A DNA stretch of 64,000 nucleotides from an uncultured Thermoplasmatales archaeon (GTDB taxonomy: Archaea > Thermoplasmatota > E2 > DHVEG-1): contig CAYOTP010000002.1 of assembly GCA_964406955.1 (NCBI GenBank), positions 369 to 64,368 of the forward strand, written 5' to 3'. Under the pieces are notes generated by a model. The model searched no databases. It saw only the letters and a list, made by a program, of their open reading frames with translations, and had not been told where the DNA came from. Shown piece by piece: positions 1 through 64,000 of this stretch (positions are counted from its first letter, which is position 1; each line of letters opens with the position of its first letter). Position numbers and translations under genes: made by a program.

Positions 1-181
1 AGATAACAACAATATTGAGATTCAAACGTTATGAAAAAACAAGTTGACCATATACCAAGTTAAACTTTGAAAAAATATGGTTTTTTGTTCATAAACATTT
101 AAAGGTTGAATTTATTACCCTATCAATAAAAATCACAGATTTACAAAAAAAATCAAATCATTAATAGGATGTGTAAAAACC

Positions 182-1531
182 ATGGATCCAGTTTGTCCAC
201 TTGATTATCGATATGGAAGAAAAGAAATTAAAGATATCTTCGGAGAGGAACAACGATTACAGTATTTACTAACTGTTGAAGCAGCACTTGCTCGAGCTCA
301 TGCAAAAATTGGCAATATTCCAAAAGACGCAGCAGAGGAAATATCTAAAAAGGCGACCACGAAAAATGTAAAAGTTTCTCGAGTTAATGAGATTGAAAAA
401 GAAACAAAACATGACATTATGGCAGTAACTAAAGCATTGGCTGAAGTTTGCAGTGGTGATGCTGGAAAATACGTCCATCTTGGCGCTACAAGTTATGACA
501 TTGTCGACACGGCAAATGCATTGCAATTTGTTGAAGCGATATCCATTCTTTCAAAACAATTAAAAAAGCTTCGTTCAGCTCTAGTGAAAGGTGCAAAAAA
601 ACATCGGAAAACAGTCATGCTTGGAAGAACCCACGGCCAACATACAATCCCTATAACATTTGGATTGAAAATGGCAAGATATGCTATGGAAATTGATCGG
701 CATTTGGAACGAATGCATGAACTGAAAAGCCGGTTGTTCATTGGAAAACTGTCTGGAGCAGTAGGAACTGGTGCTGCTCTTGGAGAACATGCATTGGAGC
801 TGCAACAGATCATGTTAACTGACCTAAAATTGGGTATTGAGGATGTTTCCACGCAAATCGTATGCCGAGATCGTTACAATGAGCTTTTGGGGGTTCTCTG
901 TAACATTGCAACCAGTATGGAAAAATTTGCCACAGAGATTAGGAACTTACAACGTGATGAAATCGCTGAGGTTGCTGAAGCGTTTGATGTTAAAAAACAA
1001 GTTGGTTCTTCAACGATGCCCCATAAACGAAATCCAATAACTAGTGAACAAGTTTCGGGACTCTCCCGATTGGTTCGGAGTTTTTTAACCACCGGATTTG
1101 AAAACGCGATTCAATGGCATGAAAGAGATTTATGTAATTCGTCAAGTGAACGATTCATTATTCCCCATTCATTGATTCTCACAGATTGGATTGTTTATAA
1201 GATGACTGATGTGTTCACTCATTTGAAAGTGTTTCCAGACCGTATGAAGGAAAATATGAAGATTTCAAAAGGTCTTCCAATGGCTGAATCATTGATGACC
1301 AAACTTATCTCTTGTGGGATGGGCCGGGGAGATGCTCATGAAATCATGCGGAAAACATCACTTAAAGCAGCAAGAGAAAATAGTACCTTAAAGGAAGCAT
1401 TCATGAAAGAAAACAAAGAAAAACAGTTGCTTTCTGAAAAAGAGATTGATTATGCGCTAAACCCTGAGAACTATCTAGGTGCCACTGATCAAATCATTGA
1501 ACGAGTGATAAAAAAATTAGAACGAAAATAA
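182..1531 (+). CDS. purB: adenylosuccinate lyase
   Basis: 449 aa; fumarate-lyase signature SSTMPHKRNP; full-length similarity to PurB. Confidence 0.9.
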   Translation: MDPVCPLDYRYGRKEIKDIFGEEQRLQYLLTVEAALARAHAKIGNIPKDAAEEISKKATTKNVKVSRVNEIEKETKHDIMAVTKALAEVCSGDAGKYVHLGATSYDIVDTANALQFVEAISILSKQLKKLRSALVKGAKKHRKTVMLGRTHGQHTIPITFGLKMARYAMEIDRHLERMHELKSRLFIGKLSGAVGTGAALGEHALELQQIMLTDLKLGIEDVSTQIVCRDRYNELLGVLCNIATSMEKFATEIRNLQRDEIAEVAEAFDVKKQVGSSTMPHKRNPITSEQVSGLSRLVRSFLTTGFENAIQWHERDLCNSSSERFIIPHSLILTDWIVYKMTDVFTHLKVFPDRMKENMKISKGLPMAESLMTKLISCGMGRGDAHEIMRKTSLKAARENSTLKEAFMKENKEKQLLSEKEIDYALNPENYLGATDQIIERVIKKLERK

Positions 1532-1562
1532 ACTTTAAAAAAATGTAAAATGGATTGATAAT

Positions 1563-2606
1563 ATGGATAAACTAGAATTGATTTTAGCTCATACCGATGA
1601 AGTAGTTACAAAGGAGGAATTAGCTGAAGTTGTGCAAAAAGAGAGACCAAAAGCATATATTGGTTTTGAGCCATCTGGAACCGTTCATCTTGGATGGAAG
1701 ATTTGTACGAATAAAATAAAGGATTTTGTCGCTGCAGGTTTTGATTTTACTGTTCTTCTTGCTGATTGGCATGCATACATTAATGATAAACTCAGTGGTG
1801 ATATTGAAGCCATTAAACTATGTGGACGATACATGGAAGATTGTTTTGCTGCGATGGGTGTTGATACTGAAAAAATAAAGTTCGTATATGCAAGTGATTA
1901 TGTAGGTGATCCGAAGTACTGGGAGATGGTGTTGAAAACAGCGAAAGCAGTTTCTGTTGCTAGGGTTAAACGAGCAATGGATATCATGGGTCGCGGTGCT
2001 GAAGAGGCTGAAAAGGATCTCTCCAAATTATTTTATCCTGCCATGCAAGTTGCTGATATTTTTTACCTTGATTTGGATGTTGCATATGGTGGAATGGATC
2101 AACGACATGCCCATATGCTTGCTCGGGACGTAGCTAAAAAAATCAATAAAAAACCTGCAGTTTCCCTACATACACCTCTTCTCACAGGTCTTCAAGCAGG
2201 CGGAAGGATGGATCCTCTCGAGGCAAAGATGAGTAAAAGTAAACCAGATTCGATGATCTCCATTCATGATACACCTGATGAAGTAAATCGTAAATTAAAA
2301 AAAGCGTATTGCCCAGAGAAGCAAGTGGAGGGGAATCCGGTTCTTGAAATGTGTAAGTTTGTAATATTTCCCGAATTGAAGGAAAACAGTTTTGTGATAA
2401 ATAGACCTGAAAAATGGGGTGGAAATCTAGAATTTGACTCCTATGACGAATTGGAGCAAGCGTTCATGAAAGACCTCCACCCACTTGATTTGAAAAATGC
2501 AGCTGCAAAATATTTAAATCAGATCCTTGAGCCAATTCATGGGTATTTTGAAAAGCATCCGGAGAATTATCTTAAAATGAAAGAATCTGGTATAATTACT
2601 AGATAA
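1563..2606 (+). CDS. tyrS: tyrosyl-tRNA synthetase, archaeal type
   Basis: HLGW (HIGH-like) and KMSKS motifs; blocks AYIGFEPSG, LLADWHAY, GGMDQRHAHMLAR, KKAYCP, RPEKWGG nearly identical to M. jannaschii TyrRS. Confidence 0.9.
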   Translation: MDKLELILAHTDEVVTKEELAEVVQKERPKAYIGFEPSGTVHLGWKICTNKIKDFVAAGFDFTVLLADWHAYINDKLSGDIEAIKLCGRYMEDCFAAMGVDTEKIKFVYASDYVGDPKYWEMVLKTAKAVSVARVKRAMDIMGRGAEEAEKDLSKLFYPAMQVADIFYLDLDVAYGGMDQRHAHMLARDVAKKINKKPAVSLHTPLLTGLQAGGRMDPLEAKMSKSKPDSMISIHDTPDEVNRKLKKAYCPEKQVEGNPVLEMCKFVIFPELKENSFVINRPEKWGGNLEFDSYDELEQAFMKDLHPLDLKNAAAKYLNQILEPIHGYFEKHPENYLKMKESGIITR

Positions 2607-2623
2607 TTCATTTTTTCCCTTGT

Positions 2624-3265
2624 TTATAGTTCTTTCTTTTTGATCCTATGGACCTCAATGGTTTCATCCCCAAAGGATTGCTCTGCGATAGTGGTACTTA
2701 CAAGGTTATTTTCTCTTAAAGTTTGGTTGAATTGTGCCCTTGGTGACTTTGTACTAAAAATGCAAAAAGCACAACCATCATCTTTTAGATAATTTGGCAA
2801 TTTGTTAAGAAATTCGTTTGTTATCTTCAATCCAGATGGTCCTCCAGAAACTGCTTTATCAAACCATCCGCTTCCACCAACATATTCATCAGTTGACGTT
2901 GGAAGGTATGGTGGATTGAAAATTATGAGATCAAAAAAGGTATTTTTATTGACCACTTCAAATAGGTTGCCACTGCGTATATCGATTGATCCTGTTAAAA
3001 ATGATTTATTTTTTGACGTGTTTTTTTTAACAAGTTCAATTGCATATGGATTAATGTCCGAACAAACAACCTCTGCACCGTTTAATGCACAAAAAAGTGC
3101 AATGATTCCCGTTCCAGTGCCAATTTCAAGAACAGTATCGTTGGAGCAGACATCAATTTTTTTTAATAACAAAAACGTGTCTTCAGCCGGTTCATACACT
3201 TCAGGATGAAGATGAATCGTTAATGATTGGTAATGGAAACACGCTTCTGAAGGCATTAAATCCAA
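2624..3265 (-). CDS. HemK/Mtq2-family N5-glutamine methyltransferase (release-factor methylase-like)
   Basis: 213 aa; SAM-binding GTGTG motif; catalytic NPPY motif (IIFNPPYLP); YEPAEDTFLL N-terminal block typical of HemK family. Confidence 0.75.
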   Translation of the reverse strand: MDLMPSEACFHYQSLTIHLHPEVYEPAEDTFLLLKKIDVCSNDTVLEIGTGTGIIALFCALNGAEVVCSDINPYAIELVKKNTSKNKSFLTGSIDIRSGNLFEVVNKNTFFDLIIFNPPYLPTSTDEYVGGSGWFDKAVSGGPSGLKITNEFLNKLPNYLKDDGCAFCIFSTKSPRAQFNQTLRENNLVSTTIAEQSFGDETIEVHRIKKKEL

Positions 3266-3268
3266 ACC

Positions 3269-3544
3269 TCAATATTCATTCATAAGGTATTTATGAAGCC
3301 AGCTTTTCTCACAAACAACATTTGCCCAACCAGCCTCCGCTCCAGATTTAATAATAAAAATCATATCTTCAGGGGAAATAATTTTTTTTAATTTATCTCT
3401 AATATCTGTTGCCTCTTCATCTGTGACCACTGCCCATACGTTCTTACCGATTTGTGCATGAATCTGATACGTATGAATGATTTTTTCGATCTTTTGGGTA
3501 GTATCTATCGTTTTTGAATCATAAGTTATGATAAAACAAGTCAT
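3269..3544 (-). CDS. hypothetical small protein, possible Cas2-like ferredoxin fold
   Basis: 91 aa; N-terminal hhhhTYD strand followed by GKNVWAV and ISPEDMIFII, resembling the Cas2/VapD pattern (vlvYD...QNSVFEC...DSVRIY); no Cys4 so not Trm112; co-directional and 4 nt from the Mtq2-like gene. Confidence 0.4.
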   Translation of the reverse strand: MTCFIITYDSKTIDTTQKIEKIIHTYQIHAQIGKNVWAVVTDEEATDIRDKLKKIISPEDMIFIIKSGAEAGWANVVCEKSWLHKYLMNEY

Positions 3545-3730
3545 TTTTCTTTTCTCCTTTCTTCCATGATTTTGTTTTCTTACAGAAGAGAACAGTTACA
3601 CAGTAATGAAGCTTTAATAAAAAAGATTGTTGTTATTTACCGTATTAATCAAAGGATTCTTTACTTGCTCTCAACCATTCTTTCATGTCATAAGTATAAA
3701 AACGGTGATTACGTTCTGGTAGGATAGCTT

Positions 3731-5080
3731 ATGAAAAAAACCTTTAAACATTCACTGTACTATCAAAGATCATGTTCATATTTCATCTTTATGAGCACAT
3801 TTTTTCGATGGTATCGATTTCTTCAAAAATCCCAGTATTATAGCTGTGAAGAAAAAAAGCGATATCAAACAAAAAAATTTAGAGAGATTATTCAACATGC
3901 TTATAGAACTGTGCCCTATTATCACATGTTATTTAAGAAGTATGATCTTAGGCCAGAGGATATTAAAAAACTTTCAGATTTAAGAAAAATACCGATTCTG
4001 ACTAGAGAAATTGTTCAAAAAAATGTAGATTTACTAAAATCAAAGAATTATCCATCTGCGGCTTTTAAAAGAACAATGACTGGTGGAACCACTGGATCAC
4101 CTCTTGAATTTTATGTGGAAAAAGCTCGATGGCTTGGATTACATTTTGCCTTCAATAAAATATATATGAACAGAGCAGCGTATCGATGGAGTGATAGAGT
4201 TGTTTCTTTTACGGGCTGCACCCAGAAATCCATATATCATCCCGTTCTTAGAACCCTTGAGTTGAGCTCATTTCATACATCTAAAGAAGATTTTGCATAT
4301 TATTATCAGCAGATCAATAAATTCAAACCACGGTTCATTACCGCGTATCCTTCCGCAATAACGCTATTTTCCCAATATTTGAATCAGCAAAGCAAACAAC
4401 TATCTTCACCATTAAAAGCAGTTTTTCTCCATGGTGAAACGTTATTTGATTGGCAAAGAACGCTACTAGAACAAACATATGATTGTTCAGTGTTTGATCA
4501 ATATGGCCATCGTGAACAATGCGTACTTGCAGCGACATGTAAAAAAAGTAATCAGTATCATATCTTTCCAGAATACGGAATCGTTGAAGTTCTTGATTCA
4601 ACTGGCGAACCATTAGATGAAATGGGGAAAAAAGGAGAGATTATTGCTACTAGTCTTCATAACATGGTTTTTCCATTTATTCGTTATAGAACCGGAGATA
4701 TTGGGATAATTGGAAAGAATAATTGTAGTTGTGGGCGACCCTATCAATTGTTAGAAAAAATCATTGGCCGTACTCAAGAGTTTTTGATTTCTAAAAATCA
4801 TGATAAAATCCCTGCCACCGGACTTTATCATGTCATCGGAGAACAGAGTCATCATGTGAAAGAATGTCAACTGTATCAGGATACTGAGGGAAAGATCATC
4901 ATTTTTGTGGTGAAAGATGATAATTTCTGTATTGATGATGAAAAACGGTTGCTACTAGGATTCTCCAAGCGATTTGATGACTTGTTCTCTTTTCAACTTC
5001 GTTATGTTGATGAAATCACTCGGACTAAACTAGGAAAATATCAGTATGTTGTACAAAAAACTCCTAATATTTCAGTTTAG
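3731..5080 (+). CDS. PaaK/CapK-like adenylate-forming enzyme (phenylacetate-CoA ligase / coenzyme F390 synthetase family)
   Basis: 449 aa; AMP-binding P-loop TGGTTGSPLEF; paralog of ORF 29277-30683; true start may be downstream of the first ATG. Confidence 0.75.
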   Translation: MKKTFKHSLYYQRSCSYFIFMSTFFRWYRFLQKSQYYSCEEKKRYQTKKFREIIQHAYRTVPYYHMLFKKYDLRPEDIKKLSDLRKIPILTREIVQKNVDLLKSKNYPSAAFKRTMTGGTTGSPLEFYVEKARWLGLHFAFNKIYMNRAAYRWSDRVVSFTGCTQKSIYHPVLRTLELSSFHTSKEDFAYYYQQINKFKPRFITAYPSAITLFSQYLNQQSKQLSSPLKAVFLHGETLFDWQRTLLEQTYDCSVFDQYGHREQCVLAATCKKSNQYHIFPEYGIVEVLDSTGEPLDEMGKKGEIIATSLHNMVFPFIRYRTGDIGIIGKNNCSCGRPYQLLEKIIGRTQEFLISKNHDKIPATGLYHVIGEQSHHVKECQLYQDTEGKIIIFVVKDDNFCIDDEKRLLLGFSKRFDDLFSFQLRYVDEITRTKLGKYQYVVQKTPNISV

Positions 5081-5104
5081 AAGTATTTTATTGTGTTGTA
5101 TCAT

Positions 5105-5450
5105 GATGAGTGACCTCCGCCCCTAGCTTTTGCAAGGGGTTTCCAGCGTTCCACCGGACTTTCTCGTCCCTCACGGGAGCGATGCTTCACCTGTGTTTGT
5201 GGCTTACGGAAGCGTTACCAAGGTTCCTGCGAGTCCTCCAAACCTAGTTCAAGGGAATTTTCATTTTACTTTCGGCTGTTTGTCGCAGATTACCGAGATA
5301 GGTACCTCAGGTAGCCCAGTCACAATCGACTCGGTTTGCATATCCGATCCGAGTCAGGCATTGATGTGTGTATGGTGCTAGATAGTAAATAGTTTACGGA
5401 GTGAACGCCTCTCCTCCCCTCCCTTTCAAAAGGGGACTTCCCACACTATA
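5105..5450. ncRNA. GC-rich structured RNA, unclassified (candidate RNase P RNA; SRP RNA less likely)
   Basis: about 340-nt island of around 55-60 percent GC in an AT-rich genome, with many short complementary G/C runs; minus strand contains GAGAAAGUCCGG and GGGAAGUCC (P4-like motif) and GGUAACGC/GGUGAAGC; the only ORF here (5130-5381) is low-complexity and has no homologs I recognise. Confidence 0.55.
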
Positions 5451-5633
5451 AGTTAAAATTTTACTATTGCTTTTGCAATCTGTGAAAAAAGTTTTTATTA
5501 ATAGATTGTGGATTGATTATTTTCTAGTTACCACATTCATTATATTTAAAAACAAAAATATAGTTAATTATAAATAGTATTAATGTGATATACACATATA
5601 TAGACGTACTAATACGTATAAAGGTGTGTCACT

Positions 5634-5873
5634 ATGAATAATGGAAAAACAATAGGAATGACCTTATTTATCGGAGGAATTGTTCTCCTCATTTTATATG
5701 GCATCATTCTTGGATTCGAAGAGATTATAATGGCAATTGATTTCATATCAGGGCTACTCATTGGTGTGATACTCATCGGTTTTTTGACGCTTATCATATC
5801 AATCTATATTGAACAAAAGAATGATACAAAAAAAACAATGGAAAAAATCAAAAAGGAGGATTTAGAACCATGA
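5634..5873 (+). CDS. small membrane protein (2 TM)
   Basis: 79 aa; two hydrophobic helices; stop overlaps the start of the downstream YbjQ-family gene (ATGA). Confidence 0.5.
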   Translation: MNNGKTIGMTLFIGGIVLLILYGIILGFEEIIMAIDFISGLLIGVILIGFLTLIISIYIEQKNDTKKTMEKIKKEDLEP

Positions 5874-6184
5874 TCACAGTCAATACTGATTTTGTTACAG
5901 GAAAAGAAATCAAAGAAACACTTGGCCTAGTGAGAGGAAATAATATTCAAGCGAAAAGTATTGGAAAAGACATCAAAGCAGGATTTCGCCATATGGCTGG
6001 AGGAGAAATCAGAGAATATACTGAAATGTTAGCTGAGTCAAGAGAAGTGGCGTTAAAACGAATGGAGGAAAAAGCGGAAAAAATAGGGGCAGATGCAATC
6101 ATCAACGTCCGATTCATGACATCAGCGATAATGGGTGGGGCAGCTGAAATCCTTGCTTATGGAACAGCAGTCAAACTAAAATGA
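5870..6184 (+). CDS. YbjQ/UPF0145 family protein (putative heavy-metal-binding domain)
   Basis: 104 aa; canonical UPF0145 blocks GAD(A)IINVRF and AYGTAVKL. Confidence 0.8.
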   Translation: MITVNTDFVTGKEIKETLGLVRGNNIQAKSIGKDIKAGFRHMAGGEIREYTEMLAESREVALKRMEEKAEKIGADAIINVRFMTSAIMGGAAEILAYGTAVKLK

Positions 6185-6306
6185 ACCTCCATATATTCCA
6201 TTAAATCATTTGGATGATTACACTTATTAAAAAAATGAAAAAAACCGCATTTGAATAGCCTGTTGGAAATACATTAAACCCCCGCCCCCTCTCCTTTTAA
6301 AAAAGA

Positions 6307-7695
6307 TTGAAAAAAGTGAAAATCATGAAAAAACAGATCATTGTTACATTCTTGATTCTCAGTTTATTATTAACAGCATTCAGTGGATGCACCGAACAAA
6401 AGAAGCAAGAAAAAGATAGTACACCACCTGAAGAAATATCGCTAGGCATAAAAGCACAATATTTTGTTGAAAATTTGTCCAATGAAAATTATGATTCGGT
6501 TTTTTATCACTTCACTGCTGAAATGAAATCCGTACTCCCCCTTACCGATTTACAATATGCATGGGAATCCCTCATAATGAGGTATGGAGATCTCGAAGAG
6601 ATCATAACAACGAGAAAAACGGTTGAACAAGGCTACGAAGTGGTCCTTGTGACATGCTCATTTTCAATTCTAGGTGTGTTGGATCTTCGATTTGTATTTG
6701 ATGAGCAGAGTCGAGTAGCCGGATTCCAATTTGTTCCAACTCAATCAACAGAGAAATATACAATCCCAGATTATGTTAACTTGTCAAAATTCGTAGAGGA
6801 AGATATCACCATTGGATCTCATCCATGGGTTCTTCCCGCAACAGTAAGCATCCCAACTGGAGATGAACCATTTCCTGCAGTTGTCCTTGTACATGGATCG
6901 GGACCAAATGATCGAAATGAAACAATTGGACCAAACCAACCATTCAAAGATATTGCCCAAGGTCTTGCATCACAGGGAATCCTTGTACTTAGATACGATA
7001 AAAGAACGATGATATATCCTGAAGAATGCGGATCTTTAACAAATTTTACTCTCAAAGATGAAGTAATCGATGATGCACTTTCAGCAATTACTTATCTACA
7101 AAACAACAAAAATGTAAATCAGTCCCATATCTATCTGTTGGGGCATAGTCTTGGAGCAATGATGGCACCAGAAATCGCTAGACAAAAAACCGTGGTTAAC
7201 GGAATGGTTCTCCTTGCTGCACCAGCAAGATCATTTGAAGATCTATATTTGGCACAATATACATATTTAGCAGAGCTAGACGGAACTATCGATGAAAATG
7301 AACAAAAAATGCTTAAAGACATTGCAACATCTGTTCAAAAAATTAAGGATCTAAACATAAGTACCGATGAATCCGTGTTTAATTTACCATTTAGCTACTG
7401 GGAATATCTATCTACCTATGATGCTATTGAAACCTCAAATAATCTAAGAATATCCATATTAATTCTCCAAGGAAAACGAGATTATCAAGTGACTTATAAA
7501 AATGATTTCCGTATTTGGCAAGAAACATTTCACAACTCAACAATGGTTACATTGAAAGATTACAATACATTAAATCATCTTTTTATCAGTGGAACAGGAA
7601 CCCCAACAAACACAGAATACCTTGATCCTGGAAACGTGGATGAACAAGCAATAATCGATATCGCATCGTGGATAAAAGAGCAAAAATTTAATTAA
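6307..7695 (+). CDS. secreted lipoprotein, alpha/beta hydrolase (dienelactone hydrolase/BAAT-like) with N-terminal accessory domain
   Basis: signal peptide plus lipobox LTAFSGC; HGSGPNDRNE and GHSLGA (GxSxG nucleophile elbow); start may be at the MKKQ 18 nt downstream. Confidence 0.75.
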   Translation: MKKVKIMKKQIIVTFLILSLLLTAFSGCTEQKKQEKDSTPPEEISLGIKAQYFVENLSNENYDSVFYHFTAEMKSVLPLTDLQYAWESLIMRYGDLEEIITTRKTVEQGYEVVLVTCSFSILGVLDLRFVFDEQSRVAGFQFVPTQSTEKYTIPDYVNLSKFVEEDITIGSHPWVLPATVSIPTGDEPFPAVVLVHGSGPNDRNETIGPNQPFKDIAQGLASQGILVLRYDKRTMIYPEECGSLTNFTLKDEVIDDALSAITYLQNNKNVNQSHIYLLGHSLGAMMAPEIARQKTVVNGMVLLAAPARSFEDLYLAQYTYLAELDGTIDENEQKMLKDIATSVQKIKDLNISTDESVFNLPFSYWEYLSTYDAIETSNNLRISILILQGKRDYQVTYKNDFRIWQETFHNSTMVTLKDYNTLNHLFISGTGTPTNTEYLDPGNVDEQAIIDIASWIKEQKFN

Positions 7696-7698
7696 TGG

Positions 7699-7926
7699 AT
7701 GAATAATTTTATGAAAAAAGTTACGATAACATTGGATGAAGAAGTTTGGAAATGGTGGAAGAAAAACCCCTGGATCAATCTTTCACAACTTGCAGAAAGA
7801 GAACTGAAACGTATCCGTGCGTTGGAAGAACGTGTCCTTGGGACCTGCCCTCACTGCGGAAGTGAGCGCCTCAAATTTAATGGAAAAACATATCACTGTG
7901 CAAAATGTGGTTTCATGTATAAATGA
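7699..7926 (+). CDS. small RHH-like plus zinc-ribbon protein
   Basis: 75 aa; N-terminal VTITLDEEVWKW resembles a ribbon-helix-helix strand; C-terminal CPHCGS...CAKCG zinc ribbon. Confidence 0.5.
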   Translation: MNNFMKKVTITLDEEVWKWWKKNPWINLSQLAERELKRIRALEERVLGTCPHCGSERLKFNGKTYHCAKCGFMYK

Positions 7927-7999
7927 ACCTATAAGGCCCATCCTGTCAAAAATGAATATAAATAGGACCAAAAAATCCATGAAAAGGAGTTTGATTAAG

Positions 8000-8314
8000 A
8001 TGATGGTGACAACAACAGAGCATTTACCTGGAAGAGAAATAAAAGAAGTTCTTGGCATCGTATTTGGCAGTTGCGTACAAACAAAACATTTGGGTAAAGA
8101 CATTGGTGCTGGACTTCGCACCTTAATAGGGGGCGAAGCAAAAGGATATACTGAACTTATGGAAGAAGCCCGTCGAACTGCAATGAAAAGAATGCTAACG
8201 GATGCAGAACAATACGGTACAGACGCCATCATTGGTATGCGTTATGCAACCGCACAGACGATGCGTGGTGCCGCTGAGATCATTGCCTTTGGCACTGCGG
8301 TAAAAACATTTTAA
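8000..8314 (+). CDS. YbjQ/UPF0145 family protein, second paralog
   Basis: ORF track gives 7817 but a GGAG RBS (7984-7987) precedes the in-frame ATG at 8000; resulting 104 aa aligns end-to-end with ORF 5870-6184. Confidence 0.75.
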   Translation: MMVTTTEHLPGREIKEVLGIVFGSCVQTKHLGKDIGAGLRTLIGGEAKGYTELMEEARRTAMKRMLTDAEQYGTDAIIGMRYATAQTMRGAAEIIAFGTAVKTF

Positions 8315-8344
8315 AAAAATGAAGAAATCTAATGGGGAATAATC

Positions 8345-9058
8345 ATGTCAACTGTTGAAGTTAAAAATCTTATGAAGACCTTTGGATCAATTCAAGCAGT
8401 GAACAAGATTTCATTTTCAATCAATGAAGGAGATATTTTTGGTTTGATCGGACCGAATGGAGCTGGAAAAACAACAACATTACGGGTACTTTCAACACTA
8501 CTTCAGCCTACAGATGGAAGGGTAAACCTATTTGGTATGGACGTTGAAAAAAACCCTGAGAAGATAAGAAAACAAATTAGTTACCTCCCTGAGGATGCAG
8601 GTGCATATAAGAATTTGACAGGGAGACAATATCTTGAATTCATTGCTCATTTTTTTAATGCAAAAACTTCAGAACAAATGATTGAGCTAGGAATAACTAT
8701 TGCTAATCTAGGCAATCGAATTGATGATAAAGTGGACACATACAGTAAAGGAATGAAAAGACGGTTATTGGTAGGAAGAGCATTAATGAGCTCGCCAAAA
8801 CTAGCGATTCTAGATGAGCCGACAAGTGGACTTGATGTACGAAATGCTCAAGAAATCAGATCCATTATCAAATCAAGTGCCAAACAAGGAACAATGGTTC
8901 TTTTATCATCCCATAACATGCTTGAAGTTGAATATCTTTGTGATCGTATCGCCCTTATTGCCAACGGAAGAATCATAGAGGAAGGAAAACCAAAAGAATT
9001 GAAAACTAAATATAATGCTGAAAACATCGAAGATGTGTTTATGAAGGTGGTCAAATGA
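8345..9058 (+). CDS. ABC transporter ATP-binding protein
   Basis: Walker A GPNGAGKTT, ABC signature YSKGMKRRL, Walker B ILDEPTSGLD. Confidence 0.9.
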   Translation: MSTVEVKNLMKTFGSIQAVNKISFSINEGDIFGLIGPNGAGKTTTLRVLSTLLQPTDGRVNLFGMDVEKNPEKIRKQISYLPEDAGAYKNLTGRQYLEFIAHFFNAKTSEQMIELGITIANLGNRIDDKVDTYSKGMKRRLLVGRALMSSPKLAILDEPTSGLDVRNAQEIRSIIKSSAKQGTMVLLSSHNMLEVEYLCDRIALIANGRIIEEGKPKELKTKYNAENIEDVFMKVVK

Positions 9059-10332
9059 GTGCACTTACCAATATCATTCGAAAAGAAATGAAAGAGCTGC
9101 TTACTCCAGCCACCATTCTTCCCATTGTCATTCTCACCCTTGTTTTTGGATCAATTGGTGGAACTATCGGTGGCATTGAAGAAGGAATCAAGGAACAACC
9201 AACCATCGGATTGATCAATGAACAAAATACAACGTATTCTTCACTTGCTGAAACCATCCTTCATCAAAATGCCAATGTTATATTCAATGCAACAAGCATA
9301 GATGAACGAGAACAGGGAATTAAGACCATTCAAGAGAAAAATGGAGCAGCATTACTGATCATTCCAAAAAATTTCACAAACAATATTGAACGAAACATAC
9401 CTGCAATCATTGAAGTAGAATGGATCGTCAAAGGTACAGGGATTATGGATACGATACCTTCTTCATCGGTTGAAGGACTTATTGGACTCATTCGATCCCA
9501 GATCTCCCAACAGTTAATCACCCATGCAAACCAAAGCACCAATGCGACCTTGGTGCTGAATCCACTTACAAAACAGGAAACAACAAATCTGAAGGGATTA
9601 TCCTATGAAAACATCTCTCCAGGGGAAATCACCGGACTTCTTTCAACGCAATCATCAACAACTCCAATCGTCATCATGATGATTATCATCATTGCTGGAG
9701 GGATGGTCATTTCATCGATGGCGTTGGAAAAAGAAAATAAAACACTTGAAACACTGCTTACACTACCAGTGAAAAGAGTTAGTATTGTTACCGGTAAAAT
9801 CATTGCAAGTGCAATTGTAGGTCTTCTTCTTGCCGTTATTTATATGATTGGAATTGGGTATTATATGCAATCGTTTCAATTTGATATGCCCACTTCAGGA
9901 ACAACATTTTCACTGAGTCTTTCAACAATTGATCTGTTATTGGTCGGAATTTCATTATTTGTAGCTCTTGTCGCAGGTCTATCCCTTTGTATGCTTCTTG
10001 GAACCATGGCAAAGAATTACAAAAGTGCACAAACCCTCACCGCACCGGTCACTATGATGGCAATTTTCCCAATGCTTCTTACCATGTTTACTGATTTTGA
10101 AACGCTTCCTTTGGCCTTGAGAGCACTTGTCTTTGCCATTCCTTTTTCCCATCCAATGATGGCGTCAAAAGAACTGATCTTTGGGAATTACACATTCGTG
10201 CTTGCAGGAATAGCATACGTTACGGTGTTTTCAATAATAATCATTGCCATTGTGATATGGGTTTTTACTACTGATCGATTAATCACTGGAAGTAATCTCA
10301 CTTCAAAGTTTTTAAGATCAAAAAAACGTTAA
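9055..10332 (+). CDS. ABC-2 family permease
   Basis: 425 aa; N-terminal TM then large extracytoplasmic loop then five C-terminal TM helices; start overlaps the upstream ATPase stop. Confidence 0.8.
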   Translation: MSALTNIIRKEMKELLTPATILPIVILTLVFGSIGGTIGGIEEGIKEQPTIGLINEQNTTYSSLAETILHQNANVIFNATSIDEREQGIKTIQEKNGAALLIIPKNFTNNIERNIPAIIEVEWIVKGTGIMDTIPSSSVEGLIGLIRSQISQQLITHANQSTNATLVLNPLTKQETTNLKGLSYENISPGEITGLLSTQSSTTPIVIMMIIIIAGGMVISSMALEKENKTLETLLTLPVKRVSIVTGKIIASAIVGLLLAVIYMIGIGYYMQSFQFDMPTSGTTFSLSLSTIDLLLVGISLFVALVAGLSLCMLLGTMAKNYKSAQTLTAPVTMMAIFPMLLTMFTDFETLPLALRALVFAIPFSHPMMASKELIFGNYTFVLAGIAYVTVFSIIIIAIVIWVFTTDRLITGSNLTSKFLRSKKR

Positions 10333-11126
10333 AAAAAATCCATTAATATCTGAATGAGAAAAACAAAGCCAATGATCATAATGATCACACCAATGGTTCT
10401 TCCTAGATTATCTTCATCAATACGGTTTGCAAAAAGAGATCCTCCGATTGCACCAATCACAGCTCCGCTGGCCGCAATCAGAGCGGTTTCCATCATCATG
10501 TTACCTTGGAAGCTATGTGCTGAAGCACCTGTTCCTGCAATAAAAAACATGAGAAGTAATGATGTTCCAATTGCTTGATGTAGGCTATAGCCCATAACGA
10601 ATATGAGGATGATGGTCATCGATCCACTACTCCCCATACCGGTAAATCCACTTGAAAAACCTATAAGGCTTCCAAAGAAAACAAAACTAAGGTTCTTATG
10701 TCGTTGAAACCTTGAAAAATCCACTTTTTTATTGATCATCTCAACATTTCTTTTTATGCCTCCTCGGAGTAACATGTATCCAAATAAAATAAGAACCATG
10801 GCAATTAAAAAAGTTAAACTGGATTCCGGTGTTTCCGTTGAAAAATAACTTCCAAGAATCGAACAACATACTGCTGAAACTCCAAGAAGAATCACTGGTT
10901 TTACATCAACATGGCCTTTCTTAAAAAAAATTAAACCAGCGATAAGGCCTATAATACAATCAACAAATAAACTTGTTCCAATAGCATTATATATCGATGA
11001 ACCTAAGATTACTGTGATCAATGGAAGAATGAACGGTTCAGCTGTTCCAGATGCAATACCAACGTATACTCCGCTTCCAAAACCTGCTAGAAAGGTCAAA
11101 ACGGTTGAAATGAAATCATCAAACAC
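10329..11126 (-). CDS. TSUP (TauE/SafE) family membrane transporter
   Basis: 265 aa polytopic; internally duplicated Gly-rich TM repeats typical of TauE/SafE. Confidence 0.65.
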   Translation of the reverse strand: MFDDFISTVLTFLAGFGSGVYVGIASGTAEPFILPLITVILGSSIYNAIGTSLFVDCIIGLIAGLIFFKKGHVDVKPVILLGVSAVCCSILGSYFSTETPESSLTFLIAMVLILFGYMLLRGGIKRNVEMINKKVDFSRFQRHKNLSFVFFGSLIGFSSGFTGMGSSGSMTIILIFVMGYSLHQAIGTSLLLMFFIAGTGASAHSFQGNMMMETALIAASGAVIGAIGGSLFANRIDEDNLGRTIGVIIMIIGFVFLIQILMDFF

Positions 11127-11180
11127 AGCTTTTCCGTAACTAGTCTATGACATATATGTTTTATCAAGAAAAAAAGACGT

Positions 11181-12077
11181 TCATAGTTGAAATAAATCCA
11201 TACTGAGATATCGTTCTCCCCTATCTGGGAGGATTGTTACTACTTTTTCAAAAGCTTTTGAAACTTTTAATGCTGCTAGCATATTTGCCCCCGCGCTGAT
11301 TCCAACTAGTAATCCATGTCGTTCAGCAAGTCTTTGAGACATCTCAACAGCTTCCTGGCTCCCAACAACGATTACTCGATCCACTTTGTCCATATCAATT
11401 AATTTTGGAATGAATCCATCACCTATTCCTTGAATCCTATGTTCACCAATACGAGCATTACTTCCCCCAAACATCACTGCTGCCTCCTCAGGTTCAACAG
11501 CAATAACCTTCACATCAGGGTTTATCTCTTTCATCACTGAAGACACACCAATTAGAGTTCCACCAGTTCCAACACCTGCAACAACCGCATCAACCCCCCC
11601 AATCTCATCAACGATTTCTTTTCCCGTTTTGATGTGAGCCATGATATTATTTGGATTACTAAACTGTCGAGTGTAAAACGTATTTGGTTCTTCTGCCATT
11701 TCTTCAGCAGTATCAATTGCTTCTTGTAGACTTCCACTTTTAGAAGTAAGGACAAGTTCAGCACCAAATGCTTTCATCATAAGTTGTCGTTCTCGACTCA
11801 TATTTTCAGGCATTACAATAATCATTTTATATCCTTTAACTGCTGCAATCATTGCTAAAGAGATACCAGTGTTTCCACTACTTGCCTCAACGATACGATA
11901 TCCTGCTTTAAGTAAGCCTTCCTTTTCAGCAGCAGTAATAATCTCCAACGCAACTCGATCTTTGATACTGCCGCTTGGATTGACACTTTCAAGTTTAGCA
12001 TACACACCTTCAACAGAAACAAGAGGTGTATTTCCAATGACCTCGATGACCGATGAATAAGGACACATTTTTATCAA
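11181..12077 (-). CDS. cysK: cysteine synthase / O-acetylserine sulfhydrylase (PLP-dependent)
   Basis: PLP-lysine motif NPSGSIKDRVA; Gly-rich loop GVGTGGT; about 300 aa. Confidence 0.85.
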   Translation of the reverse strand: MIKMCPYSSVIEVIGNTPLVSVEGVYAKLESVNPSGSIKDRVALEIITAAEKEGLLKAGYRIVEASSGNTGISLAMIAAVKGYKMIIVMPENMSRERQLMMKAFGAELVLTSKSGSLQEAIDTAEEMAEEPNTFYTRQFSNPNNIMAHIKTGKEIVDEIGGVDAVVAGVGTGGTLIGVSSVMKEINPDVKVIAVEPEEAAVMFGGSNARIGEHRIQGIGDGFIPKLIDMDKVDRVIVVGSQEAVEMSQRLAERHGLLVGISAGANMLAALKVSKAFEKVVTILPDRGERYLSMDLFQL

Positions 12078-12197
12078 CTCGCTGTCTGAATTCCATTTCC
12101 TTTATTATACATCATCTAAAGAGCTTTTCTGAAAAAATACTCAAGCCTTTCTCATTTGTAATGAATGTTTCATCAAATTCACATATCTATGTTGATG

Positions 12198-14114
12198 CTA
12201 CTGTAAAGCAACAATTGATTTGTATTGATACCAATAATGCCTCAATAACTTCAAAGATTCAAAATACAATTGGGGGACGAATTTTAATGAAGTTTCAATG
12301 GTTGTAATCAATTCCCTAGACGTTTCAATAAGGTCAATTTTTCCAATCGTATTAAGAGACGATCCATTTAATTTTTCTTCAATCTGAAATAATAGTTCTA
12401 AAGAGTATTGTGCTATCCTATTTGATCGATTGAGATTTGAGTCAATGAAATCATTAAAATCAGTGAACTCTTTTATTACCTCATTCTGATCAAGCATATC
12501 TAGAGAAAAAACGGTATCAAGAAGATAAAGGTTTTCTATGGATCTCTGGACATAATCCTGCAAAATGATACTTTTGTGATAAGTGTACAATAAGGGTTGA
12601 GAGTTTTTTTGAAATAGAACTGCATCAAAAAAAAGATCCCTAAAAGGAATCAACAATTCTGAAGAGATATGTTGCAAATCTGAAAGATTTGAGGAGTAGC
12701 TATTCAGCATGTTAATTCTAACATCAAAGAATTCGTTTTGAACTAAAGGCAAGGTAAGATTCATTGTTTTTTCCATCATTTCTTTAATTATCGATGGAGG
12801 GTAACTATAATGAAATGAGGGTTTTTTATCAGCTAATCCTGAGACATAGAACAATGAATTATGAATGACCCTACGACCGTAATACTGATCCTCAGACCAG
12901 TTTCGTTGTTCAAATAGAAGTGAAATATTGTTGACAAACTCAGGATGACTTGCAAAGAGAGCTAGAGTTCCTTCACCAAAGGTCGAAGTTACCCAGTTCG
13001 GTGTTCCAATTACTTTATTAACTACCCTTGGAGTGGATGAAGATTCCAGGATAATGTTATCAAAAACACTTACACTCTGACTATTTTTTCCAAGATAGAT
13101 GAACCAAGGTCCACTGAAGAAGTCTTTAATGGGACCATTCACACCAAAGGTCAACGGATGCGAATGATTGGTGATGACTGAGCTGGAAATGAACAAATCG
13201 TTTAATAAGGATTGATGAAAACGCTGAAGAGTATCACTCAGTGAGAGCGAAAATGAGAATGGAAAACTTGATTTTTCTACCTGATAGGCATAGTTTAAGA
13301 GTAATGGGGAAAGAGGATTCAAAAATCCCGACGATGCTACTTGGGCACCATAACATGATCCAACGTAACCCCCACCTTGAGCAACAAATTTACGTATCGC
13401 ATTGAAACTATCCTTATCGATAAGATTACCAAACACTTCTGTCACTCTTGCAGGGCTCGGTTCATAAGGCCACATAAATACATTATAATCCTGGGGCGAA
13501 AGCAAGGATGATGTTTCACCATCAAGGAAAAAATCAAACGTAAGAAAACCTCCCTCATCAGCAATCTGTAGATATGCAGGCCACCCGTATCGGATTTCTT
13601 TGCCAAAATACTGTGCTATCTTTGGTTCAACAAGTTTGTAGGAATTCAAAAAGATTGGCTCCAGGAGAAAATATCCTTCAAGCGGAACCTTCCAATCATT
13701 CAGCTCTGAATCAATGCAATACTCAAAAACAATCGAGCTCAATAAACTATTTTGATGCTCATCTTTTACAAAAGGAATGATATATGATCCTTTGGAAAAT
13801 GAATGATCAACCGCACTATTCAAATCCAAAATAGCAGATACATAGCATTCTACTTTTTCGGTTGACCAATATACAGTGATGTTTTCTCTGAGAAGGTCAT
13901 TTATAAGAACGCGTGACCTTGAATTTAAAATACTTTCAAATGTGGTGTCATTTCCTGATGGGAGTGGGATGATAATACCATAAATTTCGTTGAAATCTGA
14001 ATCTAATGACAATGGTTTTGATTGTATCGAATCAACATGGGAAAATGATACACTACTTGATATTAAAAGTAGAATACATGCTAAAACAATAGCACGAGGG
14101 CGATTAATGATCAT
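12198..14114 (-). CDS. secreted hypothetical protein (638 aa) with class-I glutamine-amidotransferase-like Cys motif
   Basis: N-terminal signal/TM; GGGYVGSCYGAQ resembles a GATase1/BPL_N nucleophile elbow; no other domains I recognise. Confidence 0.55.
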   Translation of the reverse strand: MIINRPRAIVLACILLLISSSVSFSHVDSIQSKPLSLDSDFNEIYGIIIPLPSGNDTTFESILNSRSRVLINDLLRENITVYWSTEKVECYVSAILDLNSAVDHSFSKGSYIIPFVKDEHQNSLLSSIVFEYCIDSELNDWKVPLEGYFLLEPIFLNSYKLVEPKIAQYFGKEIRYGWPAYLQIADEGGFLTFDFFLDGETSSLLSPQDYNVFMWPYEPSPARVTEVFGNLIDKDSFNAIRKFVAQGGGYVGSCYGAQVASSGFLNPLSPLLLNYAYQVEKSSFPFSFSLSLSDTLQRFHQSLLNDLFISSSVITNHSHPLTFGVNGPIKDFFSGPWFIYLGKNSQSVSVFDNIILESSSTPRVVNKVIGTPNWVTSTFGEGTLALFASHPEFVNNISLLFEQRNWSEDQYYGRRVIHNSLFYVSGLADKKPSFHYSYPPSIIKEMMEKTMNLTLPLVQNEFFDVRINMLNSYSSNLSDLQHISSELLIPFRDLFFDAVLFQKNSQPLLYTYHKSIILQDYVQRSIENLYLLDTVFSLDMLDQNEVIKEFTDFNDFIDSNLNRSNRIAQYSLELLFQIEEKLNGSSLNTIGKIDLIETSRELITTIETSLKFVPQLYFESLKLLRHYWYQYKSIVALQ

Positions 14115-14273
14115 AACTTGAAAAATATTTATTGCGTTTAAGTATATAAAATTTGAGATGATGATTTATCTATTATCCAACTAAATATTAACAGTTAAAT
14201 GGATATGCCCCATCAATGATCTGATCAATACAAAGAATCATAACAATTAAGAAGTTTCACAGCACTGATTACT

Positions 14274-14975
14274 ATGAACCTCTTTGACCTAGAACAATTG
14301 GGACCAATGGTACCAGCAGTTTTTTATAATCGGCCTAATCGATTTATTGGCAATATATCAGTCAAAGATCAAATGAAAACCTGCCATGTTGCAGATACCG
14401 GTCGGCTTGAAGAAATCCTAACGGAGAATAGGAAAATTCTAGTGATAAAAAATCGAAAAGAGTTGAAAACAGATTATACGCTAATTGCTGCAAAAATGAA
14501 TGATGAATGGATTCTTGTCAATACGTTTCTTCATTCAAAAATAGTTAGAATTGCATTGGAAAAAGGATTATTAGGTTTTATTCCAAAATCGATAAAATCA
14601 GAGGTGACTTTTGGAAAAAGTAGACTAGATTTCCTCATCAATGATACCATATTTATCGAAGTTAAAGCAAGTAATCTGTTGAAAGATGATTGTTGCTTAT
14701 TTCCAGATGCGCCTACAACAAGAGGTAGGCGACATCTGGAAGAACTCATCAATGCCAAAAAGAAAGGATATCGATCCATTATTCTACTTTTAGGTTTAAG
14801 AGCTTGCAAATGTTTCTCACCTAACAGCATTATTGATGAACATTTTAGTAGTACATTTAAAAAAGCGCTTGCTTTGGGTGTCGAATATAAAGGATTTAAA
14901 ATACGATTCGATCCATCTAACAAAACACTCTATTATGATTCAGATATGCCTCTCTGTGCAAAAGGGATAAAATAA
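14274..14975 (+). CDS. sfsA: sugar fermentation stimulation protein SfsA homolog
   Basis: 233 aa; N-terminal RPNRF...HVADTGRL motif characteristic of SfsA. Confidence 0.8.
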   Translation: MNLFDLEQLGPMVPAVFYNRPNRFIGNISVKDQMKTCHVADTGRLEEILTENRKILVIKNRKELKTDYTLIAAKMNDEWILVNTFLHSKIVRIALEKGLLGFIPKSIKSEVTFGKSRLDFLINDTIFIEVKASNLLKDDCCLFPDAPTTRGRRHLEELINAKKKGYRSIILLLGLRACKCFSPNSIIDEHFSSTFKKALALGVEYKGFKIRFDPSNKTLYYDSDMPLCAKGIK

Positions 14976-15012
14976 AATTGTGATAATGAAAATAAAAAAT
15001 ATCCTAATTCAT

Positions 15013-16821
15013 TTATGTTTTTACTAACAAACCACCACGTTTGAATATCTCAAGTTGCGAAAGTGAAAATGGGTTGCCCTGAATAGTAATATCTTTTGTT
15101 TTATCAAAGATTTCTCCTGTTTCAAAATCAACAGATAGTTTATCTCCATTATCGATTTTCCGCGTTATTCCTTCGGCAACAATAATGGGAAGTGCATTAT
15201 TAATCGCGTTTCTTTCATAAATTGCCCCGAAGGATTCTGCAATAATAACGCTTACGCCTAATGATTTAAAACAATCAACTGCTTGTTGCCTGCTACTGCC
15301 ACAGCCAAAGTTTTTTCCAACAACGACGATATCTCCGGGTTGAACATGTTTTGCAAAATTCTTATGACCTTGTAAATTATCAAAAGTGTATTGACCCATT
15401 TCATCAATGTCTGTAATCGAAAGATAACGGTTATGAAAGATCATATCGGTATCAATATTGTCTTTTTTAATAACCCAACTTCGACCTTCCACCTGTAATT
15501 GAGATTGACTTTGTTTTGATTCAACCGATTTTGATTGAAACGTTGGAGAATCCTCAACTGGAACAAGAGTTGGTTGCTCTAGCAGTTCATCAGCGGTAGT
15601 GATGACCCCTGAAACAAGTGATGCTGCAACAGTTGAAGGACTTGCAAGATACAGGTTTCCTTTTCCTTGTTTTCCCGTGAAATTACGATTCCCACTTGAT
15701 ATCTCTATTTCTCCTTTTCCCGTTTGACCTATTTGACCAGCGGCACAACCTGCACAACCTGCCGATCCGATTAAAGCACCAGCTTTCTTAAAGATTTTAA
15801 CAAGATCCTCCTCTAAGCATTGTTTCCAAATGGCATCAGTTGCAGGAACAATTTTAAGGACTCTACCTGGGGCCACAAAACGATTATTTAATATCTTTGC
15901 AACGTCACGCATATCTTCCATACGTCCATTAGTACAGGACCCAATGAAGCCTGAATCAACTGAAATTCCTTTTACCTCTTTCACATCAACCACATCTTCA
16001 GGATGACCTGGTCGAGAAATTTGAGGTTTAATTTCCGAAATATCAATCGTAATAGTATCTTCATATGTTGCATCATCATCTGCATAGACGGGATGAACCT
16101 CAACTCCAAATGATTTCTTATAAAAATCAAGGACCTGCTGATTTGGAGGAAACAACATGATAATGCCACCTCCTTCCGTTGCCATTGATGCAATGGTGAT
16201 TCTTCCATCAAGGGACAACTGGTCAACATACGGGCCATAGAGTTCAGCAGCATATCCTAAAAGACCATTGGCACCAAGATGTTTAAGCATATGCAAAATA
16301 ACATCTTTTGGAGTTGCAGTTTTAGAAGGCATACCCTTTAAAACAAGTTTTATCGTGGGAGGGACCTTAAACCAGATCTTTCCATGAGCCCAAGCATGGG
16401 CAATGTCCTTATCTCCCATTCCTTGTCCAAAGGCACCAACCGCACCTATAATGTTAGCATGAGAATCTGTGGAAACAATGGTCCCACCAGGCATGATCAA
16501 TCCTTTATCAATGGCAATATGAGTGCCAATTCCTTTATCTATATCATAGACCTGAATGTGATTTCTACGGGCATATAACCGGCAGATATGTTGATTTGCA
16601 GCATATTTCTGATCGCAACCACCTGGGTTACAATCAAAGGTAAAAAATGTTTTGGTCGGATCATCAACAGTAAGCGTATTTTCCTCAAGATTCTTAACAA
16701 CATTTGCCCCACCAAAATCCCTAGCGATACGGGCATCTATTTCAATATCGATAATGTCTCCTACAGCTGCTTTCTGTTTGGAATGACTCTCAAATATTTT
16801 TTGAATGATTGTTTTACCCAT
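15013..16821 (-). CDS. aconitase-family dehydratase, fused large (LeuC-like) and small (LeuD-like) subunits
   Basis: 602 aa; N-terminal about 420 aa LeuC-like with Cys ligand region GSCTNGR / CAGCAAGQ; C-terminal about 165 aa LeuD-like (GKNFGCGSSRQQA). Confidence 0.8.
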   Translation of the reverse strand: MGKTIIQKIFESHSKQKAAVGDIIDIEIDARIARDFGGANVVKNLEENTLTVDDPTKTFFTFDCNPGGCDQKYAANQHICRLYARRNHIQVYDIDKGIGTHIAIDKGLIMPGGTIVSTDSHANIIGAVGAFGQGMGDKDIAHAWAHGKIWFKVPPTIKLVLKGMPSKTATPKDVILHMLKHLGANGLLGYAAELYGPYVDQLSLDGRITIASMATEGGGIIMLFPPNQQVLDFYKKSFGVEVHPVYADDDATYEDTITIDISEIKPQISRPGHPEDVVDVKEVKGISVDSGFIGSCTNGRMEDMRDVAKILNNRFVAPGRVLKIVPATDAIWKQCLEEDLVKIFKKAGALIGSAGCAGCAAGQIGQTGKGEIEISSGNRNFTGKQGKGNLYLASPSTVAASLVSGVITTADELLEQPTLVPVEDSPTFQSKSVESKQSQSQLQVEGRSWVIKKDNIDTDMIFHNRYLSITDIDEMGQYTFDNLQGHKNFAKHVQPGDIVVVGKNFGCGSSRQQAVDCFKSLGVSVIIAESFGAIYERNAINNALPIIVAEGITRKIDNGDKLSVDFETGEIFDKTKDITIQGNPFSLSQLEIFKRGGLLVKT

Positions 16822-17609
16822 CAGTCTTCACCTTCCCCCACTTTCAAATCTCTTTCTTTGGGTCCATCATATTCACAGGTTACAGAATACATTTTCCGCA
16901 TGGGTTTAAAACGAGTTTGCTCCTCATAGACCTGGGCGGTTAATCCCGCCACTCGTCCAAGAAGGAAAAATGCTTTCCCAAGCCGCCAATCAAGCTGCAT
17001 ATCTGAAGTTACCGCCGCTATTGCACCATCCACATTTATCGGTAATTTCCTTTTAAGAGCTTGTTCCAACTCTTTTTCAATTGCTTTTGCTAATCTAATG
17101 TGATCTCCCGTTATTCCGAGTTTATCTGCAAGAGAAAACAAACGAATCGTTCGAGGATCTTGTGTATGGACCCGATGACCAAAACCAAGGATCCTTTGAT
17201 GATTCTTTCTAGATTCATCGACTACCATCGTTGCTATATCCTCAATAGAATGGTTTTCCGCTTTCATCCGTTGAATGGTTTCTTGCATAAAACATGCACT
17301 TTTTTCGATTGCGCCGCCGTGTGCATCACCAATACTTAATATTCCTGCGGCAACTGCACTTGGCAAGGGCACACCACCTGAGGCTACTACTCTAGCAGCC
17401 ATTGGCGAAGGTGAGGTAATGCCATGATCGATACAGGAAGTTAGAATTGCATCCATCATTTTTCCATGGGCTTTACTTGGTAACTCTCCTTTTAACAATA
17501 AATAGACAACATGTGGAAATGAAACATTTCCGATAAGATCCTCCTGCCGATATCCTCTGGTGATCAAATGATTTGGCTCAACTTTGGTAATCGAACTTTT
17601 CCACTCCAT
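16821..17609 (-). CDS. short citrate-synthase-family protein, citryl-CoA lyase-like
   Basis: 262 aa, C-terminal citrate synthase core only; signature GFGHRVHTQDPR (CS motif G[FY]GHxV...DPR). Confidence 0.7.
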   Translation of the reverse strand: MEWKSSITKVEPNHLITRGYRQEDLIGNVSFPHVVYLLLKGELPSKAHGKMMDAILTSCIDHGITSPSPMAARVVASGGVPLPSAVAAGILSIGDAHGGAIEKSACFMQETIQRMKAENHSIEDIATMVVDESRKNHQRILGFGHRVHTQDPRTIRLFSLADKLGITGDHIRLAKAIEKELEQALKRKLPINVDGAIAAVTSDMQLDWRLGKAFFLLGRVAGLTAQVYEEQTRFKPMRKMYSVTCEYDGPKERDLKVGEGED

Positions 17610-17615
17610 AATTCA

Positions 17616-19106
17616 TCATCCCTCTACTTTATATATCACATCAAGTAGTTCACCATTTCGCCACTTTGTAATAGCTATGATTTCATCACCAAAATCAACC
17701 ATGGGAGGACCGCCTGTTTCATCATGAGCCATTTGTTTTAATGATTCAATGGACACAATATTGATGTTGCTTTCATCTAGTTTTTCAATTAGATCCTTTC
17801 GTTTTGGATTAATAGCGATACCTTGATCGGTAACAATGGCATCAATGACATCACCTGGGGTCGTAATTGTTGTCACCGAATCACGGATGACAGGAATCTT
17901 TTTTCGATATACTGGGACTGTTATCATTGTTAGATTTGCACCAGCTGCTGAATCCTGATGACCACCTATTCCATGAAGCAACCGGCCATCGCTATGGGTA
18001 TTTACATTCACATTAAAATTGGTGTCCACTTCCGTTGCTCCAAGGATGGTTGCATGAAGACCATCAAGAAACCGGCCCTTAGATGAAGGATCTGCATAAT
18101 GACCAATATCAGTAATCAATCTTCTTGTTTCGGCGATATATTTTATGCTTTCCACATCAAAACATTGCAGTCCATATGCATTTCGAACAAATCCTTTTCG
18201 ATGCATATCTGCAATAAATTTAGTGAAACCCCCAGTTTCACAGGCAGCAACCACATTGTTCTCCTCTAAAATCTCATCAAGATATTGTAATGCTGCTAGG
18301 GAAATACCGCCTGCTCCAGCCTGAAAGATCAATCCATCTTTAATCAGATCAAGTGCATTCATTAAATCCATACATTGCTGGGCAATATGAAGTTTTTGAG
18401 GATCATTAGTTACTTTTAGTGAACCTGAGACGATATCTTGGGGATTGCCAATTTCATCCATTTCAACGACAAAATCAACATATCCTTCATTGATTTCTTG
18501 ATAGCCACAAGGTCGTTCTACCAAGTTATCTGTAACCACTATCACATGGTCAGCATTCATCGCATCAACTTGGGAATAACATATAGGGCCAAACGCACTT
18601 TTTCCAATTAAACCGGTACAATTTCCCCTGTTATCCGCTGCAGATGCAGCAATTATTGCAACATCAACATGAAGTTCATCATTTTTGACTGCCGCCCAGC
18701 GTCCACCATGGGATCGTAATACCACCGGATGAGGTAATGGGTTTTTTGAAACATAATCACCTACAATACCATTGATACTTCCTTCTATACGATCTACCGT
18801 ACCTTGTTTGATATGGTCAATGACGGGTTTATGAATGGGAAACAATGCCGTTTGTGCTAAACGAAGATTTTTCACTCCCAATTCACTAATAACATCTAAC
18901 GTATGATTGATGACATAATCGCCATTTCTTAGTTGATGATGAAACGAGATGGTTTGTCCGTCTTTCAACCCACTTTGTTGTAGTGCTTTTTTCAAACTGG
19001 TTACCTTTGAATTGCAATTGTTTTTATGTGCCTTTTTAAAAGGTTTATACGTTTCTCCTGCAATTGTTTCTGGTATAAGCTTTCCAGCAGAGTTTCTCAT
19101 GCTCAT
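17616..19106 (-). CDS. citF: citrate lyase alpha subunit / citrate CoA-transferase (CitF family)
   Basis: 496 aa; collinear with E. coli CitF from SGLKDGQTISFHH to the C-terminal TEVDTNFNVNV...GGHQD...ITVP...IVTDQGIA block. Confidence 0.8.
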   Translation of the reverse strand: MSMRNSAGKLIPETIAGETYKPFKKAHKNNCNSKVTSLKKALQQSGLKDGQTISFHHQLRNGDYVINHTLDVISELGVKNLRLAQTALFPIHKPVIDHIKQGTVDRIEGSINGIVGDYVSKNPLPHPVVLRSHGGRWAAVKNDELHVDVAIIAASAADNRGNCTGLIGKSAFGPICYSQVDAMNADHVIVVTDNLVERPCGYQEINEGYVDFVVEMDEIGNPQDIVSGSLKVTNDPQKLHIAQQCMDLMNALDLIKDGLIFQAGAGGISLAALQYLDEILEENNVVAACETGGFTKFIADMHRKGFVRNAYGLQCFDVESIKYIAETRRLITDIGHYADPSSKGRFLDGLHATILGATEVDTNFNVNVNTHSDGRLLHGIGGHQDSAAGANLTMITVPVYRKKIPVIRDSVTTITTPGDVIDAIVTDQGIAINPKRKDLIEKLDESNINIVSIESLKQMAHDETGGPPMVDFGDEIIAITKWRNGELLDVIYKVEG

Positions 19107-19678
19107 TCTTCCACCATTGATTTTTTAATTTCAAAATCAATGAAATCACAATGATTAACAATAACTGCTTCTGCAGATCGTTTCGTTTTATCACCCTCGT
19201 GAGAATGTGCATAGATAATATGAGCTATTTCATCCGGAAGGCCATGTTGCCATGCCAGTTTTGCTCCTGAAACAGGATGGCGGAATTTTTTCCCATATTC
19301 TCCTTTCACGATTTTTTGATCAACGATGTCATATTCAACAAGTTTTCCTACATCATGAAGTAACGCACCGGCAATCAGATAATCTTGATTGAGGTCTTCA
19401 TCCCGTTGTTTCATAATGGTATAGACCATACGAGTTATTCGTTTCGTATGATCTGTTAATTTTCCAGAGTTATCAAAAAGTAATGTAAAGGGGACGTCAT
19501 GAATGCTATTCCATCCTCTTTCTTCTGCTGCAGTTTTCCATATGGCTACAACTTTCTCTCGTATAGTTTCTTCTTTTATCCAAGATAGTTCTTCAGAAAA
19601 ACAATTTTTTATTTCTTCTTCACTTACCACAACTGGTACCCCCAGAAAGCTTTTATTTTGATTGCCAACGTAATACAA
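19103..19678 (-). CDS. HD-domain phosphohydrolase
   Basis: 191 aa; HD motif GALLHDVGK; first gene of the citF operon. Confidence 0.65.
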   Translation of the reverse strand: MYYVGNQNKSFLGVPVVVSEEEIKNCFSEELSWIKEETIREKVVAIWKTAAEERGWNSIHDVPFTLLFDNSGKLTDHTKRITRMVYTIMKQRDEDLNQDYLIAGALLHDVGKLVEYDIVDQKIVKGEYGKKFRHPVSGAKLAWQHGLPDEIAHIIYAHSHEGDKTKRSAEAVIVNHCDFIDFEIKKSMVEE

Positions 19679-19967
19679 TCCACTTATTATTAATATTTGG
19701 TCTAGTTACCTGAAAAATTAAAAAAATTTGGGACTGAGGGAAGGAAAGAGGTGATTTAGAGGGGTATTGGATGGGTACCCGTAAAAATTTTGGGTGTGCT
19801 TCCTTCCCAACCAGCTTCCAAGTATAGGAAATAATTTTTACTTTTAAGTGCCTTTTTCGCAGGTAGATATACTTGTGTATGTGCACAACAGTATGGATAT
19901 TGGATAATACTTGTAAAAGAAATTTTAATAAATAACAAGTATAAAATATGTTCTGCAGCGTGTTTCT

Positions 19968-21263
19968 ATGTCAGCAGGGCTACTAAAACGACTTCGTATT
20001 TCTAAGATCGATGCGATCATTGTTGTGGTGTTAGTAGTTATAGCTGGCTATGTTCTTTCCCAATCGGAATATGTTTCTCCTGCAATTGAAAAAGTCGTTA
20101 GCCCGATAACTGAAGAAGAAGCAGTAGTTCCCCCAGAACCAGAAGAACCAGAACTCCCCCTACCCCCTGAATCCTTAACTGCAGGATATATGAGAGCAGT
20201 TTCCCCTGAAGATGAGGGGCTTCATTTTGATAAGATAGCAGTGACGAGAGAATGGTGGTATTATTCAGCAATTTTTGATGATGATAGTGATCTAGCCGGA
20301 TGGACCATAACAATTAGTTTTAATCATATGGCAAGAACTGATCTTTTAGGAACTGCAAAACCTGATCTCTTTGTATTTACGCTGCATGGTCCAAATGGTG
20401 AAAGTTATGGAGGGTTGACCAATGAAGAAAGAGGATTAGGCATATTAAAACAACCAACTCTTCAAGCAAAAACTCCTGGTGTAGGAGTGAGTTTTGAAAA
20501 ATCTTGGGCTGAGGGGAGTGCACCAGAATGGTTCGTACACGCTGAAGATAATGACATTGATAAAAATCATGATATCGTTGCCGATTTGAAATTCTTTGCA
20601 CCCAACGACCCGATTTGGACTATGGGTGATAAAGCGCTAACGAAGAATCAGCAGAATCTAGCATCTTACGTGTTTCTTGGCTGTGAGGTGACGGGAACGG
20701 TCAAAATCGATGGGGAACATTATGATGTAAGTGGAGTGGGATTTCATGAGCATACTTGGTCTCCAAATGTGGTAACAAAAATTCTTGTGAATGGGTGGGA
20801 TTGGACTCAGATTCGTTTGGATAATGGTTGGACCATCTATTATCAAACGTATTATCCAACACCCCAATATATTACTACGAAAACCCCAAATATTAATCCA
20901 TTTGGATCATTGATACTAACCACAGATCATGGAAAAACGCTTACATCTTTTGATAAGGTAGGTCGGGAAATAGTGGATGCAGATGATGAAATTTTTACGT
21001 TTGTTAAAATGCCATTGGATATCTCAGTGAATGGGGGGGCAGGGGTTTTGCAACCATTGCTTAGCTCATATAGAATATCGATTGATTTTAACATTCGTGC
21101 AAGTAACACCTATGAACATGTGTGGAAGTTTCCAACCTATGTAGGAATGAATATTGGCCGATCAACAGTGGGTGGCAGCATTAGTTGGTCCGATGATGAC
21201 GGAGATCATGATGTTTCTTTTACAGGGATTGCAAGTTCTTGGAACATGAGGGCATTTTTATAA
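19968..21263 (+). CDS. secreted hypothetical protein, possible AttH/CrtC-like lipocalin domain
   Basis: 431 aa; N-terminal TM anchor, Pro/Glu-rich linker; Trp-rich blocks WWYYSAIFDD, GWDWTQIRLDNGW. Confidence 0.5.
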   Translation: MSAGLLKRLRISKIDAIIVVVLVVIAGYVLSQSEYVSPAIEKVVSPITEEEAVVPPEPEEPELPLPPESLTAGYMRAVSPEDEGLHFDKIAVTREWWYYSAIFDDDSDLAGWTITISFNHMARTDLLGTAKPDLFVFTLHGPNGESYGGLTNEERGLGILKQPTLQAKTPGVGVSFEKSWAEGSAPEWFVHAEDNDIDKNHDIVADLKFFAPNDPIWTMGDKALTKNQQNLASYVFLGCEVTGTVKIDGEHYDVSGVGFHEHTWSPNVVTKILVNGWDWTQIRLDNGWTIYYQTYYPTPQYITTKTPNINPFGSLILTTDHGKTLTSFDKVGREIVDADDEIFTFVKMPLDISVNGGAGVLQPLLSSYRISIDFNIRASNTYEHVWKFPTYVGMNIGRSTVGGSISWSDDDGDHDVSFTGIASSWNMRAFL

Positions 21264-21290
21264 ATAAAAATAATAAAAAATAATTGATTT

Positions 21291-21674
21291 TTATTTAAAT
21301 GTTACTTCACCATCATCCGCATTTAGCAAGATCACATCCCCTGTTTTTATTTGATCGATGTCAACGTGATCAACACAGGGAATACCTGCCAATATTGCCC
21401 CTGTTGCAACAATTGTTTCCGTTTCCTTATTGATAATGCCTAAAGGCCCCACACCATTCTTCTGCAGACCATATATCACATAAGATCCAACAGTGGATCC
21501 TTTTCCATTGGGAAACACAAGAATCTTTCCTTTCACTGAGTAACCCTTTAAAGGATGGCTTTTATCTATAATGATACCTGAATTTAAATCAATGCCACCA
21601 TAAAAACCAATAGGTTCAGTTGATACAATTGCTTCACCCTGGACGATACCAGGGGAAATCATCCTTCCTTTCAT
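21291..21674 (-). CDS. aconitase X swivel-domain subunit (DUF126), phosphomevalonate dehydratase small subunit
   Basis: 127 aa; Gly-rich DUF126 pattern; immediately downstream of the AcnX catalytic subunit. Confidence 0.8.
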   Translation of the reverse strand: MKGRMISPGIVQGEAIVSTEPIGFYGGIDLNSGIIIDKSHPLKGYSVKGKILVFPNGKGSTVGSYVIYGLQKNGVGPLGIINKETETIVATGAILAGIPCVDHVDIDQIKTGDVILLNADDGEVTFK

Positions 21675-22858
21675 CAGGACACCTCCTCAATAAGTTTATC
21701 GATATCTGCAAACATCACTTTTTGCTTACAAAAACCAGGTAAATAATTGGCAGCTTTACCTGAATTCACTCCAGTTTGATGATAACCCATTTGTTCAATT
21801 GGAGACACAACCATACAGGTATCAGCAACCACATGTCCTCCAGCAGCCAAGATGATTTCTGAAAAACCCATTCTATCAGAAGCTTCCTTCATCATTCTTG
21901 ATGTGCAAATCCATACGGGTTTTTTCAATTGTTTTCCCTTCACTTTCTCTGCCAAAACAGCTATCTCCCTCAACGAAGCATGGGGGCATCCAAGAATGAC
22001 GATATCTAGGTTGTCACCATCAGTTAAGGTTTCATAGGTCTCATCAATATCTTTCTGCTCAACGGTAATTTTCTCCCCAATGTCTTTGTTAACTAGATCT
22101 GCTTCAGGTGTTAGTTCATTCACATGATACAACGCAACAGCACCTGAAGCGGCCATTGCAGCACCTAAAGCTTTTAAATGATCGGTATTTGCATCTGTGA
22201 TCCCTGTAAAATAGGGAATTTTGTTTTTCACTTTTTTTCCAACATAGTAGCCTAATGACCCATAATCAGAAGTAAATGAAAGCTTCGCATCAACATGGAT
22301 TTGTATCGTTGGCTGTCTGTTCTTCCAAAGATGCAAACCATACTCTGGAGTACGACCACAAAGTGATGCCGCAAGTGCAGAGGGGCCTCCCTCCCTATTT
22401 GTACGAGCTCCAATTACTGAATTGGAAAATGAAACAGCAGAAGATTCAGACCAAGCAATATGTTCCCGAAACCGGGGAAGATTCCCAGCCAAATAAGGTG
22501 TACAGGTGGAAGTAATAACTATTCCCATTTTTTTAAATGCATCAATAATCCTTAACTGATTCTTTGCAAATTCCTCAGGGAAACCAAGTTCTTTATAGTT
22601 CTCAAGGTCCATACCCGCAGGATTTAAAAAAGTAAGCACTTGAGCCTTTGCATCTTTTGAAGCAATATCTTCAAGAAAAGTGGTTCCCGGTTCTCCTATG
22701 GATTTGTAGGAAACACCTGCAACTTGGACGGATCCAACAGGAATCATTTTTTCAGCACCGTAAATCTCCCCTAATCGAACCAACAGTCGAAACATTCGTT
22801 CCTTGACCTCACCAGCTTCACCATCAAGCATTTGTTCCTCTTCAGTAGTTAGATACAT
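21674..22858 (-). CDS. aconitase X catalytic subunit (DUF521), phosphomevalonate dehydratase large subunit
   Basis: 394 aa; Cys-containing AcnX catalytic domain; in operon with MVK and UbiD homolog. Confidence 0.8.
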   Translation of the reverse strand: MYLTTEEEQMLDGEAGEVKERMFRLLVRLGEIYGAEKMIPVGSVQVAGVSYKSIGEPGTTFLEDIASKDAKAQVLTFLNPAGMDLENYKELGFPEEFAKNQLRIIDAFKKMGIVITSTCTPYLAGNLPRFREHIAWSESSAVSFSNSVIGARTNREGGPSALAASLCGRTPEYGLHLWKNRQPTIQIHVDAKLSFTSDYGSLGYYVGKKVKNKIPYFTGITDANTDHLKALGAAMAASGAVALYHVNELTPEADLVNKDIGEKITVEQKDIDETYETLTDGDNLDIVILGCPHASLREIAVLAEKVKGKQLKKPVWICTSRMMKEASDRMGFSEIILAAGGHVVADTCMVVSPIEQMGYHQTGVNSGKAANYLPGFCKQKVMFADIDKLIEEVS

Positions 22859-23175
22859 GATTCAAGCTCCTTGCAATTCTTCATAATAATATCAATATCT
22901 TCTTTTGTTGCATTATCTATATGAATTCCCCCTACTACAACAACAGTGGTATCATATTTTTTACATGCTTTTTCAGCAATTGGTCCCAACACAAGATAGT
23001 CTTTATGCGTCCCCAATCGGATTGTATTTGATTTTTCACCAGGTTCACAAACAACCACACTACCAATATGAGGTTTTTCACCACCCTGTACCACATACAG
23101 GAGGTTTTCCCCCACCATATGTTTTTCAATTTTAACCCAGTGTTTACCCGTTCCCGATGTAATCATCGATATCAA
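22849..23175 (-). CDS. conserved hypothetical protein embedded in mevalonate operon
   Basis: 108 aa; overlaps both neighbours by a few nt (translational coupling); no motif I recognise. Confidence 0.5.
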   Translation of the reverse strand: MISMITSGTGKHWVKIEKHMVGENLLYVVQGGEKPHIGSVVVCEPGEKSNTIRLGTHKDYLVLGPIAEKACKKYDTTVVVVGGIHIDNATKEDIDIIMKNCKELESCI

Positions 23176-24460
23176 CTAATTCATAATGTACTTTCTCATA
23201 ATTTTTTTTATCGACATGTTCCGGAATGGTTGCATCAATCCCCATCTTTGCAGTACGTGTTTTTTCCCCAGGAACATGAACACCGGATGGATCCAATGAA
23301 CTACCCGTCTGAAGTTCTTTGACCAGTAAATCTTTATCTGATTGAAAACGAGTTGCTATCGCCCATTCAACAGCCAAAGGATCATAAATGTCAACATCCT
23401 CATCAACGATTACAACATGTTTCAAACTCCCATGCCCTTTAAATGCTGCTTCAATTGCTTTCTTTGGTTCATCAGGGTGCTTTTTGTTGATTTGTACTAT
23501 AGCATGAAGCCAAGATCCACCACCAATAGTGACGTACACGTTGGAACAAGACGTAACTTTACTGACTTCGTGATAAATCGTTGGTTCCTTGGGCATCCCC
23601 ATCAATGTCTTATGCTCAAATCGACCAGGTATTAATGCTTGATACATCGCATCATTTCGATGGGTGATACAATCAACGACAAATACAGGTTCCTGTCTTT
23701 CAAAATCCCGTGTTTCCGTAAGATCAACAAAAGGGCCTTCCCGATCAACATCACGAGTGAGACGACCTTCAAGCACAATCTCTGAAAAAGCAGGCACCTC
23801 CAAATCCTTGGTCTTACATTTCACAAGTGGTGTTTCATCTAATGCATTGGCAATACCGAACTCATCAACAGTAGATGGTGGGCCAAGTGATGCAGCAACC
23901 ATTACTGCCACAGAACTTCCTAGGCACACAGCCATTTCGAGGTCACCGTCGATTTTATCAAAAGTAGTTCGGGTTTGTCTTTTTTTTATCAGTCGAGCAG
24001 TAAGTTTGTTTTTCCCAACCTGCATCAATCGATGATATGAGACGTTCCGTCCATCATCTGGATCCTTGATGGTACATACAGATGCTGAGACATATCTTCC
24101 ACCATCTCCATGGAGGTGATGTAGCAGGGGTAGACAAGAAAGATCCGGATTGGTTATCACCTTTTCTTGACAAGGTGCTTTTTCAATGATTTCTGGTTTT
24201 TTTGGATTCTTTAAAGCATCAACCAGTTTAAACAGTAGTTCTTCTTTGCTTGTATTTAATCCCTGGGCTATGATATCTCTATTTGAAGTGATTCCTGCAA
24301 ATACGGGAAAATCAAATCCTTTGACTTTTTCAAACAACACCGGTTGTTCCTTTAATGAATAAATGATGTTAGCTGCTTCAAACTGATGAGAAATAGGTCT
24401 AGTGATACGGGTGAGTTTCTGCTCATCTTCAAGTTTTTTTAGAAAGGAGCGAAGATCCAT
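23144..24460 (-). CDS. UbiD-family decarboxylase (likely trans-anhydromevalonate-5-phosphate decarboxylase)
   Basis: 438 aa UbiD-like; genomic context with MVK and AcnX matches the archaeal alternative mevalonate pathway. Confidence 0.8.
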   Translation of the reverse strand: MDLRSFLKKLEDEQKLTRITRPISHQFEAANIIYSLKEQPVLFEKVKGFDFPVFAGITSNRDIIAQGLNTSKEELLFKLVDALKNPKKPEIIEKAPCQEKVITNPDLSCLPLLHHLHGDGGRYVSASVCTIKDPDDGRNVSYHRLMQVGKNKLTARLIKKRQTRTTFDKIDGDLEMAVCLGSSVAVMVAASLGPPSTVDEFGIANALDETPLVKCKTKDLEVPAFSEIVLEGRLTRDVDREGPFVDLTETRDFERQEPVFVVDCITHRNDAMYQALIPGRFEHKTLMGMPKEPTIYHEVSKVTSCSNVYVTIGGGSWLHAIVQINKKHPDEPKKAIEAAFKGHGSLKHVVIVDEDVDIYDPLAVEWAIATRFQSDKDLLVKELQTGSSLDPSGVHVPGEKTRTAKMGIDATIPEHVDKKNYEKVHYELVDIDDYIGNG

Positions 24461-25411
24461 CTAAAGGTCACCTTGTCTTTTAACACCAATGCTAGTTTTT
24501 AATGCTTTGAACCCTTCTTTTTCAATGGCATTTGCCACTTCATCTTGTAATCTTTTCCCAGGAGTTAATGCTAACATATTACCACCAAGACCGCCACCAG
24601 TAAGTTTTGCTCCATATGCCCCATAATCCCGGGCAAGCTTAACAAGGAAATCAAGCTCTCTTGAAGAAACTTCGATTTGTTGTAATAACTTATGATTTTC
24701 ATTCATCAATTTACCGATCTCATGAACGTCTTCATCGATAAATGCCTGTTTTGCCAAATACGCAATATTTTCAGCTCTTTTGAAAATTTCTTCGTATTTC
24801 TCAGGCTGCGCCTCCTTTCTCTGTCTAACACCACTAACAGCAGCCGTGGTGTCTGCCACTTTTCCTGTATTTCCCATTACAATTTCAATTTGATTTTGAA
24901 GTTCAATTCTATCCATAACGGGTGGTTGTTTTTTTTCAAACCATATCAGGCCGCCAAAGGTCGATGCAGTGTTATCAATTCCAGATGGAGTTCCATGATA
25001 TCCTTTTTCACCTTCATACGCTATTTCATTGATTTCATCATCAGATAATTCCAATTGATAAAAATTAGAGAGTGCTCTTGCTACGGCCACACATGATGCT
25101 GCGCTTGCTCCGATACCACTTGCAGCATATAATGTGCCTGCTAATTCAATTTCAACGCCTTCTTTTGAGAAATCAAGATTCATTTTTTGTATTATTCGTT
25201 TTATCGAATCCTTTTGCTGATCCTTTTTATCCTCCTTATATTTAGGAGTTGCGTTTCGGTTATCAACTAGGGACAATCTCGCTTCATGATATGTCTTAGC
25301 TTTTGCAATGGTATACTTATCAATTGCAGAAACAATTGCTGGCACACCATACACAACGAAATGTTCATTGAACAAAATAGCCTTTCCAAAACCTATACCC
25401 TCACCATTCAT
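24461..25411 (-). CDS. mvk: mevalonate kinase (GHMP kinase)
   Basis: 316 aa; N-terminal KAILFNEHFVVYG and GHMP P-loop-like Gly-rich motif LTGGGLGG. Confidence 0.75.
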   Translation of the reverse strand: MNGEGIGFGKAILFNEHFVVYGVPAIVSAIDKYTIAKAKTYHEARLSLVDNRNATPKYKEDKKDQQKDSIKRIIQKMNLDFSKEGVEIELAGTLYAASGIGASAASCVAVARALSNFYQLELSDDEINEIAYEGEKGYHGTPSGIDNTASTFGGLIWFEKKQPPVMDRIELQNQIEIVMGNTGKVADTTAAVSGVRQRKEAQPEKYEEIFKRAENIAYLAKQAFIDEDVHEIGKLMNENHKLLQQIEVSSRELDFLVKLARDYGAYGAKLTGGGLGGNMLALTPGKRLQDEVANAIEKEGFKALKTSIGVKRQGDL

Positions 25412-25493
25412 AATGCATCACAAAATTTTTTGATAGGATTTGCTTTTAACATTGTTAAACTAGAAAGGTGAATAAAATGAAAGTATTTCAGAT

Positions 25494-26501
25494 TTATGTT
25501 TGTTTACCTTCGTTTAGAATCTGATTTCGTAGTTTTCGAACTGTTGTTCCTTTTTTACGCGCCTCATGCACTGAAACAATAAATCCAATAAATCCTGTGA
25601 ACAAATCAGTTACCACAAAACCAAGCAGAGAAACAACAAACATTTTTTCTCCTGAAACTGCAAACAAAGTCGAAAACAGAACTATTGCAGTAAACTCTCT
25701 TGTTCCAAGTCCTGCAAAGCTAATTGGGATAAAGCCTGCTGCGTTAGCCAATGGAAAGAGAAGTAGGAAATAAAGATAAGGAATGGGCATATCTAAAGCA
25801 TGAACCAGAAGGTATTTTTGCGAAAAAATAATAATCCAAGTGAACACGCCAATGGATATTGGAAGAAAAAGAGATTTTATCCTTGGAAAATCCTGATAAA
25901 AGGAATCGGAAAAACGATTGAGATGCCAACGGAATTTTTTAGGGATGAAGTACCGGATAATAAATTTAAAGAACCATTCACCACGATTTTTTCCGACAAA
26001 AAAAAGAAGAAATGAAAGAAAAATTATCATCCATGCTGCAGCGATCATGAACAATTCGGGAAAATCACTTAACACCAATAATGCACCAATGAGAATCATG
26101 GCATACAATGAAAATGTATGAATAATGGTTTCAATCGTAGAATTGATAAACAATTTACCATACGGCTGACCAGTATATTCTTTCAAATGAGGTATTCGCA
26201 TCAATTGCCCTAAATAACCTGGAGTGATACTTCCATAAAAATAGCCGATAAGAAAAATCTTCATTGAATTTATGGAAGATACATGAATTTTTTGTTCTTT
26301 TAATATGAGTTGCCAGGTATAATTTCTTATTAAAATTCTAGGAAAGGCAAATGGTAAGATCAAGAAAATATAAATCGGATGAATAGAAAAAAATGCATCT
26401 TTTATCTTAGTGATATCCAGTTGATATATTGTATAAATGAACAAGATCAAGCCAATAAACGGAAGAAATTTTTTGATAATGGTGAATTTATTATTTTTCA
26501 C
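25494..26501 (-). CDS. LPG-synthase-TM / UPF0104 flippase-like membrane protein
   Basis: 335 aa, about 8 TM; paralog of ORF 30747-31727 (N-terminal KFLPFIGLILF vs KFLPIIGLLLF). Confidence 0.7.
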   Translation of the reverse strand: MKNNKFTIIKKFLPFIGLILFIYTIYQLDITKIKDAFFSIHPIYIFLILPFAFPRILIRNYTWQLILKEQKIHVSSINSMKIFLIGYFYGSITPGYLGQLMRIPHLKEYTGQPYGKLFINSTIETIIHTFSLYAMILIGALLVLSDFPELFMIAAAWMIIFLSFLLFFVGKNRGEWFFKFIIRYFIPKKFRWHLNRFSDSFYQDFPRIKSLFLPISIGVFTWIIIFSQKYLLVHALDMPIPYLYFLLLFPLANAAGFIPISFAGLGTREFTAIVLFSTLFAVSGEKMFVVSLLGFVVTDLFTGFIGFIVSVHEARKKGTTVRKLRNQILNEGKQT

Positions 26502-26693
26502 AATTTTTCTGCATATGATTTCTCATTAAAGTTTTTTTCACTTCCAAAACCTTATAGTATACAAAAGATCATTGTGATGTTTTTGATGTGAACCCATTTT
26601 CCAATCGTATTTACCTAACCATACTACTCTTCTATCATTCATGCAATGATCTACTGAATGATGAAAAACGAAAAATAATTATTTTTTAAAAAA

Positions 26694-28295
26694 TTAAAGT
26701 TTTTTTCGTAGCCTATTAATCGCTTGTAATTCATTAATTGAAAGTGTCTGCTTTTTAGGAGCGGTTTTTTTTATCTTTGGTGGGGTTTTAAAAACTTCGG
26801 TAAGAACCCTTCCATCAAAAATTGGTGAAAGTGAAACATCCATCATAGCTAAAATTGTTGGTACAATGTCTACAATAGATGCATTAACCTGCTTATTTTT
26901 AATGATATTATCCCCACAGATGAAAAAAATGCCATGGGGCCGATGATCTCCCATCCAATCGTAAAAACCAGGTGTTGAAATTGTTGAAAGATCATGTTTA
27001 GACGATGTAAAGAGCTCTTTTAATCCTCCCGGAGGTTGCAATAATTCTTGTGCCCCATACTCCTCCTCTAAATCAAAAATGATATCCAATGGATCATTTA
27101 CTGCGTTTTCCCCATAAATTTCTTCCCCGGTGTAAATCTCTTTCACAATTCGTTTTCCAGTTTCAGGATCCTTAACTTGTTTTAAAAAAGAAATTAATTC
27201 AGCTCTAACAGATTCGTAATCCTTTGGATCAACGATGCCGTATGGATATTTTCCCTTAAGATTAATCCTGATGCCACGTGAACATACTGAATGATACATT
27301 GCAACCGTTTTTTTATAATCTATTGTGCTCTGTGATGCTCCAGACATGATCAGTTTTCGACCAATTTCAGATCGTGCCAATTTCTGTAAAGGTATCAGAT
27401 GGAAGATAATTCGGCTGAATCGATCAAAGAGAAGAGCAATAATCGTGTTTAGATTATGAGTGGGATTTGAAGTTGTGTGTAAATATCCTTCATTGTACAA
27501 CGCATTATTGACATAGAAATATTTTTTGGGTTTTCCAAATCCATGATCTGAAACAATTACAAAGTTTGCATCAGGATACTCGTTCATCATATGGCCAATA
27601 TATTCATCTGCTTTCTGATAACATGATAAGATCAAATCCATTCGATCCCATAACAAATGTTGAACGTCATCTGTTCCACGGAAAACGACCATAGTGAAAT
27701 CCCAATCATCCATTTTCATAAGATTCATGGTAACCCTGCCATGAGATGAGGTCATCTTGTTGACCTGATCCGCTAGTTTTTCAGGGGCATATCGTGCGGT
27801 GAGATTCTTTGGGATATCATCAACGGCAACTTGTTCTAGGACATACGAGCCGATCTTATCTGGATTAAGTGCTTTTTTAAGTTCTTTGGGATAAGTAAAA
27901 TTTGATGAAGGCGATGGTGTTAACAATCCAGTGATCATCACACCATTGATCTTCTCTGGAGGATACGTCCCTGGAACATTTACAATAATACTTCGTTTAC
28001 CTTCATCGGTTAAAAACTTCCATATTGCAGGAACCTTTCTATTTCTAGAGTTAATAATTCGTTTTACACAAGTATCAGTTCTAAAAAAATCATAAATACC
28101 ATGTTTTCCTGGTTGAACACCAGTTACCATTGAAACCCATGCTGGAGCGCTATAGTACGGTGTTGTCGATCGTAATTTTCCATAAATACCTTCCTTTTTG
28201 ATTTTTGAAAAGGAGGGTAATTTTCCTTGTTCAATCCAGGGAAGCATTAAATCTAGTGTTCCGCCATCTAGTCCAATAAGTACTGTTTTTGTCAT
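26694..28295 (-). CDS. alkaline-phosphatase superfamily enzyme (type I phosphodiesterase / nucleotide pyrophosphatase family)
   Basis: 533 aa; N-terminal metal-site block IGLDGGT...TTPYYSAPAWVSMVTG...GKHGIYDF typical of PF01663-like proteins. Confidence 0.75.
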   Translation of the reverse strand: MTKTVLIGLDGGTLDLMLPWIEQGKLPSFSKIKKEGIYGKLRSTTPYYSAPAWVSMVTGVQPGKHGIYDFFRTDTCVKRIINSRNRKVPAIWKFLTDEGKRSIIVNVPGTYPPEKINGVMITGLLTPSPSSNFTYPKELKKALNPDKIGSYVLEQVAVDDIPKNLTARYAPEKLADQVNKMTSSHGRVTMNLMKMDDWDFTMVVFRGTDDVQHLLWDRMDLILSCYQKADEYIGHMMNEYPDANFVIVSDHGFGKPKKYFYVNNALYNEGYLHTTSNPTHNLNTIIALLFDRFSRIIFHLIPLQKLARSEIGRKLIMSGASQSTIDYKKTVAMYHSVCSRGIRINLKGKYPYGIVDPKDYESVRAELISFLKQVKDPETGKRIVKEIYTGEEIYGENAVNDPLDIIFDLEEEYGAQELLQPPGGLKELFTSSKHDLSTISTPGFYDWMGDHRPHGIFFICGDNIIKNKQVNASIVDIVPTILAMMDVSLSPIFDGRVLTEVFKTPPKIKKTAPKKQTLSINELQAINRLRKKL

Positions 28296-28483
28296 AATTC
28301 AAAAAAAACTATCTAGAGTATATGATATTAAATTTTCTTTCAATAGTATGGAAAACAAGTGAAAACAATGATTTTAACAGGTGTTACACTGGTGAAAAGT
28401 TTTTAATAAGTCGCAAAGTTATTGATGGGAGAAAAACCTATTTCATAAAAAAAATAATTATAGTCATAATGAGGTAGTCTTAA

Positions 28484-29272
28484 ATGAATTTAAAAGGAAA
28501 AGTAGTTCTTATTTCAGGTGCAACTGGTGGGATGGGTGAAGAATTAGTTAAGGAGCTTGCCAAAGAAGGATGCAAACTTGCTTTGTTCGCCCGAAGGGAA
28601 AATAAATTAAAAGAGCTGAAAGATCAATTGGAAACAGATCACACACCGGTTACCTTTAAAACATGTGATGTTGCTCATAAAGACCAAATAAAGGAAAGTG
28701 TAGATCATACAGTTAAAACATATGGGACCATTGATTTGGCAATATTAACCGCAGGAGTTTTAGTTCCAAACCCTATTCAAACCTTTGATAGTAGCATCAT
28801 TAAACAATCCATGGATATTAATTTCATGGGAATTGTCTATTTCATAGAACAATTACTTCCAATTATGAAAAAACAAAAGAGTGGAACGATTGCAGCTGTA
28901 TCCACCCTACCTGATAAAAGAGGTGTTCCAGGATGGGGAGCCTACGGATCAAGTAAAGCAGCCATGAGTTGGCTGATGGAAAGTCTTCGTGCGGAGGCTA
29001 AACAACGGTATAATGTTAACATGATCACTATTAAACCAGGCTCAGTTGAAACTCCAATGATTGAAGACTATCATCGACAAGGAGCAATTTCAGCAGAGAA
29101 TGCTGCTAAGGTCATGATAAATGGCATTAAAAAAGGTAAACGAGTAATTCAATTTCCAATCGCACAGGTGATGCTGATCCGCTTACAAGATTTGTTCCCT
29201 CCTTTTGCCTATGATCTTTTTCCGATAGAGGCCTCAAAAGGTGAAGGATACCCAAAGGTAGAAGAAGAATAA
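28484..29272 (+). CDS. short-chain dehydrogenase/reductase (SDR)
   Basis: TGxxxGxG (GATGGMG) and catalytic YGSSK (YxxxK). Confidence 0.85.
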   Translation: MNLKGKVVLISGATGGMGEELVKELAKEGCKLALFARRENKLKELKDQLETDHTPVTFKTCDVAHKDQIKESVDHTVKTYGTIDLAILTAGVLVPNPIQTFDSSIIKQSMDINFMGIVYFIEQLLPIMKKQKSGTIAAVSTLPDKRGVPGWGAYGSSKAAMSWLMESLRAEAKQRYNVNMITIKPGSVETPMIEDYHRQGAISAENAAKVMINGIKKGKRVIQFPIAQVMLIRLQDLFPPFAYDLFPIEASKGEGYPKVEEE

Positions 29273-29276
29273 ACAA

Positions 29277-30683
29277 TTGTTATTTGTGATGTCAATGAAT
29301 CCGCTTTTCAATCCATTCATCTCATTTTCCCTTTTAAGGAAAATTCTTTTTGAACCCGAACAACTGAGAAAAAAATCATCAGATCAGATTCAAAGATATA
29401 AAAACAAGGCATTTAGAAAAATGGTAGCCTACGCCTACACCGTTCCCGTATATCATCAAAAATACAAAAAAGCTAACATCCATCCCAACGACATCAAAAC
29501 AATTGAAGATATCAAAAAACTTCCATTCATATCTAAAGATGAGTTAAAACATAGCTTTGGAATGGATATTCTGCCGGGAAACTACAAAAAAACAAATGCA
29601 TACCCCTATTGCACAGGCGGCACAACTGGGAAACCGTTATGTTTATACACTGATTTTTACACCCTTGCATCTGCAGCTATCATTGCATTAAGGGAACTGA
29701 AATACCTTAATATTTCCACGAAAAACATCCGATTTGTTCATATTGGTAATTTCAATCCGAATCGAATCGATCTTGTCGCACAACAACTTTTTGAAAAACA
29801 TCTTTCTTTCTTACCTATCACTCAAAATCAACTAAATATCGATGTGAGCACTCCGTTAAAAGAAATCATCAACAAACTCGATAGATACAAACCAGATGTG
29901 ATCATGACCTATCCTGCACTATTTCAACACCTATCATATCTGAAACGAAACGGACATGGGCCAAATATCAAACCTAAACTCTGTTGGACTGGTGGAGCAA
30001 TGCTAGATGAATATACTAGAATATTGGTACAAGATTCTTTCGATTGTCCTTTATTAAACATTTATCCTTCTGTTGAAGCAGGATCAGATATTGCATTTGA
30101 ATGTTATGATGGAACCTGGCACGTCCATGATGATTATTTCCATCTTGAGGCAATCGATGAACAAGAAAGAGTTGTTGATCCGGGTAAAAGAGGACATGTC
30201 GTCATCACCCGTCTCTGGGGAAAAGGAACTCCAATCATTCGATACACTGGCATGGATGACTGGGTAACACTCACAGACCCCATACAGGATTCGTGTGGAT
30301 TAACCACCACAACAATCAAGGGAGGAGTTGAAGGAAGGAAACGGGCAAACATTGTTCTCCCCAATGGACAGGTGTTTCCACCAGGAGCCTTTTGTTTTAT
30401 CACACCCGTATTAATCAAGTATCAAACGTTTAAAGTAAAACAATATCAAATCATCCAACAGGATCTTTATCATATCGATATCCTTCTAGTCGTCGATGAA
30501 AAACTTCGAGAAATAGGAATATCAATTGATACGATCAAAAACGAGATAAAAAAGATTTATGAACAAAAAGTCGGAAGTCAAGTAGAGATCTCTATAAAGG
30601 AAGTCGACGAAATCCCCCACAAAAAAAATGCAACAAAACCTCCACCAATTGTCATTTCTCACGTTAACGAAGATAGGATTTAG
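29277..30683 (+). CDS. PaaK/CapK-like adenylate-forming enzyme, paralog 2
   Basis: 468 aa; P-loop CTGGTTGKPL; starts 5 nt after the SDR stop. Confidence 0.75.
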   Translation: MLFVMSMNPLFNPFISFSLLRKILFEPEQLRKKSSDQIQRYKNKAFRKMVAYAYTVPVYHQKYKKANIHPNDIKTIEDIKKLPFISKDELKHSFGMDILPGNYKKTNAYPYCTGGTTGKPLCLYTDFYTLASAAIIALRELKYLNISTKNIRFVHIGNFNPNRIDLVAQQLFEKHLSFLPITQNQLNIDVSTPLKEIINKLDRYKPDVIMTYPALFQHLSYLKRNGHGPNIKPKLCWTGGAMLDEYTRILVQDSFDCPLLNIYPSVEAGSDIAFECYDGTWHVHDDYFHLEAIDEQERVVDPGKRGHVVITRLWGKGTPIIRYTGMDDWVTLTDPIQDSCGLTTTTIKGGVEGRKRANIVLPNGQVFPPGAFCFITPVLIKYQTFKVKQYQIIQQDLYHIDILLVVDEKLREIGISIDTIKNEIKKIYEQKVGSQVEISIKEVDEIPHKKNATKPPPIVISHVNEDRI

Positions 30684-30746
30684 ATGAATAGACAACCCCC
30701 TAAAAAACATATATTACAACATTACAACTTCTATCCGGTATGACCC

Positions 30747-31727
30747 ATGACTTGGAAAATACAGCTAAAAAAGATAACAAAATTTCTTCCCATCATAGGA
30801 TTATTGCTGTTCGTTTACATATTATTTGACATTGGATTTGAAAAAACCTTCGAAGCATTCTCATTGATTCCTTCGTATTACTATGGTCTTGCATTACTTG
30901 TGTTTTTACCAAAACTCTTTATCGCAGGTATAAAATGGCAATACTTGAACAAAAAACAAGACATTCAAATCAATTTTTTTACAATACTGAAATTATATTT
31001 ACTTGGTCTATTCTATGGAAGTGTAACACCCAGTGCAATCGGCATGCACATCCGGGTGTATTACCTACAAAAAAAATCACAAGCTTCTTTTGAAAAGTGC
31101 ATTGCAAACTCACTGATTGAAGCAACTCTTGCCACTCTTGCAGGAATATTTTTAGCAATTATCGGATCAGGACTCATCCTTCAATCATACCCCGGACTAT
31201 TACCCATCATCATCGGTTTTTTTATCGTTTACACCACCGGATTTATATTTTTCATGGAGCATAAACGAGGATACGGTTTCTTTTCCTTTATCATCCGCCC
31301 GTTTCTCCCCCTTAAACGCAAAGAGAATTTAGACATCATCATTTCAAGATTATACAAAGATATCCCCAAGCTACGTGACTTACTTATTCCCTTTTTTCTA
31401 GAGCTTATTATGTGGAGTTTAGCCGCCACACAAGTTTATGTTCTGTCACTATCATTTTCCCTAAACATACCATTTATTGAATTTATTTTATTAAGCATTG
31501 TTTCTGTAATCATCGCAAACGTAATTCCATTATCAATCGGAGGGTTAGGGTTAAGGGAAGGAACATTTGTAGTTCTTCTTTCCACATATCAAGTTCCCTT
31601 CGAGATTGCATTTGTTCTATCTCTCAGTGGGTTTTTTGTAAAAAATTTAATTCCAGGATTATCTGGACTAGTCATATCTCTTTTTGAAAAAGAATCACCC
31701 GTTGAAGCTATCCAATCATCAGGATAA
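30747..31727 (+). CDS. LPG-synthase-TM / UPF0104 flippase-like membrane protein, paralog 2
   Basis: 326 aa polytopic; conserved GGLGxRE near C-terminus shared with ORF 25494-26501 (GLGTREF). Confidence 0.7.
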   Translation: MTWKIQLKKITKFLPIIGLLLFVYILFDIGFEKTFEAFSLIPSYYYGLALLVFLPKLFIAGIKWQYLNKKQDIQINFFTILKLYLLGLFYGSVTPSAIGMHIRVYYLQKKSQASFEKCIANSLIEATLATLAGIFLAIIGSGLILQSYPGLLPIIIGFFIVYTTGFIFFMEHKRGYGFFSFIIRPFLPLKRKENLDIIISRLYKDIPKLRDLLIPFFLELIMWSLAATQVYVLSLSFSLNIPFIEFILLSIVSVIIANVIPLSIGGLGLREGTFVVLLSTYQVPFEIAFVLSLSGFFVKNLIPGLSGLVISLFEKESPVEAIQSSG

Positions 31728-31938
31728 TGATAGTTGTTAATATTCCAATCGGAATTAATTGAAATACCATTTACTACAAAATCCTTGGGGAAAAAAGAAT
31801 TTTCGTAATGTAAATAAATGGCAAACAACTTTCGTAAAACGATGAAAATCAAACATCTAAACTATCTTTATCGTTTTTTAATATGTCATAAAAAATCAAC
31901 TAAAAAAAAAAATCACCAATAGCATAGGACAGATACAC

Positions 31939-32508
31939 ATGGATAAGAGCACACTCAGAAAACAATTAACTCAACAAAGGAAAAATAAAACACAAGACTA
32001 TGTCCATAGAAATAGTGAAAGAATAGTAAAAAAAGTGTCGAATCTTTCATCATTTCAAGATTCGATGCATTCTCTCTTTTATGTTTCGACCAATAATGAA
32101 GTATGTACTCATCAACTAATAAAAAAAGTACTTTCTTCTGGAAAAAAGGTTTATGTCCCCATTTCAGAAATAAAAACACATACCTTACAACTATCAAAAC
32201 TTTCCCACTGGGATGATCTGACCACTGGAACCTATGGCATACTTGAACCGAAAAAGGAAAAACAAAAACTGGTTCCAATCAATATGATAGATGTACTTAT
32301 CGTTCCAGGCATCGGATTTGACAAAAAAGGAAATCGGTTAGGCCAAGGTGGAGGCTATTATGATTGGCTACTTCCACAAACAAAAGCAACAGCTATTGCT
32401 CTTGCCTTTGAATTTCAACTTGTCAATCACATTCCAATAGAATCCCATGACCAGCAGGTGGATATTATTGTCACTGAAAAACAGGTGATTCATTGTGGGA
32501 AAGTCTAA
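31939..32508 (+). CDS. 5-formyltetrahydrofolate cyclo-ligase
   Basis: 189 aa; signature GQGGGYYD. Confidence 0.8.
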   Translation: MDKSTLRKQLTQQRKNKTQDYVHRNSERIVKKVSNLSSFQDSMHSLFYVSTNNEVCTHQLIKKVLSSGKKVYVPISEIKTHTLQLSKLSHWDDLTTGTYGILEPKKEKQKLVPINMIDVLIVPGIGFDKKGNRLGQGGGYYDWLLPQTKATAIALAFEFQLVNHIPIESHDQQVDIIVTEKQVIHCGKV

Positions 32509-33635
32509 GTGACAAGTTCATTTAATCGATCTGTCTTAACAGCCTTTTTTATTTCCATGGCCACCCTCTCACCATAACTAATGGAATCTCCATATAAGTA
32601 TCCGGAGTGGGGGGTGAATCGAGTAAGAGGACTACCCGGAATACGCATAGATACATCAAAAACAACCATTTCCTCTTTACCTCGATCAGACGCTATCGCC
32701 CCCTGTAAGGCAAATGGACCAATGATGCCAGGAGGGACTTCTTTTTTTGTTGTTTTAACAAACTTTTCTCCAAGAATAAATATCTTTTCAATGATTGATT
32801 CCTTAGTTGTCGCCGCGATATGCCCGGTTTCTATCATCTTTGGTTTTAAATATTTCAATACTTCAAGTTGTTCATTAGCGGGTAACCGCAAAAGACCATC
32901 CAGATTCGTCTGACGACGGGTATCTGTACCCATCAGTTCAAGTTCATCATCAATCACACTATAAAAATAATTGAAATTCACTTGAGCACCAACAACATAT
33001 TCCTCGATAACCGCATCATCCAAAGCATCCTGGGTGATCATTTTCTTCTTCAGAAGGTCCTCAGCTTTCTTCCGAAAATCAGCATGACTGGATGCATAAA
33101 AAAACGCCCGTTCATATCCTCGAATGGCTTCATTGACTTTCACAATGACCAAACGGTCAATATCTTTTGGACTTTGATAGATATGTGGAAAACGAATCCC
33201 TGCTTTTTCAAGAAGATAATATTGGTTCTTTGGAACATCACGTTCCTCGAGCTTTACCATTTCCCTTGTACCATAGATAGGTACTTTAAAATTATTCTCG
33301 ATATCCTCAAAATCAAAATAAACCCAAAAATATCTATTATGGATAAAAATGGTATTTTTTTCCCGCAGGGTTTCTTGAACCTCAGGTTTTGTAATATCGG
33401 AAAACCTATCAAGAACAATCGTTTCATCAATACATCCTCTACCATCACCACGGCTTTTGTAATACGTTGTATATGTTTTCTCCCTTCCTTTTTGACATAC
33501 CGCTATTGTTTTAAAGCCATGTTTTTTTGCTCCTCTACTCACATCAAGTCCAGAATGCCCACCTAGAACTCCAATGGTAATCTCATCAGCATCATACGAA
33601 TTCACAATATCTTGAATGATCTTTCGTTCTATCAT
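32505..33635 (-). CDS. purP: 5-formaminoimidazole-4-carboxamide ribonucleotide (FAICAR) synthetase, archaeal PurP
   Basis: 376 aa; EITIGVLGGHSGL, EEYVVGAQVNFNYFYS, PPGIIGPFALQ blocks match M. jannaschii PurP. Confidence 0.9.
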   Translation of the reverse strand: MIERKIIQDIVNSYDADEITIGVLGGHSGLDVSRGAKKHGFKTIAVCQKGREKTYTTYYKSRGDGRGCIDETIVLDRFSDITKPEVQETLREKNTIFIHNRYFWVYFDFEDIENNFKVPIYGTREMVKLEERDVPKNQYYLLEKAGIRFPHIYQSPKDIDRLVIVKVNEAIRGYERAFFYASSHADFRKKAEDLLKKKMITQDALDDAVIEEYVVGAQVNFNYFYSVIDDELELMGTDTRRQTNLDGLLRLPANEQLEVLKYLKPKMIETGHIAATTKESIIEKIFILGEKFVKTTKKEVPPGIIGPFALQGAIASDRGKEEMVVFDVSMRIPGSPLTRFTPHSGYLYGDSISYGERVAMEIKKAVKTDRLNELVT

Positions 33636-33731
33636 TATTCTTCACCATACATCAAATTTTTTTTACTATCATCTATCATTCATTAATCAATAGATTAGAT
33701 ATAACTAAATACATACTGATGAATTTATCAT

Positions 33732-35612
33732 TTATTTAAATCGAGGTCGCTTCGAAAGCAGTTTTGGTAAAGGAAGTGGTTCTGTGGGATAGTCTTTCAC
33801 TTGATCATCAATGAGAGTTGCAAGTTCTTCTATAGAATACTGTTTTTCACTATCGCCAAAATCAGTTGACCTAAAACGAGGTTTGAATTGCCCACTATTT
33901 TTCTCTTTTTCACCAACCACTATGGTAACAGGAATCCATTCTTTCTCGGCATCTCGAATACGCCGGCTAACACTTTCATCACGATCATCAACATCTGACC
34001 TAATTAATTCCAATTTCGACCGTTGATTTAATGCTTCACAATAGTTCTCACAATCGTTGATGAATTCATCGCTAAGAGGGATAAACCGGATCTGTGTTGG
34101 AGAAAGCCATAACGGAAGCATCGCTTTTTCCCCTTTGCTCATCCGTATTGCCTCTTTTTCAAGTAATGCATAGATGACCCTTTCTATCGCCCCAGATGGA
34201 CTACAGTGAAGAATCAATGGATGACGTTGCTCTCCATCTTTATCAGTGAAAAGAATATCATAACGTTCCCCATTCTCTATATCGATCTGATCTGTACTCA
34301 AAGCTGATGCCTTTCTAGAGAGATCAACGAAATTGAATTCAAATTTCAACACAAAATAAAAAATTCTTTCATCCCACATTTCAACAAGAATAGGCTTACC
34401 TATTTTTCGTACCAAATCAACAATGAACTCCTTATTTTCATCATAGAACTCTTTTGTCGTCCGTAAAGCCATCTCAATATCTGTGTTATCAATACCAATG
34501 TCTTTTAAGACGTTAAGGCTGAGATTAAATCTGATTTTGAACTCGTTCATTGCCATGTCCATATCGGAAACCATTGCATGGACATCAGGCATCGTGAATG
34601 CTCGAAGTCTCCTCAGTCCAGTTAGCTCACCGGATTGTTCCCTTCGAAATGAATACCGAGTCATTTCATATAGTTTTAATGGAAGATCCTTATAACTAAT
34701 GGTTGCATCATGTGCCATGAGAAATTGGCCGAAACATGCGGCAAAACGGAGGAAAAAATTTCGCTTGTCACTTTCTATTTGATACTGTCTTGCGGGAAAA
34801 CGTTGTAAATATTTCGAAAGTGTGGGATGATTCATATCATACATGATTGGTGTTTCAACTTCAAGACCTCCATAGTCAACTACTTTCCGTGTTACATATT
34901 GTTCAAGTAATTTTTTAATGAATCGTCCCTTTGGATAATATCTCATATTACCTGCATCAGAAGCAGGCTCATAATCAGCAAGTTCCAGTTTCTTCATCAA
35001 TTTCACATGGGCAGGTTCCTGTTTAACCGCCCGTGATTTCTCTTTTTCATAAAATGAAAATGTTTTAAGGTTTTCATGATCCTTAAAATCGAACTCATCG
35101 ATATTGTGAAGAATTCCATCCTCCGTTAATATATGCCAATATGAGCTAAGTTTCCTTTCCTTTTTAAGAGATTCAGATTCATCGTCTTTATCACCTGGAA
35201 CAATGGTTTTTGAAAGTTCTGAAAGGGGATGACCTTTACACGATAATTTAAATGATTTATACCATCCAAAGGGAGATCGCTTCACATTGAAATCTTTTTG
35301 ACGTAATTCATATTCAATTGTGATTAACATGTTTTGAGCATCTTTTGGACTTGCCAAATCTGAAGAAAGATGCGCATATGGATAAAGCATGATATTTCTT
35401 ACTTTTAGTTGATCCGCAGTTTTTATAATTTCAACGGTTGCATCTTTCACCGCTTGATCCATGGAAGCTATATCGATTTTTTCAATCGCAGTAAAAACGG
35501 TTAATGCCTCTTCAAAGTGATCAGATCTTTTATCAATGTTTTCTGGAGTCTTGATTGCTTTGTCCTTTACTTCATATTCAATGTAGTCACTATGAATAAG
35601 TAATAATCTCAT
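33732..35612 (-). CDS. thrS: threonyl-tRNA synthetase with archaeal N-terminal editing domain
   Basis: 626 aa; N-terminus MRLLLIHSDYIEYEV is the archaeal ThrRS editing-domain start; class II catalytic core follows. Confidence 0.9.
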   Translation of the reverse strand: MRLLLIHSDYIEYEVKDKAIKTPENIDKRSDHFEEALTVFTAIEKIDIASMDQAVKDATVEIIKTADQLKVRNIMLYPYAHLSSDLASPKDAQNMLITIEYELRQKDFNVKRSPFGWYKSFKLSCKGHPLSELSKTIVPGDKDDESESLKKERKLSSYWHILTEDGILHNIDEFDFKDHENLKTFSFYEKEKSRAVKQEPAHVKLMKKLELADYEPASDAGNMRYYPKGRFIKKLLEQYVTRKVVDYGGLEVETPIMYDMNHPTLSKYLQRFPARQYQIESDKRNFFLRFAACFGQFLMAHDATISYKDLPLKLYEMTRYSFRREQSGELTGLRRLRAFTMPDVHAMVSDMDMAMNEFKIRFNLSLNVLKDIGIDNTDIEMALRTTKEFYDENKEFIVDLVRKIGKPILVEMWDERIFYFVLKFEFNFVDLSRKASALSTDQIDIENGERYDILFTDKDGEQRHPLILHCSPSGAIERVIYALLEKEAIRMSKGEKAMLPLWLSPTQIRFIPLSDEFINDCENYCEALNQRSKLELIRSDVDDRDESVSRRIRDAEKEWIPVTIVVGEKEKNSGQFKPRFRSTDFGDSEKQYSIEELATLIDDQVKDYPTEPLPLPKLLSKRPRFK

Positions 35613-35903
35613 TTGATCAATTCCTTTATTGAGTCTAAATTAGATTCCCATTTTTAAAGATGATGATTAACCTTTTTCCATTAAAGAGTGATTAATTTAT
35701 AGATAAACCTGCTTAATTCATCCAATGTAAATGGGGGAGGCGGCGGAGGTGTTTAACACCGCTTAACAAAAAAAAGATACGAACTTACTAGCAATCCCAT
35801 CTCTCCGCCTGAGGGGAGAATGTAGATGATAATATAAGTACATTTCGAAATTAATCAGCCTGTGCTTTGCCGGCAATAATATATGCTTAAAAAAGAATAA
35901 ATA

Positions 35904-36353
35904 TTAAATAAGGTTTTTGTATGCTTCGGCATCAAGTAATTCTTCTACTTCATCTTTATTTGATAATTCAATTTCAACAAGCCACCCATCATCATAAGGA
36001 TGTTCATTAATGATTTCCGGTGTGTCCTCCAGATCCTGGTTCACTTTTACTATCTTTCCACTGATGGGAGTATAAATCTCTGAGACAGATTTCACAGATT
36101 CCACAACACAGAGTTCATCCCCCTTTTTGATCTGTTTTCCAACTTCTGGAAGTTCTGCAAAGACAATATCGGTAAGCTCTGATTGAGCATGTGCTGTAAT
36201 ACCAATTTTGGCAGTGTTTCCTTTCACTTGAATCCATTCATGAGTTTCTGTATATTTTAAATCATCCCGCACTTCAGTTTCCATACATATCGACCTTTGA
36301 ACCCAGTAATTATCCCGATATTTTAAATGTTTCCTTATTGTGTTTGTGCCCAA
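35904..36353 (-). CDS. gcvH: glycine cleavage system H protein
   Basis: lipoyl-lysine motif ESVKSVSEIYTPISG; biological start probably the internal METEV (about 36284), since HEW begins there; the ORF-track start overlaps gcvT. Confidence 0.85.
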   Translation of the reverse strand: MGTNTIRKHLKYRDNYWVQRSICMETEVRDDLKYTETHEWIQVKGNTAKIGITAHAQSELTDIVFAELPEVGKQIKKGDELCVVESVKSVSEIYTPISGKIVKVNQDLEDTPEIINEHPYDDGWLVEIELSNKDEVEELLDAEAYKNLI

Positions 36354-37441
36354 TCCTTTTTCACAAAAGGAGGTTTGACCAATTCAGCTTGGATTGGTTT
36401 TCCCCTAATGATGATATCAACGGTATCACCTATTTTAACTATGTCATGATCAAGATATGCCATTGCAATACCTTTGTTTAAACAGGGCGATAAGCACCCA
36501 CTGGAAACAACACCGATCGATTCACCATCATTTTCAACATCCATTCCATGTCGGGGGATGCCCCTTCCCACGCATTGTAAGAAATTTAACCGTTGATAGT
36601 TTCCTTCTTCTTTTTGTTTAAGTATCGCTTCTTTCCCAATGAACTCATGATCCCAATGAGTTGCCCAAGCAAGATTTGCTTCCAATGGAGTACGTCCATC
36701 CTTAAACTCATTTCCAGCGAGTAAAAAACATTTCTCCAATCGAAGGGTATCACGAGCACCAAGACCAATTGGTTTTATACCTGCATCTTCACCAGTTTTT
36801 AGAATCTCCTGGAATATTGATATTCCTTGTTCAGCAGGATGTACCTGCAATTCAAACCCTAACTCGCCAGTATACCCAGTATAAGAAATTATACAGTTTT
36901 TTTCTGCGACATTAGCATACGTGCACCCAAAAAAACCAACTTTTGATAAATCAATATCTGTTACTTCTTGTAATATCTTTTTTGATAATGGCCCTTGGAC
37001 CGCTATGATTGCATACTCTCGAGAAACATTTGTTGCTTCTGCATTAAAGCCAAAATGCTTTGCTTGTTTGTTTAGCCAATCAGTTACAGTTTTGGCCATA
37101 CCTGCATTTGGCATGATCATATACCTATCATCCAAATGCATGAAAATGGTATCATCAATAATTGTTCCATCTTGCTGAGTAAAAGCAGTATATTGACTTT
37201 TTCCTTGCTCGAATCTAGTTGCATCTTCAATGGTTGTTTTTGAGAGAAGATTTGCAGCATCCTTTCCCGAAATCCAAACATTACTCATATGTGATACATC
37301 AAAAATACCTACTTTCTTTCGAACGCAAATATGTTCATCCTTTATCGAAGAAAACTGAACCGGCATGGTAAAACCAGCAAATTCTGTAAATGTTGCCTTA
37401 TTCTCTTTATGTAAATCATGTAATGGTGATGTAAGTCCCAT
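36335..37441 (-). CDS. gcvT: glycine cleavage system T protein (aminomethyltransferase)
   Basis: 368 aa; GcvT-family similarity along full length. Confidence 0.9.
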   Translation of the reverse strand: MGLTSPLHDLHKENKATFTEFAGFTMPVQFSSIKDEHICVRKKVGIFDVSHMSNVWISGKDAANLLSKTTIEDATRFEQGKSQYTAFTQQDGTIIDDTIFMHLDDRYMIMPNAGMAKTVTDWLNKQAKHFGFNAEATNVSREYAIIAVQGPLSKKILQEVTDIDLSKVGFFGCTYANVAEKNCIISYTGYTGELGFELQVHPAEQGISIFQEILKTGEDAGIKPIGLGARDTLRLEKCFLLAGNEFKDGRTPLEANLAWATHWDHEFIGKEAILKQKEEGNYQRLNFLQCVGRGIPRHGMDVENDGESIGVVSSGCLSPCLNKGIAMAYLDHDIVKIGDTVDIIIRGKPIQAELVKPPFVKKDWAQTQ

Positions 37442-37604
37442 AGATTTTTCCTCATGGCTTGAATCCCCTGGCCTGATTTAACTTTTTTGTGCGGAAAGTA
37501 ATATGATTAAAAATCTAAAGTATAGAACTCATTAAGACATTAAAGGTCACGATTTAATTTTTCGACAAAATCTTTATTCAATAAGCTGTTTTACCCCTCC
37601 CACA

Positions 37605-38273
37605 ATGGAAAAAGATTATTCTGACCTGCTCATTAAAAGGAAAAATAAACTATTTACCAAAAATTTAGTGAGTTGCATAGGTACCTCCATCTATGGTGAG
37701 CAATTAAAGCAGATAGATGGAATGGAATATCGAGCGTGGAATCCATATCGGAGTAAGCTTGCTGCAATATTACTTAAAAGAAATTTTTCATTATTCATTC
37801 CTAACGATTCGGTAATACTATACCTTGGTGCTGCCACAGGAACAACCGTTTCTCATCTCTCAGATTTGGTGAATTGTGGGACCATCTATGCGGTTGAGCA
37901 TTCACCAGTAAGCATGAAAAAATTGTTAACCGTAATTAAAAATCGACCTAACATCATTCCAATTTTTGAGGATGCTAATCACCCAGATCGTTATTTTTCT
38001 ATCACCCCCAAGGTAGATTTTGTATATCAAGACATCTCTCAGCGTAACCAGGCCGATATTTTCATTAGAAACATTCATTACTACCTTAAACCTGAAGGGA
38101 TGGGTATTATTATGGTTAAAGCACGAAGTATTGATGTTTCCCTTGCTCCAAAAAAAGCATACCAAATCGTAGAACATGAATTAAAGACCAATCAACTTGA
38201 TATCATAAACTCGTTTTCTCTTTCTCCATTTGAAAAGGATCATGCAATGTTTATGGTAAGGAAAAAAATATGA
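37605..38273 (+). CDS. flpA: fibrillarin, rRNA/tRNA 2'-O-methyltransferase
   Basis: YRAWNPYRSKLAA, VLYLGAATGTTVSHLSD, YAVEHSP blocks match archaeal fibrillarin. Confidence 0.9.
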   Translation: MEKDYSDLLIKRKNKLFTKNLVSCIGTSIYGEQLKQIDGMEYRAWNPYRSKLAAILLKRNFSLFIPNDSVILYLGAATGTTVSHLSDLVNCGTIYAVEHSPVSMKKLLTVIKNRPNIIPIFEDANHPDRYFSITPKVDFVYQDISQRNQADIFIRNIHYYLKPEGMGIIMVKARSIDVSLAPKKAYQIVEHELKTNQLDIINSFSLSPFEKDHAMFMVRKKI

Positions 38274-38295
38274 ATCTAAGTTTATTTGATGGCCT

Positions 38296-38991
38296 ATGGA
38301 AAAAAAAACTATTAAGATACGGATTTTACAATTCATCGTTCCCTTTATCATAGGACTTGGCACGGTTTATACAGTTGGAATCTTACTTCCTGTCACCTCC
38401 TCATATAAATACTGGACCCTTATTGGAGCGTATTTTTTCCCCCCATTTGGTAAGGAAACAATTATTCCAATTGGCATATTCGGTGGCAATCTATCAGTTC
38501 CATTCAGCAGCGACATTGTGACCATAACTCCCATCGACCCCATCATCATGGCCCTTTCAATTGCTTTTGTTGACATCATTGTTGCTTTGTTTCTTATGTG
38601 GAATTATGATCTTGCAAAAAAAATCCCTCTTGTAGGATCATTTATAAAAAAAATTGAAGTGATCGGACAAAAATCATCAAATAAATACTCTTGGGTGATT
38701 CCTTTACGATTCATAGGCATTATTTTGTTTGTTATGGTTCCGTTTCAGGGATCTGGGGGCCTAGTTGGATCCATTGTTGGTCGATTCATGGGAATGAAAC
38801 CAGTAAACACGTTTCTTGCAATTATGATTGGTTCGGTTGTAGGATGTTCATTGATAGCTTTTTTTTCGGACATCATCTTTTCGGTGTTTGTCCAAAATAT
38901 ATTGACCAGTCTGATAATACTTATCGTCCTTATCATCATTGGATTGATGACTGTGATTTATAAGAAAAATAAGGTTAAACTAAACGACTGA
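38296..38991 (+). CDS. polytopic membrane protein (possibly small multidrug export / COG2426-like)
   Basis: 231 aa, about 6 TM. Confidence 0.55.
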   Translation: MEKKTIKIRILQFIVPFIIGLGTVYTVGILLPVTSSYKYWTLIGAYFFPPFGKETIIPIGIFGGNLSVPFSSDIVTITPIDPIIMALSIAFVDIIVALFLMWNYDLAKKIPLVGSFIKKIEVIGQKSSNKYSWVIPLRFIGIILFVMVPFQGSGGLVGSIVGRFMGMKPVNTFLAIMIGSVVGCSLIAFFSDIIFSVFVQNILTSLIILIVLIIIGLMTVIYKKNKVKLND

Positions 38992-39969
38992 GACATTTAT
39001 TTCCTTAAGCATTCGATTGATGATATAATCAGGAGCCTCTTGAAGTAATTCCTTGAAATGAGATGGTGGGATAAGATCAGATTTGCTTAATTCCTTAGCT
39101 CTATCCATATGTCGTTTTATCTCTTCAAGATAGAGTTCTTTGATTTCTTCAGAATGTTTGGAAAGTTTCTTTTGAATTACCTTTATTCGCAGGGAATTGC
39201 AACTAACCGTTTTGTTCTCAAGCCGAGTAAGAAGTGGTATGATGACACTATCAATCATTTCCCCATTTTCAAGATCAACTAGGTCATCAGCAAGTTGATA
39301 TGCCAATCCGATTTCACGTCCATAATCAGCTAGTACATCCAATATTTCTCCAGTTGCCTCTGCTTCGATTGCTCCAGCTTTACAAGCTGAGGAAAAAAGT
39401 GAAGCAGTTTTCATATTGATAATCTTATAATATTCATTGAATATCTTGGATTTTGAAGAAAAACCAAACCCGTTATCAGAACTATCCGCATCTTCAGAAG
39501 CATTATACTCTACCTCCTCCAATTCACCATTGAGTACTTCATCCCACGTATCCACATAGAGCTTTGCTATTTTATCGCCATGGCTCAAAGCTATGTTGAA
39601 GCCAATTGAAAGCATTCTATGGCCGATAAGTAAAGCTTTTGGGACGCCTTCTTGAATGTGAAAAGCAGTTCGTCCTCGCCTTGTTTTGTCACCATCGATA
39701 ATATCATCATGAACTAATGAAGCAGTATGTGCCAATTCAATACAAACAGAACCTTCAACAGATCGTTGATATTTATATGGTGTTTCCTTTCCCCCGGTAC
39801 ATACTTTGAAACATAATTGTTGAACCAATGGTCTGAGTCTTTTTCCAGATTGAAGAATGGAAACGATTTTCTTATCCTTTATCAAAGACGCTATTTTATG
39901 TTCAATGTCTCCTTTTGTAATGTCAAAAAAGTCAACAAGTGTTACTGATGCATCTATGTTATTTGCCAT
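38980..39969 (-). CDS. polyprenyl (geranylgeranyl) diphosphate synthase
   Basis: first DDxxD LVHDDIIDGD and second DDxxD YQLADDLVD; carries an acidic about 30-aa insertion between the motifs. Confidence 0.85.
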   Translation of the reverse strand: MANNIDASVTLVDFFDITKGDIEHKIASLIKDKKIVSILQSGKRLRPLVQQLCFKVCTGGKETPYKYQRSVEGSVCIELAHTASLVHDDIIDGDKTRRGRTAFHIQEGVPKALLIGHRMLSIGFNIALSHGDKIAKLYVDTWDEVLNGELEEVEYNASEDADSSDNGFGFSSKSKIFNEYYKIINMKTASLFSSACKAGAIEAEATGEILDVLADYGREIGLAYQLADDLVDLENGEMIDSVIIPLLTRLENKTVSCNSLRIKVIQKKLSKHSEEIKELYLEEIKRHMDRAKELSKSDLIPPSHFKELLQEAPDYIINRMLKEINVSVV

Positions 39970-40142
39970 CGAATTACCTCTATATCACTGCCTCGACTTG
40001 AAGCGGGGAAATGCAACATGTTAATTATACATCCTATTTTATAAGTTTTCCCTACAAATGACAACGTCTTCATCAATGATTTAAATAAATGAAACTATAA
40101 TATAATTATTATTAAATTATTTAATAATAACATTTATTCAAA

Positions 40143-40754
40143 TTATTGGGCCTTATATGATTTGGCAATAATGTATTGCTCACTACTGCTTTTACGGGAG
40201 GCATTTGGAGAAAAACCTTTAACATAATCAAAAGAATCATTAATTTGCGAAACAAAACCTTGCAACATCTCCCCCATGAACACCTTGCAAACAAAACAAC
40301 CCCCTTTGCAAAGAACTTGCTCTGCAGTCTTCAACGCTTGGCGCGATAGATATATGCTTCGTGCATGATCCATGGAATATTGACCAGAGATATTTGGAGC
40401 CATATCCGAAAGAACAACATTTGCTGACTGAAAATCTATGGATTGCCGAATCAATTGAATTGTTTCATCATTGGACATATCTCCCTTAATAAAAACCACA
40501 TTCTCATAAGGTTTAATCAGTGAAAGATCTACTCCAACAACCACGCCATCAGGCTGAACCAGTTTATGGACAACCTGACTCCAACCTCCAGGAGCTGCAC
40601 CAAGATCAACAACAACATCACCTGAATGGATAAGATGAAATTTCTTTTGAATTTGAAGTAATTTATATGCCGATCGAGCACGGTAGCCTTGTTTTTTTGC
40701 TTGCTTGTAGAAATGTTCCCTTTTTTTCTCTTTGTACCAACGAGTCATAATCAC
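40143..40754 (-). CDS. rlmE: 23S rRNA Um methyltransferase RlmE/FtsJ
   Basis: RSAYKLLQI...[14 protein letters not shown] canonical FtsJ motifs. Confidence 0.9.
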
Positions 40755-41704
40755 AAGATAATGTCAATATCTAATCTTTCAGCCAGTTCCTTATATCTAT
40801 TACGTATGGTCACTTCAGTAACACCTGCAACATCAGCCACCTCTCGCTGTGTTCTTCTCTCACCACAAAGAATGGATGCGATATAAATCGAAGCAGCAGC
40901 CACACCCGTTGGTCCTCGACCACTGGTAAGTTCTTTATCTGCAGCATCTTTTAATATTTCAATTGCTTTTGCTTGGACATCACCACTTAACTTAAGTTCA
41001 CTGCAAAATCGGGAAATATAATCCTGTGGAGATGTGGGCATGAGCTTCAATCCCAATTCACGGGCGATAAATCGATAGGTTCTTCCAATCTCTTTTCGAG
41101 AGACTCGAGATGCATTTGCAATTTCATCTAACGTTCGCGGAACATTACATTGCCGGCACGATGCATAGAGCGCAGCGGCTGAAACTCCTTCGATACTTCT
41201 TCCACGGATAAGGTTTTTTAAAACCGCTTTCCGATAGATCATAGCTGCTGTTTCACGAACGTTTCGTGGAAGCCCCATTCCTGAAGCCATCCGGTCAAGT
41301 TCCGATAATGCAAAGGCCAGATTCCGTTCGGTTGCATCACTAATCCTGATTCTTCGTTGCCATTTCCTCAATCGGTAAAGTTGAGCACGATTTCTCGTTG
41401 GGATGGATTTACCATATGAATCACGGTTCTTCCACCCAATCATAGTGCTTAAACCCTTATCATGAATAGTATAGGTCATCGGGGCACCAACACGAGCTCT
41501 TTTTTCCCGTTGATCACTATCAAATGCTCGCCATTCGGGGCCATGATCAATAAAATCCTCATCGATAACAAGTCCACATTCCTCACAAACGAGTTCTCCT
41601 CGAGAATAATCGCGTGTGAGATGGGTACCACCGCATTCAGGACAGTTGGTAATTTCCTCAATGTTTTGTTTGTTCTTTTTTTTATTTGCTTTAGCTTGAA
41701 TCAT
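40751..41704 (-). CDS. tfb: transcription initiation factor IIB
   Basis: N-terminal zinc ribbon CPECGG...CEECG, B-finger, two cyclin repeats; overlaps the rlmE start by 4 nt. Confidence 0.9.
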
Positions 41705-41883
41705 AGAAAAAACTCCTCATTCTCCATTTATAGGATTTGCGATATGTTTTTAAATGACAATAAACAAAAGATATATAAAACTTTCTATTCGACCCGCTTT
41801 TGATACACCTTGTTTACAACAGATAACGTGAGGGATGATCTTTATCCAATCATCCTCTCTTCAAACTACTTACAAACCTATAT

Positions 41884-43254
41884 TCACTCGGCAGAGAAAA
41901 AGGCAGAATACGCCAAATATGCTGCATACACATCAAGTTTACTAGTAATCTCAAAAGGAGCATGCATGCTTAATACAGGAGGGCCAAGATCGATAACTGA
42001 CATCCCCATACGTGAAAAATATTTCGAAACAGTTCCACCACCACCTTTATCCACTTTACCCAATTCTCCTGTTTGCCAAGGAATCTTTTCCCCATTCAGC
42101 ATGTTTCTTATCTCTGCAACATACTCTGCAGATGCATCGTTGGCACTATATTTCCCACCATGGCCAGTGTATTTAGACATGGCAACACCATTACCAATAG
42201 AGGATGCGTTCTTCAGCTCAAATACCTGTTTATAATTTGGAGTCACTGCTGCATCAACATCAGCTGAAATAACTTTAGAGCGCATCATTACTGTGTCAAT
42301 ATCTATAGTGGGATCCAATTGTCTCAACATGGATCTTAAAAACGTCATTGATTGGGCAGAAGTATTACCTTCACTTCCGATCTCTTCCTTATCCACAAAT
42401 AATGCAATTGAAGTATATGCAGGTCGATCAAGGTCTAAAATCGCTTGAAGGGAAGTATATACACAAACACGATCATCCTGGCCATAACCCCCAATTAAAG
42501 CCCTATCAAATCCGATATCTTTTGGTTGATATGCTGGAACCAATTCGATATCAGCTGACACGAAATCCTCCTCAATTAATCCATAATCATCATGTAATTT
42601 TCGTAACACCATCCGTTTCAAATCATTATTGCCACCATTTTTATTCTCATCATCACCATTATCCTTAAAAGGACGATTACCAATAACAATATCTAAACTT
42701 TCTCCTTCTATAGCATCCCTGACCTTTTTATTATCTTGTACTTCATGGGAAAGATGAGGCAATAAATCCGGAACAGAAAAAACCGGATCATCTGGATTCT
42801 CCCCAATAGTTAAGTTAATCTTAGTACCATCTTGCTTTACAACAATGCCATGTAATGCAAGAGGAATGGTCAACCAATGAAATTTTTTGATGCCTCCATA
42901 ATAATGAGTTTCAAACATAGCTAGATTACTATCTGAATCCTCAAACAAGGGAACTTGTTTTAAATCAAGTCGTGGAGAATCCACATGAGATATTACTAAG
43001 CGAACTCCTTCAGACATTGGACGACGACCTTTCACCACAATTGCAGCAGCCGCATGCTTATTGAGAAACAATTGCTTGTTTTTACCTTCAACTTGCTTTT
43101 TAATTTCTTCAATTGCCTCCCTTTCTGTTTTTGCTTTAGATAAAAAAGTTTTGTAACCATTACAAAAATTAAAAGCAGTCGTTACCTGTTCATCTGAAAA
43201 AACAGTCCATGTTGACTTTTTCTTAAATTCAAAATCCATTTCAGCCTCAACCAT
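41884..43254 (-). CDS. M18-family aminopeptidase (aspartyl aminopeptidase-like)
   Basis: 456 aa; SHVDSPRL signature of M18; size inconsistent with M42. Confidence 0.7.
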   Translation of the reverse strand: MVEAEMDFEFKKKSTWTVFSDEQVTTAFNFCNGYKTFLSKAKTEREAIEEIKKQVEGKNKQLFLNKHAAAAIVVKGRRPMSEGVRLVISHVDSPRLDLKQVPLFEDSDSNLAMFETHYYGGIKKFHWLTIPLALHGIVVKQDGTKINLTIGENPDDPVFSVPDLLPHLSHEVQDNKKVRDAIEGESLDIVIGNRPFKDNGDDENKNGGNNDLKRMVLRKLHDDYGLIEEDFVSADIELVPAYQPKDIGFDRALIGGYGQDDRVCVYTSLQAILDLDRPAYTSIALFVDKEEIGSEGNTSAQSMTFLRSMLRQLDPTIDIDTVMMRSKVISADVDAAVTPNYKQVFELKNASSIGNGVAMSKYTGHGGKYSANDASAEYVAEIRNMLNGEKIPWQTGELGKVDKGGGGTVSKYFSRMGMSVIDLGPPVLSMHAPFEITSKLDVYAAYLAYSAFFSAE

Positions 43255-43332
43255 ATTTATTCCTCAGTTTAATTCCGTTATAAATCAGCATGTTAAAAAG
43301 ATAACTCAAAAAAAAGAAATGAAAAAAAGGAA

Positions 43333-44307
43333 TTATCGACGAATTACCACTATCAGTGCAATAATTCCAATTGCTACAATGATTGCAAGGATTGCAATAA
43401 ATACAATAATTGGACTATCCTCTTCATCTTCATTGTCTGAACCATTCTCATCACCATTGGGTGGCGTCGATGCTTCACTGATGGTAATTGTCTGTGTTGC
43501 AGTTGTTTCAATTCCTTCCGAATCACTTACTGTTAATCTAACAGCATATGTACCGGGTAACTGAAACGAATGTGTGACAGTTTCACCGGTGGCAGTTGAG
43601 CCATCATCAAAATCCCATTCATATTCATAATCAGCAAAATCCACCCCCATCATATTGGCAATATTGTAACCAATACCCGTGAAATTAATCGTTTCACCAA
43701 CAGATACAGTTGAAGGATCCGCCTCTATTTCAGCCATTAACATGAATGAATCAGGAGCAGCATCCATATAAATCATTGACGCACCAGAAAAAGATAATTC
43801 CATGAAAAATGATATGGCTCCAAATTCCTGAATCCTTTCATTGGCAGAAGTTAAATTAAAACTGGCTGAAAATTCATTATCCGTAATCGTAACGTCAACA
43901 GGTTCACCATTTACAGTCCAATCTTCATAAGAATACATAATTTCATATTCTGACATATTCGTCTTGATTAACACAAGATACGTGGGAAAGAGTAAATCCA
44001 TAAAATCCATATCATCCTCGAATTCATCCAAATCAATTGTTTCTATCTTTCCACGATCATTTACCTTAAACATAATCGTTATCTCAGTACCATTATCTTC
44101 ACGGTCGTAAGACACTTCAATTATATCTGCACTGGGAACTTCATCAGTTTCATATTGTTCTTGAACTTCTTCATCTATCCCCAATTCAATTGCAAGAACA
44201 TCATCTTCAGGGTCAGTTACAATTCCACTCTCTGCAACAGCTGAACTTACAGCGAAAAAAAAACTGAGCATTACTGCAATCATCACTATTTTATTTACCG
44301 CTTTCAT
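43333..44307 (-). CDS. cell-surface protein with PKD domain and C-terminal TM anchor
   Basis: signal peptide; PKD-like WDFDDGS...HSF...GTYAV motif; acidic Asp/Glu linker; hydrophobic C-terminus ending RR. Confidence 0.7.
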   Translation of the reverse strand: MKAVNKIVMIAVMLSFFFAVSSAVAESGIVTDPEDDVLAIELGIDEEVQEQYETDEVPSADIIEVSYDREDNGTEITIMFKVNDRGKIETIDLDEFEDDMDFMDLLFPTYLVLIKTNMSEYEIMYSYEDWTVNGEPVDVTITDNEFSASFNLTSANERIQEFGAISFFMELSFSGASMIYMDAAPDSFMLMAEIEADPSTVSVGETINFTGIGYNIANMMGVDFADYEYEWDFDDGSTATGETVTHSFQLPGTYAVRLTVSDSEGIETTATQTITISEASTPPNGDENGSDNEDEEDSPIIVFIAILAIIVAIGIIALIVVIRR

Positions 44308-44494
44308 GGTTACATCACTTTTTTCAAATTTAGCATCCTTATTTGCTAATGCTATATAAAAGTGTTTTCACATCTTCTTTCTTATTAAGATTTGCCATCT
44401 GTTCGCTTTTATCCAAATAAAATCAAATGTTTTACTATGATGATATTTTAACTATGTTTGAAGGAGAAATAATCATAAATCTACGAACCAGTAA

Positions 44495-44782
44495 TTGATG
44501 AAAAAGTATTTGATGGTGAAATTTGATTCAAGGTTTATGGCATTAGGTTTCGCGTTATTATCGATAAGTCCGTTATACGAAAAAGAAGTGTTTGCAGAAC
44601 TTGATAAAAACATTCCCGAGATCATCGAAGTCCATCCATTATTCGGTGAATACGATATCTTGGTCAAAATACAATGTGAAAGTATCGACGACATTGGAGG
44701 GACTGTTATCAAAAAAATTAGGTCCTTGAAAGGTGTTACAGATACAAAAACCTTAATAGGTACCCGAAGTTTAGAAGGATAA
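44495..44782 (+). CDS. stand-alone Lrp/AsnC ligand-binding (RAM) domain protein
   Basis: FGEYDILVKI...DIGGTVIKKI...GVTDTKTL typical RAM domain; start may be internal. Confidence 0.7.
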   Translation: MMKKYLMVKFDSRFMALGFALLSISPLYEKEVFAELDKNIPEIIEVHPLFGEYDILVKIQCESIDDIGGTVIKKIRSLKGVTDTKTLIGTRSLEG

Positions 44783-44887
44783 TTATCATTTGAAAACAAG
44801 AAAAATCAAGTTCTTTGAAGGGAGTTTCTCAAATTTTTTCCAATATATTTATAAAAGGAAATTAATATTGATTAATTTGGGACAGTT

Positions 44888-46939
44888 ATGTCAAAACAAA
44901 TAGCTCTCGGATGTATCATCATTCTCATTTTAATAATTCCTTCAACTATGGGATTTTCCAATCAGACTGATTCTGCTCAAACATGGTATGTAGATATCAC
45001 CAACAACCAAGGTCCATGGACGGGGAACCGGATTTATCCATTTTCCCAGATTCAAACCGCAATAGAACATGCTAACTCTGGGGACACCATCATTATTTTA
45101 AATGGCACATATAAAGAAACAATAAGAATTGATAAACCGCTCATTATCCGAAATATGAGCGCACATCAACCAATTATCGACGGAGGATACCATGACAGTA
45201 TAATCACCATCAATCACCCTCATGCTACCCTATCAGGATTGATATTAAGAAATTCCAGTGGCTCCAAACAAAGTTGTGCTATAAGATGTAAATCATCTAC
45301 TATTTCAATTTCTCATTGCCACTTCTATCGAACTAGAACTGGAATACGGGTTCAAAACACAGACCATATCACCATATCAGATTGCTTGTTTCACACCAAT
45401 GGTGATGGAGTATCCCTGATTGATTCTCAACAAATTGTCCTTACTGGAAATGACTTCTTACATAACGGCCTTGGCATCAATAGCAACAATTCTTCAAAAG
45501 TACTCATTCATGATTGCTATGCAACAATAAATGGGATTGGAATCTTTCTAAACAATTCTAGTGATTTCATTATCGATAAATGCGCAATCTACAATAACAA
45601 TGATAATCAAGGAGGAATCTTTCTAAACCATTGTGAATCTGTAGATATAAACCATTCACGCATTGAACATAACGGCTTTGGGATCAAACCATCAAATAGT
45701 AAAAACATCTCCATCAATAAAAGTACAATTCAACACAATACTCACGTTGGCATATTCTGCATTGAATCCAATGACATATATCTATCAACAAGTCAACTAA
45801 CAAGCAATTTTCGTTTTAGTATCCATTGTATTGAAAGTTCATTATTGATACATCGTTCAAACCTGTTTTCATCATTAGTGGGCATCTACGCCGAAGATTC
45901 CACATTAAACATAAAAGAAAACTGGTGGGGTTCATCAATTGGCCCAATCTTCTTTGAACACCAAAAAATTGATCGCATACGATTAAAATCATCCTCAGCT
46001 CAACTCAGACCCATTTCAACTCAAAAATATCCTGCTGGAGCAACATGGTCTATTGATCAATCTCGATGTCAGATACCCAATGATATTTGGCTTCACCCCA
46101 TCATTCAACTCCCCGGAAAGGATAGTGATAACGATGGCGTACCAGACTGGTGGGAAATAGAATTCAGTTATGATCCTTACACATGGGATGACCATGGCAA
46201 TTTAGATCCAGATAATGATGGGTTATCTAACATTGAAGAATGTTATACCTATGAATGGGGATCAGATCCATTTCAAAAAGATATCTTTTTGGAGGTTGAT
46301 TGGATGGAATCACGTACAGGAAATCCTACTCAGAACAGATTGACTTCTCAAGATATCCAAATGATGAAAGAAGTGTTTGCTATAAAAGATATCAAGCTTC
46401 ATGTGGATCATGGAGAAATGGGTGGCGGCGAACAAATCCCATATCAAAGCAATTTTTCATACGCGGATCTCCGTGATATTTACTGGGATTATTTTTTACA
46501 TGAAGATATGAACAACCCTCGAAAAGGAATTTTTCATTATGCTATTATCACCGACTGGGGCCCAGGACCAGGATTTGCTTTTATCGGATGGGACAGTTTA
46601 GACAGCTTTACCATCTCAGCTCAAGAGTTATCTGAAAATCAACCAACAAAAGAACGAAATATTCTGATAACTGGTGGAAGTATCCATGAACTTGGTCATA
46701 CTTTGGGATTAACGGTTGATGATCATCAAGGCAATGATAATCAAGTAGCAACTTGGTTGTTCACTAAACAATGGTTGCGATATCGTCAGTATAAAAGTTG
46801 TATGAACTATTGGTATACATACCGAATTCTTGGCTTTTCAGATGGATCTCATGGGCCGTATGATTTCAATGATTGGGAACATATGGATTTTTCCTTTTTC
46901 AAAAACACGGATTTCAACTTACCTGATCAATATCTTTAG
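44888..46939 (+). CDS. secreted right-handed beta-helix protein with C-terminal HExxH metalloprotease-like domain
   Basis: signal peptide; repeated parallel-beta-helix units of about 22 aa (N.GIGIFL.NSS.); DxDxDG Ca-binding-like repeats (DSDNDGVPDWWE, DPDNDGLSNIEE); HELGHTLGL motif. Confidence 0.7.
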   Translation: MSKQIALGCIIILILIIPSTMGFSNQTDSAQTWYVDITNNQGPWTGNRIYPFSQIQTAIEHANSGDTIIILNGTYKETIRIDKPLIIRNMSAHQPIIDGGYHDSIITINHPHATLSGLILRNSSGSKQSCAIRCKSSTISISHCHFYRTRTGIRVQNTDHITISDCLFHTNGDGVSLIDSQQIVLTGNDFLHNGLGINSNNSSKVLIHDCYATINGIGIFLNNSSDFIIDKCAIYNNNDNQGGIFLNHCESVDINHSRIEHNGFGIKPSNSKNISINKSTIQHNTHVGIFCIESNDIYLSTSQLTSNFRFSIHCIESSLLIHRSNLFSSLVGIYAEDSTLNIKENWWGSSIGPIFFEHQKIDRIRLKSSSAQLRPISTQKYPAGATWSIDQSRCQIPNDIWLHPIIQLPGKDSDNDGVPDWWEIEFSYDPYTWDDHGNLDPDNDGLSNIEECYTYEWGSDPFQKDIFLEVDWMESRTGNPTQNRLTSQDIQMMKEVFAIKDIKLHVDHGEMGGGEQIPYQSNFSYADLRDIYWDYFLHEDMNNPRKGIFHYAIITDWGPGPGFAFIGWDSLDSFTISAQELSENQPTKERNILITGGSIHELGHTLGLTVDDHQGNDNQVATWLFTKQWLRYRQYKSCMNYWYTYRILGFSDGSHGPYDFNDWEHMDFSFFKNTDFNLPDQYL

Positions 46940-48045
46940 TCTTCCTTCCATTTTGTTACAAAGACACCAATAATAAAAAATATGGCTGCTAACAAAACGA
47001 CAAATGCGGTGAAATATAAGGTTTTATCCAGATTGTTTAATATCATTGTGTTCCTGAGACTTTCATTCACATAGTAAAGAGGGAGTAATTGAGCAATGCT
47101 CTGCAAGTATCCTGGCATTTGTTCCAATGGAAAAAAGGTTCCCGCTAAAAACATCATAGGAAAAGTGATAGCACCACCAGCCATATCCGCTGTTTCTTCC
47201 TCTTTGACAAATCTTCCAATAATCATACCCATTCCTGAGAAAAGAAAACTTGTGGCAACAATGATGATGAAAGTAAAAATGCTTAAATGGATGCTTAAAT
47301 CAAAAACGAGGAATCCAAAGGTCAAAATAACAGCAGTTGAAAGAAAGGAAAGAAAGAGCATAAACAACATCTTAGCGAAAATCCACTCGGTTCTGCTTAC
47401 CGGCATAGTAAGCATCTTCCTTAGGATGCCATCCTTACGATATTTTGTGTTTCGTTCAATACTTCCATAGATGCAACTTGTCATAATGGTGAAACCAATC
47501 ATTCCAGGGATGAAGAAATCAATGAAACCAAGATCTTCACTAACCGTCGCTGAATCAGAAAGTGTTACAACGGTTCTGCCACCAGTTATTGCAAGATTAT
47601 ATTCCTGTAACAGGCTAGAAAGAATGGTTTGTACAATCGACGTTGTTGTCTGCTTGGACGGATCGAAATGAAAAACCATTGATGCAGTTATATTCTGATT
47701 TGAAAACGATTGATCTATTGTCGAACCGAATCCTTCAGGGATTTTTAGTCCCGTTGAAATATCCTGTTCCTTCATATATGAAGTGATGTCCTCTGTTGGA
47801 GAAAGCTCTTTTATTTCAAGTAATGAAACATTTTGAAGAAGTTGCAGAAAAGACTGGGAGTGCATTGATTCATCTACATCCTGAACGCAAAGTGAATAAT
47901 TCATATCACCCGACTCAGAGAACATGGATCCAAAGATAAGAATTAAAAGTATGGGAAATAGAATCGTCCAAAACACAGTCCCTTTGCTTCGACCCCATTG
48001 TTTGAAGTTCACTTTAAAATCATGGAAGATAAAACGGAAATTCAT
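46936..48045 (-). CDS. ABC-2 family permease
   Basis: 369 aa; N-terminal TM, large loop, C-terminal TM bundle; coupled to the upstream ATPase. Confidence 0.8.
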   Translation of the reverse strand: MNFRFIFHDFKVNFKQWGRSKGTVFWTILFPILLILIFGSMFSESGDMNYSLCVQDVDESMHSQSFLQLLQNVSLLEIKELSPTEDITSYMKEQDISTGLKIPEGFGSTIDQSFSNQNITASMVFHFDPSKQTTTSIVQTILSSLLQEYNLAITGGRTVVTLSDSATVSEDLGFIDFFIPGMIGFTIMTSCIYGSIERNTKYRKDGILRKMLTMPVSRTEWIFAKMLFMLFLSFLSTAVILTFGFLVFDLSIHLSIFTFIIIVATSFLFSGMGMIIGRFVKEEETADMAGGAITFPMMFLAGTFFPLEQMPGYLQSIAQLLPLYYVNESLRNTMILNNLDKTLYFTAFVVLLAAIFFIIGVFVTKWKED

Positions 48046-49097
48046 GTGTTTCCCTCCTGCAATCGAGCCCCGGTAAGATGTAAAAATAGTTCTTCCAAAT
48101 TGGGACGATGAATGTCAATACCATCAAAATCAATTGCGTTGTTTCGTAAAATCGACAATATCTCTAAAATTTGATCTTTATATTGAATGGTAACTAGCAC
48201 CGATTGATTATTTGCTTTTCTCACTTGATATCCAACAGGCTCTAAAACATTTTTTACCAAGTTGAAATTACATTTTGTAAAATGAAGGATGCTTCCCTTA
48301 CCATACTGGCAGATGAGTTCATCAAGTGTTCCTTCCGCAATGATATTTCCTTTATGAATAATTGCAATGTGATCTGCCAAATATTCAGCCTCCTCCATAT
48401 AATGGGTGGTAAGAAAAACGGTTTTTCCTTTGTTTCTAAGATCTGCAATGACTTCCCACACTTCTCGACGGGCTTTTGGATCTAGACCGGTTGTTGGTTC
48501 ATCAAGAAAAACAATATCTGGGTCATTTACTAATGAGATTGCAACACCGACCCGTTGTTTTAACCCACCAGAGAGTTCTTTGTATAGCTTGTTTTCATCC
48601 TCGATAAGATTCATCGCTTTGATGATGTCATCGATGTCTGCTTTTTTTTCAAATAAACTTGCAAAATATTCAAGTGTTTCTCTAATCGTTAATCGCTCAA
48701 ATGAATGGAATTCCTGTGGAAGAATACCAATTTTTTCTTTAATTTTATCAAAAGAGGTTGGTATCTGATGTCCAAAAATGGTTATATCCCCTTGAGAAGG
48801 AGTTCTAATTGATTCGATCATCTCAACTGTTGTTGTTTTTCCAGCGCCGTTGGGGCCTAAAAATGCAAAGACTTCACCAGTATTCACCGTAAATGAGATA
48901 TGATTCACTGCAGTAAATGATCCGTAATTCTTCACCAAATCACGCACCTTAATAGCTGAAGTTTTATCTTTTTTTTCTGAAAATGTTACTTTTCCTAGTT
49001 TTAAACATTCAGGGCAGGAGATTTTTTTAATCTCACCGGGCATTCCTGAAACGGAAAAAACGTTCTTACAACCTGGGCATTGGATTTGTTTTTGCAT
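48042..49097 (-). CDS. ABC transporter ATP-binding protein with N-terminal zinc ribbon
   Basis: Walker A GPNGAGKTT, signature LSGGLKQRV, Walker B FLDEPTTGLD; N-terminal CPGC...CPEC extension. Confidence 0.85.
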   Translation of the reverse strand: MQKQIQCPGCKNVFSVSGMPGEIKKISCPECLKLGKVTFSEKKDKTSAIKVRDLVKNYGSFTAVNHISFTVNTGEVFAFLGPNGAGKTTTVEMIESIRTPSQGDITIFGHQIPTSFDKIKEKIGILPQEFHSFERLTIRETLEYFASLFEKKADIDDIIKAMNLIEDENKLYKELSGGLKQRVGVAISLVNDPDIVFLDEPTTGLDPKARREVWEVIADLRNKGKTVFLTTHYMEEAEYLADHIAIIHKGNIIAEGTLDELICQYGKGSILHFTKCNFNLVKNVLEPVGYQVRKANNQSVLVTIQYKDQILEILSILRNNAIDFDGIDIHRPNLEELFLHLTGARLQEGNT

Positions 49098-49304
49098 ACT
49101 ATCCCTATATTTGTTCGTGTACCACTCCTTGATGTATCATTAGATGATTTTTATGTTTTCCTCAAATTAACTTGAAAAGGCACTATGAATTTGAAAAAGG
49201 AGTGATTGTTAAAAGATGGGAATATTTATAAAAAATGGTTTTATGCAGGAATGTGAAACAGGTTTTCAAAATTGTGAAAATCTGTTTAAAAAGGGTGAAG
49301 GACT

Positions 49305-50513
49305 ATGGATTTATCACTAATTCAATCAATTGTAAAGGAAAATGATACCAAAATCGTTTTATTAATAATGGATGGGGTTGGTGGAATCCCAAATAATAAA
49401 AAAAATCAAACTGAACTTGAAGCTGCATTTACCCCCCATCTTGATAAGCTTGCTGAGGAAAGCATTTGTGGGCTTCAATTACCCGTCGGCAATGGTATAA
49501 CGCCCGGTAGTGGGCCTGGGCATCTTGGAGTATTTGGATATAATCCATTTCAGTATCAGGTGGGACGCGGTGTACTTGCAGCAGGTGGAATTAATTTTGA
49601 ATTGAAAGATGGGGATGTTGCTGCTCGTGGTAACTTTTGTACAATTGATGAACAGGGGAAAGTAACGGACCGTCGTGCGGGACGTATATCAACTGAAGTG
49701 AATGAGAAAATGTGCAATCTTTTAAAGGAGAAAATTAATATTGCTGGAGTGCAAGTTATTGTTGAAACGGTAAAAGAGCATCGGTTTTTACTCGTGTTAC
49801 GTGGTAAGAATCTTTCTGGAGAACTACTAGATACGGATCCTCAGGAAATCGGTAAAGAACCGTTTTCTGCACGAGCGAAAAATGATGGGGCAACTCATAC
49901 TGCAAAAATAGTAGATACTTTTTTAAGTCAAGCAAAAGAGATTTTGAAAGATGAACATCCCGCTAACATGGTTCTTCTTCGCGGGTTTTCACAAAAACCA
50001 CAATGGCCAACGATGAAAGATTGTTTTAAAATAAAAAGCGCAGCTATTGCTTGCTATCCTATGTATCGCGGCGTGTCTAAATTGATAGGAATGGACATAC
50101 TTGAAACCGGTGAAACAATAGAAAGTGAATTTGAAACCTTAAAAAAGAATTGGGATAAGTATGATTTCTTTTATGTTCACATAAAAAAAACAGATAGTTA
50201 TGGAGAAGATGGAAACTTTGAAGCGAAAAAACAGGTGATTGAGGAAGTTGACCGTTTTATTCCTATGCTTAGAAAGCTTGAACCTGATGTTATTATGGTT
50301 ACTGGGGATCATTCTACTCCTTCAAAACTAGCGGTTCATAGTTGGCATCCAGTTCCCGTGATGATTTGGTCTGAAGATTGCAGACCGGATAAAGTAATCC
50401 ATTTTAATGAGGCAGATTGTCTTCATGGCGGACTAGGACCACGGATTCCTGCTGAAGAGTTGCTTCCAATTGTTTTAGCTAATGCTAAACGGTTGGAAAA
50501 ATTTGGTGCATAA
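49305..50513 (+). CDS. apgM: 2,3-bisphosphoglycerate-independent phosphoglycerate mutase, archaeal type
   Basis: 402 aa; N-terminal IVLLIMDGVGG and overall ApgM architecture. Confidence 0.85.
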   Translation: MDLSLIQSIVKENDTKIVLLIMDGVGGIPNNKKNQTELEAAFTPHLDKLAEESICGLQLPVGNGITPGSGPGHLGVFGYNPFQYQVGRGVLAAGGINFELKDGDVAARGNFCTIDEQGKVTDRRAGRISTEVNEKMCNLLKEKINIAGVQVIVETVKEHRFLLVLRGKNLSGELLDTDPQEIGKEPFSARAKNDGATHTAKIVDTFLSQAKEILKDEHPANMVLLRGFSQKPQWPTMKDCFKIKSAAIACYPMYRGVSKLIGMDILETGETIESEFETLKKNWDKYDFFYVHIKKTDSYGEDGNFEAKKQVIEEVDRFIPMLRKLEPDVIMVTGDHSTPSKLAVHSWHPVPVMIWSEDCRPDKVIHFNEADCLHGGLGPRIPAEELLPIVLANAKRLEKFGA

Positions 50514-50588
50514 TTGTTGCCCTCTGACATCCCCCCTTTTGAAACAGGGTTTTTCCGTAAAAAATAATCGTAGATATTCTCAATCTAA

Positions 50589-52103
50589 TCAATCGTAGAG
50601 ATTAAGATATTTATTCGATAGGTATGACGTAAACCTTTCAGCGTTTAATCCTTCACCACATGTTTTTTTAATGATCTCTTCAGCAGTCATCATCCGACCA
50701 TACTGATGAACATTTGTTCGTAACCAAGAAAGAATATGGTTAAAATCTCCTTTTCGAATTTCTTTAATAATTTCAGGACGTTCTTTTTCCAATTGATCAA
50801 ATAATTGAGATGCATAAATGCTGCCTAAGGCATACGTCGGAAAATAGCCAATGGCTCCACCACTCCAATGCATATCTTGAAGAATACCCTCTTTATCAGT
50901 TGGCGGTGTAACTCGTAAGATTTCATTCATTTTTTCATTCCATGCTTGAGGAAGTTCTGAAACCGTGAGTTTTTCCTCCATTAAATCTGCTTCTAACTCA
51001 AATCGAAGGATGACATGCAAGCAATAGGTGAGTTCATCGGCTTCCACTCGGATAAACGATGGTTTTACGCTGTTCACATGTCGATACCAAGTTTCAAAAG
51101 AAACATCTTTCATTTTTGATCCCGCTTGTTTTTTAAATTCTAGGTAATAATATTCCCAGAACGGTTTACTTCTAGCTATCATGTTCTCCCAAAATCTCGA
51201 TTGTGATTCATGAATGCCAAGAGATGGTGAATCCGCAATGACCGTATCCTTGTATTTCCCCGTTGGCATCCCAAGTTCATATAGGGCGTGTCCAGCTTCA
51301 TGAATGGTTGAAAAAAAAGAAAACAAGGGGTTTTCTCGATCATAATTTGTGGTAATTCTCACATCATCATTTCCTAGACTGGTCGTGAATGGATGAGTAG
51401 ATTCATCAATGCGAGATTTTTCAGTTGGTAGATTCATTTGATTAAAAATATGATGACAAAGCTTTTGCTGTATATTTTTTGAGAAGGTTAAAGATAGATT
51501 TTGTTGATTTTCATACATTTTTGATGAAAGGACCTTGTCAAGAATTGTTTTCAATTTCTTTTTTAGTAACGAAAATTCCGTTCGTAATTTATCAGTGGTC
51601 ATTCCTTCCTCATAATCATCAAGAAGTGTGTCATATCGTGAACCAGGTAAGTTGATGTATTCGCAGTATTCATTTTGTAATTCAACGATTTTTTCCAAAT
51701 GTGTTTGGAAAATACTGAAATCACTTTTGTTTCGAGCCTTTTGCCAAGCAGGATAGGCCATCGTTGTTATTTTTGCCGATCGTTTTACAAAATCTTCTGG
51801 GATCTTTCTACTTTTTTCAACATCCTTATGCAATCGCTTGACCACATGTTGGTTTTCAGTTGAAAGGTTTGAAAAAATTGATTCTTTTCTTAGCCGTAAG
51901 ATATGGTTCCAAAATTCATCTGATACTACTCGTTTGTGTGCTAGTGATGAAAGAAGTGCGGATTGTTCACCTCGTTCACTTGCTCCTTTTTCAGGCATGT
52001 ACGTCATTTGATCCCAGCCTAGAAGGGCACCAATACCACCAATTACTGAGAGTTCTTTTTGTTGCTTGTATATAAAATCAAGTGATTCCATAGATACTGT
52101 CAT
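50589..52103 (-). CDS. M32 carboxypeptidase (Taq-type)
   Basis: 504 aa; HEAGHALYE zinc motif and HESQSRFWEN block. Confidence 0.85.
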   Translation of the reverse strand: MTVSMESLDFIYKQQKELSVIGGIGALLGWDQMTYMPEKGASERGEQSALLSSLAHKRVVSDEFWNHILRLRKESIFSNLSTENQHVVKRLHKDVEKSRKIPEDFVKRSAKITTMAYPAWQKARNKSDFSIFQTHLEKIVELQNEYCEYINLPGSRYDTLLDDYEEGMTTDKLRTEFSLLKKKLKTILDKVLSSKMYENQQNLSLTFSKNIQQKLCHHIFNQMNLPTEKSRIDESTHPFTTSLGNDDVRITTNYDRENPLFSFFSTIHEAGHALYELGMPTGKYKDTVIADSPSLGIHESQSRFWENMIARSKPFWEYYYLEFKKQAGSKMKDVSFETWYRHVNSVKPSFIRVEADELTYCLHVILRFELEADLMEEKLTVSELPQAWNEKMNEILRVTPPTDKEGILQDMHWSGGAIGYFPTYALGSIYASQLFDQLEKERPEIIKEIRKGDFNHILSWLRTNVHQYGRMMTAEEIIKKTCGEGLNAERFTSYLSNKYLNLYD

Positions 52104-52113
52104 ATTTTTTCAC

Positions 52114-52881
52114 CTATTCTGCTTTGATTTCAATTCCAATCGGACAATGATCTGATCCCATTACACCTGAGAGGATGAATGCATCTTTTACTTTTGGTAA
52201 GAATTCATTATTGACAAAGAAATAATCGATTCTCCAGCCAACATTTCGCTCTCGAGCTCGTGTTCGCATACTCCACCACGTGTATTGGTCAGGTTTTGAA
52301 TTAAATTCACGGAACGTATCAGTATATCCATGATCAATGAATCGGTCGATCCAGGCTCGTTCAATGGGGAGGAATCCTGAAATGTTTTCGTTTGCCTTTG
52401 GTCGTGCAAGATCGATTTCTTTGTGAGCAGTGTTGACATCACCGCAGACAATGATGTTTTTTCCTTCAGCTTTGAGGTTTTCTGCATAATCAAGGAATGT
52501 ATCGTAAAAGTCTAGTTTGTATTCGAGTCGTTTTTGACTTTGTTTGCCATTGGGAAAGTAGATGTTGAATAATAAGAAATCATCAAATTCAGTGATTAAT
52601 ATTCTTCCTTCTGTATCAAATTTGTCGATGCCAAATCCTTTTTTGACATTAAGCGGTTTCTGTTTGGTGTAGGTTGCAACTCCACTGTATCCTTTGCGGT
52701 CTGCTGAATTAATGTAGATGTTGTAGCCAGGGGTGTTTTTCAAATGTGGGGGGAATTGATCTGGTGTTGCTTTAATCTCTTGTGCACAAAATATATCTGG
52801 AGAATATTGTTGAAACCAATCAAAAAATCCTTTTCGATCTGCTGCTCGTATTCCGTTTATATTCCATGATATAATATGCAT
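52114..52881 (-). CDS. xth: exodeoxyribonuclease III
   Basis: 255 aa; N-terminal [11 protein letters not shown]; EEP nuclease motifs. Confidence 0.9.
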
Positions 52882-53062
52882 ATTAAGTAATCCTCATCTC
52901 TGAAATGATTTTTTAAATAGTAACATTTCACCTTTGTTTTTAATGTTTATCATTTTTCAATATTTGTTCATCCATGGAAGATAATTTTTTTATAAAAAAT
53001 GTATCAGATCATTGAAAATTATTCACAAACGTAAAAATTATAATTTATAATATTAATCCGAA

Positions 53063-53076
53063 ATCTTTTTATAATA
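53063..53076 (+). promoter_or_regulatory. TATA-box-like element upstream of DUF134 operon
   Basis: tcTTTTTATAATAc about 40 nt upstream of the ATG at 53111, in a 230-bp AT-rich intergenic region. Confidence 0.3.
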
Positions 53077-53110
53077 CTTCTCATTAGTATACTAATTGTG
53101 AAAAATAGCT

Positions 53111-53440
53111 ATGCCTGGACGTGGACATGGCCGACGAGGACGAAATCGCGGAAAACGATGGATAGACCAACTCCCAAAGTATCATACACCTAATGAAGGT
53201 CAAGTATTACAGCCAAACTCCGTATGCCTTACTCCCGCTGAAATAGAACTACTTCGACTCATTGATCTAGAGAACCTGACTCAACAAGAAGCAGCAGCCC
53301 GTATGGGAGTTTCCAGAAAAACATTATGGAATGACTTACAGAAAGTACGAAGAAAGGTGGCTCACGCTCTTTTGCATGGCCATCCTATCTGCGTTGCAGG
53401 TAGAGACTATAAAATAAGAAACCAATTTGGAGGTGAATAG
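53111..53440 (+). CDS. DUF134/UPF0251 family DNA-binding protein
   Basis: 109 aa; Arg-rich N-terminus then sigma-70 region-4-like HTH (LTQQEAAARMGVSRKTLWNDL) characteristic of DUF134. Confidence 0.75.
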   Translation: MPGRGHGRRGRNRGKRWIDQLPKYHTPNEGQVLQPNSVCLTPAEIELLRLIDLENLTQQEAAARMGVSRKTLWNDLQKVRRKVAHALLHGHPICVAGRDYKIRNQFGGE

Positions 53441-53444
53441 AAAT

Positions 53445-53813
53445 ATGCCAAGTGGAGATAGAACCGGCCCAGAAGGATTTGGTCCTCGAAGTGGAAGAGG
53501 ATTAGGTTACTGCAGCGGATATGATAGCCCCGGATACACCAAAGGAGTTCCTCGTGGTGGCCAAGGCTATGGTCGAGGATTTGGCCGTGGTTTCGGTCGA
53601 GGTTATGGCTGGGGCCGCAGAAGGGAATACTACCCACACCCAGATAATCGATATTATCCAAATAGATATCCTCTAGAGCCGTATCAAGCAATGGACAAAG
53701 ATGAAGAAAAACACTATCTGGAAGAATTAGTTCAAAGCCTAGAAAACGAACTAAGAAGCATCAAAAACAGATTGCAAGAGCTCGGAAAGAAAAACAATCT
53801 AGAAACCCCATAA
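53445..53813 (+). CDS. DUF5320-like Gly/Arg-rich protein with C-terminal coiled coil
   Basis: start moved to MPSGDRTGPEG (ATG 53445, GGAGGTGA upstream); repeated GRGFGRGFGRGYG; C-terminal heptad-like EELVQSLENELRSIKNRLQEL. Confidence 0.6.
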   Translation: MPSGDRTGPEGFGPRSGRGLGYCSGYDSPGYTKGVPRGGQGYGRGFGRGFGRGYGWGRRREYYPHPDNRYYPNRYPLEPYQAMDKDEEKHYLEELVQSLENELRSIKNRLQELGKKNNLETP

Positions 53814-53884
53814 AAACCAATTATTGGGGTTTCTTAACCAATTCTTAATTAGGATTAAAATGATTAAGAAAAGAAGGTACAGCC

Positions 53885-54718
53885 ATGCAACAAAATCAAG
53901 TGGAAGAACGGGAAAAACAAGAAGAAGGCATTAAAAAAAATCTTAACAAAATCAAACAAGTCATCGTGGTGTTAAGTGGAAAAGGCGGAGTTGGAAAAAG
54001 TACGGTTTCAACAAACTTAGCATTAACCTTGGCACAACAGGGAAATAAAGTTGGTTTACTCGATAGTGATATACATGGGCCAACGATTCCAACTATGCTT
54101 GGACTTTCAGGCAGGCGAATAACCCAATCAGCCGATGGATTAAAACCTATTAAAGCAACAGAAAATCTACAAGTATTATCTATGGGATTTCTAATTGAAA
54201 ACCAGGATGATGCCATTATTTGGCGAGGTCCAATGAAGATGGGAGCCATCAAACAATTAATCGGAGATTTTAATTGGGGTGCCTTAGATTATTTAATTAT
54301 TGATCTACCACCAGGTACTGGCGATGAACCACTAAGCATTGCTCAGATTATACCAAAGATTACTGGAGCAATCATTGTAACCACACCTCAAGATGTGGCA
54401 TTAGTGAGCGTAAGAAAGTCAATTACTTTTGTAAACAAGATTAAAATACCCATAATCGGAATTATTGAGAACATGAGCGGGTTTACTTGCCCACATTGTA
54501 GAAAAAAAATCGACATCTTTAAAAGTGGTGGTGGTAAGAAGGCAGCAGATGAATTTAACCTTTCATTTTTGGGCTCCATTCCACTGGACCCAACAATTGT
54601 TGAAACAGGGGATACGGGATCAATAAATCTGTTAAAAGATACGATTTTAGCGACATCGTTTGTAAGCATTGCAGCAAATGTAAAAAATAGTATAAAGAAA
54701 AAGGAGGAAAAAAAGTAA
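53885..54718 (+). CDS. Mrp/NBP35 (ApbC) family Fe-S cluster carrier ATPase
   Basis: deviant Walker [10 protein letters not shown]; CPHC (CxxC) cluster-bridging motif. Confidence 0.85.
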
Positions 54719-54942
54719 TGCCCCAAAGAGACGGAACAGGCCCTATAGGAAAAGGCAGGGGATATAATCAGGATCGAGGGGGTGGATATGGGAAAGGCCT
54801 TGGAAGGAGTGGTGGAACAGCGCAAGGTCCTGGTGGACGCTGCCGATGCCCAAATTGTGGCCATACTGAACCACATGAACTTGGAACGCCTTGTTATCAT
54901 AGGAGATGTCCAAAATGTGGCTCACCGATGACCCGTGCTTAA
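54718..54942 (+). CDS. DUF5320-like N-terminus fused to C-terminal double zinc ribbon
   Basis: 74 aa; [15 protein letters not shown] parallels MPSGDRTGPEG of ORF 53445; C-terminus CRCPNCG...CPKCG. Confidence 0.6.
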   Translation: MPQRDGTGPIGKGRGYNQDRGGGYGKGLGRSGGTAQGPGGRCRCPNCGHTEPHELGTPCYHRRCPKCGSPMTRA

Positions 54943-55006
54943 ATAACATCTGTTAATGACAACGATTATTAAAGAGAGATGAATTCTCGCTCAGCATAGT
55001 GATAAA

Positions 55007-55405
55007 ATGAAAGTAATTGTAACTGCAACAAAAGATACTCTTGACGGCCCAGTTGATCCTCGTTTTGGACGATGTCAATATTTTATAACAGTGGACACTG
55101 AGAATCTTGAGTATACTGTAATGGAAAACTCTCAAAAAAATGCCATGGGTGGGGCAGGTGTGCAAGCGGCCCAAACCGTAGCCAATGCACAAGTTGACGC
55201 AGTGATCACCGGTTCAGTTGGACCAAACGCATTTCAAACACTGAATGTCGCCGGAGTTAAGATATTTACCGGTGCAAGCGGAACCGTGAAAGAGGCCATT
55301 ATGGCATTGAACCAAGGCTCATTGCAAGAAACAAATGATTCAACAGTTGGATCACATCACGGAATGAGTAAACAAGATCATGAAACGAAGGGGGATAAGC
55401 AATGA
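55007..55405 (+). CDS. NifX/NafY-like dinitrogenase FeMo-cofactor-binding family protein
   Basis: 132 aa; PF02579-like pattern: N-terminal strand then RFGRC, ...G.G...A......V..VI.G..G..A...L...GI. Confidence 0.8.
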   Translation: MKVIVTATKDTLDGPVDPRFGRCQYFITVDTENLEYTVMENSQKNAMGGAGVQAAQTVANAQVDAVITGSVGPNAFQTLNVAGVKIFTGASGTVKEAIMALNQGSLQETNDSTVGSHHGMSKQDHETKGDKQ

Positions 55406-55782
55406 AAGTTGGAATTCCTTCAATGGGTGAAAAAGGATTAGATGAACAAGTTGGTCAGCATTTTGGTCGAGTTACTCACTACACTATAGTTGATTTAGAT
55501 AAAGATACGGTTACTGTTATTACTAATACTAGCCATCACATGGGTGGAACCGTTGAACCACCTGAACTGTTAAAAAACGAAGGGGTATGTGTGATGCTGT
55601 GTTCCGGTCTTGGCCGACGAGCAATCAATCTTTTCGAACAAATGGGCATTGATGTTTACATTGGTGCATCAGGAAAAGTTCGCGATGCAATCACTGCATT
55701 TGAACAAGGTAATTTAAAGCAAGCAACCATGTCCGATGGTTGCCAGGAACACACCTTTGGCGAACATCGCCATCATCACTAA
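55402..55782 (+). CDS. NifX/NafY-like cofactor-binding family protein, second copy
   Basis: 126 aa; HFGRV... and LCSGLGRRAINLFEQMGIDVY blocks; His-rich tail HRHHH. Confidence 0.8.
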   Translation: MKVGIPSMGEKGLDEQVGQHFGRVTHYTIVDLDKDTVTVITNTSHHMGGTVEPPELLKNEGVCVMLCSGLGRRAINLFEQMGIDVYIGASGKVRDAITAFEQGNLKQATMSDGCQEHTFGEHRHHH

Positions 55783-55837
55783 TACCACTATTTTTCCTTT
55801 TAAATGTAATATTAATTAATCGGAGGCATAAGTAAAT

Positions 55838-56701
55838 ATGCAGACCCATCTTGATTGTATCCCTTGTTTTTTACATCAATCACTTGAAGCCGCACGCATG
55901 GCAACCAGTGATGAAAAAAAACATGAAGAAGTAATGAAAAAAGTCATGGATCATTTACAAACCATTGATTTTACGCTTTCACCACCTGAAATCTCACAAC
56001 ATGTTCACCATATTATTCGTACGGTTACAGGCAATACCGACCCATATATAAAAGTGAAAGAAGAAGCAAATCAACAAGCAAAAAATCAATATCCTACATT
56101 AAAAAAAATGGTTGAACAAAGCGATGATTCATTGTTGATGGCTGCAAAACTTGCAATTATTGGAAATGTGATTGATTTTGGAACCATGAATCGAATGAAT
56201 GTAAAAGAAATGATTGAAAACATTGCACATAAACCATTTGATGATGCTGGTTATGAACTATTTAAACAACGAGTGAAAGACGCAAAAACAATTGTGTATT
56301 TAGCTGATAACACCGGTGAAATCTTCTTTGATCGGCTTCTTCTTGAACAATTACACAATGAAAACAGGCAGATTACCTATGTGGTAAAACAGTATCCAAT
56401 CATTAATGATGCGACAAAAGATGATGCATTATATGCGGGTATAGATGCATATGCAGATATCATTGCAGGTGATAAAGACGCTACATATTCAGCTCCAGGC
56501 TTAGTACTCTCAAATATGTCTACTGAGTTGAAAGATTTAATTAATAGTGCTGATTTGGCGATATCTAAGGGACAAGGGAACTATGAATCATTAAGCGAAT
56601 TTGACCGTGAAATCTTTTTTTTATTAATGGTAAAGTGCCCGCTTGTTGCATCTAACATTGGGATTAATGTTGGAACCATGGTGTTAAAGGTGAAAAAATG
56701 A
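55838..56701 (+). CDS. DUF89 (ARMT1-like) family protein
   Basis: 287 aa; N-terminal CIPCF motif and overall DUF89 pattern. Confidence 0.7.
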   Translation: MQTHLDCIPCFLHQSLEAARMATSDEKKHEEVMKKVMDHLQTIDFTLSPPEISQHVHHIIRTVTGNTDPYIKVKEEANQQAKNQYPTLKKMVEQSDDSLLMAAKLAIIGNVIDFGTMNRMNVKEMIENIAHKPFDDAGYELFKQRVKDAKTIVYLADNTGEIFFDRLLLEQLHNENRQITYVVKQYPIINDATKDDALYAGIDAYADIIAGDKDATYSAPGLVLSNMSTELKDLINSADLAISKGQGNYESLSEFDREIFFLLMVKCPLVASNIGINVGTMVLKVKK

Positions 56702-57534
56702 AAATTGCTATTGCCAGTGGTAAGGGAGGTACAGGTAAAACTACCGTTGCGGTTAATCTTGCGTTAATTGCTCAGCATGCACAATTATTAGATGCTGATG
56801 TTGAAGAACCTAATGCAAACTTGTTTTTACATGCAAAATTTTCAGAAGAAAAAAAAATAACGGTTTCTGTTCCTGAAATCAATGAGAATCGATGTATATA
56901 TTGTGGAAAATGCAGCAAGTTTTGTGCATATAATGCGCTAGCAGTGGTTCCCCATAAAGTTTTAGTGTTTGCAGATTTGTGTCATTCCTGCAAAGGATGT
57001 GAACTGGTATGCCCCAAGAATGCTGTTGGTTGGCGGAATCGAGAAGTGGGCTTGCTTCGCAGAGGAAAAGAAAATGGAGTTTCTATTGTTGAAGGAGATT
57101 TAAATTTAGGGGAGAGCCAAGCTATTCCCGTGATCAAAGCATTGAAACAAGAAATTGATCTAAATAAAACAGTCATTATTGATGCGCCACCGGGAACGTC
57201 TTGTCCGGTGATGGAAGCAATTGAGGATAGTGACTATGTTGTATTAGTAACTGAGCCTACACCGTTTGGACTTCATGATTTGAAACTTGCTGTTGAAGTC
57301 GTTCGACGGATGAAACTTCTGTTTTGCGTAGTGATTAATCGTGATGGTGTCGGAGATAAACGAGTTGAGTTGTATTGTCGACAAGAAGAAATCCCAGTTT
57401 TGCTAAAGATTCCACATGATACTCGAATAGCTTCATTGTATTCAGATGGAGAGCCTTTCGTTAATCACATGCCAGAGTTAAAACAGGATTTTCAAGAATT
57501 ATTAAATCGAATTAAGAAGGAGATATCCTCATGA
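56698..57534 (+). CDS. MinD/ParA-family P-loop ATPase with inserted 2x[4Fe-4S] ferredoxin domain
   Basis: deviant Walker A SGKGGTGKTT; CIYCGKCSKFC and CHSCKGCELVCP cluster motifs. Confidence 0.8.
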   Translation: MKIAIASGKGGTGKTTVAVNLALIAQHAQLLDADVEEPNANLFLHAKFSEEKKITVSVPEINENRCIYCGKCSKFCAYNALAVVPHKVLVFADLCHSCKGCELVCPKNAVGWRNREVGLLRRGKENGVSIVEGDLNLGESQAIPVIKALKQEIDLNKTVIIDAPPGTSCPVMEAIEDSDYVVLVTEPTPFGLHDLKLAVEVVRRMKLLFCVVINRDGVGDKRVELYCRQEEIPVLLKIPHDTRIASLYSDGEPFVNHMPELKQDFQELLNRIKKEISS

Positions 57535-58415
57535 AACAAGTTAGCATCATTAGCGGTAAAGGAGGGACCGGTAAAACAACGATTACCGCGGCTTTTGCCG
57601 CGTTAGCAAAAAATGCGGTGCTTGCTGATTGTGATGTTGATGCAGCGGATTTACATTTGATTTTAAAACCAGTTGTGAAGAAAACAGTTGGATTTCATGG
57701 TCTCCCCGTGGCGAAAATTGATGAGGAAAAATGTATCAAATGCATGGACTGCGTTAATCACTGTCAGTTTGAGGCCATCACTGATGAAATCACCGTGAAA
57801 TATGAAGCATGTGAAGGCTGTGGTGTGTGTGAACTGGTGTGCCCGGTTGATGCAGCATCAATGATTCAACGTGATTCTGGATTGTTGTATGAATCAGAGA
57901 CTCGCTTTGGTCCTATGGTTCATGCCCGGTTGAATACTGCGGAAGAATCATCTGGGAAACTTGTTACTGAAGTGCGTCATCATGCTGAAGCAGTCGCTGA
58001 ACAGAAAGAGAAAGAAGTAGTGTTAATTGATGGTCCACCAGGCATTGGTTGCCCAGTGATAAGTGCTATTACGGGTGTTGATTTAGTCGTTGTGGTCACA
58101 GAGCCAACGTTTTCAGGCATTCATGATTTAAAGCGAGTTATCGATGTTGCAAAACATTTTGAGATTACGCAAGCAGTGATTATCAATAAAACGGATATCA
58201 ATCCAAAAAAAACAAGTGAAATCAAATCGTTTTGTAGAAAACATCAGATTCCCTTATTGGGTTGTATTCCATATGATACGTTGGTAACAAAAGCAATGAT
58301 TGAGGAAAAAGCAATTCCAGAGTATGATAAAGGTGATGTCACCTCATCAATTAAACAAGCATGGGAATCATTATCCAACTTGTTAGATCTTTCATCAGCA
58401 AACCATAAATCATAA
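57531..58415 (+). CDS. MinD/ParA-family P-loop ATPase with inserted 2x[4Fe-4S] ferredoxin domain, second copy
   Basis: SGKGGTGKTT; CIKCMDCVNHC and CEGCGVCELVCP. Confidence 0.8.
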   Translation: MKQVSIISGKGGTGKTTITAAFAALAKNAVLADCDVDAADLHLILKPVVKKTVGFHGLPVAKIDEEKCIKCMDCVNHCQFEAITDEITVKYEACEGCGVCELVCPVDAASMIQRDSGLLYESETRFGPMVHARLNTAEESSGKLVTEVRHHAEAVAEQKEKEVVLIDGPPGIGCPVISAITGVDLVVVVTEPTFSGIHDLKRVIDVAKHFEITQAVIINKTDINPKKTSEIKSFCRKHQIPLLGCIPYDTLVTKAMIEEKAIPEYDKGDVTSSIKQAWESLSNLLDLSSANHKS

Positions 58416-58450
58416 AAACAAAGGTAGTATCCTTTTTGTTGAGTTGAATC

Positions 58451-58795
58451 ATGATGAAACATGTTCATTATACTGATGTTAACGCTGAAGATGTTGATGT
58501 TGAAGGTGCAAAAGATGCAAGGATTCGTTGGTTAATCGCAAAAAGAGATGGTGCCAAGAATTTCACCATGCGATTGTTTGATGTTGAACCAGGTGGATGT
58601 ACTCCATTGCATCAGCATGATTGGGAACATGAAGTATTTATTGTGTCTGGTTCTGGAGAACTTCGAGATAAGGATGATAAGAACGTTTTTGGAAAAGGAG
58701 ATGTCATCTTTGTTCCACCAATGGAATGGCATCAATTTGTGAACACCGGTAATGAATTATTGCAGTTTATTTGTGTAATCCCGTATAAAGATTAA
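58451..58795 (+). CDS. cupin-domain protein
   Basis: 114 aa; cupin motifs G(x)5HxH (PLHQHDWEHE) and second His motif. Confidence 0.7.
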   Translation: MMKHVHYTDVNAEDVDVEGAKDARIRWLIAKRDGAKNFTMRLFDVEPGGCTPLHQHDWEHEVFIVSGSGELRDKDDKNVFGKGDVIFVPPMEWHQFVNTGNELLQFICVIPYKD

Positions 58796-58955
58796 GGTAT
58801 GTAATCTCAAATTTTTTTGTTTGCTTACGTGTCATCCAGGATAATGGTTGTGTAATCATTATACACAATCGTTATATAGAATAAACCCTATAGACAATAG
58901 ATAATACAGACGACATTTACTAAAAATATCTACAATCAGTAAGGCATATGAAAAA

Positions 58956-59360
58956 ATGATAAAACTCTTTGATAAACTTACCAAAAAAAGCGAATCAGAC
59001 CGTTCACCATTAAAAAAATCAGATTGGCCAAAACATGTGGAAGAACTCACCAAAGAAACCTTTGATGATTTCATTGATAAATACCCACTTACCATCATTG
59101 ACTTTTGGGCACCCTGGTGCAAACCATGTAAAACCATGCTTCCTCGATTACGTCGATTAGAGCGAATATATCAAGGAAAAGCAGCCTTTGCTAGAGTAAA
59201 CACCCAAAAAGAAACAGAAATCCCAAAAAAATACAATATTCGCGGCATCCCACATTTTGGCATCTTTCGTTATGGAGACAAAATAGCAAGTGCTACTGGG
59301 GCACAATCAGTTGGTGAACTCAAAAATATCATCAACAAATATCTTGATAAATATTCATAA
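58956..59360 (+). CDS. trx: thioredoxin
   Basis: WAPWCKPCK active site. Confidence 0.85.
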   Translation: MIKLFDKLTKKSESDRSPLKKSDWPKHVEELTKETFDDFIDKYPLTIIDFWAPWCKPCKTMLPRLRRLERIYQGKAAFARVNTQKETEIPKKYNIRGIPHFGIFRYGDKIASATGAQSVGELKNIINKYLDKYS

Positions 59361-59422
59361 CTCATTTTTTAAAGCATATTCTACTAACGTTTTAATATTG
59401 TAACCACGGTTCATTTTAAACC

Positions 59423-59647
59423 ATGAGGCGAAAAACGCTTTCCATTCAATGTAACCAATGCGGAAAAGAAATCTTTTCATACGTAAAAATTGGTAACGGG
59501 CGAGTTTGGCATTGCTGGAAGAAAAGGATCCTTAAGGATAACGGTATCAAAGATGGAAAATACGTTCGCTGCAATTGCGGCAACCTCATTGGAAAAGACA
59601 AACGCATTTGGATTGAATTAAAACAACATCATATCAACATCGAATAA
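59423..59647 (+). CDS. small zinc-ribbon protein
   Basis: 74 aa; CNQCGK...CNCGN. Confidence 0.45.
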   Translation: MRRKTLSIQCNQCGKEIFSYVKIGNGRVWHCWKKRILKDNGIKDGKYVRCNCGNLIGKDKRIWIELKQHHINIE

Positions 59648-59667
59648 AAATTCAATATGATGATAAT

Positions 59668-60453
59668 TTGTGGAGCAGGATAAGAAAAATGGATAAAAAA
59701 CAACAACTTGAACAGTTGAACAAACAGATTCTATCTTGTCAGCAATGCAGATTGGCAGATACCCGAAAACATGCACTACCCGGCGAGGGGGATCCAAATG
59801 CCCGATTATTTCTAATTGCACAAGCACCAGGTAAAGTTGAAGATATGAAAGGCAATATGTTTCTTGGGCCTTCCGGAAGAGTACTTGATAACCTCCTTAA
59901 CACGATAGGTGTAACTCGTGATGAATTATTCATGACCAATCTCATCAAATGTCACTTGCCAAAAAACCGGAAACCAAAGCAATCTGAAGTCCAGGCATGC
60001 CATCACTATTTAGACAAAGAAATCGAAATCATAACTCCCTCCTTTCTAATTCCTATGGGCCATTATGCAACTCGATATCTATTACAAAAATATGATCAAA
60101 AAATTCCTTCAAGACATGAATTCTATGAATTATATGGATCACTTCTTTACGTCAAAAAACAAAAAATATATCCCATTCAACACCCTGCAGCATCACTTCA
60201 TGATGATTCACTACAACCAATTCTAGAAAAAAATTATCATAAACTATCCGTGTTTTCCAACCAATGCAAATGGGCATCAGTCTGCCCTATGAAATATTAT
60301 CATGAAAAAGGACTCTTAGATACAAAATGGAGAGAACTATATTGTTTTGGTGACTGGGAATCCTGTATTCGGTTTCAAATGGAGAAAGAAGGCAAATACC
60401 ATGAAGATTGGATGCTTCCAAATGGGCAGCTTGATGATAAACTAAGGGGATGA
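59668..60453 (+). CDS. uracil-DNA glycosylase, family 4
   Basis: CQQCRL, GEGDPNARLFLIAQAPG and HPAA motifs; extra about 60-aa Cys/Trp-rich C-terminal tail. Confidence 0.8.
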   Translation: MWSRIRKMDKKQQLEQLNKQILSCQQCRLADTRKHALPGEGDPNARLFLIAQAPGKVEDMKGNMFLGPSGRVLDNLLNTIGVTRDELFMTNLIKCHLPKNRKPKQSEVQACHHYLDKEIEIITPSFLIPMGHYATRYLLQKYDQKIPSRHEFYELYGSLLYVKKQKIYPIQHPAASLHDDSLQPILEKNYHKLSVFSNQCKWASVCPMKYYHEKGLLDTKWRELYCFGDWESCIRFQMEKEGKYHEDWMLPNGQLDDKLRG

Positions 60454-60459
60454 TAAATA

Positions 60460-61107
60460 TTGAAATTAACCATCGTATATGATAACGAAAATTACAAGAG
60501 CAAACCTGGAACAGCAGACCATGGTTTTTCATGTTATATCGAAACCAGTAGCGAAACAATCCTATTTGATACTGGAACAGATGGAAAACTATTACTTCAA
60601 AACATGAAACTTCTAGGCAAGGATCCACATAAGATATCTAAAATTGTAATTTCCCATGAACATTATGACCATAATGGAGGCCTCCCAACATTGATTTCAC
60701 ATCTAATTAATCCAACCATTTACCGATTAGGCCCTAAACAATCATTTAATGAAGTTGAAGAAATCATCGTAACCGATCCTATCAATATCACCAAACAGAT
60801 CAGTTCCACGGGCCGCCTAACTGGCCAACCTGTTGATGAGCAATCGCTTTTGTTAGAATCAACTAAAGGTGTTGTCGTTCTTACTGGATGCTCCCATCCT
60901 GGATTGGGGTTGATTCTTCATGCTGCTGAAAAACAGGGTAGAATCCTTGGTTTAATCGGTGGATTTCATAATTTTGCAGATTTTGAGATAATTGAATCAT
61001 TGCAATTTATCTATCCCTGTCATTGTACAGCATTCAAAAAAGAAATAAAGAACAAATACCCCACTAAAACTAAAAATTGTGGTTTGGGGCTAACAATTAA
61101 TCTCTGA
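60460..61107 (+). CDS. metallo-beta-lactamase-fold hydrolase
   Basis: HxHxDH motif ISHEHYDHNGG. Confidence 0.7.
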   Translation: MKLTIVYDNENYKSKPGTADHGFSCYIETSSETILFDTGTDGKLLLQNMKLLGKDPHKISKIVISHEHYDHNGGLPTLISHLINPTIYRLGPKQSFNEVEEIIVTDPINITKQISSTGRLTGQPVDEQSLLLESTKGVVVLTGCSHPGLGLILHAAEKQGRILGLIGGFHNFADFEIIESLQFIYPCHCTAFKKEIKNKYPTKTKNCGLGLTINL

Positions 61108-61243
61108 ACTCCTTCAGTGATTGGACATGGTGGCTTCATCTAGTGGACAACGATTATCGGTTAATTCAAAAAGGCACCTTATGTCTTTATTCGCGAAAAC
61201 ATAAAAACATCATTCAAAATTACTTAAGGTCAGGTTAAATCAA

Positions 61244-61918
61244 ATGGTAACAAAAAACTACGCAGTCATTTTTGATTTGGATGGTGTCCTTCTAGACTCT
61301 GAATCTGACATGACATGGATGCGGAAAGCATTAGTCGATACTTTGCAAGCTTTTAGTATTGAACCAACGGAAAGAAAAATCGCCCTATTGGATACAAAGG
61401 ATTTATCAAAATTTCCACAAATAGCAGCATATTTTGATTTGGATGTTAATCACTTATGGAATATTCGAAATAAATATTATACTATACGTAAAATAGAAGC
61501 AATTATCTCCGAACAAATCAGACCATTTAAGGATATAACTGCATTAAATATAATCCGAAACTCTGCAAAAATCGCAATATTGAGTAATAGCCCACAGCAG
61601 GTCGTTGATGTATTCCAATCTCATTTTAAACTTGAAAACATCTTTTCAGTTGGTATTGGAAGAAGTGACAAGTATGAAGATATATTCCGATTAAAACCTC
61701 ATCCTTTACTATGGAATAAAATGAAACCATTCTTAAATGCTGAAACAATCATGTACGTGGGAGATAGAATAAGTGATAAAGAATTCGCTGAGAAAACGAA
61801 AATGATCTTTTTCGGATTGAATCGTTATGACCATGTATTCTCACATGGTTATTTCTCCTTATATGAAATCGTTGATGCTGTTCAAAAAACAATAAAAAAA
61901 AACGAATCAAACATATGA
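61244..61918 (+). CDS. HAD-superfamily hydrolase
   Basis: motif I FDLDGVLLDS; motif IV GDRISD. Confidence 0.7.
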   Translation: MVTKNYAVIFDLDGVLLDSESDMTWMRKALVDTLQAFSIEPTERKIALLDTKDLSKFPQIAAYFDLDVNHLWNIRNKYYTIRKIEAIISEQIRPFKDITALNIIRNSAKIAILSNSPQQVVDVFQSHFKLENIFSVGIGRSDKYEDIFRLKPHPLLWNKMKPFLNAETIMYVGDRISDKEFAEKTKMIFFGLNRYDHVFSHGYFSLYEIVDAVQKTIKKNESNI

Positions 61919-61927
61919 TTCCAATAG

Positions 61928-62032
61928 TTACTTAGAAGATGGCTCATCTTTTTTAGGAGTTTTTTTGAAATTGTGTTTTTTCAGCAGGTATTCAAGATAT
62001 TCTTTTTCTTCATCTGAACCGGGTACCATCAT
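61928..62032 (-). CDS. micro-ORF (34 aa), paralog A
   Basis: MMVPGSDEEKEYLEYLLKKHNFKKTPKKDEPSSK; GGAGG Shine-Dalgarno 10 nt upstream of ATG; bounded by in-frame stops; below the ORF-track length cutoff. Confidence 0.35.
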   Translation of the reverse strand: MMVPGSDEEKEYLEYLLKKHNFKKTPKKDEPSSK

Positions 62033-62141
62033 GGATTTACTGCCTCCACCGAGTTATACTTTGTCTTTATTACTATATAAATAGTGTATGCTACACTTTC
62101 AAAATGACAAAATGTCAACCAGCCAATTGACAGGTAATATT

Positions 62142-62282
62142 TCAATCAGTTTCTTCAGAAAAATGCTCATTAAACATTACCGTAGGCATTTCCTTTCCTT
62201 GGCTTCTGAGACCGGGTATGTATTTTCGAATGAGATATCGCAAATATTGTAATTCTTCTTCCGAATTTGATTCAATCAACAA
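62142..62282 (-). CDS. micro-ORF (about 46 aa, TTG start), paralog B
   Basis: LLIESNSEEELQYLRYLIRKYIPGLRSQGKEMPTVMFNEHFSEETD; the NSEEELQYLRYLIRKY segment matches GSDEEKEYLEYLLKKH of paralog A. Confidence 0.3.
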   Translation of the reverse strand: MLIESNSEEELQYLRYLIRKYIPGLRSQGKEMPTVMFNEHFSEETD

Positions 62283-62600
62283 GTATCACCAACCCATCTA
62301 ACAACAAACCATATAGTATAACCCCTTTTTTAGAATTATGTTATTGTCCAACTTTTTTTACGTAAAAAATCTAAGCAAATATCCCATGATGAAAAAGTGA
62401 AAAATTTTAAAGATTTAGCATTATAAATAAAAATATTATAGATACATAATTTCCATAAATAGAATTATTTCATCCCCTATGCAACTAGCCTAATTCCCAT
62501 TTGTTAAAAAAACTTATGAGAATAAAACAATGGAGGGCACATAGTTTAAATGGAAAAACGAAATACATCCAAAACATAATCTGGAAAAAATGTTGATGAA

Positions 62601-63503
62601 ATGACTAATCAATCGATAATAAATAACATTGTCCGGTTAAAAAAAGAAAAAAACGTAGTTATCCTTGCTCACGTGTACCAAAATGGAATAATACAGGACA
62701 TCGCTGATTTTACAGGGGACTCACTTGCCTTAAGTAAAAAAGCAGTTGGCACTAGTGCAGATATAATCGTGTTCTGTGGGGTGAAATTCATGGCTGAAAC
62801 AGCCCACATCCTCAACCCTGGGAAAAAAATATTACTCCCAATTCTTGGAGCAGGTTGCGATCTTGCAGATATGGCAACTGTTGACCAACTCAAACAGCAA
62901 AAAAAGAAATATGCAGATGCTGCTGTTGTCAGTTATGTGAATAGCTCAGCAGAAATCAAGGCATTATCAGATATTTGCTGTACATCAGCAAATGCAGTTG
63001 AAATCATACAATCGATAAAGCAAGAAAGTATTTTGTTTGTACCAGATAAAAACCTTGGATCATATATTGCTGAACAAAGTGACAAAGAAATCATCCCATG
63101 GAATGGATATTGTTATGTGCATGAAAACATTAGTCCCGAAACAATCAAACAGATGAAAACAAAGCATCATGGTGCAGAGGTCATTGTTCATCCTGAGTGT
63201 CCTAAATCAGTTAGAGATCTTGCAGATTTCATTGGAGGAACTGGGAACATGGCAAAATACGTTAAAAAATCTGATACCAACGAATTTATTGTTGGAACTG
63301 AAGATAATTTCTCATATCGTTTAAGAAAAGATAATCCAAATAAAACATTTTATCCTGTGGGAACTGAATGTATGGGTATGCGAAAAATTTCACTTGCTGA
63401 TGTGAAAGAATCGATAGAAAAAGAACAGTACAAAATTACTATTGATGAAGATACACGTAAAAAAGCTTATAAAGCATTAGAAAACATGATGAATCTATCA
63501 TGA
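62601..63503 (+). CDS. nadA: quinolinate synthase
   Basis: 300 aa; full-length NadA similarity (VVILAHVYQ, Cys ligands in three repeats). Confidence 0.9.
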   Translation: MTNQSIINNIVRLKKEKNVVILAHVYQNGIIQDIADFTGDSLALSKKAVGTSADIIVFCGVKFMAETAHILNPGKKILLPILGAGCDLADMATVDQLKQQKKKYADAAVVSYVNSSAEIKALSDICCTSANAVEIIQSIKQESILFVPDKNLGSYIAEQSDKEIIPWNGYCYVHENISPETIKQMKTKHHGAEVIVHPECPKSVRDLADFIGGTGNMAKYVKKSDTNEFIVGTEDNFSYRLRKDNPNKTFYPVGTECMGMRKISLADVKESIEKEQYKITIDEDTRKKAYKALENMMNLS

Positions 63504-64000
63504 AAGAAGCATCATACTATGAACCATTAGTGAATCAGAAAATTCGTTGTAATCTATGCCCACACCACTGCATTATTAATCAAGGAAAAAAGGGAATTTG
63601 TAAGGCCCGGAAAAACATTGAAGGATCATTATATTCGCTTGTGTATGGGAAACCAATAACGCAAAGCACTGATCCCATTGAAAAAAAACCGTTATTTCAT
63701 TTTTATCCAGGTTCAGCAGCTTTTTCTATTGCTACTGTTGGTTGTAATATGCATTGTTTACATTGTCAAAATGCAGATATTTCTCAGGTGGAACAAGGTA
63801 TCCTTACAACGCAAGAAATCGCTCCTAATGAAATTGTTAATGCAGCAAAAAAAAGTGGTGCAAGATCCATTGCTTACACCTATACGGAACCAACTATTTT
63901 TTATGAGTATGCTTATGATGTTGCAACACTTGCCCATAAGCAGGGTTTGAAGAATGTTTTTGTAACAAACGGCTACATCGAAAAAGAACCATTGAAACGC
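63500..64000 (+). CDS. radical SAM enzyme, PFL-activating-enzyme-like (AmmeMemoRadiSam-type N-terminus), 3' truncated by window edge
   Basis: ATGA overlap with the nadA stop; CNLCPHHC...GICKAR N-terminal Cys cluster; DPIEKKPLFHFYPGS; radical SAM CNMHCLHC (Cx3Cx2C). Confidence 0.75.
   Translation, partial: MKEASYYEPLVNQKIRCNLCPHHCIINQGKKGICKARKNIEGSLYSLVYGKPITQSTDPIEKKPLFHFYPGSAAFSIATVGCNMHCLHCQNADISQVEQGILTTQEIAPNEIVNAAKKSGARSIAYTYTEPTIFYEYAYDVATLAHKQGLKNVFVTNGYIEKEPLKR

Follow-up and report, generated by a model that had tools for sequence, protein, structure and literature searches.

A conserved archaeal operon predicted to encode an ATP- and acyl carrier protein-independent citrate lyase composed of a CitF-type CoA-transferase and a citryl-CoA lyase

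In textbook accounts, citrate is cleaved through a thioester either by the ACP-dependent citrate lyase during fermentation or, in the reductive TCA cycle, by the ATP-dependent enzymes ATP-citrate lyase (ACL) or CCS/CCL; more recently, citrate synthase running in reverse has joined these routes. The bacterial citrate (pro-3S)-lyase (EC 4.1.3.6; E. coli, Klebsiella) is built from CitDEF and served by CitC/CitX/CitG, and its alpha subunit (CitF), when isolated, accepts acetyl-CoA (EC 2.8.3.10). Citryl-CoA lyase (CCL), which acts on free citryl-CoA (EC 4.1.3.34), is a stand-alone protein of ~260 aa in the reductive TCA cycle of Hydrogenobacter thermophilus, and a CCL module is also part of ATP-citrate lyase (AclAB). 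In the searchable literature we found no description of a CitF and CCL pairing, and the Thermoprofundales genome paper makes no mention of citrate lyase, citryl-CoA or aconitase.

The operon described here lies within a 64-kb stretch of DNA from an uncultured Thermoplasmatales archaeon of sediments (hereafter the window), occupies the minus strand from 19678 to 15013 and reads HD-CitF-CCL-LeuCD*, where LeuCD* denotes a divergent subfamily of fused LeuC-LeuD proteins. Its features are as follows:

19679..19967, no strand: AT-rich intergenic region of 289 bp between the operon and a divergent DUF7065 gene, presumed promoter
19103..19678, minus strand: HD phosphohydrolase, 191 aa from a TTG at 19678 (PF01966, 3e-13; TIGR00277, HDIG)
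17616..19106, minus strand: CitF-type CoA-transferase of the citrate lyase alpha-subunit family, 496 aa (PF04223, 1.5e-136)
16821..17609, minus strand: stand-alone citryl-CoA lyase (CCL), a short citrate-synthase-family protein, 262 aa (NF004866)
15013..16821, minus strand: fused LeuC-LeuD of the LeuCD* subfamily, 602 aa (PF00330 and PF00694)

These are the four ORFs that the first-pass annotation had recognised, at the same coordinates and on the same strand. The HD stop and the CitF start overlap by 4 nt (ATGA), CitF and CCL are separated by a 6-nt gap, and CCL and LeuCD* share a 1-nt overlap (TGATG); these junctions indicate that the four genes are translationally coupled, and they leave no spare room in the operon for an additional ORF. 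The 289-bp intergenic region, in which T/A-rich stretches can be read directly at ~19725-19710 and ~19697-19682, presumably serves as the promoter. An Rfam scan of the whole window gave no match. Since the homologues of the HD protein measure 173-175 aa, and residues 1-14 of its AF2 model are disordered, the true start is likely the GTG at 19630, giving a protein of 175 aa.

CitF passes the cut-off of the TIGR01584 'citF' model (505.6 bits against 501.45), is collinear with it (protein 30-495, model 23-491) and matches Salmonella CitF (1xr4) with 381 bits, which bears out its earlier description as a full-length protein collinear with the citrate lyase alpha subunit. The protein is well conserved and keeps 96 of the 114 positions (84%) that are invariant in 11 CitE-linked CitFs. 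Four positions invariant in the CitE-linked proteins, D318, S329, H336 and R409 (alignment numbering, which runs six residues ahead of protein numbering), are altered in the CCL-linked clade. The downstream protein had been taken for a short citrate-synthase-family member of the citryl-CoA lyase type, and this is borne out: it matches NF004866 'citryl-CoA lyase' with 296 bits (cut-off 245) and H. thermophilus CCL (6hxp) with 219.7 bits, it carries the GFGHRV...DPR motif, and, in E. coli GltA numbering, H229, H264, H305, R314, D362, F383 and R387 are kept in 56/56 aligned homologues, the R407 position being Lys as in the H. thermophilus enzyme. The CCL active site is intact and of the oxaloacetate type, all citrate-synthase catalytic and oxaloacetate-binding residues being kept; the citramalate and methylcitrate alternatives mentioned in the first-pass annotation are disfavoured by the same residues.

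The absence of citD, citE, citX and citG, which had been claimed earlier, was confirmed within the window and the CCL-type loci. Six-frame ORFs of at least 50 aa from the window and from 80 related genome loci were searched by phmmer with E. coli CitC/D/E/X/G (E up to 1e-3) and with HMMs for CitD and CitE derived from archaeal as well as bacterial sequences, the CitD HMM being used at E up to 10. Neither the window nor any CCL-type locus yielded a match to CitC/D/E/X/G, and the same searches recovered CitE beside CitF in 10 other loci. Across ~50 CCL-type loci there is neither CitD nor CitE within ~8 kb, whereas they are adjacent in all CitE-type loci. Likewise, phmmer with E. coli SucC/SucD detected no SucC/SucD-like CCS ORF in either the window or the set of 80 genome loci; the sole match came from a metagenomic locus (L146).

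In the clade, sampled by 53 species-level genomes of Thermoplasmatota, CCL is the gene after CitF in 46 of 47 genomes (6-19 nt downstream in 44), HD immediately precedes CitF in 46 of 48, and LeuCD* follows CCL in 25 of 42; in the other 17 LeuCD* is missing from the operon, and a B12-radical-SAM gene stands after CCL. The arrangement is not due to chance. A smaller CitF-CCL pair occurs in Methanomassiliicoccales and other Thermoplasmata (L060, L062, L065, L079), such pairs are present in separate CitF clades, and more distant archaeal CitFs (L056-L059, L080) adjoin CitD and CitE. We rejected a functional link with the neighbouring archaeal mevalonate cluster (AcnX, UbiD-like, GHMP kinase), because the divergent DUF7065 gene separates the two clusters and the HD-CitF-CCL-LeuCD unit recurs in an unrelated neighbourhood (L085).

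We lean, though only modestly, towards the view that the operon encodes a citrate lyase that consists of two soluble enzymes and requires neither ACP nor ATP. The core of this idea, a CitF-type transferase and a CCL replacing CitD/CitE, had already been put forward, and it is favoured by the near-constant pairing, the lack of ACP and CitE nearby, the intact CCL site and the conservation of CitF. As to substrates, CoA donor and flux direction, we infer the following: the CitF-type enzyme, predicted to be an acetyl-CoA:citrate CoA-transferase, would convert citrate and acetyl-CoA to (3S)-citryl-CoA and acetate, and CCL would split citryl-CoA into oxaloacetate and acetyl-CoA, thereby renewing the CoA donor, so that the net reaction would be citrate to oxaloacetate and acetate. 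Cleavage is thermodynamically favoured at physiological concentrations, the equilibrium of citrate lyase lying towards cleavage at mM and lower concentrations. The CCL reaction itself is near equilibrium (ΔrG'm -2.1 ± 3.9 kJ/mol; PMC13147460). The four altered CitF positions and the 17 genomes whose operon has no LeuCD* weigh against this scheme, and as the sequence of this genome covered here spans 64 kb, citD/citE/citX/citG or a CCS may be encoded elsewhere.

Compared with CitDEF, with which it has the CitF family in common, the operon would perform much the same two-step chemistry, an acyl exchange onto citrate followed by cleavage to oxaloacetate. Nevertheless, no ACP (CitD), no aldolase-type beta subunit (CitE) and no genes for prosthetic-group synthesis or activation lie nearby, the thioester has to be carried by free CoA or one of its derivatives, and cleavage is assigned to a citrate-synthase-fold enzyme, unlike CitE, which has the HpcH/HpaI fold. 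The CCL has the same active-site residues as its H. thermophilus counterpart, but citryl-CoA is predicted to arise by CitF-mediated CoA transfer instead of by an ATP-dependent SucCD-like synthetase, and the product would be acetate plus regenerated acetyl-CoA instead of net acetyl-CoA. Unlike in AclAB, the CCL of 262 aa is unfused and single-domain, and the window holds no ATP-grasp or CoA-ligase domains.

The role of LeuCD* is less straightforward. Its description as a fused LeuCD-type dehydratase holds as regards the fusion of PF00330 with PF00694, but it is not an ordinary LeuCD. The closest solved relatives of its two halves are the Methanocaldococcus jannaschii isopropylmalate/citramalate isomerase (MJ0499/MJ1277) and homoaconitase (MJ1003/MJ1271), with 237.6, 229.9 and 127 bits, and when aligned with MJ0499, MJ1003 and pig aconitase, the protein is seen to keep the three [4Fe-4S] Cys ligands, D165-S166-H167, N446-R447 and GSSR with the catalytic Ser; the Fe-S ligands and the DSH and GSSR motifs are thus common to LeuCD* and the M. 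jannaschii isomerases. Unlike the latter, LeuCD* is fused, and FDH is changed to FDC, NRNFxGR to NRNFxGK, vHD to aRD and the loop YLVY/YLRT to YLSI. The equivalent of the catalytic, general-acid His101 is Cys in the window (Cys/Thr/Leu across relatives), the substrate-binding Arg452 is Lys, and the equivalent of Gln72 is Arg (H to R). The loss of His101 and the Arg452-to-Lys change are found in all 27 genome and 80 metagenomic LeuCD* homologues (the residue signature is present in 80/80 of the latter), whereas canonical LeuCD neighbours keep H and R. The LeuD loop, which had been expected to tell an aconitase from an isopropylmalate or homoaconitate enzyme, is YL[S/H/A/T][I/V] across the subfamily, has no Arg and fits neither the isopropylmalate (YLVY/M) nor the homoaconitate (YLRT) type. 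Some relatives (P0367, P0371) have no Fe-S ligands whatsoever; a metagenome scan with the paralogue P0367 found nothing. Given the His loss, the Arg-less loop and the ligand-less relatives, LeuCD* may not be an aconitase at all.

It is nonetheless probable that LeuCD* is a citrate/aconitate-handling hydro-lyase with altered catalytic residues, and its genomic context places it on the citrate/aconitate side. A role as a leucine-pathway isomerase was rejected, since His101 and Arg452 are consistently lost and the gene is linked to citrate-cleaving genes in unrelated bacteria. Nor can it act on the lyase products, as the first-pass annotation had proposed, since these are oxaloacetate and acetyl-CoA; instead, LeuCD* most likely acts ahead of the lyase, converting citrate to cis-aconitate (or isocitrate) and back, and it may catalyse one half-reaction only, like PrpD in the methylcitrate cycle. 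Two enzymes share one isomerisation in the 2-methylcitrate cycle (PrpD and aconitase) and in fungal lysine synthesis (Aco2 and Lys4), and, by analogy, the co-occurrence of LeuCD* with canonical LeuCD in bacteria, together with a PrpD-family dehydratase in the LeuCD* slot at L080, would fit a citrate-to-isocitrate isomerisation split into half-reactions, although, in contrast to those systems, no canonical LeuCD lies within the window operon.

The HD gene had been noted as preceding CitF, and this order holds, but the gene is not a mere bystander: it is conserved, translationally coupled and recurs with LeuCD* in bacteria. Its product has the H...HD...D metal-binding motif and the all-helical HD fold (AF2 model, pLDDT 90.8; top PDB fold match the YhaM HD domain, E 3.9e-5, TM 0.69), and none of the metal ligands H77, H108-D109, H134, H158 and D178 varies among 30 homologues; the fold search returned generic HD phosphohydrolases only, with no pointer to the substrate. 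HD is an almost invariable member of the operon, yet the two-enzyme scheme gives a phosphohydrolase no reason to be there, which counts against that scheme.

In bacteria, HD and LeuCD* are found beside IDH-like genes and ACP-dependent CitD-CitE/CitF, and once beside an ACL-like enzyme. LeuCD* adjoins three different citrate-cleaving systems, namely CCL with CitF (here), CitD-CitE with CitF (bacteria) and, at L146, an ACL-like pair of SucC-like protein and SucD-CCL fusion, which adjoins LeuCD* and LeuCD where CitF-CCL sits here. It is often accompanied by an IDH-like gene and a canonical LeuCD, which in bacterial loci usually comes after it. HD and LeuCD* belong to a wider uncharacterised module of IDH-like, HD, LeuCD*, LeuCD and a citrate-cleaving enzyme, which is CitDE with CitF in bacteria and ACL-like at one locus. 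One could tentatively imagine, although we hold it rather doubtful, that HD, LeuCD* and CitF lie at the heart of a wholly uncharacterised pathway, widespread among anaerobic microbes of sediment and groundwater (a 'reductive branch' module), leading from 2-oxoglutarate, e.g., derived from glutamate, to oxaloacetate and acetate/acetyl-CoA. CitF-CCL would then be a third natural way of citrate cleavage, without ATP or carrier protein, LeuCD* would represent a novel member of the aconitase superfamily, with rebuilt acid/base machinery and restricted to the citrate/cis-aconitate half-reaction, and HD might supply or edit a thioester cofactor, e.g., a 3'-dephospho-CoA mimicking the CitD prosthetic group.

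The same genes could be read in other ways. As the first-pass annotation also considered, they might run towards synthesis and conserve energy in making citrate, CCL condensing acetyl-CoA with oxaloacetate to citryl-CoA, CitF passing CoA to acetate so that the thioester is not hydrolysed, and LeuCD* (together with an IDH encoded elsewhere) pulling citrate to 2-oxoglutarate for glutamate synthesis. The unusual conservation of CCL (74-97% identity among the best 120 homologues) is what would be expected of a housekeeping enzyme, the module at L052, which includes canonical LeuCD and an Iso_dh gene, would cover the three steps from oxaloacetate to 2-oxoglutarate, and in 23 metagenomic loci LeuCD* has IDH-like genes beside it. 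Moreover, no citrate transporter or oxaloacetate decarboxylase lies nearby: Pfam/NCBIfam scans, which covered 44 of the window's 63 larger ORFs, revealed no TCA, transporter or oxaloacetate decarboxylase genes, and several more ORFs were covered by precomputed Pfam labels from a near-identical contig (L083). However, making citrate out of acetate and oxaloacetate is an unfavourable reaction at physiological concentrations, the enzyme that stands in for the lyase at L146 is ACL-like and thus of a type that normally works in cleavage, and the bacterial relatives use the ACP-type citrate lyase, a catabolic enzyme; hence, we consider net synthesis unlikely.

We also find it improbable that the substrate is a citrate analogue (citramalate, 2-methylcitrate, homocitrate or isopropylmalate) undergoing 2-oxoacid chain shortening or elongation, with LeuCD* as the matching alkylmalate isomerase. 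CitDEF homologues are indeed known as citramalate lyases, and the LeuD domain, which lacks the Arg that recognises the gamma-carboxylate, is nearest to the small subunit of the M. jannaschii isopropylmalate/citramalate isomerase (127 bits versus 94 bits for homoaconitase). The IDH-like partners, too, match no isocitrate dehydrogenase equivalog, their best match being homoisocitrate dehydrogenase, far below the cut-off, and an AraC regulator upstream of LeuCD* in 13 loci suggests an inducible catabolic operon. On the other hand, the loop residue is variable (S/H/A/T) and not hydrophobic, the lyase is replaced by an ACL-like enzyme at L146, and CCL keeps H229, R387 and K/R407, which hold the 4-carboxylate of oxaloacetate, its site being the same as in the citryl-CoA-specific H. 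thermophilus enzyme. A classical ACP-dependent citrate lyase, with citD/citE/citX/citG elsewhere in the genome and CCL and LeuCD as unrelated neighbours, seems very improbable: although CitF reaches the citF equivalog threshold, distant archaeal CitFs do adjoin CitD and CitE, and the partner search in this genome covered 64 kb, such chance neighbours would hardly account for a CCL so regularly and closely placed behind CitF, for CitF-CCL pairs in separate CitF clades or for ~50 CCL-type loci devoid of nearby CitD/CitE.

If the predicted two-enzyme lyase is real, a CoA-transferase and CCL would constitute a further ATP-free and ACP-free mode of citrate cleavage that recombines parts of two known systems. 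Benthic Thermoplasmatota (MBG-D-like archaea) are among the most abundant archaea in marine sediments, and the operon is present in dozens of their species and in thousands of metagenomic proteins. Annotation pipelines now describe such genomes as 'citrate lyase incomplete' or 'CCL present, rTCA?', and recognising the pair would alter carbon-flow reconstructions; the pairing also bears on the evolution of the CCL module, from which citrate synthase and ACL arose. LeuCD*, with its intact Fe-S site and replaced catalytic residues, and its HD partner are well-defined targets for enzyme discovery. An apparent HD-LeuC fusion at L075 proved to be an ORF-calling artefact, the two matches lying in different frames.

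The four ORFs of the citrate operon lie head to tail on the minus strand, and their domain assignments are unambiguous, matching the CitF, citryl-CoA lyase (CCL) and fused LeuC-LeuD genes, with a preceding HD gene, that the first-pass annotation had proposed:

19678..19103, minus strand: HD/HDIG protein, first gene
19106..17616, minus strand: CitF (PF04223, 1.5e-136; TIGR01584, 505.6 bits vs a cut-off of 501.45)
17609..16821, minus strand: CCL (NF004866, 296 bits)
16821..15013, minus strand: fused LeuC-LeuD (Aconitase and Aconitase_C domains)

Compared directly, the window CitF scores 381 bits against Salmonella CitF (1xr4), and the CCL 219.7 bits against Hydrogenobacter thermophilus citryl-CoA lyase (6hxp). 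HD and CitF overlap by 4 nt, CitF and CCL are 6 nt apart, and CCL overlaps LeuC-LeuD by 1 nt, so the four genes are almost certainly co-translated. The mechanically assigned TTG start of the HD gene (19678) is probably too far upstream, given that HD homologues measure 173-175 aa, that the first 14 residues of the window HD model are disordered, and that a GTG at 19630 yields an N-terminus matching the homologue consensus (MVxxEEI...).

The reported absence of citD and citE was upheld by sequence and HMM searches within the 64-kb window and around the CCL-type loci. When E. coli K-12 CitC, D, E, F, X and G were searched against every six-frame ORF of 50 aa or longer from the window and 80 related genome loci, CitE and CitD matched only beside more distant CitFs, and both were absent from the window and from the surroundings of every CCL-type locus; CitD and CitE HMMs built from archaeal and bacterial sequences likewise detected none there at E values up to 10. 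Moreover, E. coli SucC and SucD, used as proxies for citryl-CoA synthetase, had no match in the window or the 80 genome loci.

The scheme supported best, in which the functional statements are predictions, is a two-step cleavage by CitF and CCL. CitF would convert citrate and acetyl-CoA to citryl-CoA and acetate, and CCL would split citryl-CoA into acetyl-CoA and oxaloacetate, so that the net conversion would be citrate to acetate and oxaloacetate with acetyl-CoA used catalytically. Acetyl-CoA can serve as a substrate for the isolated citrate lyase alpha subunit (EC 2.8.3.10), and CCL acts on free citryl-CoA (EC 4.1.3.34); hence, the proposed chemistry requires no catalytic step that is new to enzymology. 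Eleven CitE-linked CitFs, E. coli included, share 114 invariant positions, of which the window CitF has retained 96. Four CitE-type invariant positions are consistently replaced in the CCL-linked clade (D318, S329, H336 and R409, in a numbering that runs six residues ahead of the CitF protein), and we speculate that they may mark a lost ACP or CitE interface. The window CCL was aligned to E. coli GltA and compared at the residues that PMC13147460 quotes: H229, H264, H305, R314, D362, F383 and R387 (GltA numbering) are kept in it and in all 56 homologues, and the position of R407 is occupied by Lys, a change shared with the authentic H. thermophilus CCL. Thus, the residues holding the oxaloacetate 4-carboxylate are present, and the sequence argues for citryl-CoA rather than citramalyl-CoA as the substrate.

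The same pair could run in reverse as a thioester-conserving "citrate synthase", a reading favoured by the housekeeping-like conservation of CCL but thermodynamically harder than cleavage. The CCL reaction is near equilibrium, at -2.1 ± 3.9 kJ/mol (PMC13147460), and citrate cleavage as a whole, yielding two molecules from one, is favoured at the concentrations found in cells. For cleavage by CitF and CCL, peptide-fermenting sediment archaea could plausibly obtain citrate from glutamate by way of 2-oxoglutarate and isocitrate. Surveys of how citrate is cleaved (including PMC13147460) name ACL, CCS/CCL, citrate synthase reversal and classical citrate lyase, and no other route; in the literature searched in full text, neither the CitF-CCL pairing nor the divergent LeuC-LeuD subfamily considered below is described, and the Thermoprofundales genome paper makes no mention of a citrate cluster. 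The operon is best described as a new but conserved combination of catalytic modules that are themselves known.

A CitF alignment run against GTDB, with each species represented by a single genome, matched 80 loci; 53 of them, at 57% identity or more, make up the clade of the window CitF. Within this clade, CCL lies directly downstream of CitF in 46 of the 47 loci with enough sequence, with a gap of 6-19 nt in 44 of these 46; HD lies directly upstream in 46/48, and a fused LeuCD follows CCL in 25/42. Clade loci without LeuCD carry a B12-binding radical-SAM gene about 60 nt past CCL; its product, with DUF4070 (439 aa; 10324-11643 in locus L013), is encoded on the same strand in about 17 loci, all of them lacking the fused LeuCD. 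In locus L085 the unit HD-CitF-CCL-LeuCD sits in a wholly different neighbourhood; hence, the four genes move together, independently of the mevalonate genes that adjoin them in the window. In a CitF tree built by neighbour joining, several clades differ in their partner genes:

Partner sets in the CitF tree
HD-CitF-CCL(-LeuCD): Thermoplasmatota
CitF-CCL alone: Methanomassiliicoccales and other Thermoplasmata
CitD-CitE-CitF: other archaea
CitD/E-CitF-HD-LeuC-LeuD: Thermotogae, Bipolaricaulota and Neomarinimicrobiota MAGs
CitF, then a 392-aa aconitase-family protein

In Thermoplasmatota MAG244 (L076, 7914-12414), CCL and HD are flanked by two CitF paralogues with 45% and 42% identity to the window's.

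The fused LeuC-LeuD is not an ordinary LeuCD-type dehydratase. Both halves most resemble M. jannaschii isopropylmalate/citramalate isomerase and homoaconitase, and it passes only the generic PRK00402 threshold (385.7 bits vs a cut-off of 385). The window protein, a member of a divergent subfamily here called LeuCD*, retains the GSSR motif, Asp165-Ser166-His167, Asn446-Arg447 and all three cysteines of the cluster. In LeuCD*, however, the canonical FDH at the general-acid His101 is FDC (Thr or Leu in relatives), NRNFxGR at Arg452 is NRNFxGK, and the His at the Gln72-equivalent is Arg. The LeuD specificity loop, which the first-pass annotation proposed as a guide to substrate type, is divergent, reading YL[S/H/A/T]I and fitting neither canonical form (YLVY or YLRT). 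This signature is invariant in all genome relatives and in 80/80 metagenomic relatives. Canonical LeuCDs encoded beside LeuCD* have the usual residues at these positions. When 1.84 billion representatives were searched exhaustively, LeuCD* emerged as a small, sharply bounded subfamily; two fused LeuCD*-like entries, P0367 and P0371 (36% identity to the window's), have lost all three Fe-S cysteine ligands, DSH and GSSR and are apparently non-catalytic paralogues. A metagenome scan with P0367 gave no matches.

A metagenome scan with the LeuCD* alignment yielded 80 loci from sediments, groundwater and sludge, whose ORFs were clustered and representatives scanned. These and the genome loci gave the following arrangements:

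LeuCD* and HD gene neighbourhoods
IDH-like, HD, LeuCD*, canonical LeuCD, CitD-CitE fusion, CitF: L087, L093, L099, L113, L120, L126, L164
IDH-like, HD, LeuCD* alone: nine metagenome loci
AraC, LeuCD*, LeuCD: twelve loci of one bacterial lineage (L092, L094, L106, L116, L130, L143, L145, L153, L155, L161, L162, L166)
L146, 631-9157 (metagenome contig Ga0180433_10013699): LeuCD*, LeuC, LeuD, SucC-like (431 aa), SucD-like/CCL fusion (714 aa)
L052, 5746-13272 (Thermoplasmata MAG AUK202): unfused LeuC*-LeuD*, HD, CitF, 349-aa CCL, canonical LeuC/LeuD, Iso_dh
L080, 6890-13169 (Theionarchaea MAG): CitD-CitE-CitF, 187-aa ORF, HD, MmgE/PrpD-family dehydratase

The SucC-like protein and SucD-CCL fusion of L146 have the architecture of ATP-citrate lyase (or a fused CCS-CCL), beside the same dehydratase pair. 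Among archaeal loci, L052 has the most complete form of the module; its CCL has an N-terminal extension and its canonical LeuD loop reads ALKV. In L080 a PrpD-type enzyme occupies the slot held elsewhere by LeuCD-type genes. The AraC-preceded pair suggests an inducible operon with no lyase nearby; the conserved upstream synteny in that lineage includes a BioG-like esterase, BrkB, a ComB-like phosphatase and GT2.

LeuCD* and HD thus occur alongside three citrate-cleaving systems that are not homologous to one another, as well as β-decarboxylating dehydrogenases, and this linkage is the strongest argument at hand that they act on citrate or aconitate. The stretch between citrate and 2-oxoglutarate would then be completed by canonical LeuCD and the IDH-like enzyme, and the frequent pairing of LeuCD* with canonical LeuCD is analogous to one isomerisation split over two enzymes, as in PrpD plus aconitase or Aco2 plus Lys4. 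The LeuCD*/HD pair might be more than a new combination of known modules. The HD model is confident (pLDDT 90.8) with metal ligands invariant among homologues, and fold search returned generic HD phosphohydrolases only, the best being the YhaM HD domain (E 3.9e-5). The proposed citrate chemistry has no step needing a phosphohydrolase. One idea is that HD may shorten CoA to 3'-dephospho-CoA, the group that CitF usually encounters on CitD.

Marker genes (TFIIB, fibrillarin, an archaeal ThrRS editing domain and AcnX/UbiD-type mevalonate genes) identify the window DNA as archaeal. Its GC content is about 36%, and its proteins have their nearest relatives in uncultured Thermoplasmatota/Thermoplasmatales MAGs, including the MBG-D genomes SG8-52-3 and SM1-50. 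Among 44 of the 63 larger window ORFs scanned through Pfam or NCBIfam, and several more labelled from precomputed Pfam assignments of the near-identical contig L083, no citrate-linked gene was found; the labels are those of housekeeping genes, peptidases and transporters. Other features of the window are:

12198-14114, minus strand: 638-aa ORF, no significant Pfam or NCBIfam family
19968-21263, plus strand: 431-aa protein, borderline DUF7065 match (27 bits), divergent from the operon
21291-21674, minus strand: AcnX small subunit
21674-22858, minus strand: AcnX large subunit
22849-23175, minus strand: LpdD-like chaperone
23144-24460, minus strand: UbiD-family decarboxylase
24461-25411, minus strand: GHMP kinase
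53885-58415, plus strand: run of Fe-S-related P-loop genes

In most close relatives, L085 not among them, the archaeal modified mevalonate-pathway cluster (21291-25411, minus strand) lies in synteny with the citrate operon. The DUF7065-like protein keeps its position across most of the clade (44-78% identity), and the 638-aa ORF also lies downstream of the operon in L001, L005, L047 and L083. The P-loop run encodes a NUBPL/Mrp-type ParA ATPase, an ARMT1-like damage-control phosphatase and two CbiA/MinD-type ATPases, both of which carry inserted 4Fe-4S ferredoxin domains.

Follow-up and report, generated by a model that had tools for sequence, protein, structure and literature searches.

The gene cluster from 25494 to 31727 of the window, which is the whole 64-kb stretch of DNA from an uncultured sediment archaeon of the Thermoplasmatota analyzed here, is a composite locus. 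Its outer genes, Flp1 and Flp2, are ancestral, directly adjacent and divergently transcribed neighbors in this sediment Thermoplasmatota group, and the cassette consisting of AlkP and the divergent SDR and ligase (PaaKL) genes was inserted between them once, in one clade that includes the window. With somewhat less than even confidence, the locus is best read as a variable envelope-tailoring island, in which the head group of a lipid, or else a glycan attached to a lipid, would be modified by a VpsH-like carboxylate ligation; this function is read throughout from the neighborhood and the folds.

Table 1. Features of the window discussed in the text
Feature	Position	Strand	Basis
Flp1, standalone PF03706 (arCOG00899/PplT-type) flippase-like membrane protein, 335 aa	25494..26501	-	Pfam/NCBIfam matches
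AlkP, predicted cytoplasmic NPP-like phosphodiesterase/nucleotide pyrophosphatase (COG3379-type), 533 aa	26694..28295	-	PF01663, fold, residues
AlkP/SDR divergent intergenic region, 188 nt, presumed bidirectional promoter region	28296..28483	.	Sequence inspection
Classical SDR (short-chain dehydrogenase/reductase), 262 aa	28484..29272	+	PF00106, motifs
PaaKL, PaaK/CapK-family ATP-dependent adenylate-forming ligase, 462-464 aa	29289..30683	+	NCBIfam partial matches, predicted fold
Flp2, second standalone PF03706 flippase-like membrane protein, 326 aa	30747..31727	+	Pfam/NCBIfam matches
PaaK2, second PaaK-like ligase of the window, of another subfamily than PaaKL	3731..5080	+	NCBIfam matches
Modified archaeal mevalonate-pathway genes (AcnX small and large subunits, LpdD-like, UbiD-type decarboxylase, mevalonate kinase)	21291..25411	-	Pfam/NCBIfam

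Gene content of the cluster

All five open reading frames of the cluster were found at the positions and on the strands that a preliminary description of this DNA had assigned to them (Table 1), and they are genuine genes rather than chance ORFs, because each has numerous orthologues, at 44%–96% identity. As a whole, this description was partly borne out: its gene content stood, while the conserved, specific pairing that it proposed did not. The view that two paralogous PF03706 membrane proteins flank the cluster agrees with the full-length matches of both proteins to this family (E values of 1.4e-33 for Flp1, at profile positions 7–302 of 302, and 1.4e-34 for Flp2) and with their mutual identity of 33%. 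Both also matched TIGR00374 (2.8e-23 for Flp1 and 4.9e-24 for Flp2), Flp2 matched HpnL (1.6e-11), and the sequence of Flp1 contains several hydrophobic segments. As single-domain PF03706/TIGR00374 membrane proteins of ~300–340 aa, they are of the arCOG00899/PplT type, and the Flp2 orthologues among the matches listed (44%–95% identity) are all single-domain as well. Flp1 missed the cut-off for the GlcN-PG flippase NF053789 (19 bits versus 320), and a profile of Flp2 orthologues did not match any solved MprF chain in a sequence search. The mevalonate-pathway block lies directly downstream of Flp1, and the assignment of its LpdD-like gene is supported by the annotation of PF21758 (LpdD_chaperone) in orthologous loci.

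The presence of an SDR and an AlkP-family phosphodiesterase in the cluster was likewise confirmed. The SDR matched PF00106 with an E value of 4.9e-46 (157 bits), and it contains the GATGGMG cofactor motif and the YGSSK catalytic motif of classical SDRs. AlkP matched PF01663 at 1.9e-38, with 133 bits compared to a gathering score of 23, and the top folds for its model (pLDDT 81.6) were ENPP1/3 and the Xanthomonas NPP (TM ~0.5). The residues D10, T44, D209, H213, D250, H251, and H451 are invariant and N106 is near-invariant, and the bimetal ligands and the Thr/Ser nucleophile of NPP enzymes are present. Neither a signal peptide nor an N-terminal TM segment was seen upon inspection of the sequence. 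Hence, AlkP is predicted to be an NPP-like phosphodiesterase of the cytoplasm, and its bimetal site is of the NPP type and complete. It shares with the NPP family the above-threshold PF01663 match, the fold, and the metal and nucleophile residues, but it represents a cytoplasmic type of 530–560 aa with large insertions, which is 11%–16% identical to solved NPPs.

The AlkP/SDR intergenic region contains AT-rich, TATA-like stretches and a GAGGT sequence 8–12 nt upstream of the SDR ATG, and no Rfam family scored above threshold within it. It presumably acts as a bidirectional promoter region; the divergent layout of AlkP and SDR is kept in 15 loci. The 63-nt gap between PaaKL and Flp2 is devoid of a T-tract, unlike the sequence after the AlkP stop codon, which is T-rich. 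Scans against Pfam identified no glycosyltransferase and no carrier protein in the cluster or among the ~60 largest ORFs of the window, and no aa-PG synthase domain (PF09924/DUF2156) in the five cluster proteins or ~60 other window ORFs.

Family and predicted fold of the ligase

The partial NCBIfam matches of PaaKL, which are all far below the cut-offs, place it in the PaaK family of ANL enzymes, and its sequence matches in the PDB were PaaK1 and BT_0428. The local Pfam library gave no match above threshold (the best was AMP-binding, E 0.012), while CapK_C (PF27533), which is listed for many PaaKL homologues, was a precomputed match flagged as weak and absent from the local scan. The predicted model (pLDDT 87.6) resembled solved PaaK-type structures with TM values of 0.56–0.71 and Foldseek E values of 1e-22 to 3e-28, the latter for BT_0428/PaaK1. 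Among homologues, the TGGTxG P-loop is invariant, T113 and K115 are near-invariant, and Y259/E263, R318-Y319-G321-D324, G349-R350, and K450 are at least near-invariant. With its two-domain ANL fold, P-loop, and C-terminal catalytic lysine, PaaKL is of the PaaK type, and both its fold and its adenylation site are predicted to be intact. These features are shared with PaaK and NatL2/AjiA1, but PaaKL is 16%–19% identical to them, its TIGR02155/NF041878 scores are ~1/7 of the cut-off, and it differs from PaaK in having an SDR as its partner rather than a paa operon.

Two specific assignments were rejected. As a bona fide PaaK, PaaKL scored 92.7 bits against the TIGR02155 cut-off of 646.3 and 78.4 bits against the NF041878 cut-off of 700, and as an F390 synthetase 48.8 bits against the TIGR03335 cut-off of 458.7. 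Because the cut-offs of both kinds of NCBIfam equivalog were missed, PaaKL is neither a phenylacetate-CoA ligase nor an F390 synthetase proper, which is in line with the preliminary description. The names that carry a taxon among the listed PaaKL homologues (712 in total) all denote Thermoplasmatota/Thermoplasmata except for one, Atribacterota, and the PaaKL loci are all from archaeal MAGs, mostly labeled Thermoplasmatota.

The mechanically called ORF of PaaKL starts with TTG at 29277, while an ATG at 29289 or 29295 is supported by orthologues. The reported distance of 5 nt between SDR and ligase (4–5 nt) holds only from the TTG, and becomes 16–22 nt from either ATG. An HMM scan of the six-frame translation detected two PaaK-like genes in the window, PaaKL and PaaK2, instead of the three that had been counted. 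PaaK2 is 24% identical to PaaKL and its NCBIfam matches were the DVU_1553 family (5.4e-41) and FlxY (7.9e-35), all below cut-off.

History of the locus

The comparison covered ~165 loci related to the window. In ten distinct related loci (L081/94, L084, L085, L091, L099, L104, L108, L110, L112, and L119) Flp1 and Flp2 are divergent neighbors without any insert, while the insert-bearing loci form a single clade in the MVK tree. The site of the pair, with the mevalonate-pathway genes on one side and the FTHF-PurP-ThrRS block on the other, is variable; the pair is syntenic with the mevalonate block in >20 loci, and Flp1 adjoins MVK in ~20, at times with a small methyltransferase gene in between. 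A single insertion thus accounts for the flanking of the cassette by Flp1 and Flp2: the three soluble enzymes were taken up as an insert by one lineage. Decay of the insert was also observed: in L095 AlkP is split and SDR and ligase are gone, and L007 is without AlkP and Flp2.

The constant partner of the ligase is the SDR, which was found directly upstream in all 31 loci, while AlkP accompanies the two genes in 15 of them. A PF03706 gene is present within ~10 kb in only 11 of these loci, mostly from the window's own clade, so the pairing of ligase and PF03706 protein is not conserved across genomes; in the remaining 20 loci the SDR-ligase pair exists independently of such a gene and lies beside ribosomal-protein, glycolytic, or B12-radical-SAM genes. 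Given its origin as an insert, the locus probably serves the tailoring of the cell envelope and is not a fixed new lipid-acylation machine.

Links to the envelope in related loci

A PaaK-family gene was found within 5 kb in 10 of 42 Flp2-orthologue loci (~217 kb of flank). PaaK2-type ligases occur near Flp2 orthologues in three arrangements, together with an ATP-grasp, an rSAM-SPASM, or a methyltransferase gene, and PaaK2 orthologues (41%–43% identity) adjoin Flp2 orthologues in L081/L094, L114, and L118. Hence, the proposed pairing does recur, in several arrangements that are not homologous and with ligases of two subfamilies that share 24% identity, even though its specific form is not conserved. 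Roughly five independent arrangements remain after shared ancestry is collapsed, and the chance of accidental adjacency is raised because the genomes carry several PaaK-like paralogues.

Orthologues of AlkP (~45% identity) are encoded divergently to a sulfotransferase and inside GT28/Wzx/PMT_2/GT2/B12-rSAM clusters. A bacterial MAG contains the operon GT4-PF03706-GT-C-AlkP-PF03706-GT2-DUF2304, where the AlkP relative (28% identity over the full length, E 7e-71) again lies between two PF03706 genes. Paralogues of PaaKL neighbor sulfotransferase, geranylgeranyl-reductase-like, UbiA, and CrtC-like genes, and also a cysteate synthase-PAPS reductase fusion. The GT/Wzx clusters hold relatives of AlkP and not of PaaKL, while the window has flippase-like genes and no GT. 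The recurrent ligase-Flp2 adjacency and the contexts of the AlkP relatives indicate that the association of ligase and flippase is more than pure accident, and the sulfotransferases, GT28, Wzx, GT-C, and GT2 near relatives of AlkP and the ligase point to tailoring of a lipid-linked glycan as much as of head groups.

Possible functions of the locus

In the envelope-tailoring reading, the island would act at the cytoplasmic face of the membrane, either on the head group of an isoprenoid lipid or on a glycan linked to a polyprenyl carrier. One reaction partner may be prepared or adjusted by the SDR, and PaaKL could activate a carboxylate as acyl-AMP and then couple the acyl to an amine or hydroxyl group, in chemistry resembling that of VpsH, which is needed to put glycine onto a lipid-linked uronic acid, and of the ester-forming NatL2/AjiA1. 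AlkP might cleave a nucleotide-containing phosphodiester or pyrophosphate, which could serve as a donor, arise as a by-product (e.g., PAP/PAPS), or be an adenylate, and a PF03706 protein, probably Flp2, possibly co-transcribed, would carry the product across to the outer face. Ligase and flippase would be coupled facultatively rather than obligately. Several observations run against this reading, namely the absence of a glycosyltransferase from the 64-kb window, the location of two thirds of the SDR-ligase loci among housekeeping genes with no flippase within 10 kb, the small number of Flp-ligase adjacencies left after shared ancestry is collapsed, in genomes whose several PaaK-like paralogues make accidental adjacency more likely, and the lack of any solved MprF chain among the matches to the Flp2-orthologue profile.

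Several known systems bear comparison. The attachment of glycine to a bactoprenyl-PP-linked disaccharide depends on the PaaK/CapK-like protein VpsH (PMC13463779). PaaKL is likened to VpsH by description and by the weak CapK_C match, the shared element being that a PaaK/CapK-like protein would work, ahead of flipping, on the carboxylate of a sugar linked to polyprenyl-PP, and the PaaKL paralogues beside sulfotransferase and cysteate-synthase genes fit this likeness; VpsH, however, belongs to a Wzx/Wzy cluster with glycosyltransferases, of which the window has none. In gpgSDF of Pseudomonas aeruginosa and hexSDF of C. difficile, cytoplasmic lipid head-group enzymes are followed by a standalone PF03706 protein, whose flippase activity, including that of gpgF, is predicted (PMC12713373). 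Their layout is analogous to SDR-ligase-Flp2, but they perform glycosyltransfer and deacetylation on bacterial PG or glycolipid and have no ATP-dependent ligase. According to PMC5898192, arCOG00899 proteins are predicted archaeal flippases, and the sections considered here of this source and of bioRxiv 10.1101/2022.03.11.483950 describe genomes with several arCOG00899/PplT paralogues and connect these proteins with glycosylation. Flp1 and Flp2 are typical standalone archaeal members, comparable also to the C-terminal domain of AglD. The contexts described in these sections are different, however, comprising GT2/AglD, STT3-like, and deacetylase plus GT; a divergent PF03706 pair by mevalonate genes with ligase cassettes is absent from them.

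It is less likely, although it deserves weight, that SDR and PaaKL serve soluble metabolism, as an acyl/aryl-CoA ligase and a hydroxyacyl/alcohol dehydrogenase in catabolism or cofactor synthesis, and that the flanking by flippase genes is accidental. The closest solved relatives of PaaKL are indeed CoA ligases (PaaK1/2, BT_0428, and 2-hydroxyisobutyryl-CoA ligase), the three cassette proteins are all soluble by sequence inspection, one insertion event accounts for the flanking, and most SDR-ligase loci lie amid housekeeping genes (ribosomal proteins, TIM, transaldolase, PGK, GAPDH). However, the PaaKL family is far under every CoA-ligase equivalog cut-off, beta-oxidation and paa genes are absent near SDR-PaaKL, the association with AlkP, B12-radical SAM genes, and sulfotransferases is recurrent, and a second ligase subfamily is also associated with Flp2 orthologues.

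A more ambitious and rather improbable explanation takes the divergent PF03706 pair as a fixed export platform, to which each lineage adds interchangeable ligase cassettes, such as SDR with PaaKL, PaaK2 with ATP-grasp or rSAM, or sulfonate- or sulfate-supplying genes. If so, isoprenoid lipids or lipid-linked glycans would gain acyl, aminoacyl, or sulfonated groups in an archaeal tRNA-independent counterpart of MprF/Dlt, and Flp1 and Flp2 might form a heterodimer.

The preliminary description itself had envisaged an MprF-like system, in which PaaKL replaces the tRNA-dependent synthase for ATP-driven (amino)acylation of an archaeal phospholipid head group, e.g., archaetidylglycerol, and Flp1/Flp2 flip the product. 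We consider this quite improbable. MprF shares with the cluster the PF03706 flippase domain, matched full-length by both flanking genes, and the general idea of modification at the inner face followed by translocation, and its two domains function when expressed separately (bioRxiv 10.1101/2022.03.11.483950). PaaKL is predicted to be catalytically intact and is neither of the two family enzymes rejected above, Flp2 orthologues repeatedly adjoin PaaK-family ligases, no glycosyltransferase is present in the window, and the locus abuts genes for isoprenoid lipids (MVK, UbiD, and AcnX), while a gene for a polyprenyl synthetase lies at 38980-39969. On the other hand, the cluster is without the PF09924 synthase domain and tRNA dependence of MprF, and its flippase-like proteins are a standalone, divergent paralogue pair with an ANL ligase, an SDR, and an NPP-like enzyme as neighbors. 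The pairing derives from one insertion and is missing at most SDR-ligase loci, the SDR is left without a role, relatives of AlkP and the ligase occur in glycan and sulfation clusters, and neither the listed PF03706 homologues nor the 120 listed ligase homologues include a PF03706-ligase fusion. Nothing points to the suggested aminoacylation, D-alanylation, or acyl-phosphate chemistry on phospholipids. Aminoacyl and carrier machinery is absent, and the DltC carrier and DltB MBOAT of Dlt-type D-alanylation are missing from the window and from the annotated recurrent neighbor families.

Very improbable is an adenylylation cycle, in which PaaKL would adenylylate a cofactor or metabolite hydroxyl, as F390 synthetase does on F420, and AlkP would remove the AMP like F390 hydrolase, since the F390 synthetase equivalog was not reached, AlkP is not nearby at half of the SDR-ligase loci and has relatives in glycan clusters without any ligase, and the SDR has no evident role, even though F390 synthetase is of the same family (weak TIGR03335/TIGR02304 matches, 4e-13), NPP enzymes, whose fold and active site AlkP is predicted to have, hydrolyze 5′-nucleotide phosphodiesters, and the presumed divergent promoter region is common to AlkP and SDR-ligase in 15 loci.

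Gene content of the locus and properties of the encoded proteins

The window is AT-rich (~36% GC), and its gene content is archaeal, with ThrRS bearing an archaeal editing domain, PurP, a mevalonate pathway of the AcnX/UbiD/MVK form (MVK, mevalonate kinase), fibrillarin and TFB. A Logan contig matches part of the locus exactly, and all but one of the taxon-bearing homologue names pointed to uncultured Thermoplasmata/Thermoplasmatota, including SG8-52 estuarine MAGs. The coordinates and families proposed for five ORFs in the preliminary description were borne out, and the two flippase-like proteins, Flp1 and Flp2, proved to be 33% identical. Other details required correction: a local Pfam scan assigned no family above threshold to the ligase (PaaKL), the gap between the SDR and ligase genes is 16-22 nt rather than 5 nt when orthologue-supported ATG starts are used, and the window contains two PaaK-like genes instead of three, the second of which (PaaK2; 3731-5080, plus strand) encodes a protein 24% identical to PaaKL.

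Genes of the flippase-ligase cluster, with window coordinates and family assignments
Gene	Position	Strand	Assignment
Flp1	25494-26501	-	PF03706 full length, E 1e-33
AlkP	26694-28295	-	PF01663, E 2e-38
SDR	28484-29272	+	classical SDR, PF00106, E 5e-46
PaaKL	29289-30683	+	PaaK-family ligase (sequence alignment, modelled fold)
Flp2	30747-31727	+	PF03706 full length, E 1e-34

The PaaKL sequence could be aligned with PaaK1 and BT_0428, and its model (pLDDT 87.6) has the fold of a two-domain PaaK-type ANL enzyme. The Foldseek comparison reached 3e-28 with TM 0.6-0.7 at 18% identity, and NatL2, AjiA1 and ClxA were also high-ranking; NatL2 and AjiA1 are PaaK-like enzymes of CoA-independent ester formation. 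Among 16 orthologues (54-100% identity) the TGGTxG P-loop core, Y259/E263, R318-Y319-G321-D324, G349-R350 and the C-terminal K450 were invariant, while T113 and K115 were nearly so. Because these motif residues are conserved, the adenylation site of PaaKL is intact. The protein fell well short of the NCBIfam equivalog thresholds for PaaK, haloarchaeal PaaK, F390 synthetase, FlxY and DVU_1553, and it represents a distinct subfamily.

The AlkP model (pLDDT 81.6) was nearest to ENPP1/3 and Xanthomonas NPP, and the NPP-type pattern D10 / T44 / D209-x3-H213 / D250-H251 / H451 was invariant in 14 orthologues, with N106 nearly so. The AlkP sequence has neither a signal peptide nor a membrane segment at its N terminus, and the protein is most likely a catalytically active phosphodiesterase or nucleotide pyrophosphatase of the cytoplasm. 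The SDR contains the cofactor and YxxxK motifs, and no specific characterised relative of it was found. The homologues of Flp2 were single-domain proteins in every case, and a profile of Flp2 orthologues gave no match among PDB sequences, those of solved MprF included.

The ligase and Flp2 genes are separated by 63 nt devoid of T-tracts, and for this reason they may be co-transcribed, while T-rich tracts lie 3′ of AlkP. Hence, one transcript may cover SDR, ligase and Flp2, with separate transcripts for AlkP and Flp1. Comparison of the regions upstream of Flp2 in 14 loci revealed no promoter motif that was conserved outside the closest relatives. A sigma-70 promoter scan, a model not applicable to archaea, gave fewer matches than shuffled sequences, and an Rfam scan of 24-33 kb for a ligand-naming riboswitch returned just one sub-threshold snoRNA-like match.

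The SDR and ligase genes form the constant unit

The scan for the ligase, using one genome per GTDB species, retrieved 79 loci, whose neighbouring genes were clustered and annotated. The loci all derive from MAGs of archaea, almost all of which bear a Thermoplasmatota or Thermoplasmatales label, and no cultured genus was among them. In the loci with an orthologue of at least 52% identity and available upstream sequence, the SDR gene was directly upstream of the ligase in every case (31/31), while a divergent AlkP was present in 15, a PF03706 gene in 11 and B12-radical-SAM genes in 10 of the 31. The remaining SDR-ligase pairs adjoined ribosomal-protein genes, DUF5611, TIM, transaldolase or PGK/GAPDH. 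Profile HMMs for additional PF03706, AlkP and SDR genes in the 79 loci added nothing to the BLAST clusters except one weak AlkP match. These counts show that SDR and ligase are the constant unit, AlkP is a frequent third member, and a flippase gene accompanies only a minority. DUF5611 was rejected as a carrier partner of the ligase, because it keeps its position despite other insertions and thus represents flanking context.

A probable single insertion into an ancestral flippase gene pair

The surroundings of Flp2 were compared using the contexts of orthologues at 44-55% identity and a metagenome scan with closer sequences. The data showed a conserved block in the order CrtC-like / AcnX / UbiD / MVK / (small methyltransferase) / Flp1(-) Flp2(+) / ... 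/ beta-helix surface protein / FTHF / PurP / ThrRS, and in ten distinct loci Flp1 and Flp2 were divergent neighbours with no gene between them. The loci bearing the AlkP-SDR-ligase insert formed a single clade on an MVK NJ tree. Within this clade, L007 lacks AlkP and Flp2. In L095 (6146-8795) two ORFs of 87 and 452 aa represent a split AlkP orthologue, and ~950 nt without a long ORF precede Flp2 where SDR and ligase would be expected, which looks like cassette decay or else an assembly error. Most simply, a cassette that already existed entered the divergent intergenic region between two ancestral flippase genes once and then decayed in part. On this history, flanking alone is weak functional evidence. 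The preliminary description had read the two flanking flippase genes as a functional pairing; conservation of this pairing was not supported, given the single clade and the minority of SDR-ligase loci with a flippase gene. When the surroundings of the cassette were searched for repeats that could mark an insertion scar or the ends of an IS element, the sole inverted repeat corresponded to the N-terminal coding parts of the paralogues Flp1 and Flp2.

An operon of Flp1 with MVK was also considered and rejected, because in many relatives an opposite-strand gene for a class I methyltransferase of ~205 aa lies between them (L081:6319-6933, with equivalents in L099, L104, L108, L110 and L112); therefore, Flp1 is not generally co-transcribed with the mevalonate genes. 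The beta-helix/NosD-like gene (44888-46939, plus strand, 683 aa), which in most relatives lies immediately past Flp2 on the opposite strand, is displaced by 13 kb in the window. The CrtC-like lipocalin/DUF7065 protein (19968-21263, plus strand, 431 aa, no NCBIfam match) is conserved in relatives just outside the mevalonate block, on its AcnX side, and is encoded again where ligase paralogues cluster with geranylgeranyl-reductase-like, UbiA and B12-radical-SAM genes.

Recurrent proximity of ligases to Flp2

Outside the insert clade, Flp2 orthologues adjoin ligases of another type, 41-43% identical to PaaK2. Three arrangements of these genes were found: convergent (L081/L094), divergent (L114), and convergent with an rSAM-SPASM gene between (L118); ATP-grasp and methyltransferase genes accompany the ligases there. 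Further ligase-Flp2 variants were present in L022, L030, L044 and L083. Overall, a PaaK-family gene was located within 5 kb in 10 of 42 Flp2-centred loci (~217 kb of flank), as compared with only 1 of 40 loci centred on distant PF03706 genes, where it was counted anywhere in the locus. When shared ancestry is collapsed, about five independent arrangements place a ligase beside Flp2, which is suggestive of a non-accidental association without being conclusive. In L083 (3638-7936) a 1432-aa protein with a C-terminal Flp1-like PF03706 domain (50% identical) is encoded directly 5′ of the Flp2 orthologue; its long N-terminal part has only faint Ig-like/CarboxypepD_reg-type matches.

Relatives of AlkP in glycan clusters

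At 54% identity AlkP is still accompanied by SDR and ligase, and additionally by a sulfotransferase gene, while at ~45% identity it is divergent to a sulfotransferase, in clusters with more sulfotransferases, GT28-type glycosyltransferases, a Wzx-type flippase, PMT_2, GT2 and tandem B12-radical-SAM genes. A bacterial MAG lineage contains an operon (L128:8650-19234, also L131 and L162) in the order GT4 - PF03706 - TMEM260-like GT-C with TPR - AlkP - PF03706 - GT2 - DUF2304 - TPR protein, in which the AlkP (COG3379) is 28% identical to that of the window over its full length (E 7e-71). Hence, the placement of AlkP between two flippase-like genes recurs in another domain of life. In several lineages (L168:2281-4915, L015, L028, L031) tandem B12-binding radical SAM genes with DUF4070 adjoin AlkP, and their best partial NCBIfam matches, all below cut-off, were BchE, HpnJ and 'lipid biosynthesis B12/rSAM'.

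Possible function of the island

Thermoplasmatota have no cell wall, and so their surface consists of membrane lipids and lipid-anchored glycans. To our knowledge, almost nothing has been learned about surface decoration in abundant sediment lineages. Taking the order and history of the genes, the integrity of the catalytic motifs and the cytoplasmic location as established, we infer that the island acts in the tailoring of an envelope component on the inner side of the membrane. In this scheme, a carboxylate would be converted by the ligase into an acyl-AMP and joined to an amine or a hydroxyl, with the SDR producing or adjusting one of the coupling partners; the NPP-like AlkP would cut a nucleotide-linked donor or by-product, and a PF03706 protein would translocate the product. 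Precedents for such coupling are the ester-forming NatL2 and AjiA1. Another is the PaaK/CapK-like VpsH, which is needed to add glycine to a bactoprenyl-PP-linked uronic acid (PMC13463779). A translocation role has been proposed for gpgF (PMC12713373), for arCOG00899 proteins (PMC5898192) and for PplT (bioRxiv 10.1101/2022.03.11.483950). The target could be either a lipid head group, in line with the isoprenoid genes surrounding the locus and with the failure of a Pfam scan of the ~60 largest ORFs to find a glycosyltransferase in the window, or a lipid-linked glycan, in line with the location of AlkP relatives in glycan clusters.

Alternatively, SDR and ligase could be a soluble acid-CoA ligase/dehydrogenase pair that landed in a variable spot, which would match the housekeeping surroundings of most SDR-ligase loci and the presence of CoA ligases as the closest solved relatives of the ligase. 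This explanation leaves the repeated ties to AlkP, B12-radical-SAM genes, sulfotransferases and Flp2 unexplained, and we consider it rather unlikely. An MprF-like acylation of phospholipids, a form of the lipid acylation first suggested for this locus, appears improbable; it leaves the SDR without a role and relies on an adjacency of single origin. A chemically neat F390-like cycle, with adenylylation by the ligase and de-adenylylation by the NPP-like enzyme, finds little support and is very improbable.

Several elements of the envelope-tailoring proposal have already been described, namely standalone archaeal PF03706 proteins and the prediction that they act as flippases, the occurrence of CapK-like ligases in glycan clusters, and operons of cytoplasmic lipid-modifying enzymes with a PF03706 gene. 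The literature search did not find a divergent PF03706 pair fixed beside mevalonate genes, a conserved SDR and PaaK-like pair with or without an NPP-like enzyme, or recurring ligase cassettes beside such a flippase pair, and it gave nothing specific on PF03706 or PaaK-like ligases in Thermoplasmatota lipids or on F390 synthetase with archaeal lipids. If ligase cassettes do feed PF03706 translocators, the function of standalone PF03706 proteins in archaea would become accessible for the first time, archaeal PaaK/CapK-like ligases would gain a new reaction class, and candidate genes would be at hand for polar head groups of sediment lipidomes that lack an explanation so far. If they do not, what looked like a module is an insertion specific to one lineage, and a caution against inferring function from one window.

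Sulfur-related contexts of ligase paralogues

The neighbours of distant ligase paralogues include sulfotransferase, geranylgeranyl-reductase-like, UbiA, CrtC-like and B12-radical-SAM genes. In a clade 45-48% identical to PaaKL (L042, L045, L046, L048, L049, L052-L055; e.g., L045:554-2566, L042:5262-5882) two genes are always located 5′ of the ligase, which encode a cysteate synthase-PAPS/APS reductase fusion and a phosphatidylserine-decarboxylase-family protein. The cysteate synthase domain scored 399 bits against TIGR03844 (cut-off 324.9), and through this cluster non-methanogenic Thermoplasmatota may form a conjugate that bears cysteate or taurine. In the window, a TauE/SafE sulfite-exporter family protein followed by a PLP-dependent (PALP) enzyme is encoded at 10329-12077 (minus strand), 5 kb downstream of PaaK2, a sulfur flavor that echoes the sulfotransferase and cysteate contexts of the ligase paralogues. 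Another isoprenoid gene, for a polyprenyl synthetase (38980-39969, minus strand), lies 7 kb downstream of the cluster, and the region 15013-19106 (minus strand) carries an unusual combination of an aconitase-family protein, a 262 aa citrate-synthase C-terminal-domain protein and a citrate lyase alpha (CitF) homologue.

Follow-up and report, generated by a model that had tools for sequence, protein, structure and literature searches.

The ten genes at positions 53111-58795 of the window (the whole 64,000-nucleotide stretch that was analysed) are an archaeal, fully split, full-size form of the Desulfovibrio ORP (Orange Protein) cluster. We estimate at roughly 60% the probability that they encode an ORP-type machine of several proteins, by which labile metal-sulfide clusters, Fe-S clusters most probably, are held and moved. 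The initial annotation, made from the letters alone, had placed the operon within metal-sulfur cluster biology, which is a reasonable setting, and had described the system as uncharacterised; it is, however, an already recognised one, the ORP cluster.

Table 1. Features of the operon and its surroundings
Feature	Position	Strand	Basis
Putative archaeal promoter/operator	53066-53102	+	read from sequence
g1, DUF134 HTH protein, Arg/Gly-rich N-terminus	53111-53440	+	PF02001, 9.9e-21 (Pfam)
g2, DUF5320 protein (probable start)	53445-53813	+	PF17253, 4.8e-29 (Pfam); longest ORF from TTG 53427
g3, Mrp/NBP35-type Fe-S carrier ATPase	53885-54718	+	PF10609 (Mrp/NUBPL ParA), 2e-100 (Pfam)
g4, 74-aa Cys6His protein	54718-54942	+	alignment of invariant residues
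g5, single-domain NifX-like protein, orange-protein/IssA-type subfamily (Orp8 class)	55007-55405	+	PF02579 (Nitro_FeMo-Co), 3e-24
g6, second NifX-like protein, Orp5/MrpORP C-terminal-domain class	55402-55782	+	PF02579 (Nitro_FeMo-Co), 8e-20
g7, DUF89/ARMT1, subfamily I metal-dependent phosphatase	55838-56701	+	PF01937, 6e-66 (Pfam)
g8, MinD-type P-loop ATPase, paralogue A, Orp3/Orp4 class	56698-57534	+	CbiA/ParA + 2x[4Fe-4S] insert
g9, MinD-type P-loop ATPase, paralogue B, Orp3/Orp4 class	57531-58415	+	CbiA/ParA + 2x[4Fe-4S] insert
g10, small metal-binding cupin, last operon gene	58451-58795	+	Cupin_2, 1.6e-16 (Pfam)
Oligo-T run T7-G-T3	58812-58822	+	read from sequence
Metallo-beta-lactamase-fold (MBL) protein	60460-61107	+	1.7 kb downstream

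The proposed co-directional ten-gene operon was borne out, with all ten open reading frames lying on the + strand where they had been placed. The genes are tightly packed: g3 and g4 have base 54718 in common, a 4-nt overlap joins g5 to g6, g7 to g8 and g8 to g9, and the remaining gaps, g1/g2 aside, measure 35-72 nt. An overlap claimed between g1 and g2 (53427/53440) is an artefact of choosing the longest open reading frame, and the true spacing is ~4 nt. The ATG at 53445 is the probable start of g2 because the DUF5320 model begins at residue 7 of the longest frame, relatives are annotated from an MP-x-x-D start and a GGAGGTG (53429-53435) precedes this codon. Upstream of g1, a TATA-like element, TTTTTATAATA (53066-53076), is followed by an imperfect inverted repeat, TTCTCA (53078-53083)-N13-TGTGAA (53097-53102), and the g1 ATG starts 9 nt beyond it. 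In an alignment of upstream regions this block, a putative promoter and operator, is also conserved in four relatives, though less strongly in the furthest of them. At the other end, an oligo-T run begins 17 nt past the cupin stop codon; since archaea use oligo-T terminators, it is likely to be the transcription terminator that ends the operon.

Profile searches against Pfam and NCBIfam agreed with the family assignments of the initial annotation, g4 being DUF5320-like only in part. The g3 protein has a deviant Walker A motif (GKGGVGKS) and a CXXC (CPHC), and is related in the PDB to archaeal Mrp (2PH1) and Cfd1 (6G2G). The NCBIfam MrpORP model, 365 positions long, aligned through its positions 1-257 and gave 368 bits, below the equivalog cutoff of 450 bits; the score on ApbC was 256 bits. 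Its Mrp part resembles that of Desulfovibrio MrpORP, but g3 lacks the fused NifX-like domain. The g6 protein aligned to MrpORP model positions 273-364 (4e-12, NCBIfam); it carries an HFG motif, a Cys/His-rich C-terminal tail and a C114 conserved at 96%, and its PDB matches were PH0822 and TM1816. Those of g5 were MTH1175 (3e-19), TM1290 (3e-18) and the D. gigas orange protein (2WFB, 1.2e-17). A locus in Desulfovibrio sp. X2, found through a 74%-identical orange-protein orthologue, encodes OrpR-like EBPs, a Gly/Arg-rich small protein, the orange protein, two successive MinD-ferredoxin proteins (MinD-Fd) and a NifX-like protein. Best matches at this locus paired g5 with the orange protein (41.5% identity), g6 with the second NifX-like protein (34%), g8 with the first MinD-Fd (36.7%) and g9 with the second, at 34-43% identity overall and in the same order; the Gly/Arg-rich small protein had no match to the DUF5320 or g4 profiles. 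The MrpORP score of g3, the orange-protein match of g5 and this one-to-one order together identify the operon as an ORP cluster.

The remaining small proteins fall into a likely regulator and two Gly/Arg-rich proteins. Pfam also found sigma-70 region 4-like HTH matches in g1, which is likely to be a transcription regulator of the operon. The g2 protein begins with an MP-x-x-D-x-TGP motif and one invariant Cys (C23 is conserved at 100%), continues through a Gly/Arg/aromatic-rich disordered middle and ends in a C-terminal coiled coil; of residues 1-78 (pI 9.9), 21 are Gly, 13 are Arg or Lys and 14 are aromatic. A DUF5320-like character had also been claimed for g4, and it stands for the first ~40 residues: the Pfam DUF5320 model matched positions 1-39 only (E 0.34), 21 of 25 members of the g4 family gave a weak match (best 2.8e-5), and BLASTP of g2 against g4 found no significant match. 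After this DUF5320-type N-terminal motif and a disordered Gly/Arg-rich linker, the rest of g4 is a conserved Cys6-His module, C-x-C-P-x-x-C-x5-H-x5-C-x4-C-P-x-C; the double Zn ribbon that had been proposed is not established. In an AF2 model, residues 1-37 are predicted to be disordered and 40-74 folded (pLDDT 81-90), and a fold search returned generic rubredoxin or Zn-knuckle matches and nothing more specific. Clustering at 50% identity divides the g4 family of the representative library into 1094 clusters.

To g7 belong a conserved N-terminal C-x-x-C (C7 and C10 conserved at 95%), an intact D-N-x-G-E metal motif and PDB matches to AF1104 (2FFJ, 2.8e-42) and PH1575 (2G8L, 3.9e-38). The g10 cupin matched RemF (1e-22) and the Mn cupin TM1459 (1.5e-19). 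Downstream of the operon, the MBL protein is 42% identical (E 1e-55) to an MBL family that recurs beside ORP-type clusters (24 of 80 loci have a member within 7 kb of their MinD-Fd pair), and its gene is possibly a looser member of the neighbourhood.

The claim that the neighbourhood is conserved was checked in a census that covered 80 loci, taken at species level from many phyla of anaerobic archaea and bacteria, and counted partners within 6 kb of MinD-Fd. In these loci, which were chosen by similarity to g9 and represent g9 orthologues rather than the whole MinD-ferredoxin family, the core recurred: a second MinD-Fd gene was present in 95%, the two NifX-like genes in 80% and 70%, DUF5320 and Mrp in 49% each, the g4 family in 39%, DUF134 in 25%, DUF89 in 19% and the cupin in 2%. 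Mrp, DUF89 and the g4 family had been viewed as additions that mark a larger version; at these frequencies they are common members, Mrp is core to ORP, and the cupin, found with the cluster only in Thermoplasmatota relatives and one Thorarchaeota locus, is the sole clade-specific member. Six related loci encode a true MrpORP (510-557 bits, above 450) adjoining the MinD-Fd pair, and a PAS-sigma54 activator resembling OrpR occurs in 13 bacterial loci.

Could the genes nevertheless have independent functions or lie together by chance, with DUF89, the cupin and perhaps DUF134 as passengers? The restriction of the cupin to one clade, the modest frequencies of DUF89 and DUF134, and the characterised DUF89 enzymes, which are metabolite-repair phosphatases without a link to metal clusters (PMC9062747), would fit this. 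However, co-transcription is indicated by the 4-nt overlaps of g8 with both g7 and g9 and by the mere 35 nt that separate g9 from the cupin, and gene order is retained down to 62% g9 identity (locus L012). The frequency of DUF89 within 6 kb is an estimated ~50-fold over the expectation for one copy per genome, and DUF89 also adjoins the pair in Maridesulfovibrio, Omnitrophota, Planctomycetota and Methanocellaceae. Because close relatives have the same operon with the same flanks and the core recurs across the census, the arrangement is far beyond chance; for the core genes, the census and the domain fusions described below exclude juxtaposition, and we consider the explanation as a whole very improbable.

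The MinD-Fd pair is central to a second alternative. The g8 and g9 proteins, 33% identical to each other, each contain two CxxCxxCxxxC motifs. A Switch-II Cys lies 7 residues past the Walker-B Asp in 80 of 80 B and 70 of 75 A paralogues, and in every full-length member of both; judged by motif spacing, it is a putative equivalent of NifH Cys132. The nearest solved folds to an AF2 model of g9 (pLDDT 90.7) were MinD, FleN, NifH and BchL, and none of these has a ferredoxin insert. MinD proteins were the best matches to this predicted fold, as might be expected of a cell-division or spatial-positioning system in which MinD-like ATPases place the septum or cargo. Such a role was the original proposal for the Desulfovibrio ORP complex: D. 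vulgaris morphology is defective after OrpR inactivation, MrpORP localises to one cell pole, and a MinD-like C-terminal amphipathic helix is reported for Orp3 and Orp4 (PMC8359166, PMC6345978). Against this, g8 and g9 score far under the NCBIfam archaeal MinD cutoff (64-67 against 201.75 bits) and have eight-Cys ferredoxin inserts and the Switch-II Cys, which MinD lacks. Every one of their partners is a metal-cluster protein (Mrp, NifX-like, NifU_N), and genes for MinC, MinE and FtsZ are absent among the recurrent neighbours in the census. The morphology or cell-division defect, the sole phenotype reported in Desulfovibrio (PMC8359166), could itself follow indirectly from an Fe-S defect. We therefore give a division role little credence.

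Domain fusions link the components further. MinD-Fd A and B form one polypeptide at three loci (L061, L063 and L086), and Mrp is fused to the second NifX-like protein (NifX-b) in other genomes. The first (NifX-a) is fused to a Gly/Arg tail and coiled coil like those of g2 in 16 of 65 loci; single chains also join NifX-a and tail to NifX-b or to a ferredoxin domain. These fusions argue for a single physical complex, which most likely uses ATP to hold Fe-S or metal-sulfide clusters and pass them on. In the cell it could serve to store and mobilise Fe-S clusters, to supply particular client enzymes, or to handle thiomolybdate or tungstate.

The initial annotation had favoured assembly or insertion of a complex Fe-S or heterometal cofactor for a client enzyme. 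A heterometal line (Mo, W or Cu with sulfide) is possible, and several analogies point towards it. FeMo-co precursors are established cargo of NifX and NafY; cofactor maturation involves Fe-S-containing ATPases of the SIMIBI class, NifH among them, and the modelled g9 fold resembles NifH and BchL besides MinD. Among characterised proteins, g5 is most closely related to the orange protein, a NifX-like protein with a non-covalent Mo-Cu-S cluster, [S2MoS2CuS2MoS2] (PMC6345978); that its native cluster is not Fe-S weighs against the Fe-S reading. However, nitrogenase genes had been reported as not nearby, and the annotated parts of the window indeed contain none; nor do its annotated genes, or the annotated 10-kb flanks of relatives, include nif, Mo/W-transport or molybdopterin genes or a candidate client. 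Recurrent extra neighbours in the de novo census of 80 loci were NifU_N/IscU-like (23 loci), radical SAM (20), Fur (9), MBL and Zn-ribbon proteins, with no Mo/W or nif genes among them. The cluster also occurs in very many anaerobic phyla regardless of metabolism, which suits a housekeeping role better than service to one special client. We thus regard a heterometal line as rather unlikely and do not favour it over Fe-S storage and trafficking.

For the Fe-S machine, a working order can be proposed by comparison with known systems. The DUF134 protein would control the TATA promoter through its conserved inverted repeat. A Mrp dimer would use its CXXC to build a bridging [4Fe-4S] cluster and would load both MinD ferredoxin inserts, because in the ORP cluster described in Desulfovibrio vulgaris and D. 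gigas (PMC6345978, PMC8359166) the Mrp protein Orp9/MrpORP loads Fe-S clusters in vitro onto the two MinD-Fd proteins, supplied as an Orp3/Orp4/Orp8 preparation (PMC6345978). MinD-Fd A and B would form an ATP-dependent heterodimer, as the invariable pairing of the paralogues and their single-chain fusions elsewhere suggest, and, much as in NifH-type proteins, their ferredoxin clusters and Switch-II Cys may link the hydrolysis of ATP with the transfer of electrons or clusters. The DUF89 phosphatase and the cupin would be accessory proteins.

The two NifX-like proteins would be the cluster-holding modules, by analogy with the Mo-Cu-S cluster of the orange protein, the [3Fe-4S] cluster in the NifX-like C-terminal domain of MrpORP (PMC6345978) and the thioferrate stored by IssA (PMC5524996). 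The DUF5320 and g4 proteins may serve these modules as detachable polycationic tails or adaptors, a role suggested by the fusions and by likeness to the IssA tail, which g2 residues 1-78 resemble in composition (PMC5524996); for both proteins this likeness is compositional, not homologous. In M. voltae grown on pyrite, two NifX-like proteins are up, and the cells show a thioferrate-like EPR signal (PMC8516115).

Profile searches against Pfam, which the initial annotation had suggested, and NCBIfam returned every family it had named for the ten genes, here g1 to g10 in their order along the operon. The first encodes a DUF134 protein with a sigma-70 region-4-like HTH (9.9e-21) and the second a DUF5320 protein (PF17253, 4.8e-29; 101.9 bits over model positions 1-99 of 99). 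They are followed by an Mrp/NUBPL-type ParA protein (g3; PF10609, 2e-100), a small Cys/His protein (g4, or gene 4), two Nitro_FeMo-Co, that is NifX-like, proteins (g5 and g6; PF02579, 3e-24 and 8e-20), a DUF89/ARMT1 protein (g7; PF01937, 6e-66), two proteins matched in Pfam as CbiA/ParA P-loop proteins that carry two CxxCxxCxxxC motifs each (g8 and g9, the MinD-ferredoxins A and B) and a Cupin_2 protein (g10; 1.6e-16), related by PDB matches to the Mn cupin TM1459 and to RemF. The homologue search also found a full-length NCBI protein 100% identical to g9 (P0013). A literature search on co-occurrence of DUF134, DUF5320 and DUF89 yielded nothing relevant.

The co-directional, overlapping or close-packed arrangement described for these genes is present: base 54718 is common to the g3 stop and the g4 start, g5/g6, g7/g8 and g8/g9 overlap by 4 nt, and the other intergenic gaps measure 35-72 nt. 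A claimed overlap of g1 and g2 is an artefact of taking the longest ORF; the DUF5320 profile starts at ORF residue 7, an ATG at 53445 follows GGAGGTG, and relatives are called from the MP-x-x-D start. A 229-nt AT-rich spacer 5' of g1 is common to a divergent exonuclease III gene. The TATA-like box and inverted repeat are kept as a block upstream of the DUF134 gene in four relatives (L004, L001, L010, L009), and the repeat could be an operator bound by the DUF134 protein or by some other regulator. The cupin gene is followed by thioredoxin in all close relatives, and the functional neighbourhood may extend beyond the ten genes. The host is archaeal, since the window encodes an archaeal-type ThrRS editing domain and close homologues are annotated as Thermoplasmatota archaea. 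The three genes grouped on the opposite strand, among them one for aconitase, could make up a module for citrate cleavage or the reverse TCA cycle; aconitase belongs to the Fe-S enzymes, but 34 kb separate it from the operon and we infer no connection.

Features of the operon and other parts of the window
Feature	Position	Strand	Location or match
Ten co-directional ORFs, g1 to g10	53111-58795	+	
Single transcription unit (inferred)	53066-58822		
TATA-like TTTTTATAATA	53066-53076		upstream of g1; read from sequence
Imperfect inverted repeat TTCTCA-N13-TGTGAA	53078-53102		between TATA-like box and g1 start codon; read from sequence
T7-G-T3 run			3' of cupin stop codon; read from sequence
Thioredoxin	58956-59360	+	downstream of cupin
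74-aa Cys-rich protein	59423-59647	+	downstream of cupin
Family-4-like uracil-DNA glycosylase with Cys-rich C-terminal extension	59668-60453	+	downstream of cupin
MBL-fold protein	60460-61107	+	42% identical (E 1e-55) to MBL family recurring beside ORP-type clusters
Aconitase, citrate-synthase C-terminal-domain protein, CitF-like citrate lyase alpha subunit	15013-19106	-	

Gene 4 had been described as DUF5320-like, which holds for its first ~40 residues: weak DUF5320-profile matches occur in 21 of 25 members of its family. Gene 4 itself is outside DUF5320, matching PF17253 at positions 1-39 alone with an E value of 0.34, below cutoff. For the rest the description fails, BLASTP of g2 against g4 giving nothing significant, and the N-terminal motif that the two proteins have in common can be detected by eye and through the weak profile matches alone. 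The protein is 74 aa long. In the family alignment its C-terminal half is an invariant C-x-C-P-x-x-C-x5-H-x5-C-x4-C-P-x-C module, which the AlphaFold model folds confidently as a small knuckle, leaving residues 1-37 disordered. A fold search with this model gave generic rubredoxin, Zn-ribbon or Zn-knuckle matches alone (E > 0.7), leaving the earlier assignment of a double Zn ribbon unconfirmed. No Pfam or NCBIfam model covers the family, in which a Gly/Arg linker connects an MP-x-x-D-G-T-G-P motif to the Cys6His module; at E <= 1e-3 the representative library has 1094 clusters of it (50% identity). In some long members, such as P0134 (988 aa) and P0137 (1430 aa), 4-5 separate stretches match the query, apparently as tandem copies of the module. 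One homologue, 56% identical, lies outside any ORP-type cluster in a bacterial MAG contig (L007, 388-2557), directly 5' of an Oxidored_FMN/Pyr_redox_2 gene (enoate or 2,4-dienoyl-CoA reductase-like), with a NifU_N gene 7 kb away.

The Orange Protein (ORP) complex of Desulfovibrio offers the closest counterpart to this gene set. It is described as containing Orp3 and Orp4, which are MinD-like with two [4Fe-4S] motifs each, the NifX-like Orp5 and Orp8, and Orp9, an Mrp fused to a NifX-like domain. Orp8 is homologous to the orange protein of D. gigas, which carries a Mo-Cu-S cluster non-covalently, and the genes make up two sigma54 operons that diverge from each other and are controlled by OrpR, a redox-sensing activator (PMC6345978, PMC8359166). 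In the window, g8 and g9 resemble Orp3 and Orp4, each combining a Walker A GKGGTGKT with its two cysteine motifs, and are 33% identical to each other. The g5 product matches the D. gigas orange protein (PDB 2WFB) at 1.2e-17 over 103 residues, as expected of an Orp8, and g6 supplies the second NifX-like protein, corresponding to Orp5. The Mrp protein g3 scores 368 bits on the NCBIfam MrpORP model versus 256 bits on ApbC. It falls short of the MrpORP equivalog (NF041136, cutoff 450 bits), covering positions 1-257 of 365 and having no NifX-like domain; it does have the P-loop portion, a deviant Walker A and a CXXC motif, and g5 and g6 match the C-terminal part of the same model. Unfused Mrps of other ORP-type loci show this pattern too (350-373 bits), and a true MrpORP, at 510-557 bits, stands beside the MinD-ferredoxin pair in six loci of the census described below. 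Fused and unfused forms are intermixed in the published MrpORP tree (PMC6345978).

The 2WFB sequence led to an orthologue with 74% identity in Desulfovibrio sp. X2, whose orp locus (L092) served for a direct comparison. The order there is two PAS-sigma54 activators, a 168-aa protein, a 112-aa protein, ORP, two MinD-ferredoxins, a NifX-like protein and an MBL-rhodanese protein. Best matches between the window and this locus are one-to-one, with the same order of MinD-ferredoxin A then B: g5 pairs with ORP (41.5% identity), g6 with the second NifX-like gene (34%, E 3e-19), g8 with the first MinD-ferredoxin (36.7%) and g9 with the second (42.6%). The two unannotated genes preceding ORP (L092 7059-7900) occupy the orp7 position. 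The 168-aa product has a weak NifX-like match and a Cys/Gly/Arg-rich tail and the 112-aa product is Gly/Gln/Arg-rich; their composition resembles that of DUF5320 and gene 4, and neither matches the DUF5320 and gene-4 profiles built here. Scans of the ten genes and the annotated flanks of relatives found no enhancer-binding-protein gene of the OrpR type adjoining the operon. The orp genes have already been described as anaerobe-specific and possibly archaeal in origin (PMC3897727, PMC8359166). Because of the MrpORP scores, the 2WFB match, the one-to-one matches to L092 and the MrpORP and OrpR-like genes in census loci, we consider the window operon to be an archaeal ORP-type cluster with a probability of about 0.9. 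It adds no new kind of system and is recognisable to a specialist in anaerobic Fe-S biology.

To assess how far the neighbourhood is conserved, a check that had been proposed at the outset, we scanned a MinD-ferredoxin alignment against one genome per GTDB species and obtained 80 loci (L012-L091). Partners were identified with profiles made from the window proteins and iterated once on the loci, matches being counted within 6 kb of the g9 orthologue; since loci were selected by similarity to g9, they sample g9 orthologues rather than the whole superfamily. Archaeal loci come from Thermoplasmatota, Methanosarcinales, Methanocellaceae, Bathyarchaeia, Thorarchaeota and Altiarchaeota, and bacterial ones from about 15 phyla, including Desulfobacterota, Dehalococcoidia, Planctomycetota, Omnitrophota, Clostridia, Atribacteria and Aminicenantes. 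Among the 80 loci, MinD-ferredoxin paralogue A was present in 95%, NifX-a (the g5 class) in 80%, NifX-b (the g6 class) in 70%, DUF5320 and Mrp in 49% each, the gene-4 family in 39%, with every match checked by eye for the Cys/His motif, DUF134 in 25%, DUF89 in 19%, thioredoxin in 6% and cupin in 2%. Nearly all partner matches lie on the same strand. All ten genes, together with their flanking genes, recur in several related metagenomic and MAG contigs, and in a Thermoplasmatota MAG (L012, g9 orthologue 62% identical) the order is Mrp, gene 4, NifX, NifX, DUF89, MinD-ferredoxin, MinD-ferredoxin, cupin, thioredoxin. The neighbourhood is therefore conserved, in relatives as an identical operon and elsewhere as a recurring set of partners, and on this census we reject chance juxtaposition.

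These frequencies also bear on the extras of the operon. The initial annotation took it for a larger version of a known association to which DUF89, Mrp and a zinc-ribbon DUF5320 variant had been added; at the frequencies found here for DUF89, Mrp and the gene-4 family, that description does not stand. DUF5320, gene 4 and DUF89 are regular companions of ORP-type clusters across phyla, and only the cupin is clade-specific. That DUF89, the cupin and DUF134 are mere passengers is highly improbable as a joint explanation, and for DUF89 in particular it is unlikely because its gene is translationally coupled and recurs in distant phyla. As a member of DUF89, g7 scores 223 bits on PF01937 over profile positions 1-310 of 311, matches PDB 2FFJ (AF1104) and 2G8L (PH1575) over its full length at 1e-38 to 1e-42, conserves D157, N158, G160 and E161, and keeps the D-N-x-G-E and K-G-x-x-N-Y motifs. 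It lies below both NCBIfam DUF89 equivalog cutoffs (179 and 175 bits versus 500 and 440). Its predicted identity is a DUF89/ARMT1-like metal-dependent phosphatase of subfamily I. A reduced variant in Maridesulfovibrio sp. (L060, 7745-11516) consists of a divergent DUF89 gene, then DUF5320, MinD-ferredoxins A and B, a CGGC-domain protein and a Zn_ribbon_8 protein; with this content and no NifX-like gene it was rejected as a canonical orp locus, and its arrangement ties DUF89 to the ATPase pair even in the absence of NifX-like partners.

De novo clustering of ORFs within 7 kb of the MinD-ferredoxin pair in the same 80 loci revealed further neighbours, mostly on the same strand. They comprise an FmdB-type Zn_ribbon_8 protein (31 loci), an MBL-fold hydrolase (24), a NifU_N/IscU-like scaffold (23), radical SAM (20), a TrmO_N + CGGC fusion (17), a class-I SAM methyltransferase (14), an OrpR-like PAS-sigma54 activator (13, bacteria only), Fur (9) and a DnaJ-domain protein with a Gly/Arg-rich tail (9). 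Mo/W and nif genes are absent from these recurrent families. The initial annotation had read the operon as an assembly line for a heterometal cofactor; the Mo-Cu-S cluster of the orange protein speaks in favour of this, and it finds no supporting genomic association; we regard it as unlikely. Its observation that nitrogenase genes are lacking nearby held in the ten large window ORFs scanned, the annotated window genes and the annotated 10-kb flanks of relatives, and a nitrogenase link was rejected. Profiles built here likewise found no further paralogues of the cluster families elsewhere in the window.

Both MinD-ferredoxins have a cysteine at a distance of exactly 7 residues from the Walker-B Asp, on its C-terminal side (D-x-P-P-G-x-x-C-P). 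All 80 B paralogues keep it, as do 70 of the 75 A paralogues; the other five are fragments. The spacing equals that between Asp125 and Cys132, a cluster ligand, in NifH. A fold search with the g9 model (pLDDT 90.7) returned the MinD/FleN/NifH/BchL class, and no solved structure is known to contain the ferredoxin insert. The comparison makes the two proteins an obligate pair with an invariant Switch-II cysteine (C174 in g9), a testable point. ORP was originally proposed to be a cell-division system, from a morphology phenotype and polar localisation. This is very doubtful, because the partner set fits it poorly and the MinD family models fail: against archaeal MinD (TIGR01969, cutoff 201.75) g8 and g9 reach 64 and 67 bits. 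No minC or minE gene occurs in the census neighbourhoods. The pair was rejected as septum-site ATPases on these scores and on the ferredoxin insert, the fold class alone being common to both, and as CooC, HypB or UreG-type metallochaperones since no such model in Pfam or NCBIfam matches.

Fusions in other genomes join the component families to one another. MinD-ferredoxins A and B are fused, A then B, into proteins of ~610 aa in three bacterial genomes (L061 1323-3155, L063 9053-10885, L086 9044-10879), and Mrp with NifX-b forms MrpORP in census loci. In 16 of 65 loci NifX-a runs on into a Gly/Arg tail of the (G-M-G-R)n type and then a coiled coil. Three loci have NifX-a, tail and NifX-b in a single chain, two combine NifX-b with NifX-a, and one adds a 2x[4Fe-4S] domain to NifX-a and tail. 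Because the families are fused in this way, the data argue for a single physical complex, and the tail fusions suggest that DUF5320 is a free-standing form of the NifX-a tail. In Pyrococcus furiosus IssA, a NifX-like domain binds Fe and S, and the role proposed for the cationic Gly/aromatic tail is to enclose anionic thioferrate; this 70-residue tail has 15 Gly, 7 cationic residues, 14 aromatic and 11 Pro (pI 10.7), and the IssA clade includes MTH1175 (PMC5524996), the best PDB match of g5. Residues 1-78 of g2 hold 21 Gly, 13 Arg/Lys, 14 aromatic and 9 Pro (pI 9.9). Neither g5 nor g6 unites a NifX-like domain with a long cationic Gly/aromatic tail in one polypeptide, their tails being short and acidic or His-rich; it is g2 and g4, encoded separately, whose composition is tail-like. 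Published work on related proteins describes a [4Fe-4S] cluster on the CXXC motif of MrpORP, its transfer to aconitase and to an Orp3/Orp4/Orp8 preparation, and a [3Fe-4S] cluster in the NifX-like domain (PMC6345978). Pyrite-grown cells of Methanococcus voltae, which show a thioferrate-like EPR signal, have raised levels of two NifX-like proteins whose locus tags are four apart (PMC8516115, PMC9431491).

A joint mechanism can be proposed tentatively, at somewhat less than even odds. Mrp would mature the MinD-ferredoxin heterodimer, which would move electrons or clusters using ATP, its ferredoxin clusters and the Switch-II cysteines; the NifX-like proteins would hold labile metal-sulfide species, and DUF5320 and gene 4 would serve as cationic tails or adaptors. 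A more far-reaching version, to which we give a low probability, is that ORP-type clusters are a general Fe-S storage-and-mobilisation machine of anaerobes, in effect a split IssA driven by a NifH-like MinD-ferredoxin pair. The NifX-like proteins would then nucleate anionic, thioferrate-like iron-sulfide species around which DUF5320 and gene 4 would wrap as detachable polycationic tails, DUF5320 oligomerising by its coiled coil and gene 4 capping by its Cys6His knuckle. The heterodimer would work as a reductase powered by ATP, in the manner of NifH, with a further cluster bridged by its Switch-II cysteines, and would release Fe-S units to Mrp for delivery to apo-proteins. If true, this would assign a function in one step to DUF5320, the gene-4 family (which exceeds 1000 clusters at 50% identity), the orphan NifX-like proteins and the MinD-ferredoxins, all of them 'unknown' families that rank among the most widespread in anaerobes.

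Few conserved gene clusters of strict anaerobes are as widespread as the ORP system, which sits at the storage or trafficking of Fe-S, or other metal-sulfide, without oxygen. The window operon is a compact, fully split, single-operon archaeal version in which each domain has its own gene, convenient for reconstitution. The comparison adds the regular membership of DUF5320 and gene 4, the IssA-like architecture of NifX-like fusions in many genomes, and the NifU-like, Fur, radical SAM and MBL genes that travel with the cluster, and so sharpens hypotheses on ORP.

Parts of the operon are shared with several known systems. NifX/NafY, the NifB C-terminal domain and NifH have in common with it the NifX-like fold family PF02579 and a SIMIBI-class ATPase carrying Fe-S clusters, and the cysteine after the Walker-B/Switch-II Asp presumably corresponds in position to Cys132 of NifH. 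Unlike for these carriers, no nifHDK, nifEN or nifB occurs among the annotated window parts or the annotated flanks of relatives, and NifH lacks the ferredoxin inserts of g8 and g9, which score far below NifH models. The g3 product shares its deviant Walker A and CXXC with ApbC/Mrp/Nbp35/Cfd1, archaeal Mrp and Cfd1 structures matching at 1e-66 to 1e-68, but lies inside a dedicated ORP-type operon and is nearer to MrpORP than to ApbC. Compared with DUF89 subfamily I proteins of P. horikoshii and A. fulgidus, g7 is a full-length match with motifs kept, and differs in its equivalog scores and its setting in a metal-cluster operon.

IssA, which stores Fe-S as thioferrate, and its 'IssX' relatives with Gly-rich tails share with the operon the NifX-like domain (IPR003731), a cationic Gly/Arg/aromatic-rich disordered segment of very similar composition (PMC5524996) and, in related loci, the fusion of such a tail to NifX-a. 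In the window, by contrast, the tail-like segments are separate genes with extra modules, namely the MP-x-x-D-x-TGP motif and a coiled coil or Cys6His knuckle, and IssA is not described as a partner of MinD-ferredoxin ATPases. From the ORP clusters of Desulfovibrio vulgaris Hildenborough and D. gigas the window cluster differs in being archaeal, without sigma54/OrpR or IHF control and headed by a DUF134 HTH gene, in its Mrp being unfused to a NifX-like domain, in forming a single operon rather than two divergent ones, and in including DUF5320, the gene-4 Cys6His protein, DUF89 and a cupin. It is like them in its adjacent MinD-type pair with 2x[4Fe-4S], its two NifX-like proteins, one of the orange-protein type, its Mrp/NBP35 carrier with a CXXC motif, for which MrpORP is the nearest model, a small Gly/Arg-rich protein encoded upstream, and, set against the X2 orp locus, its one-to-one best matches in the same gene order.
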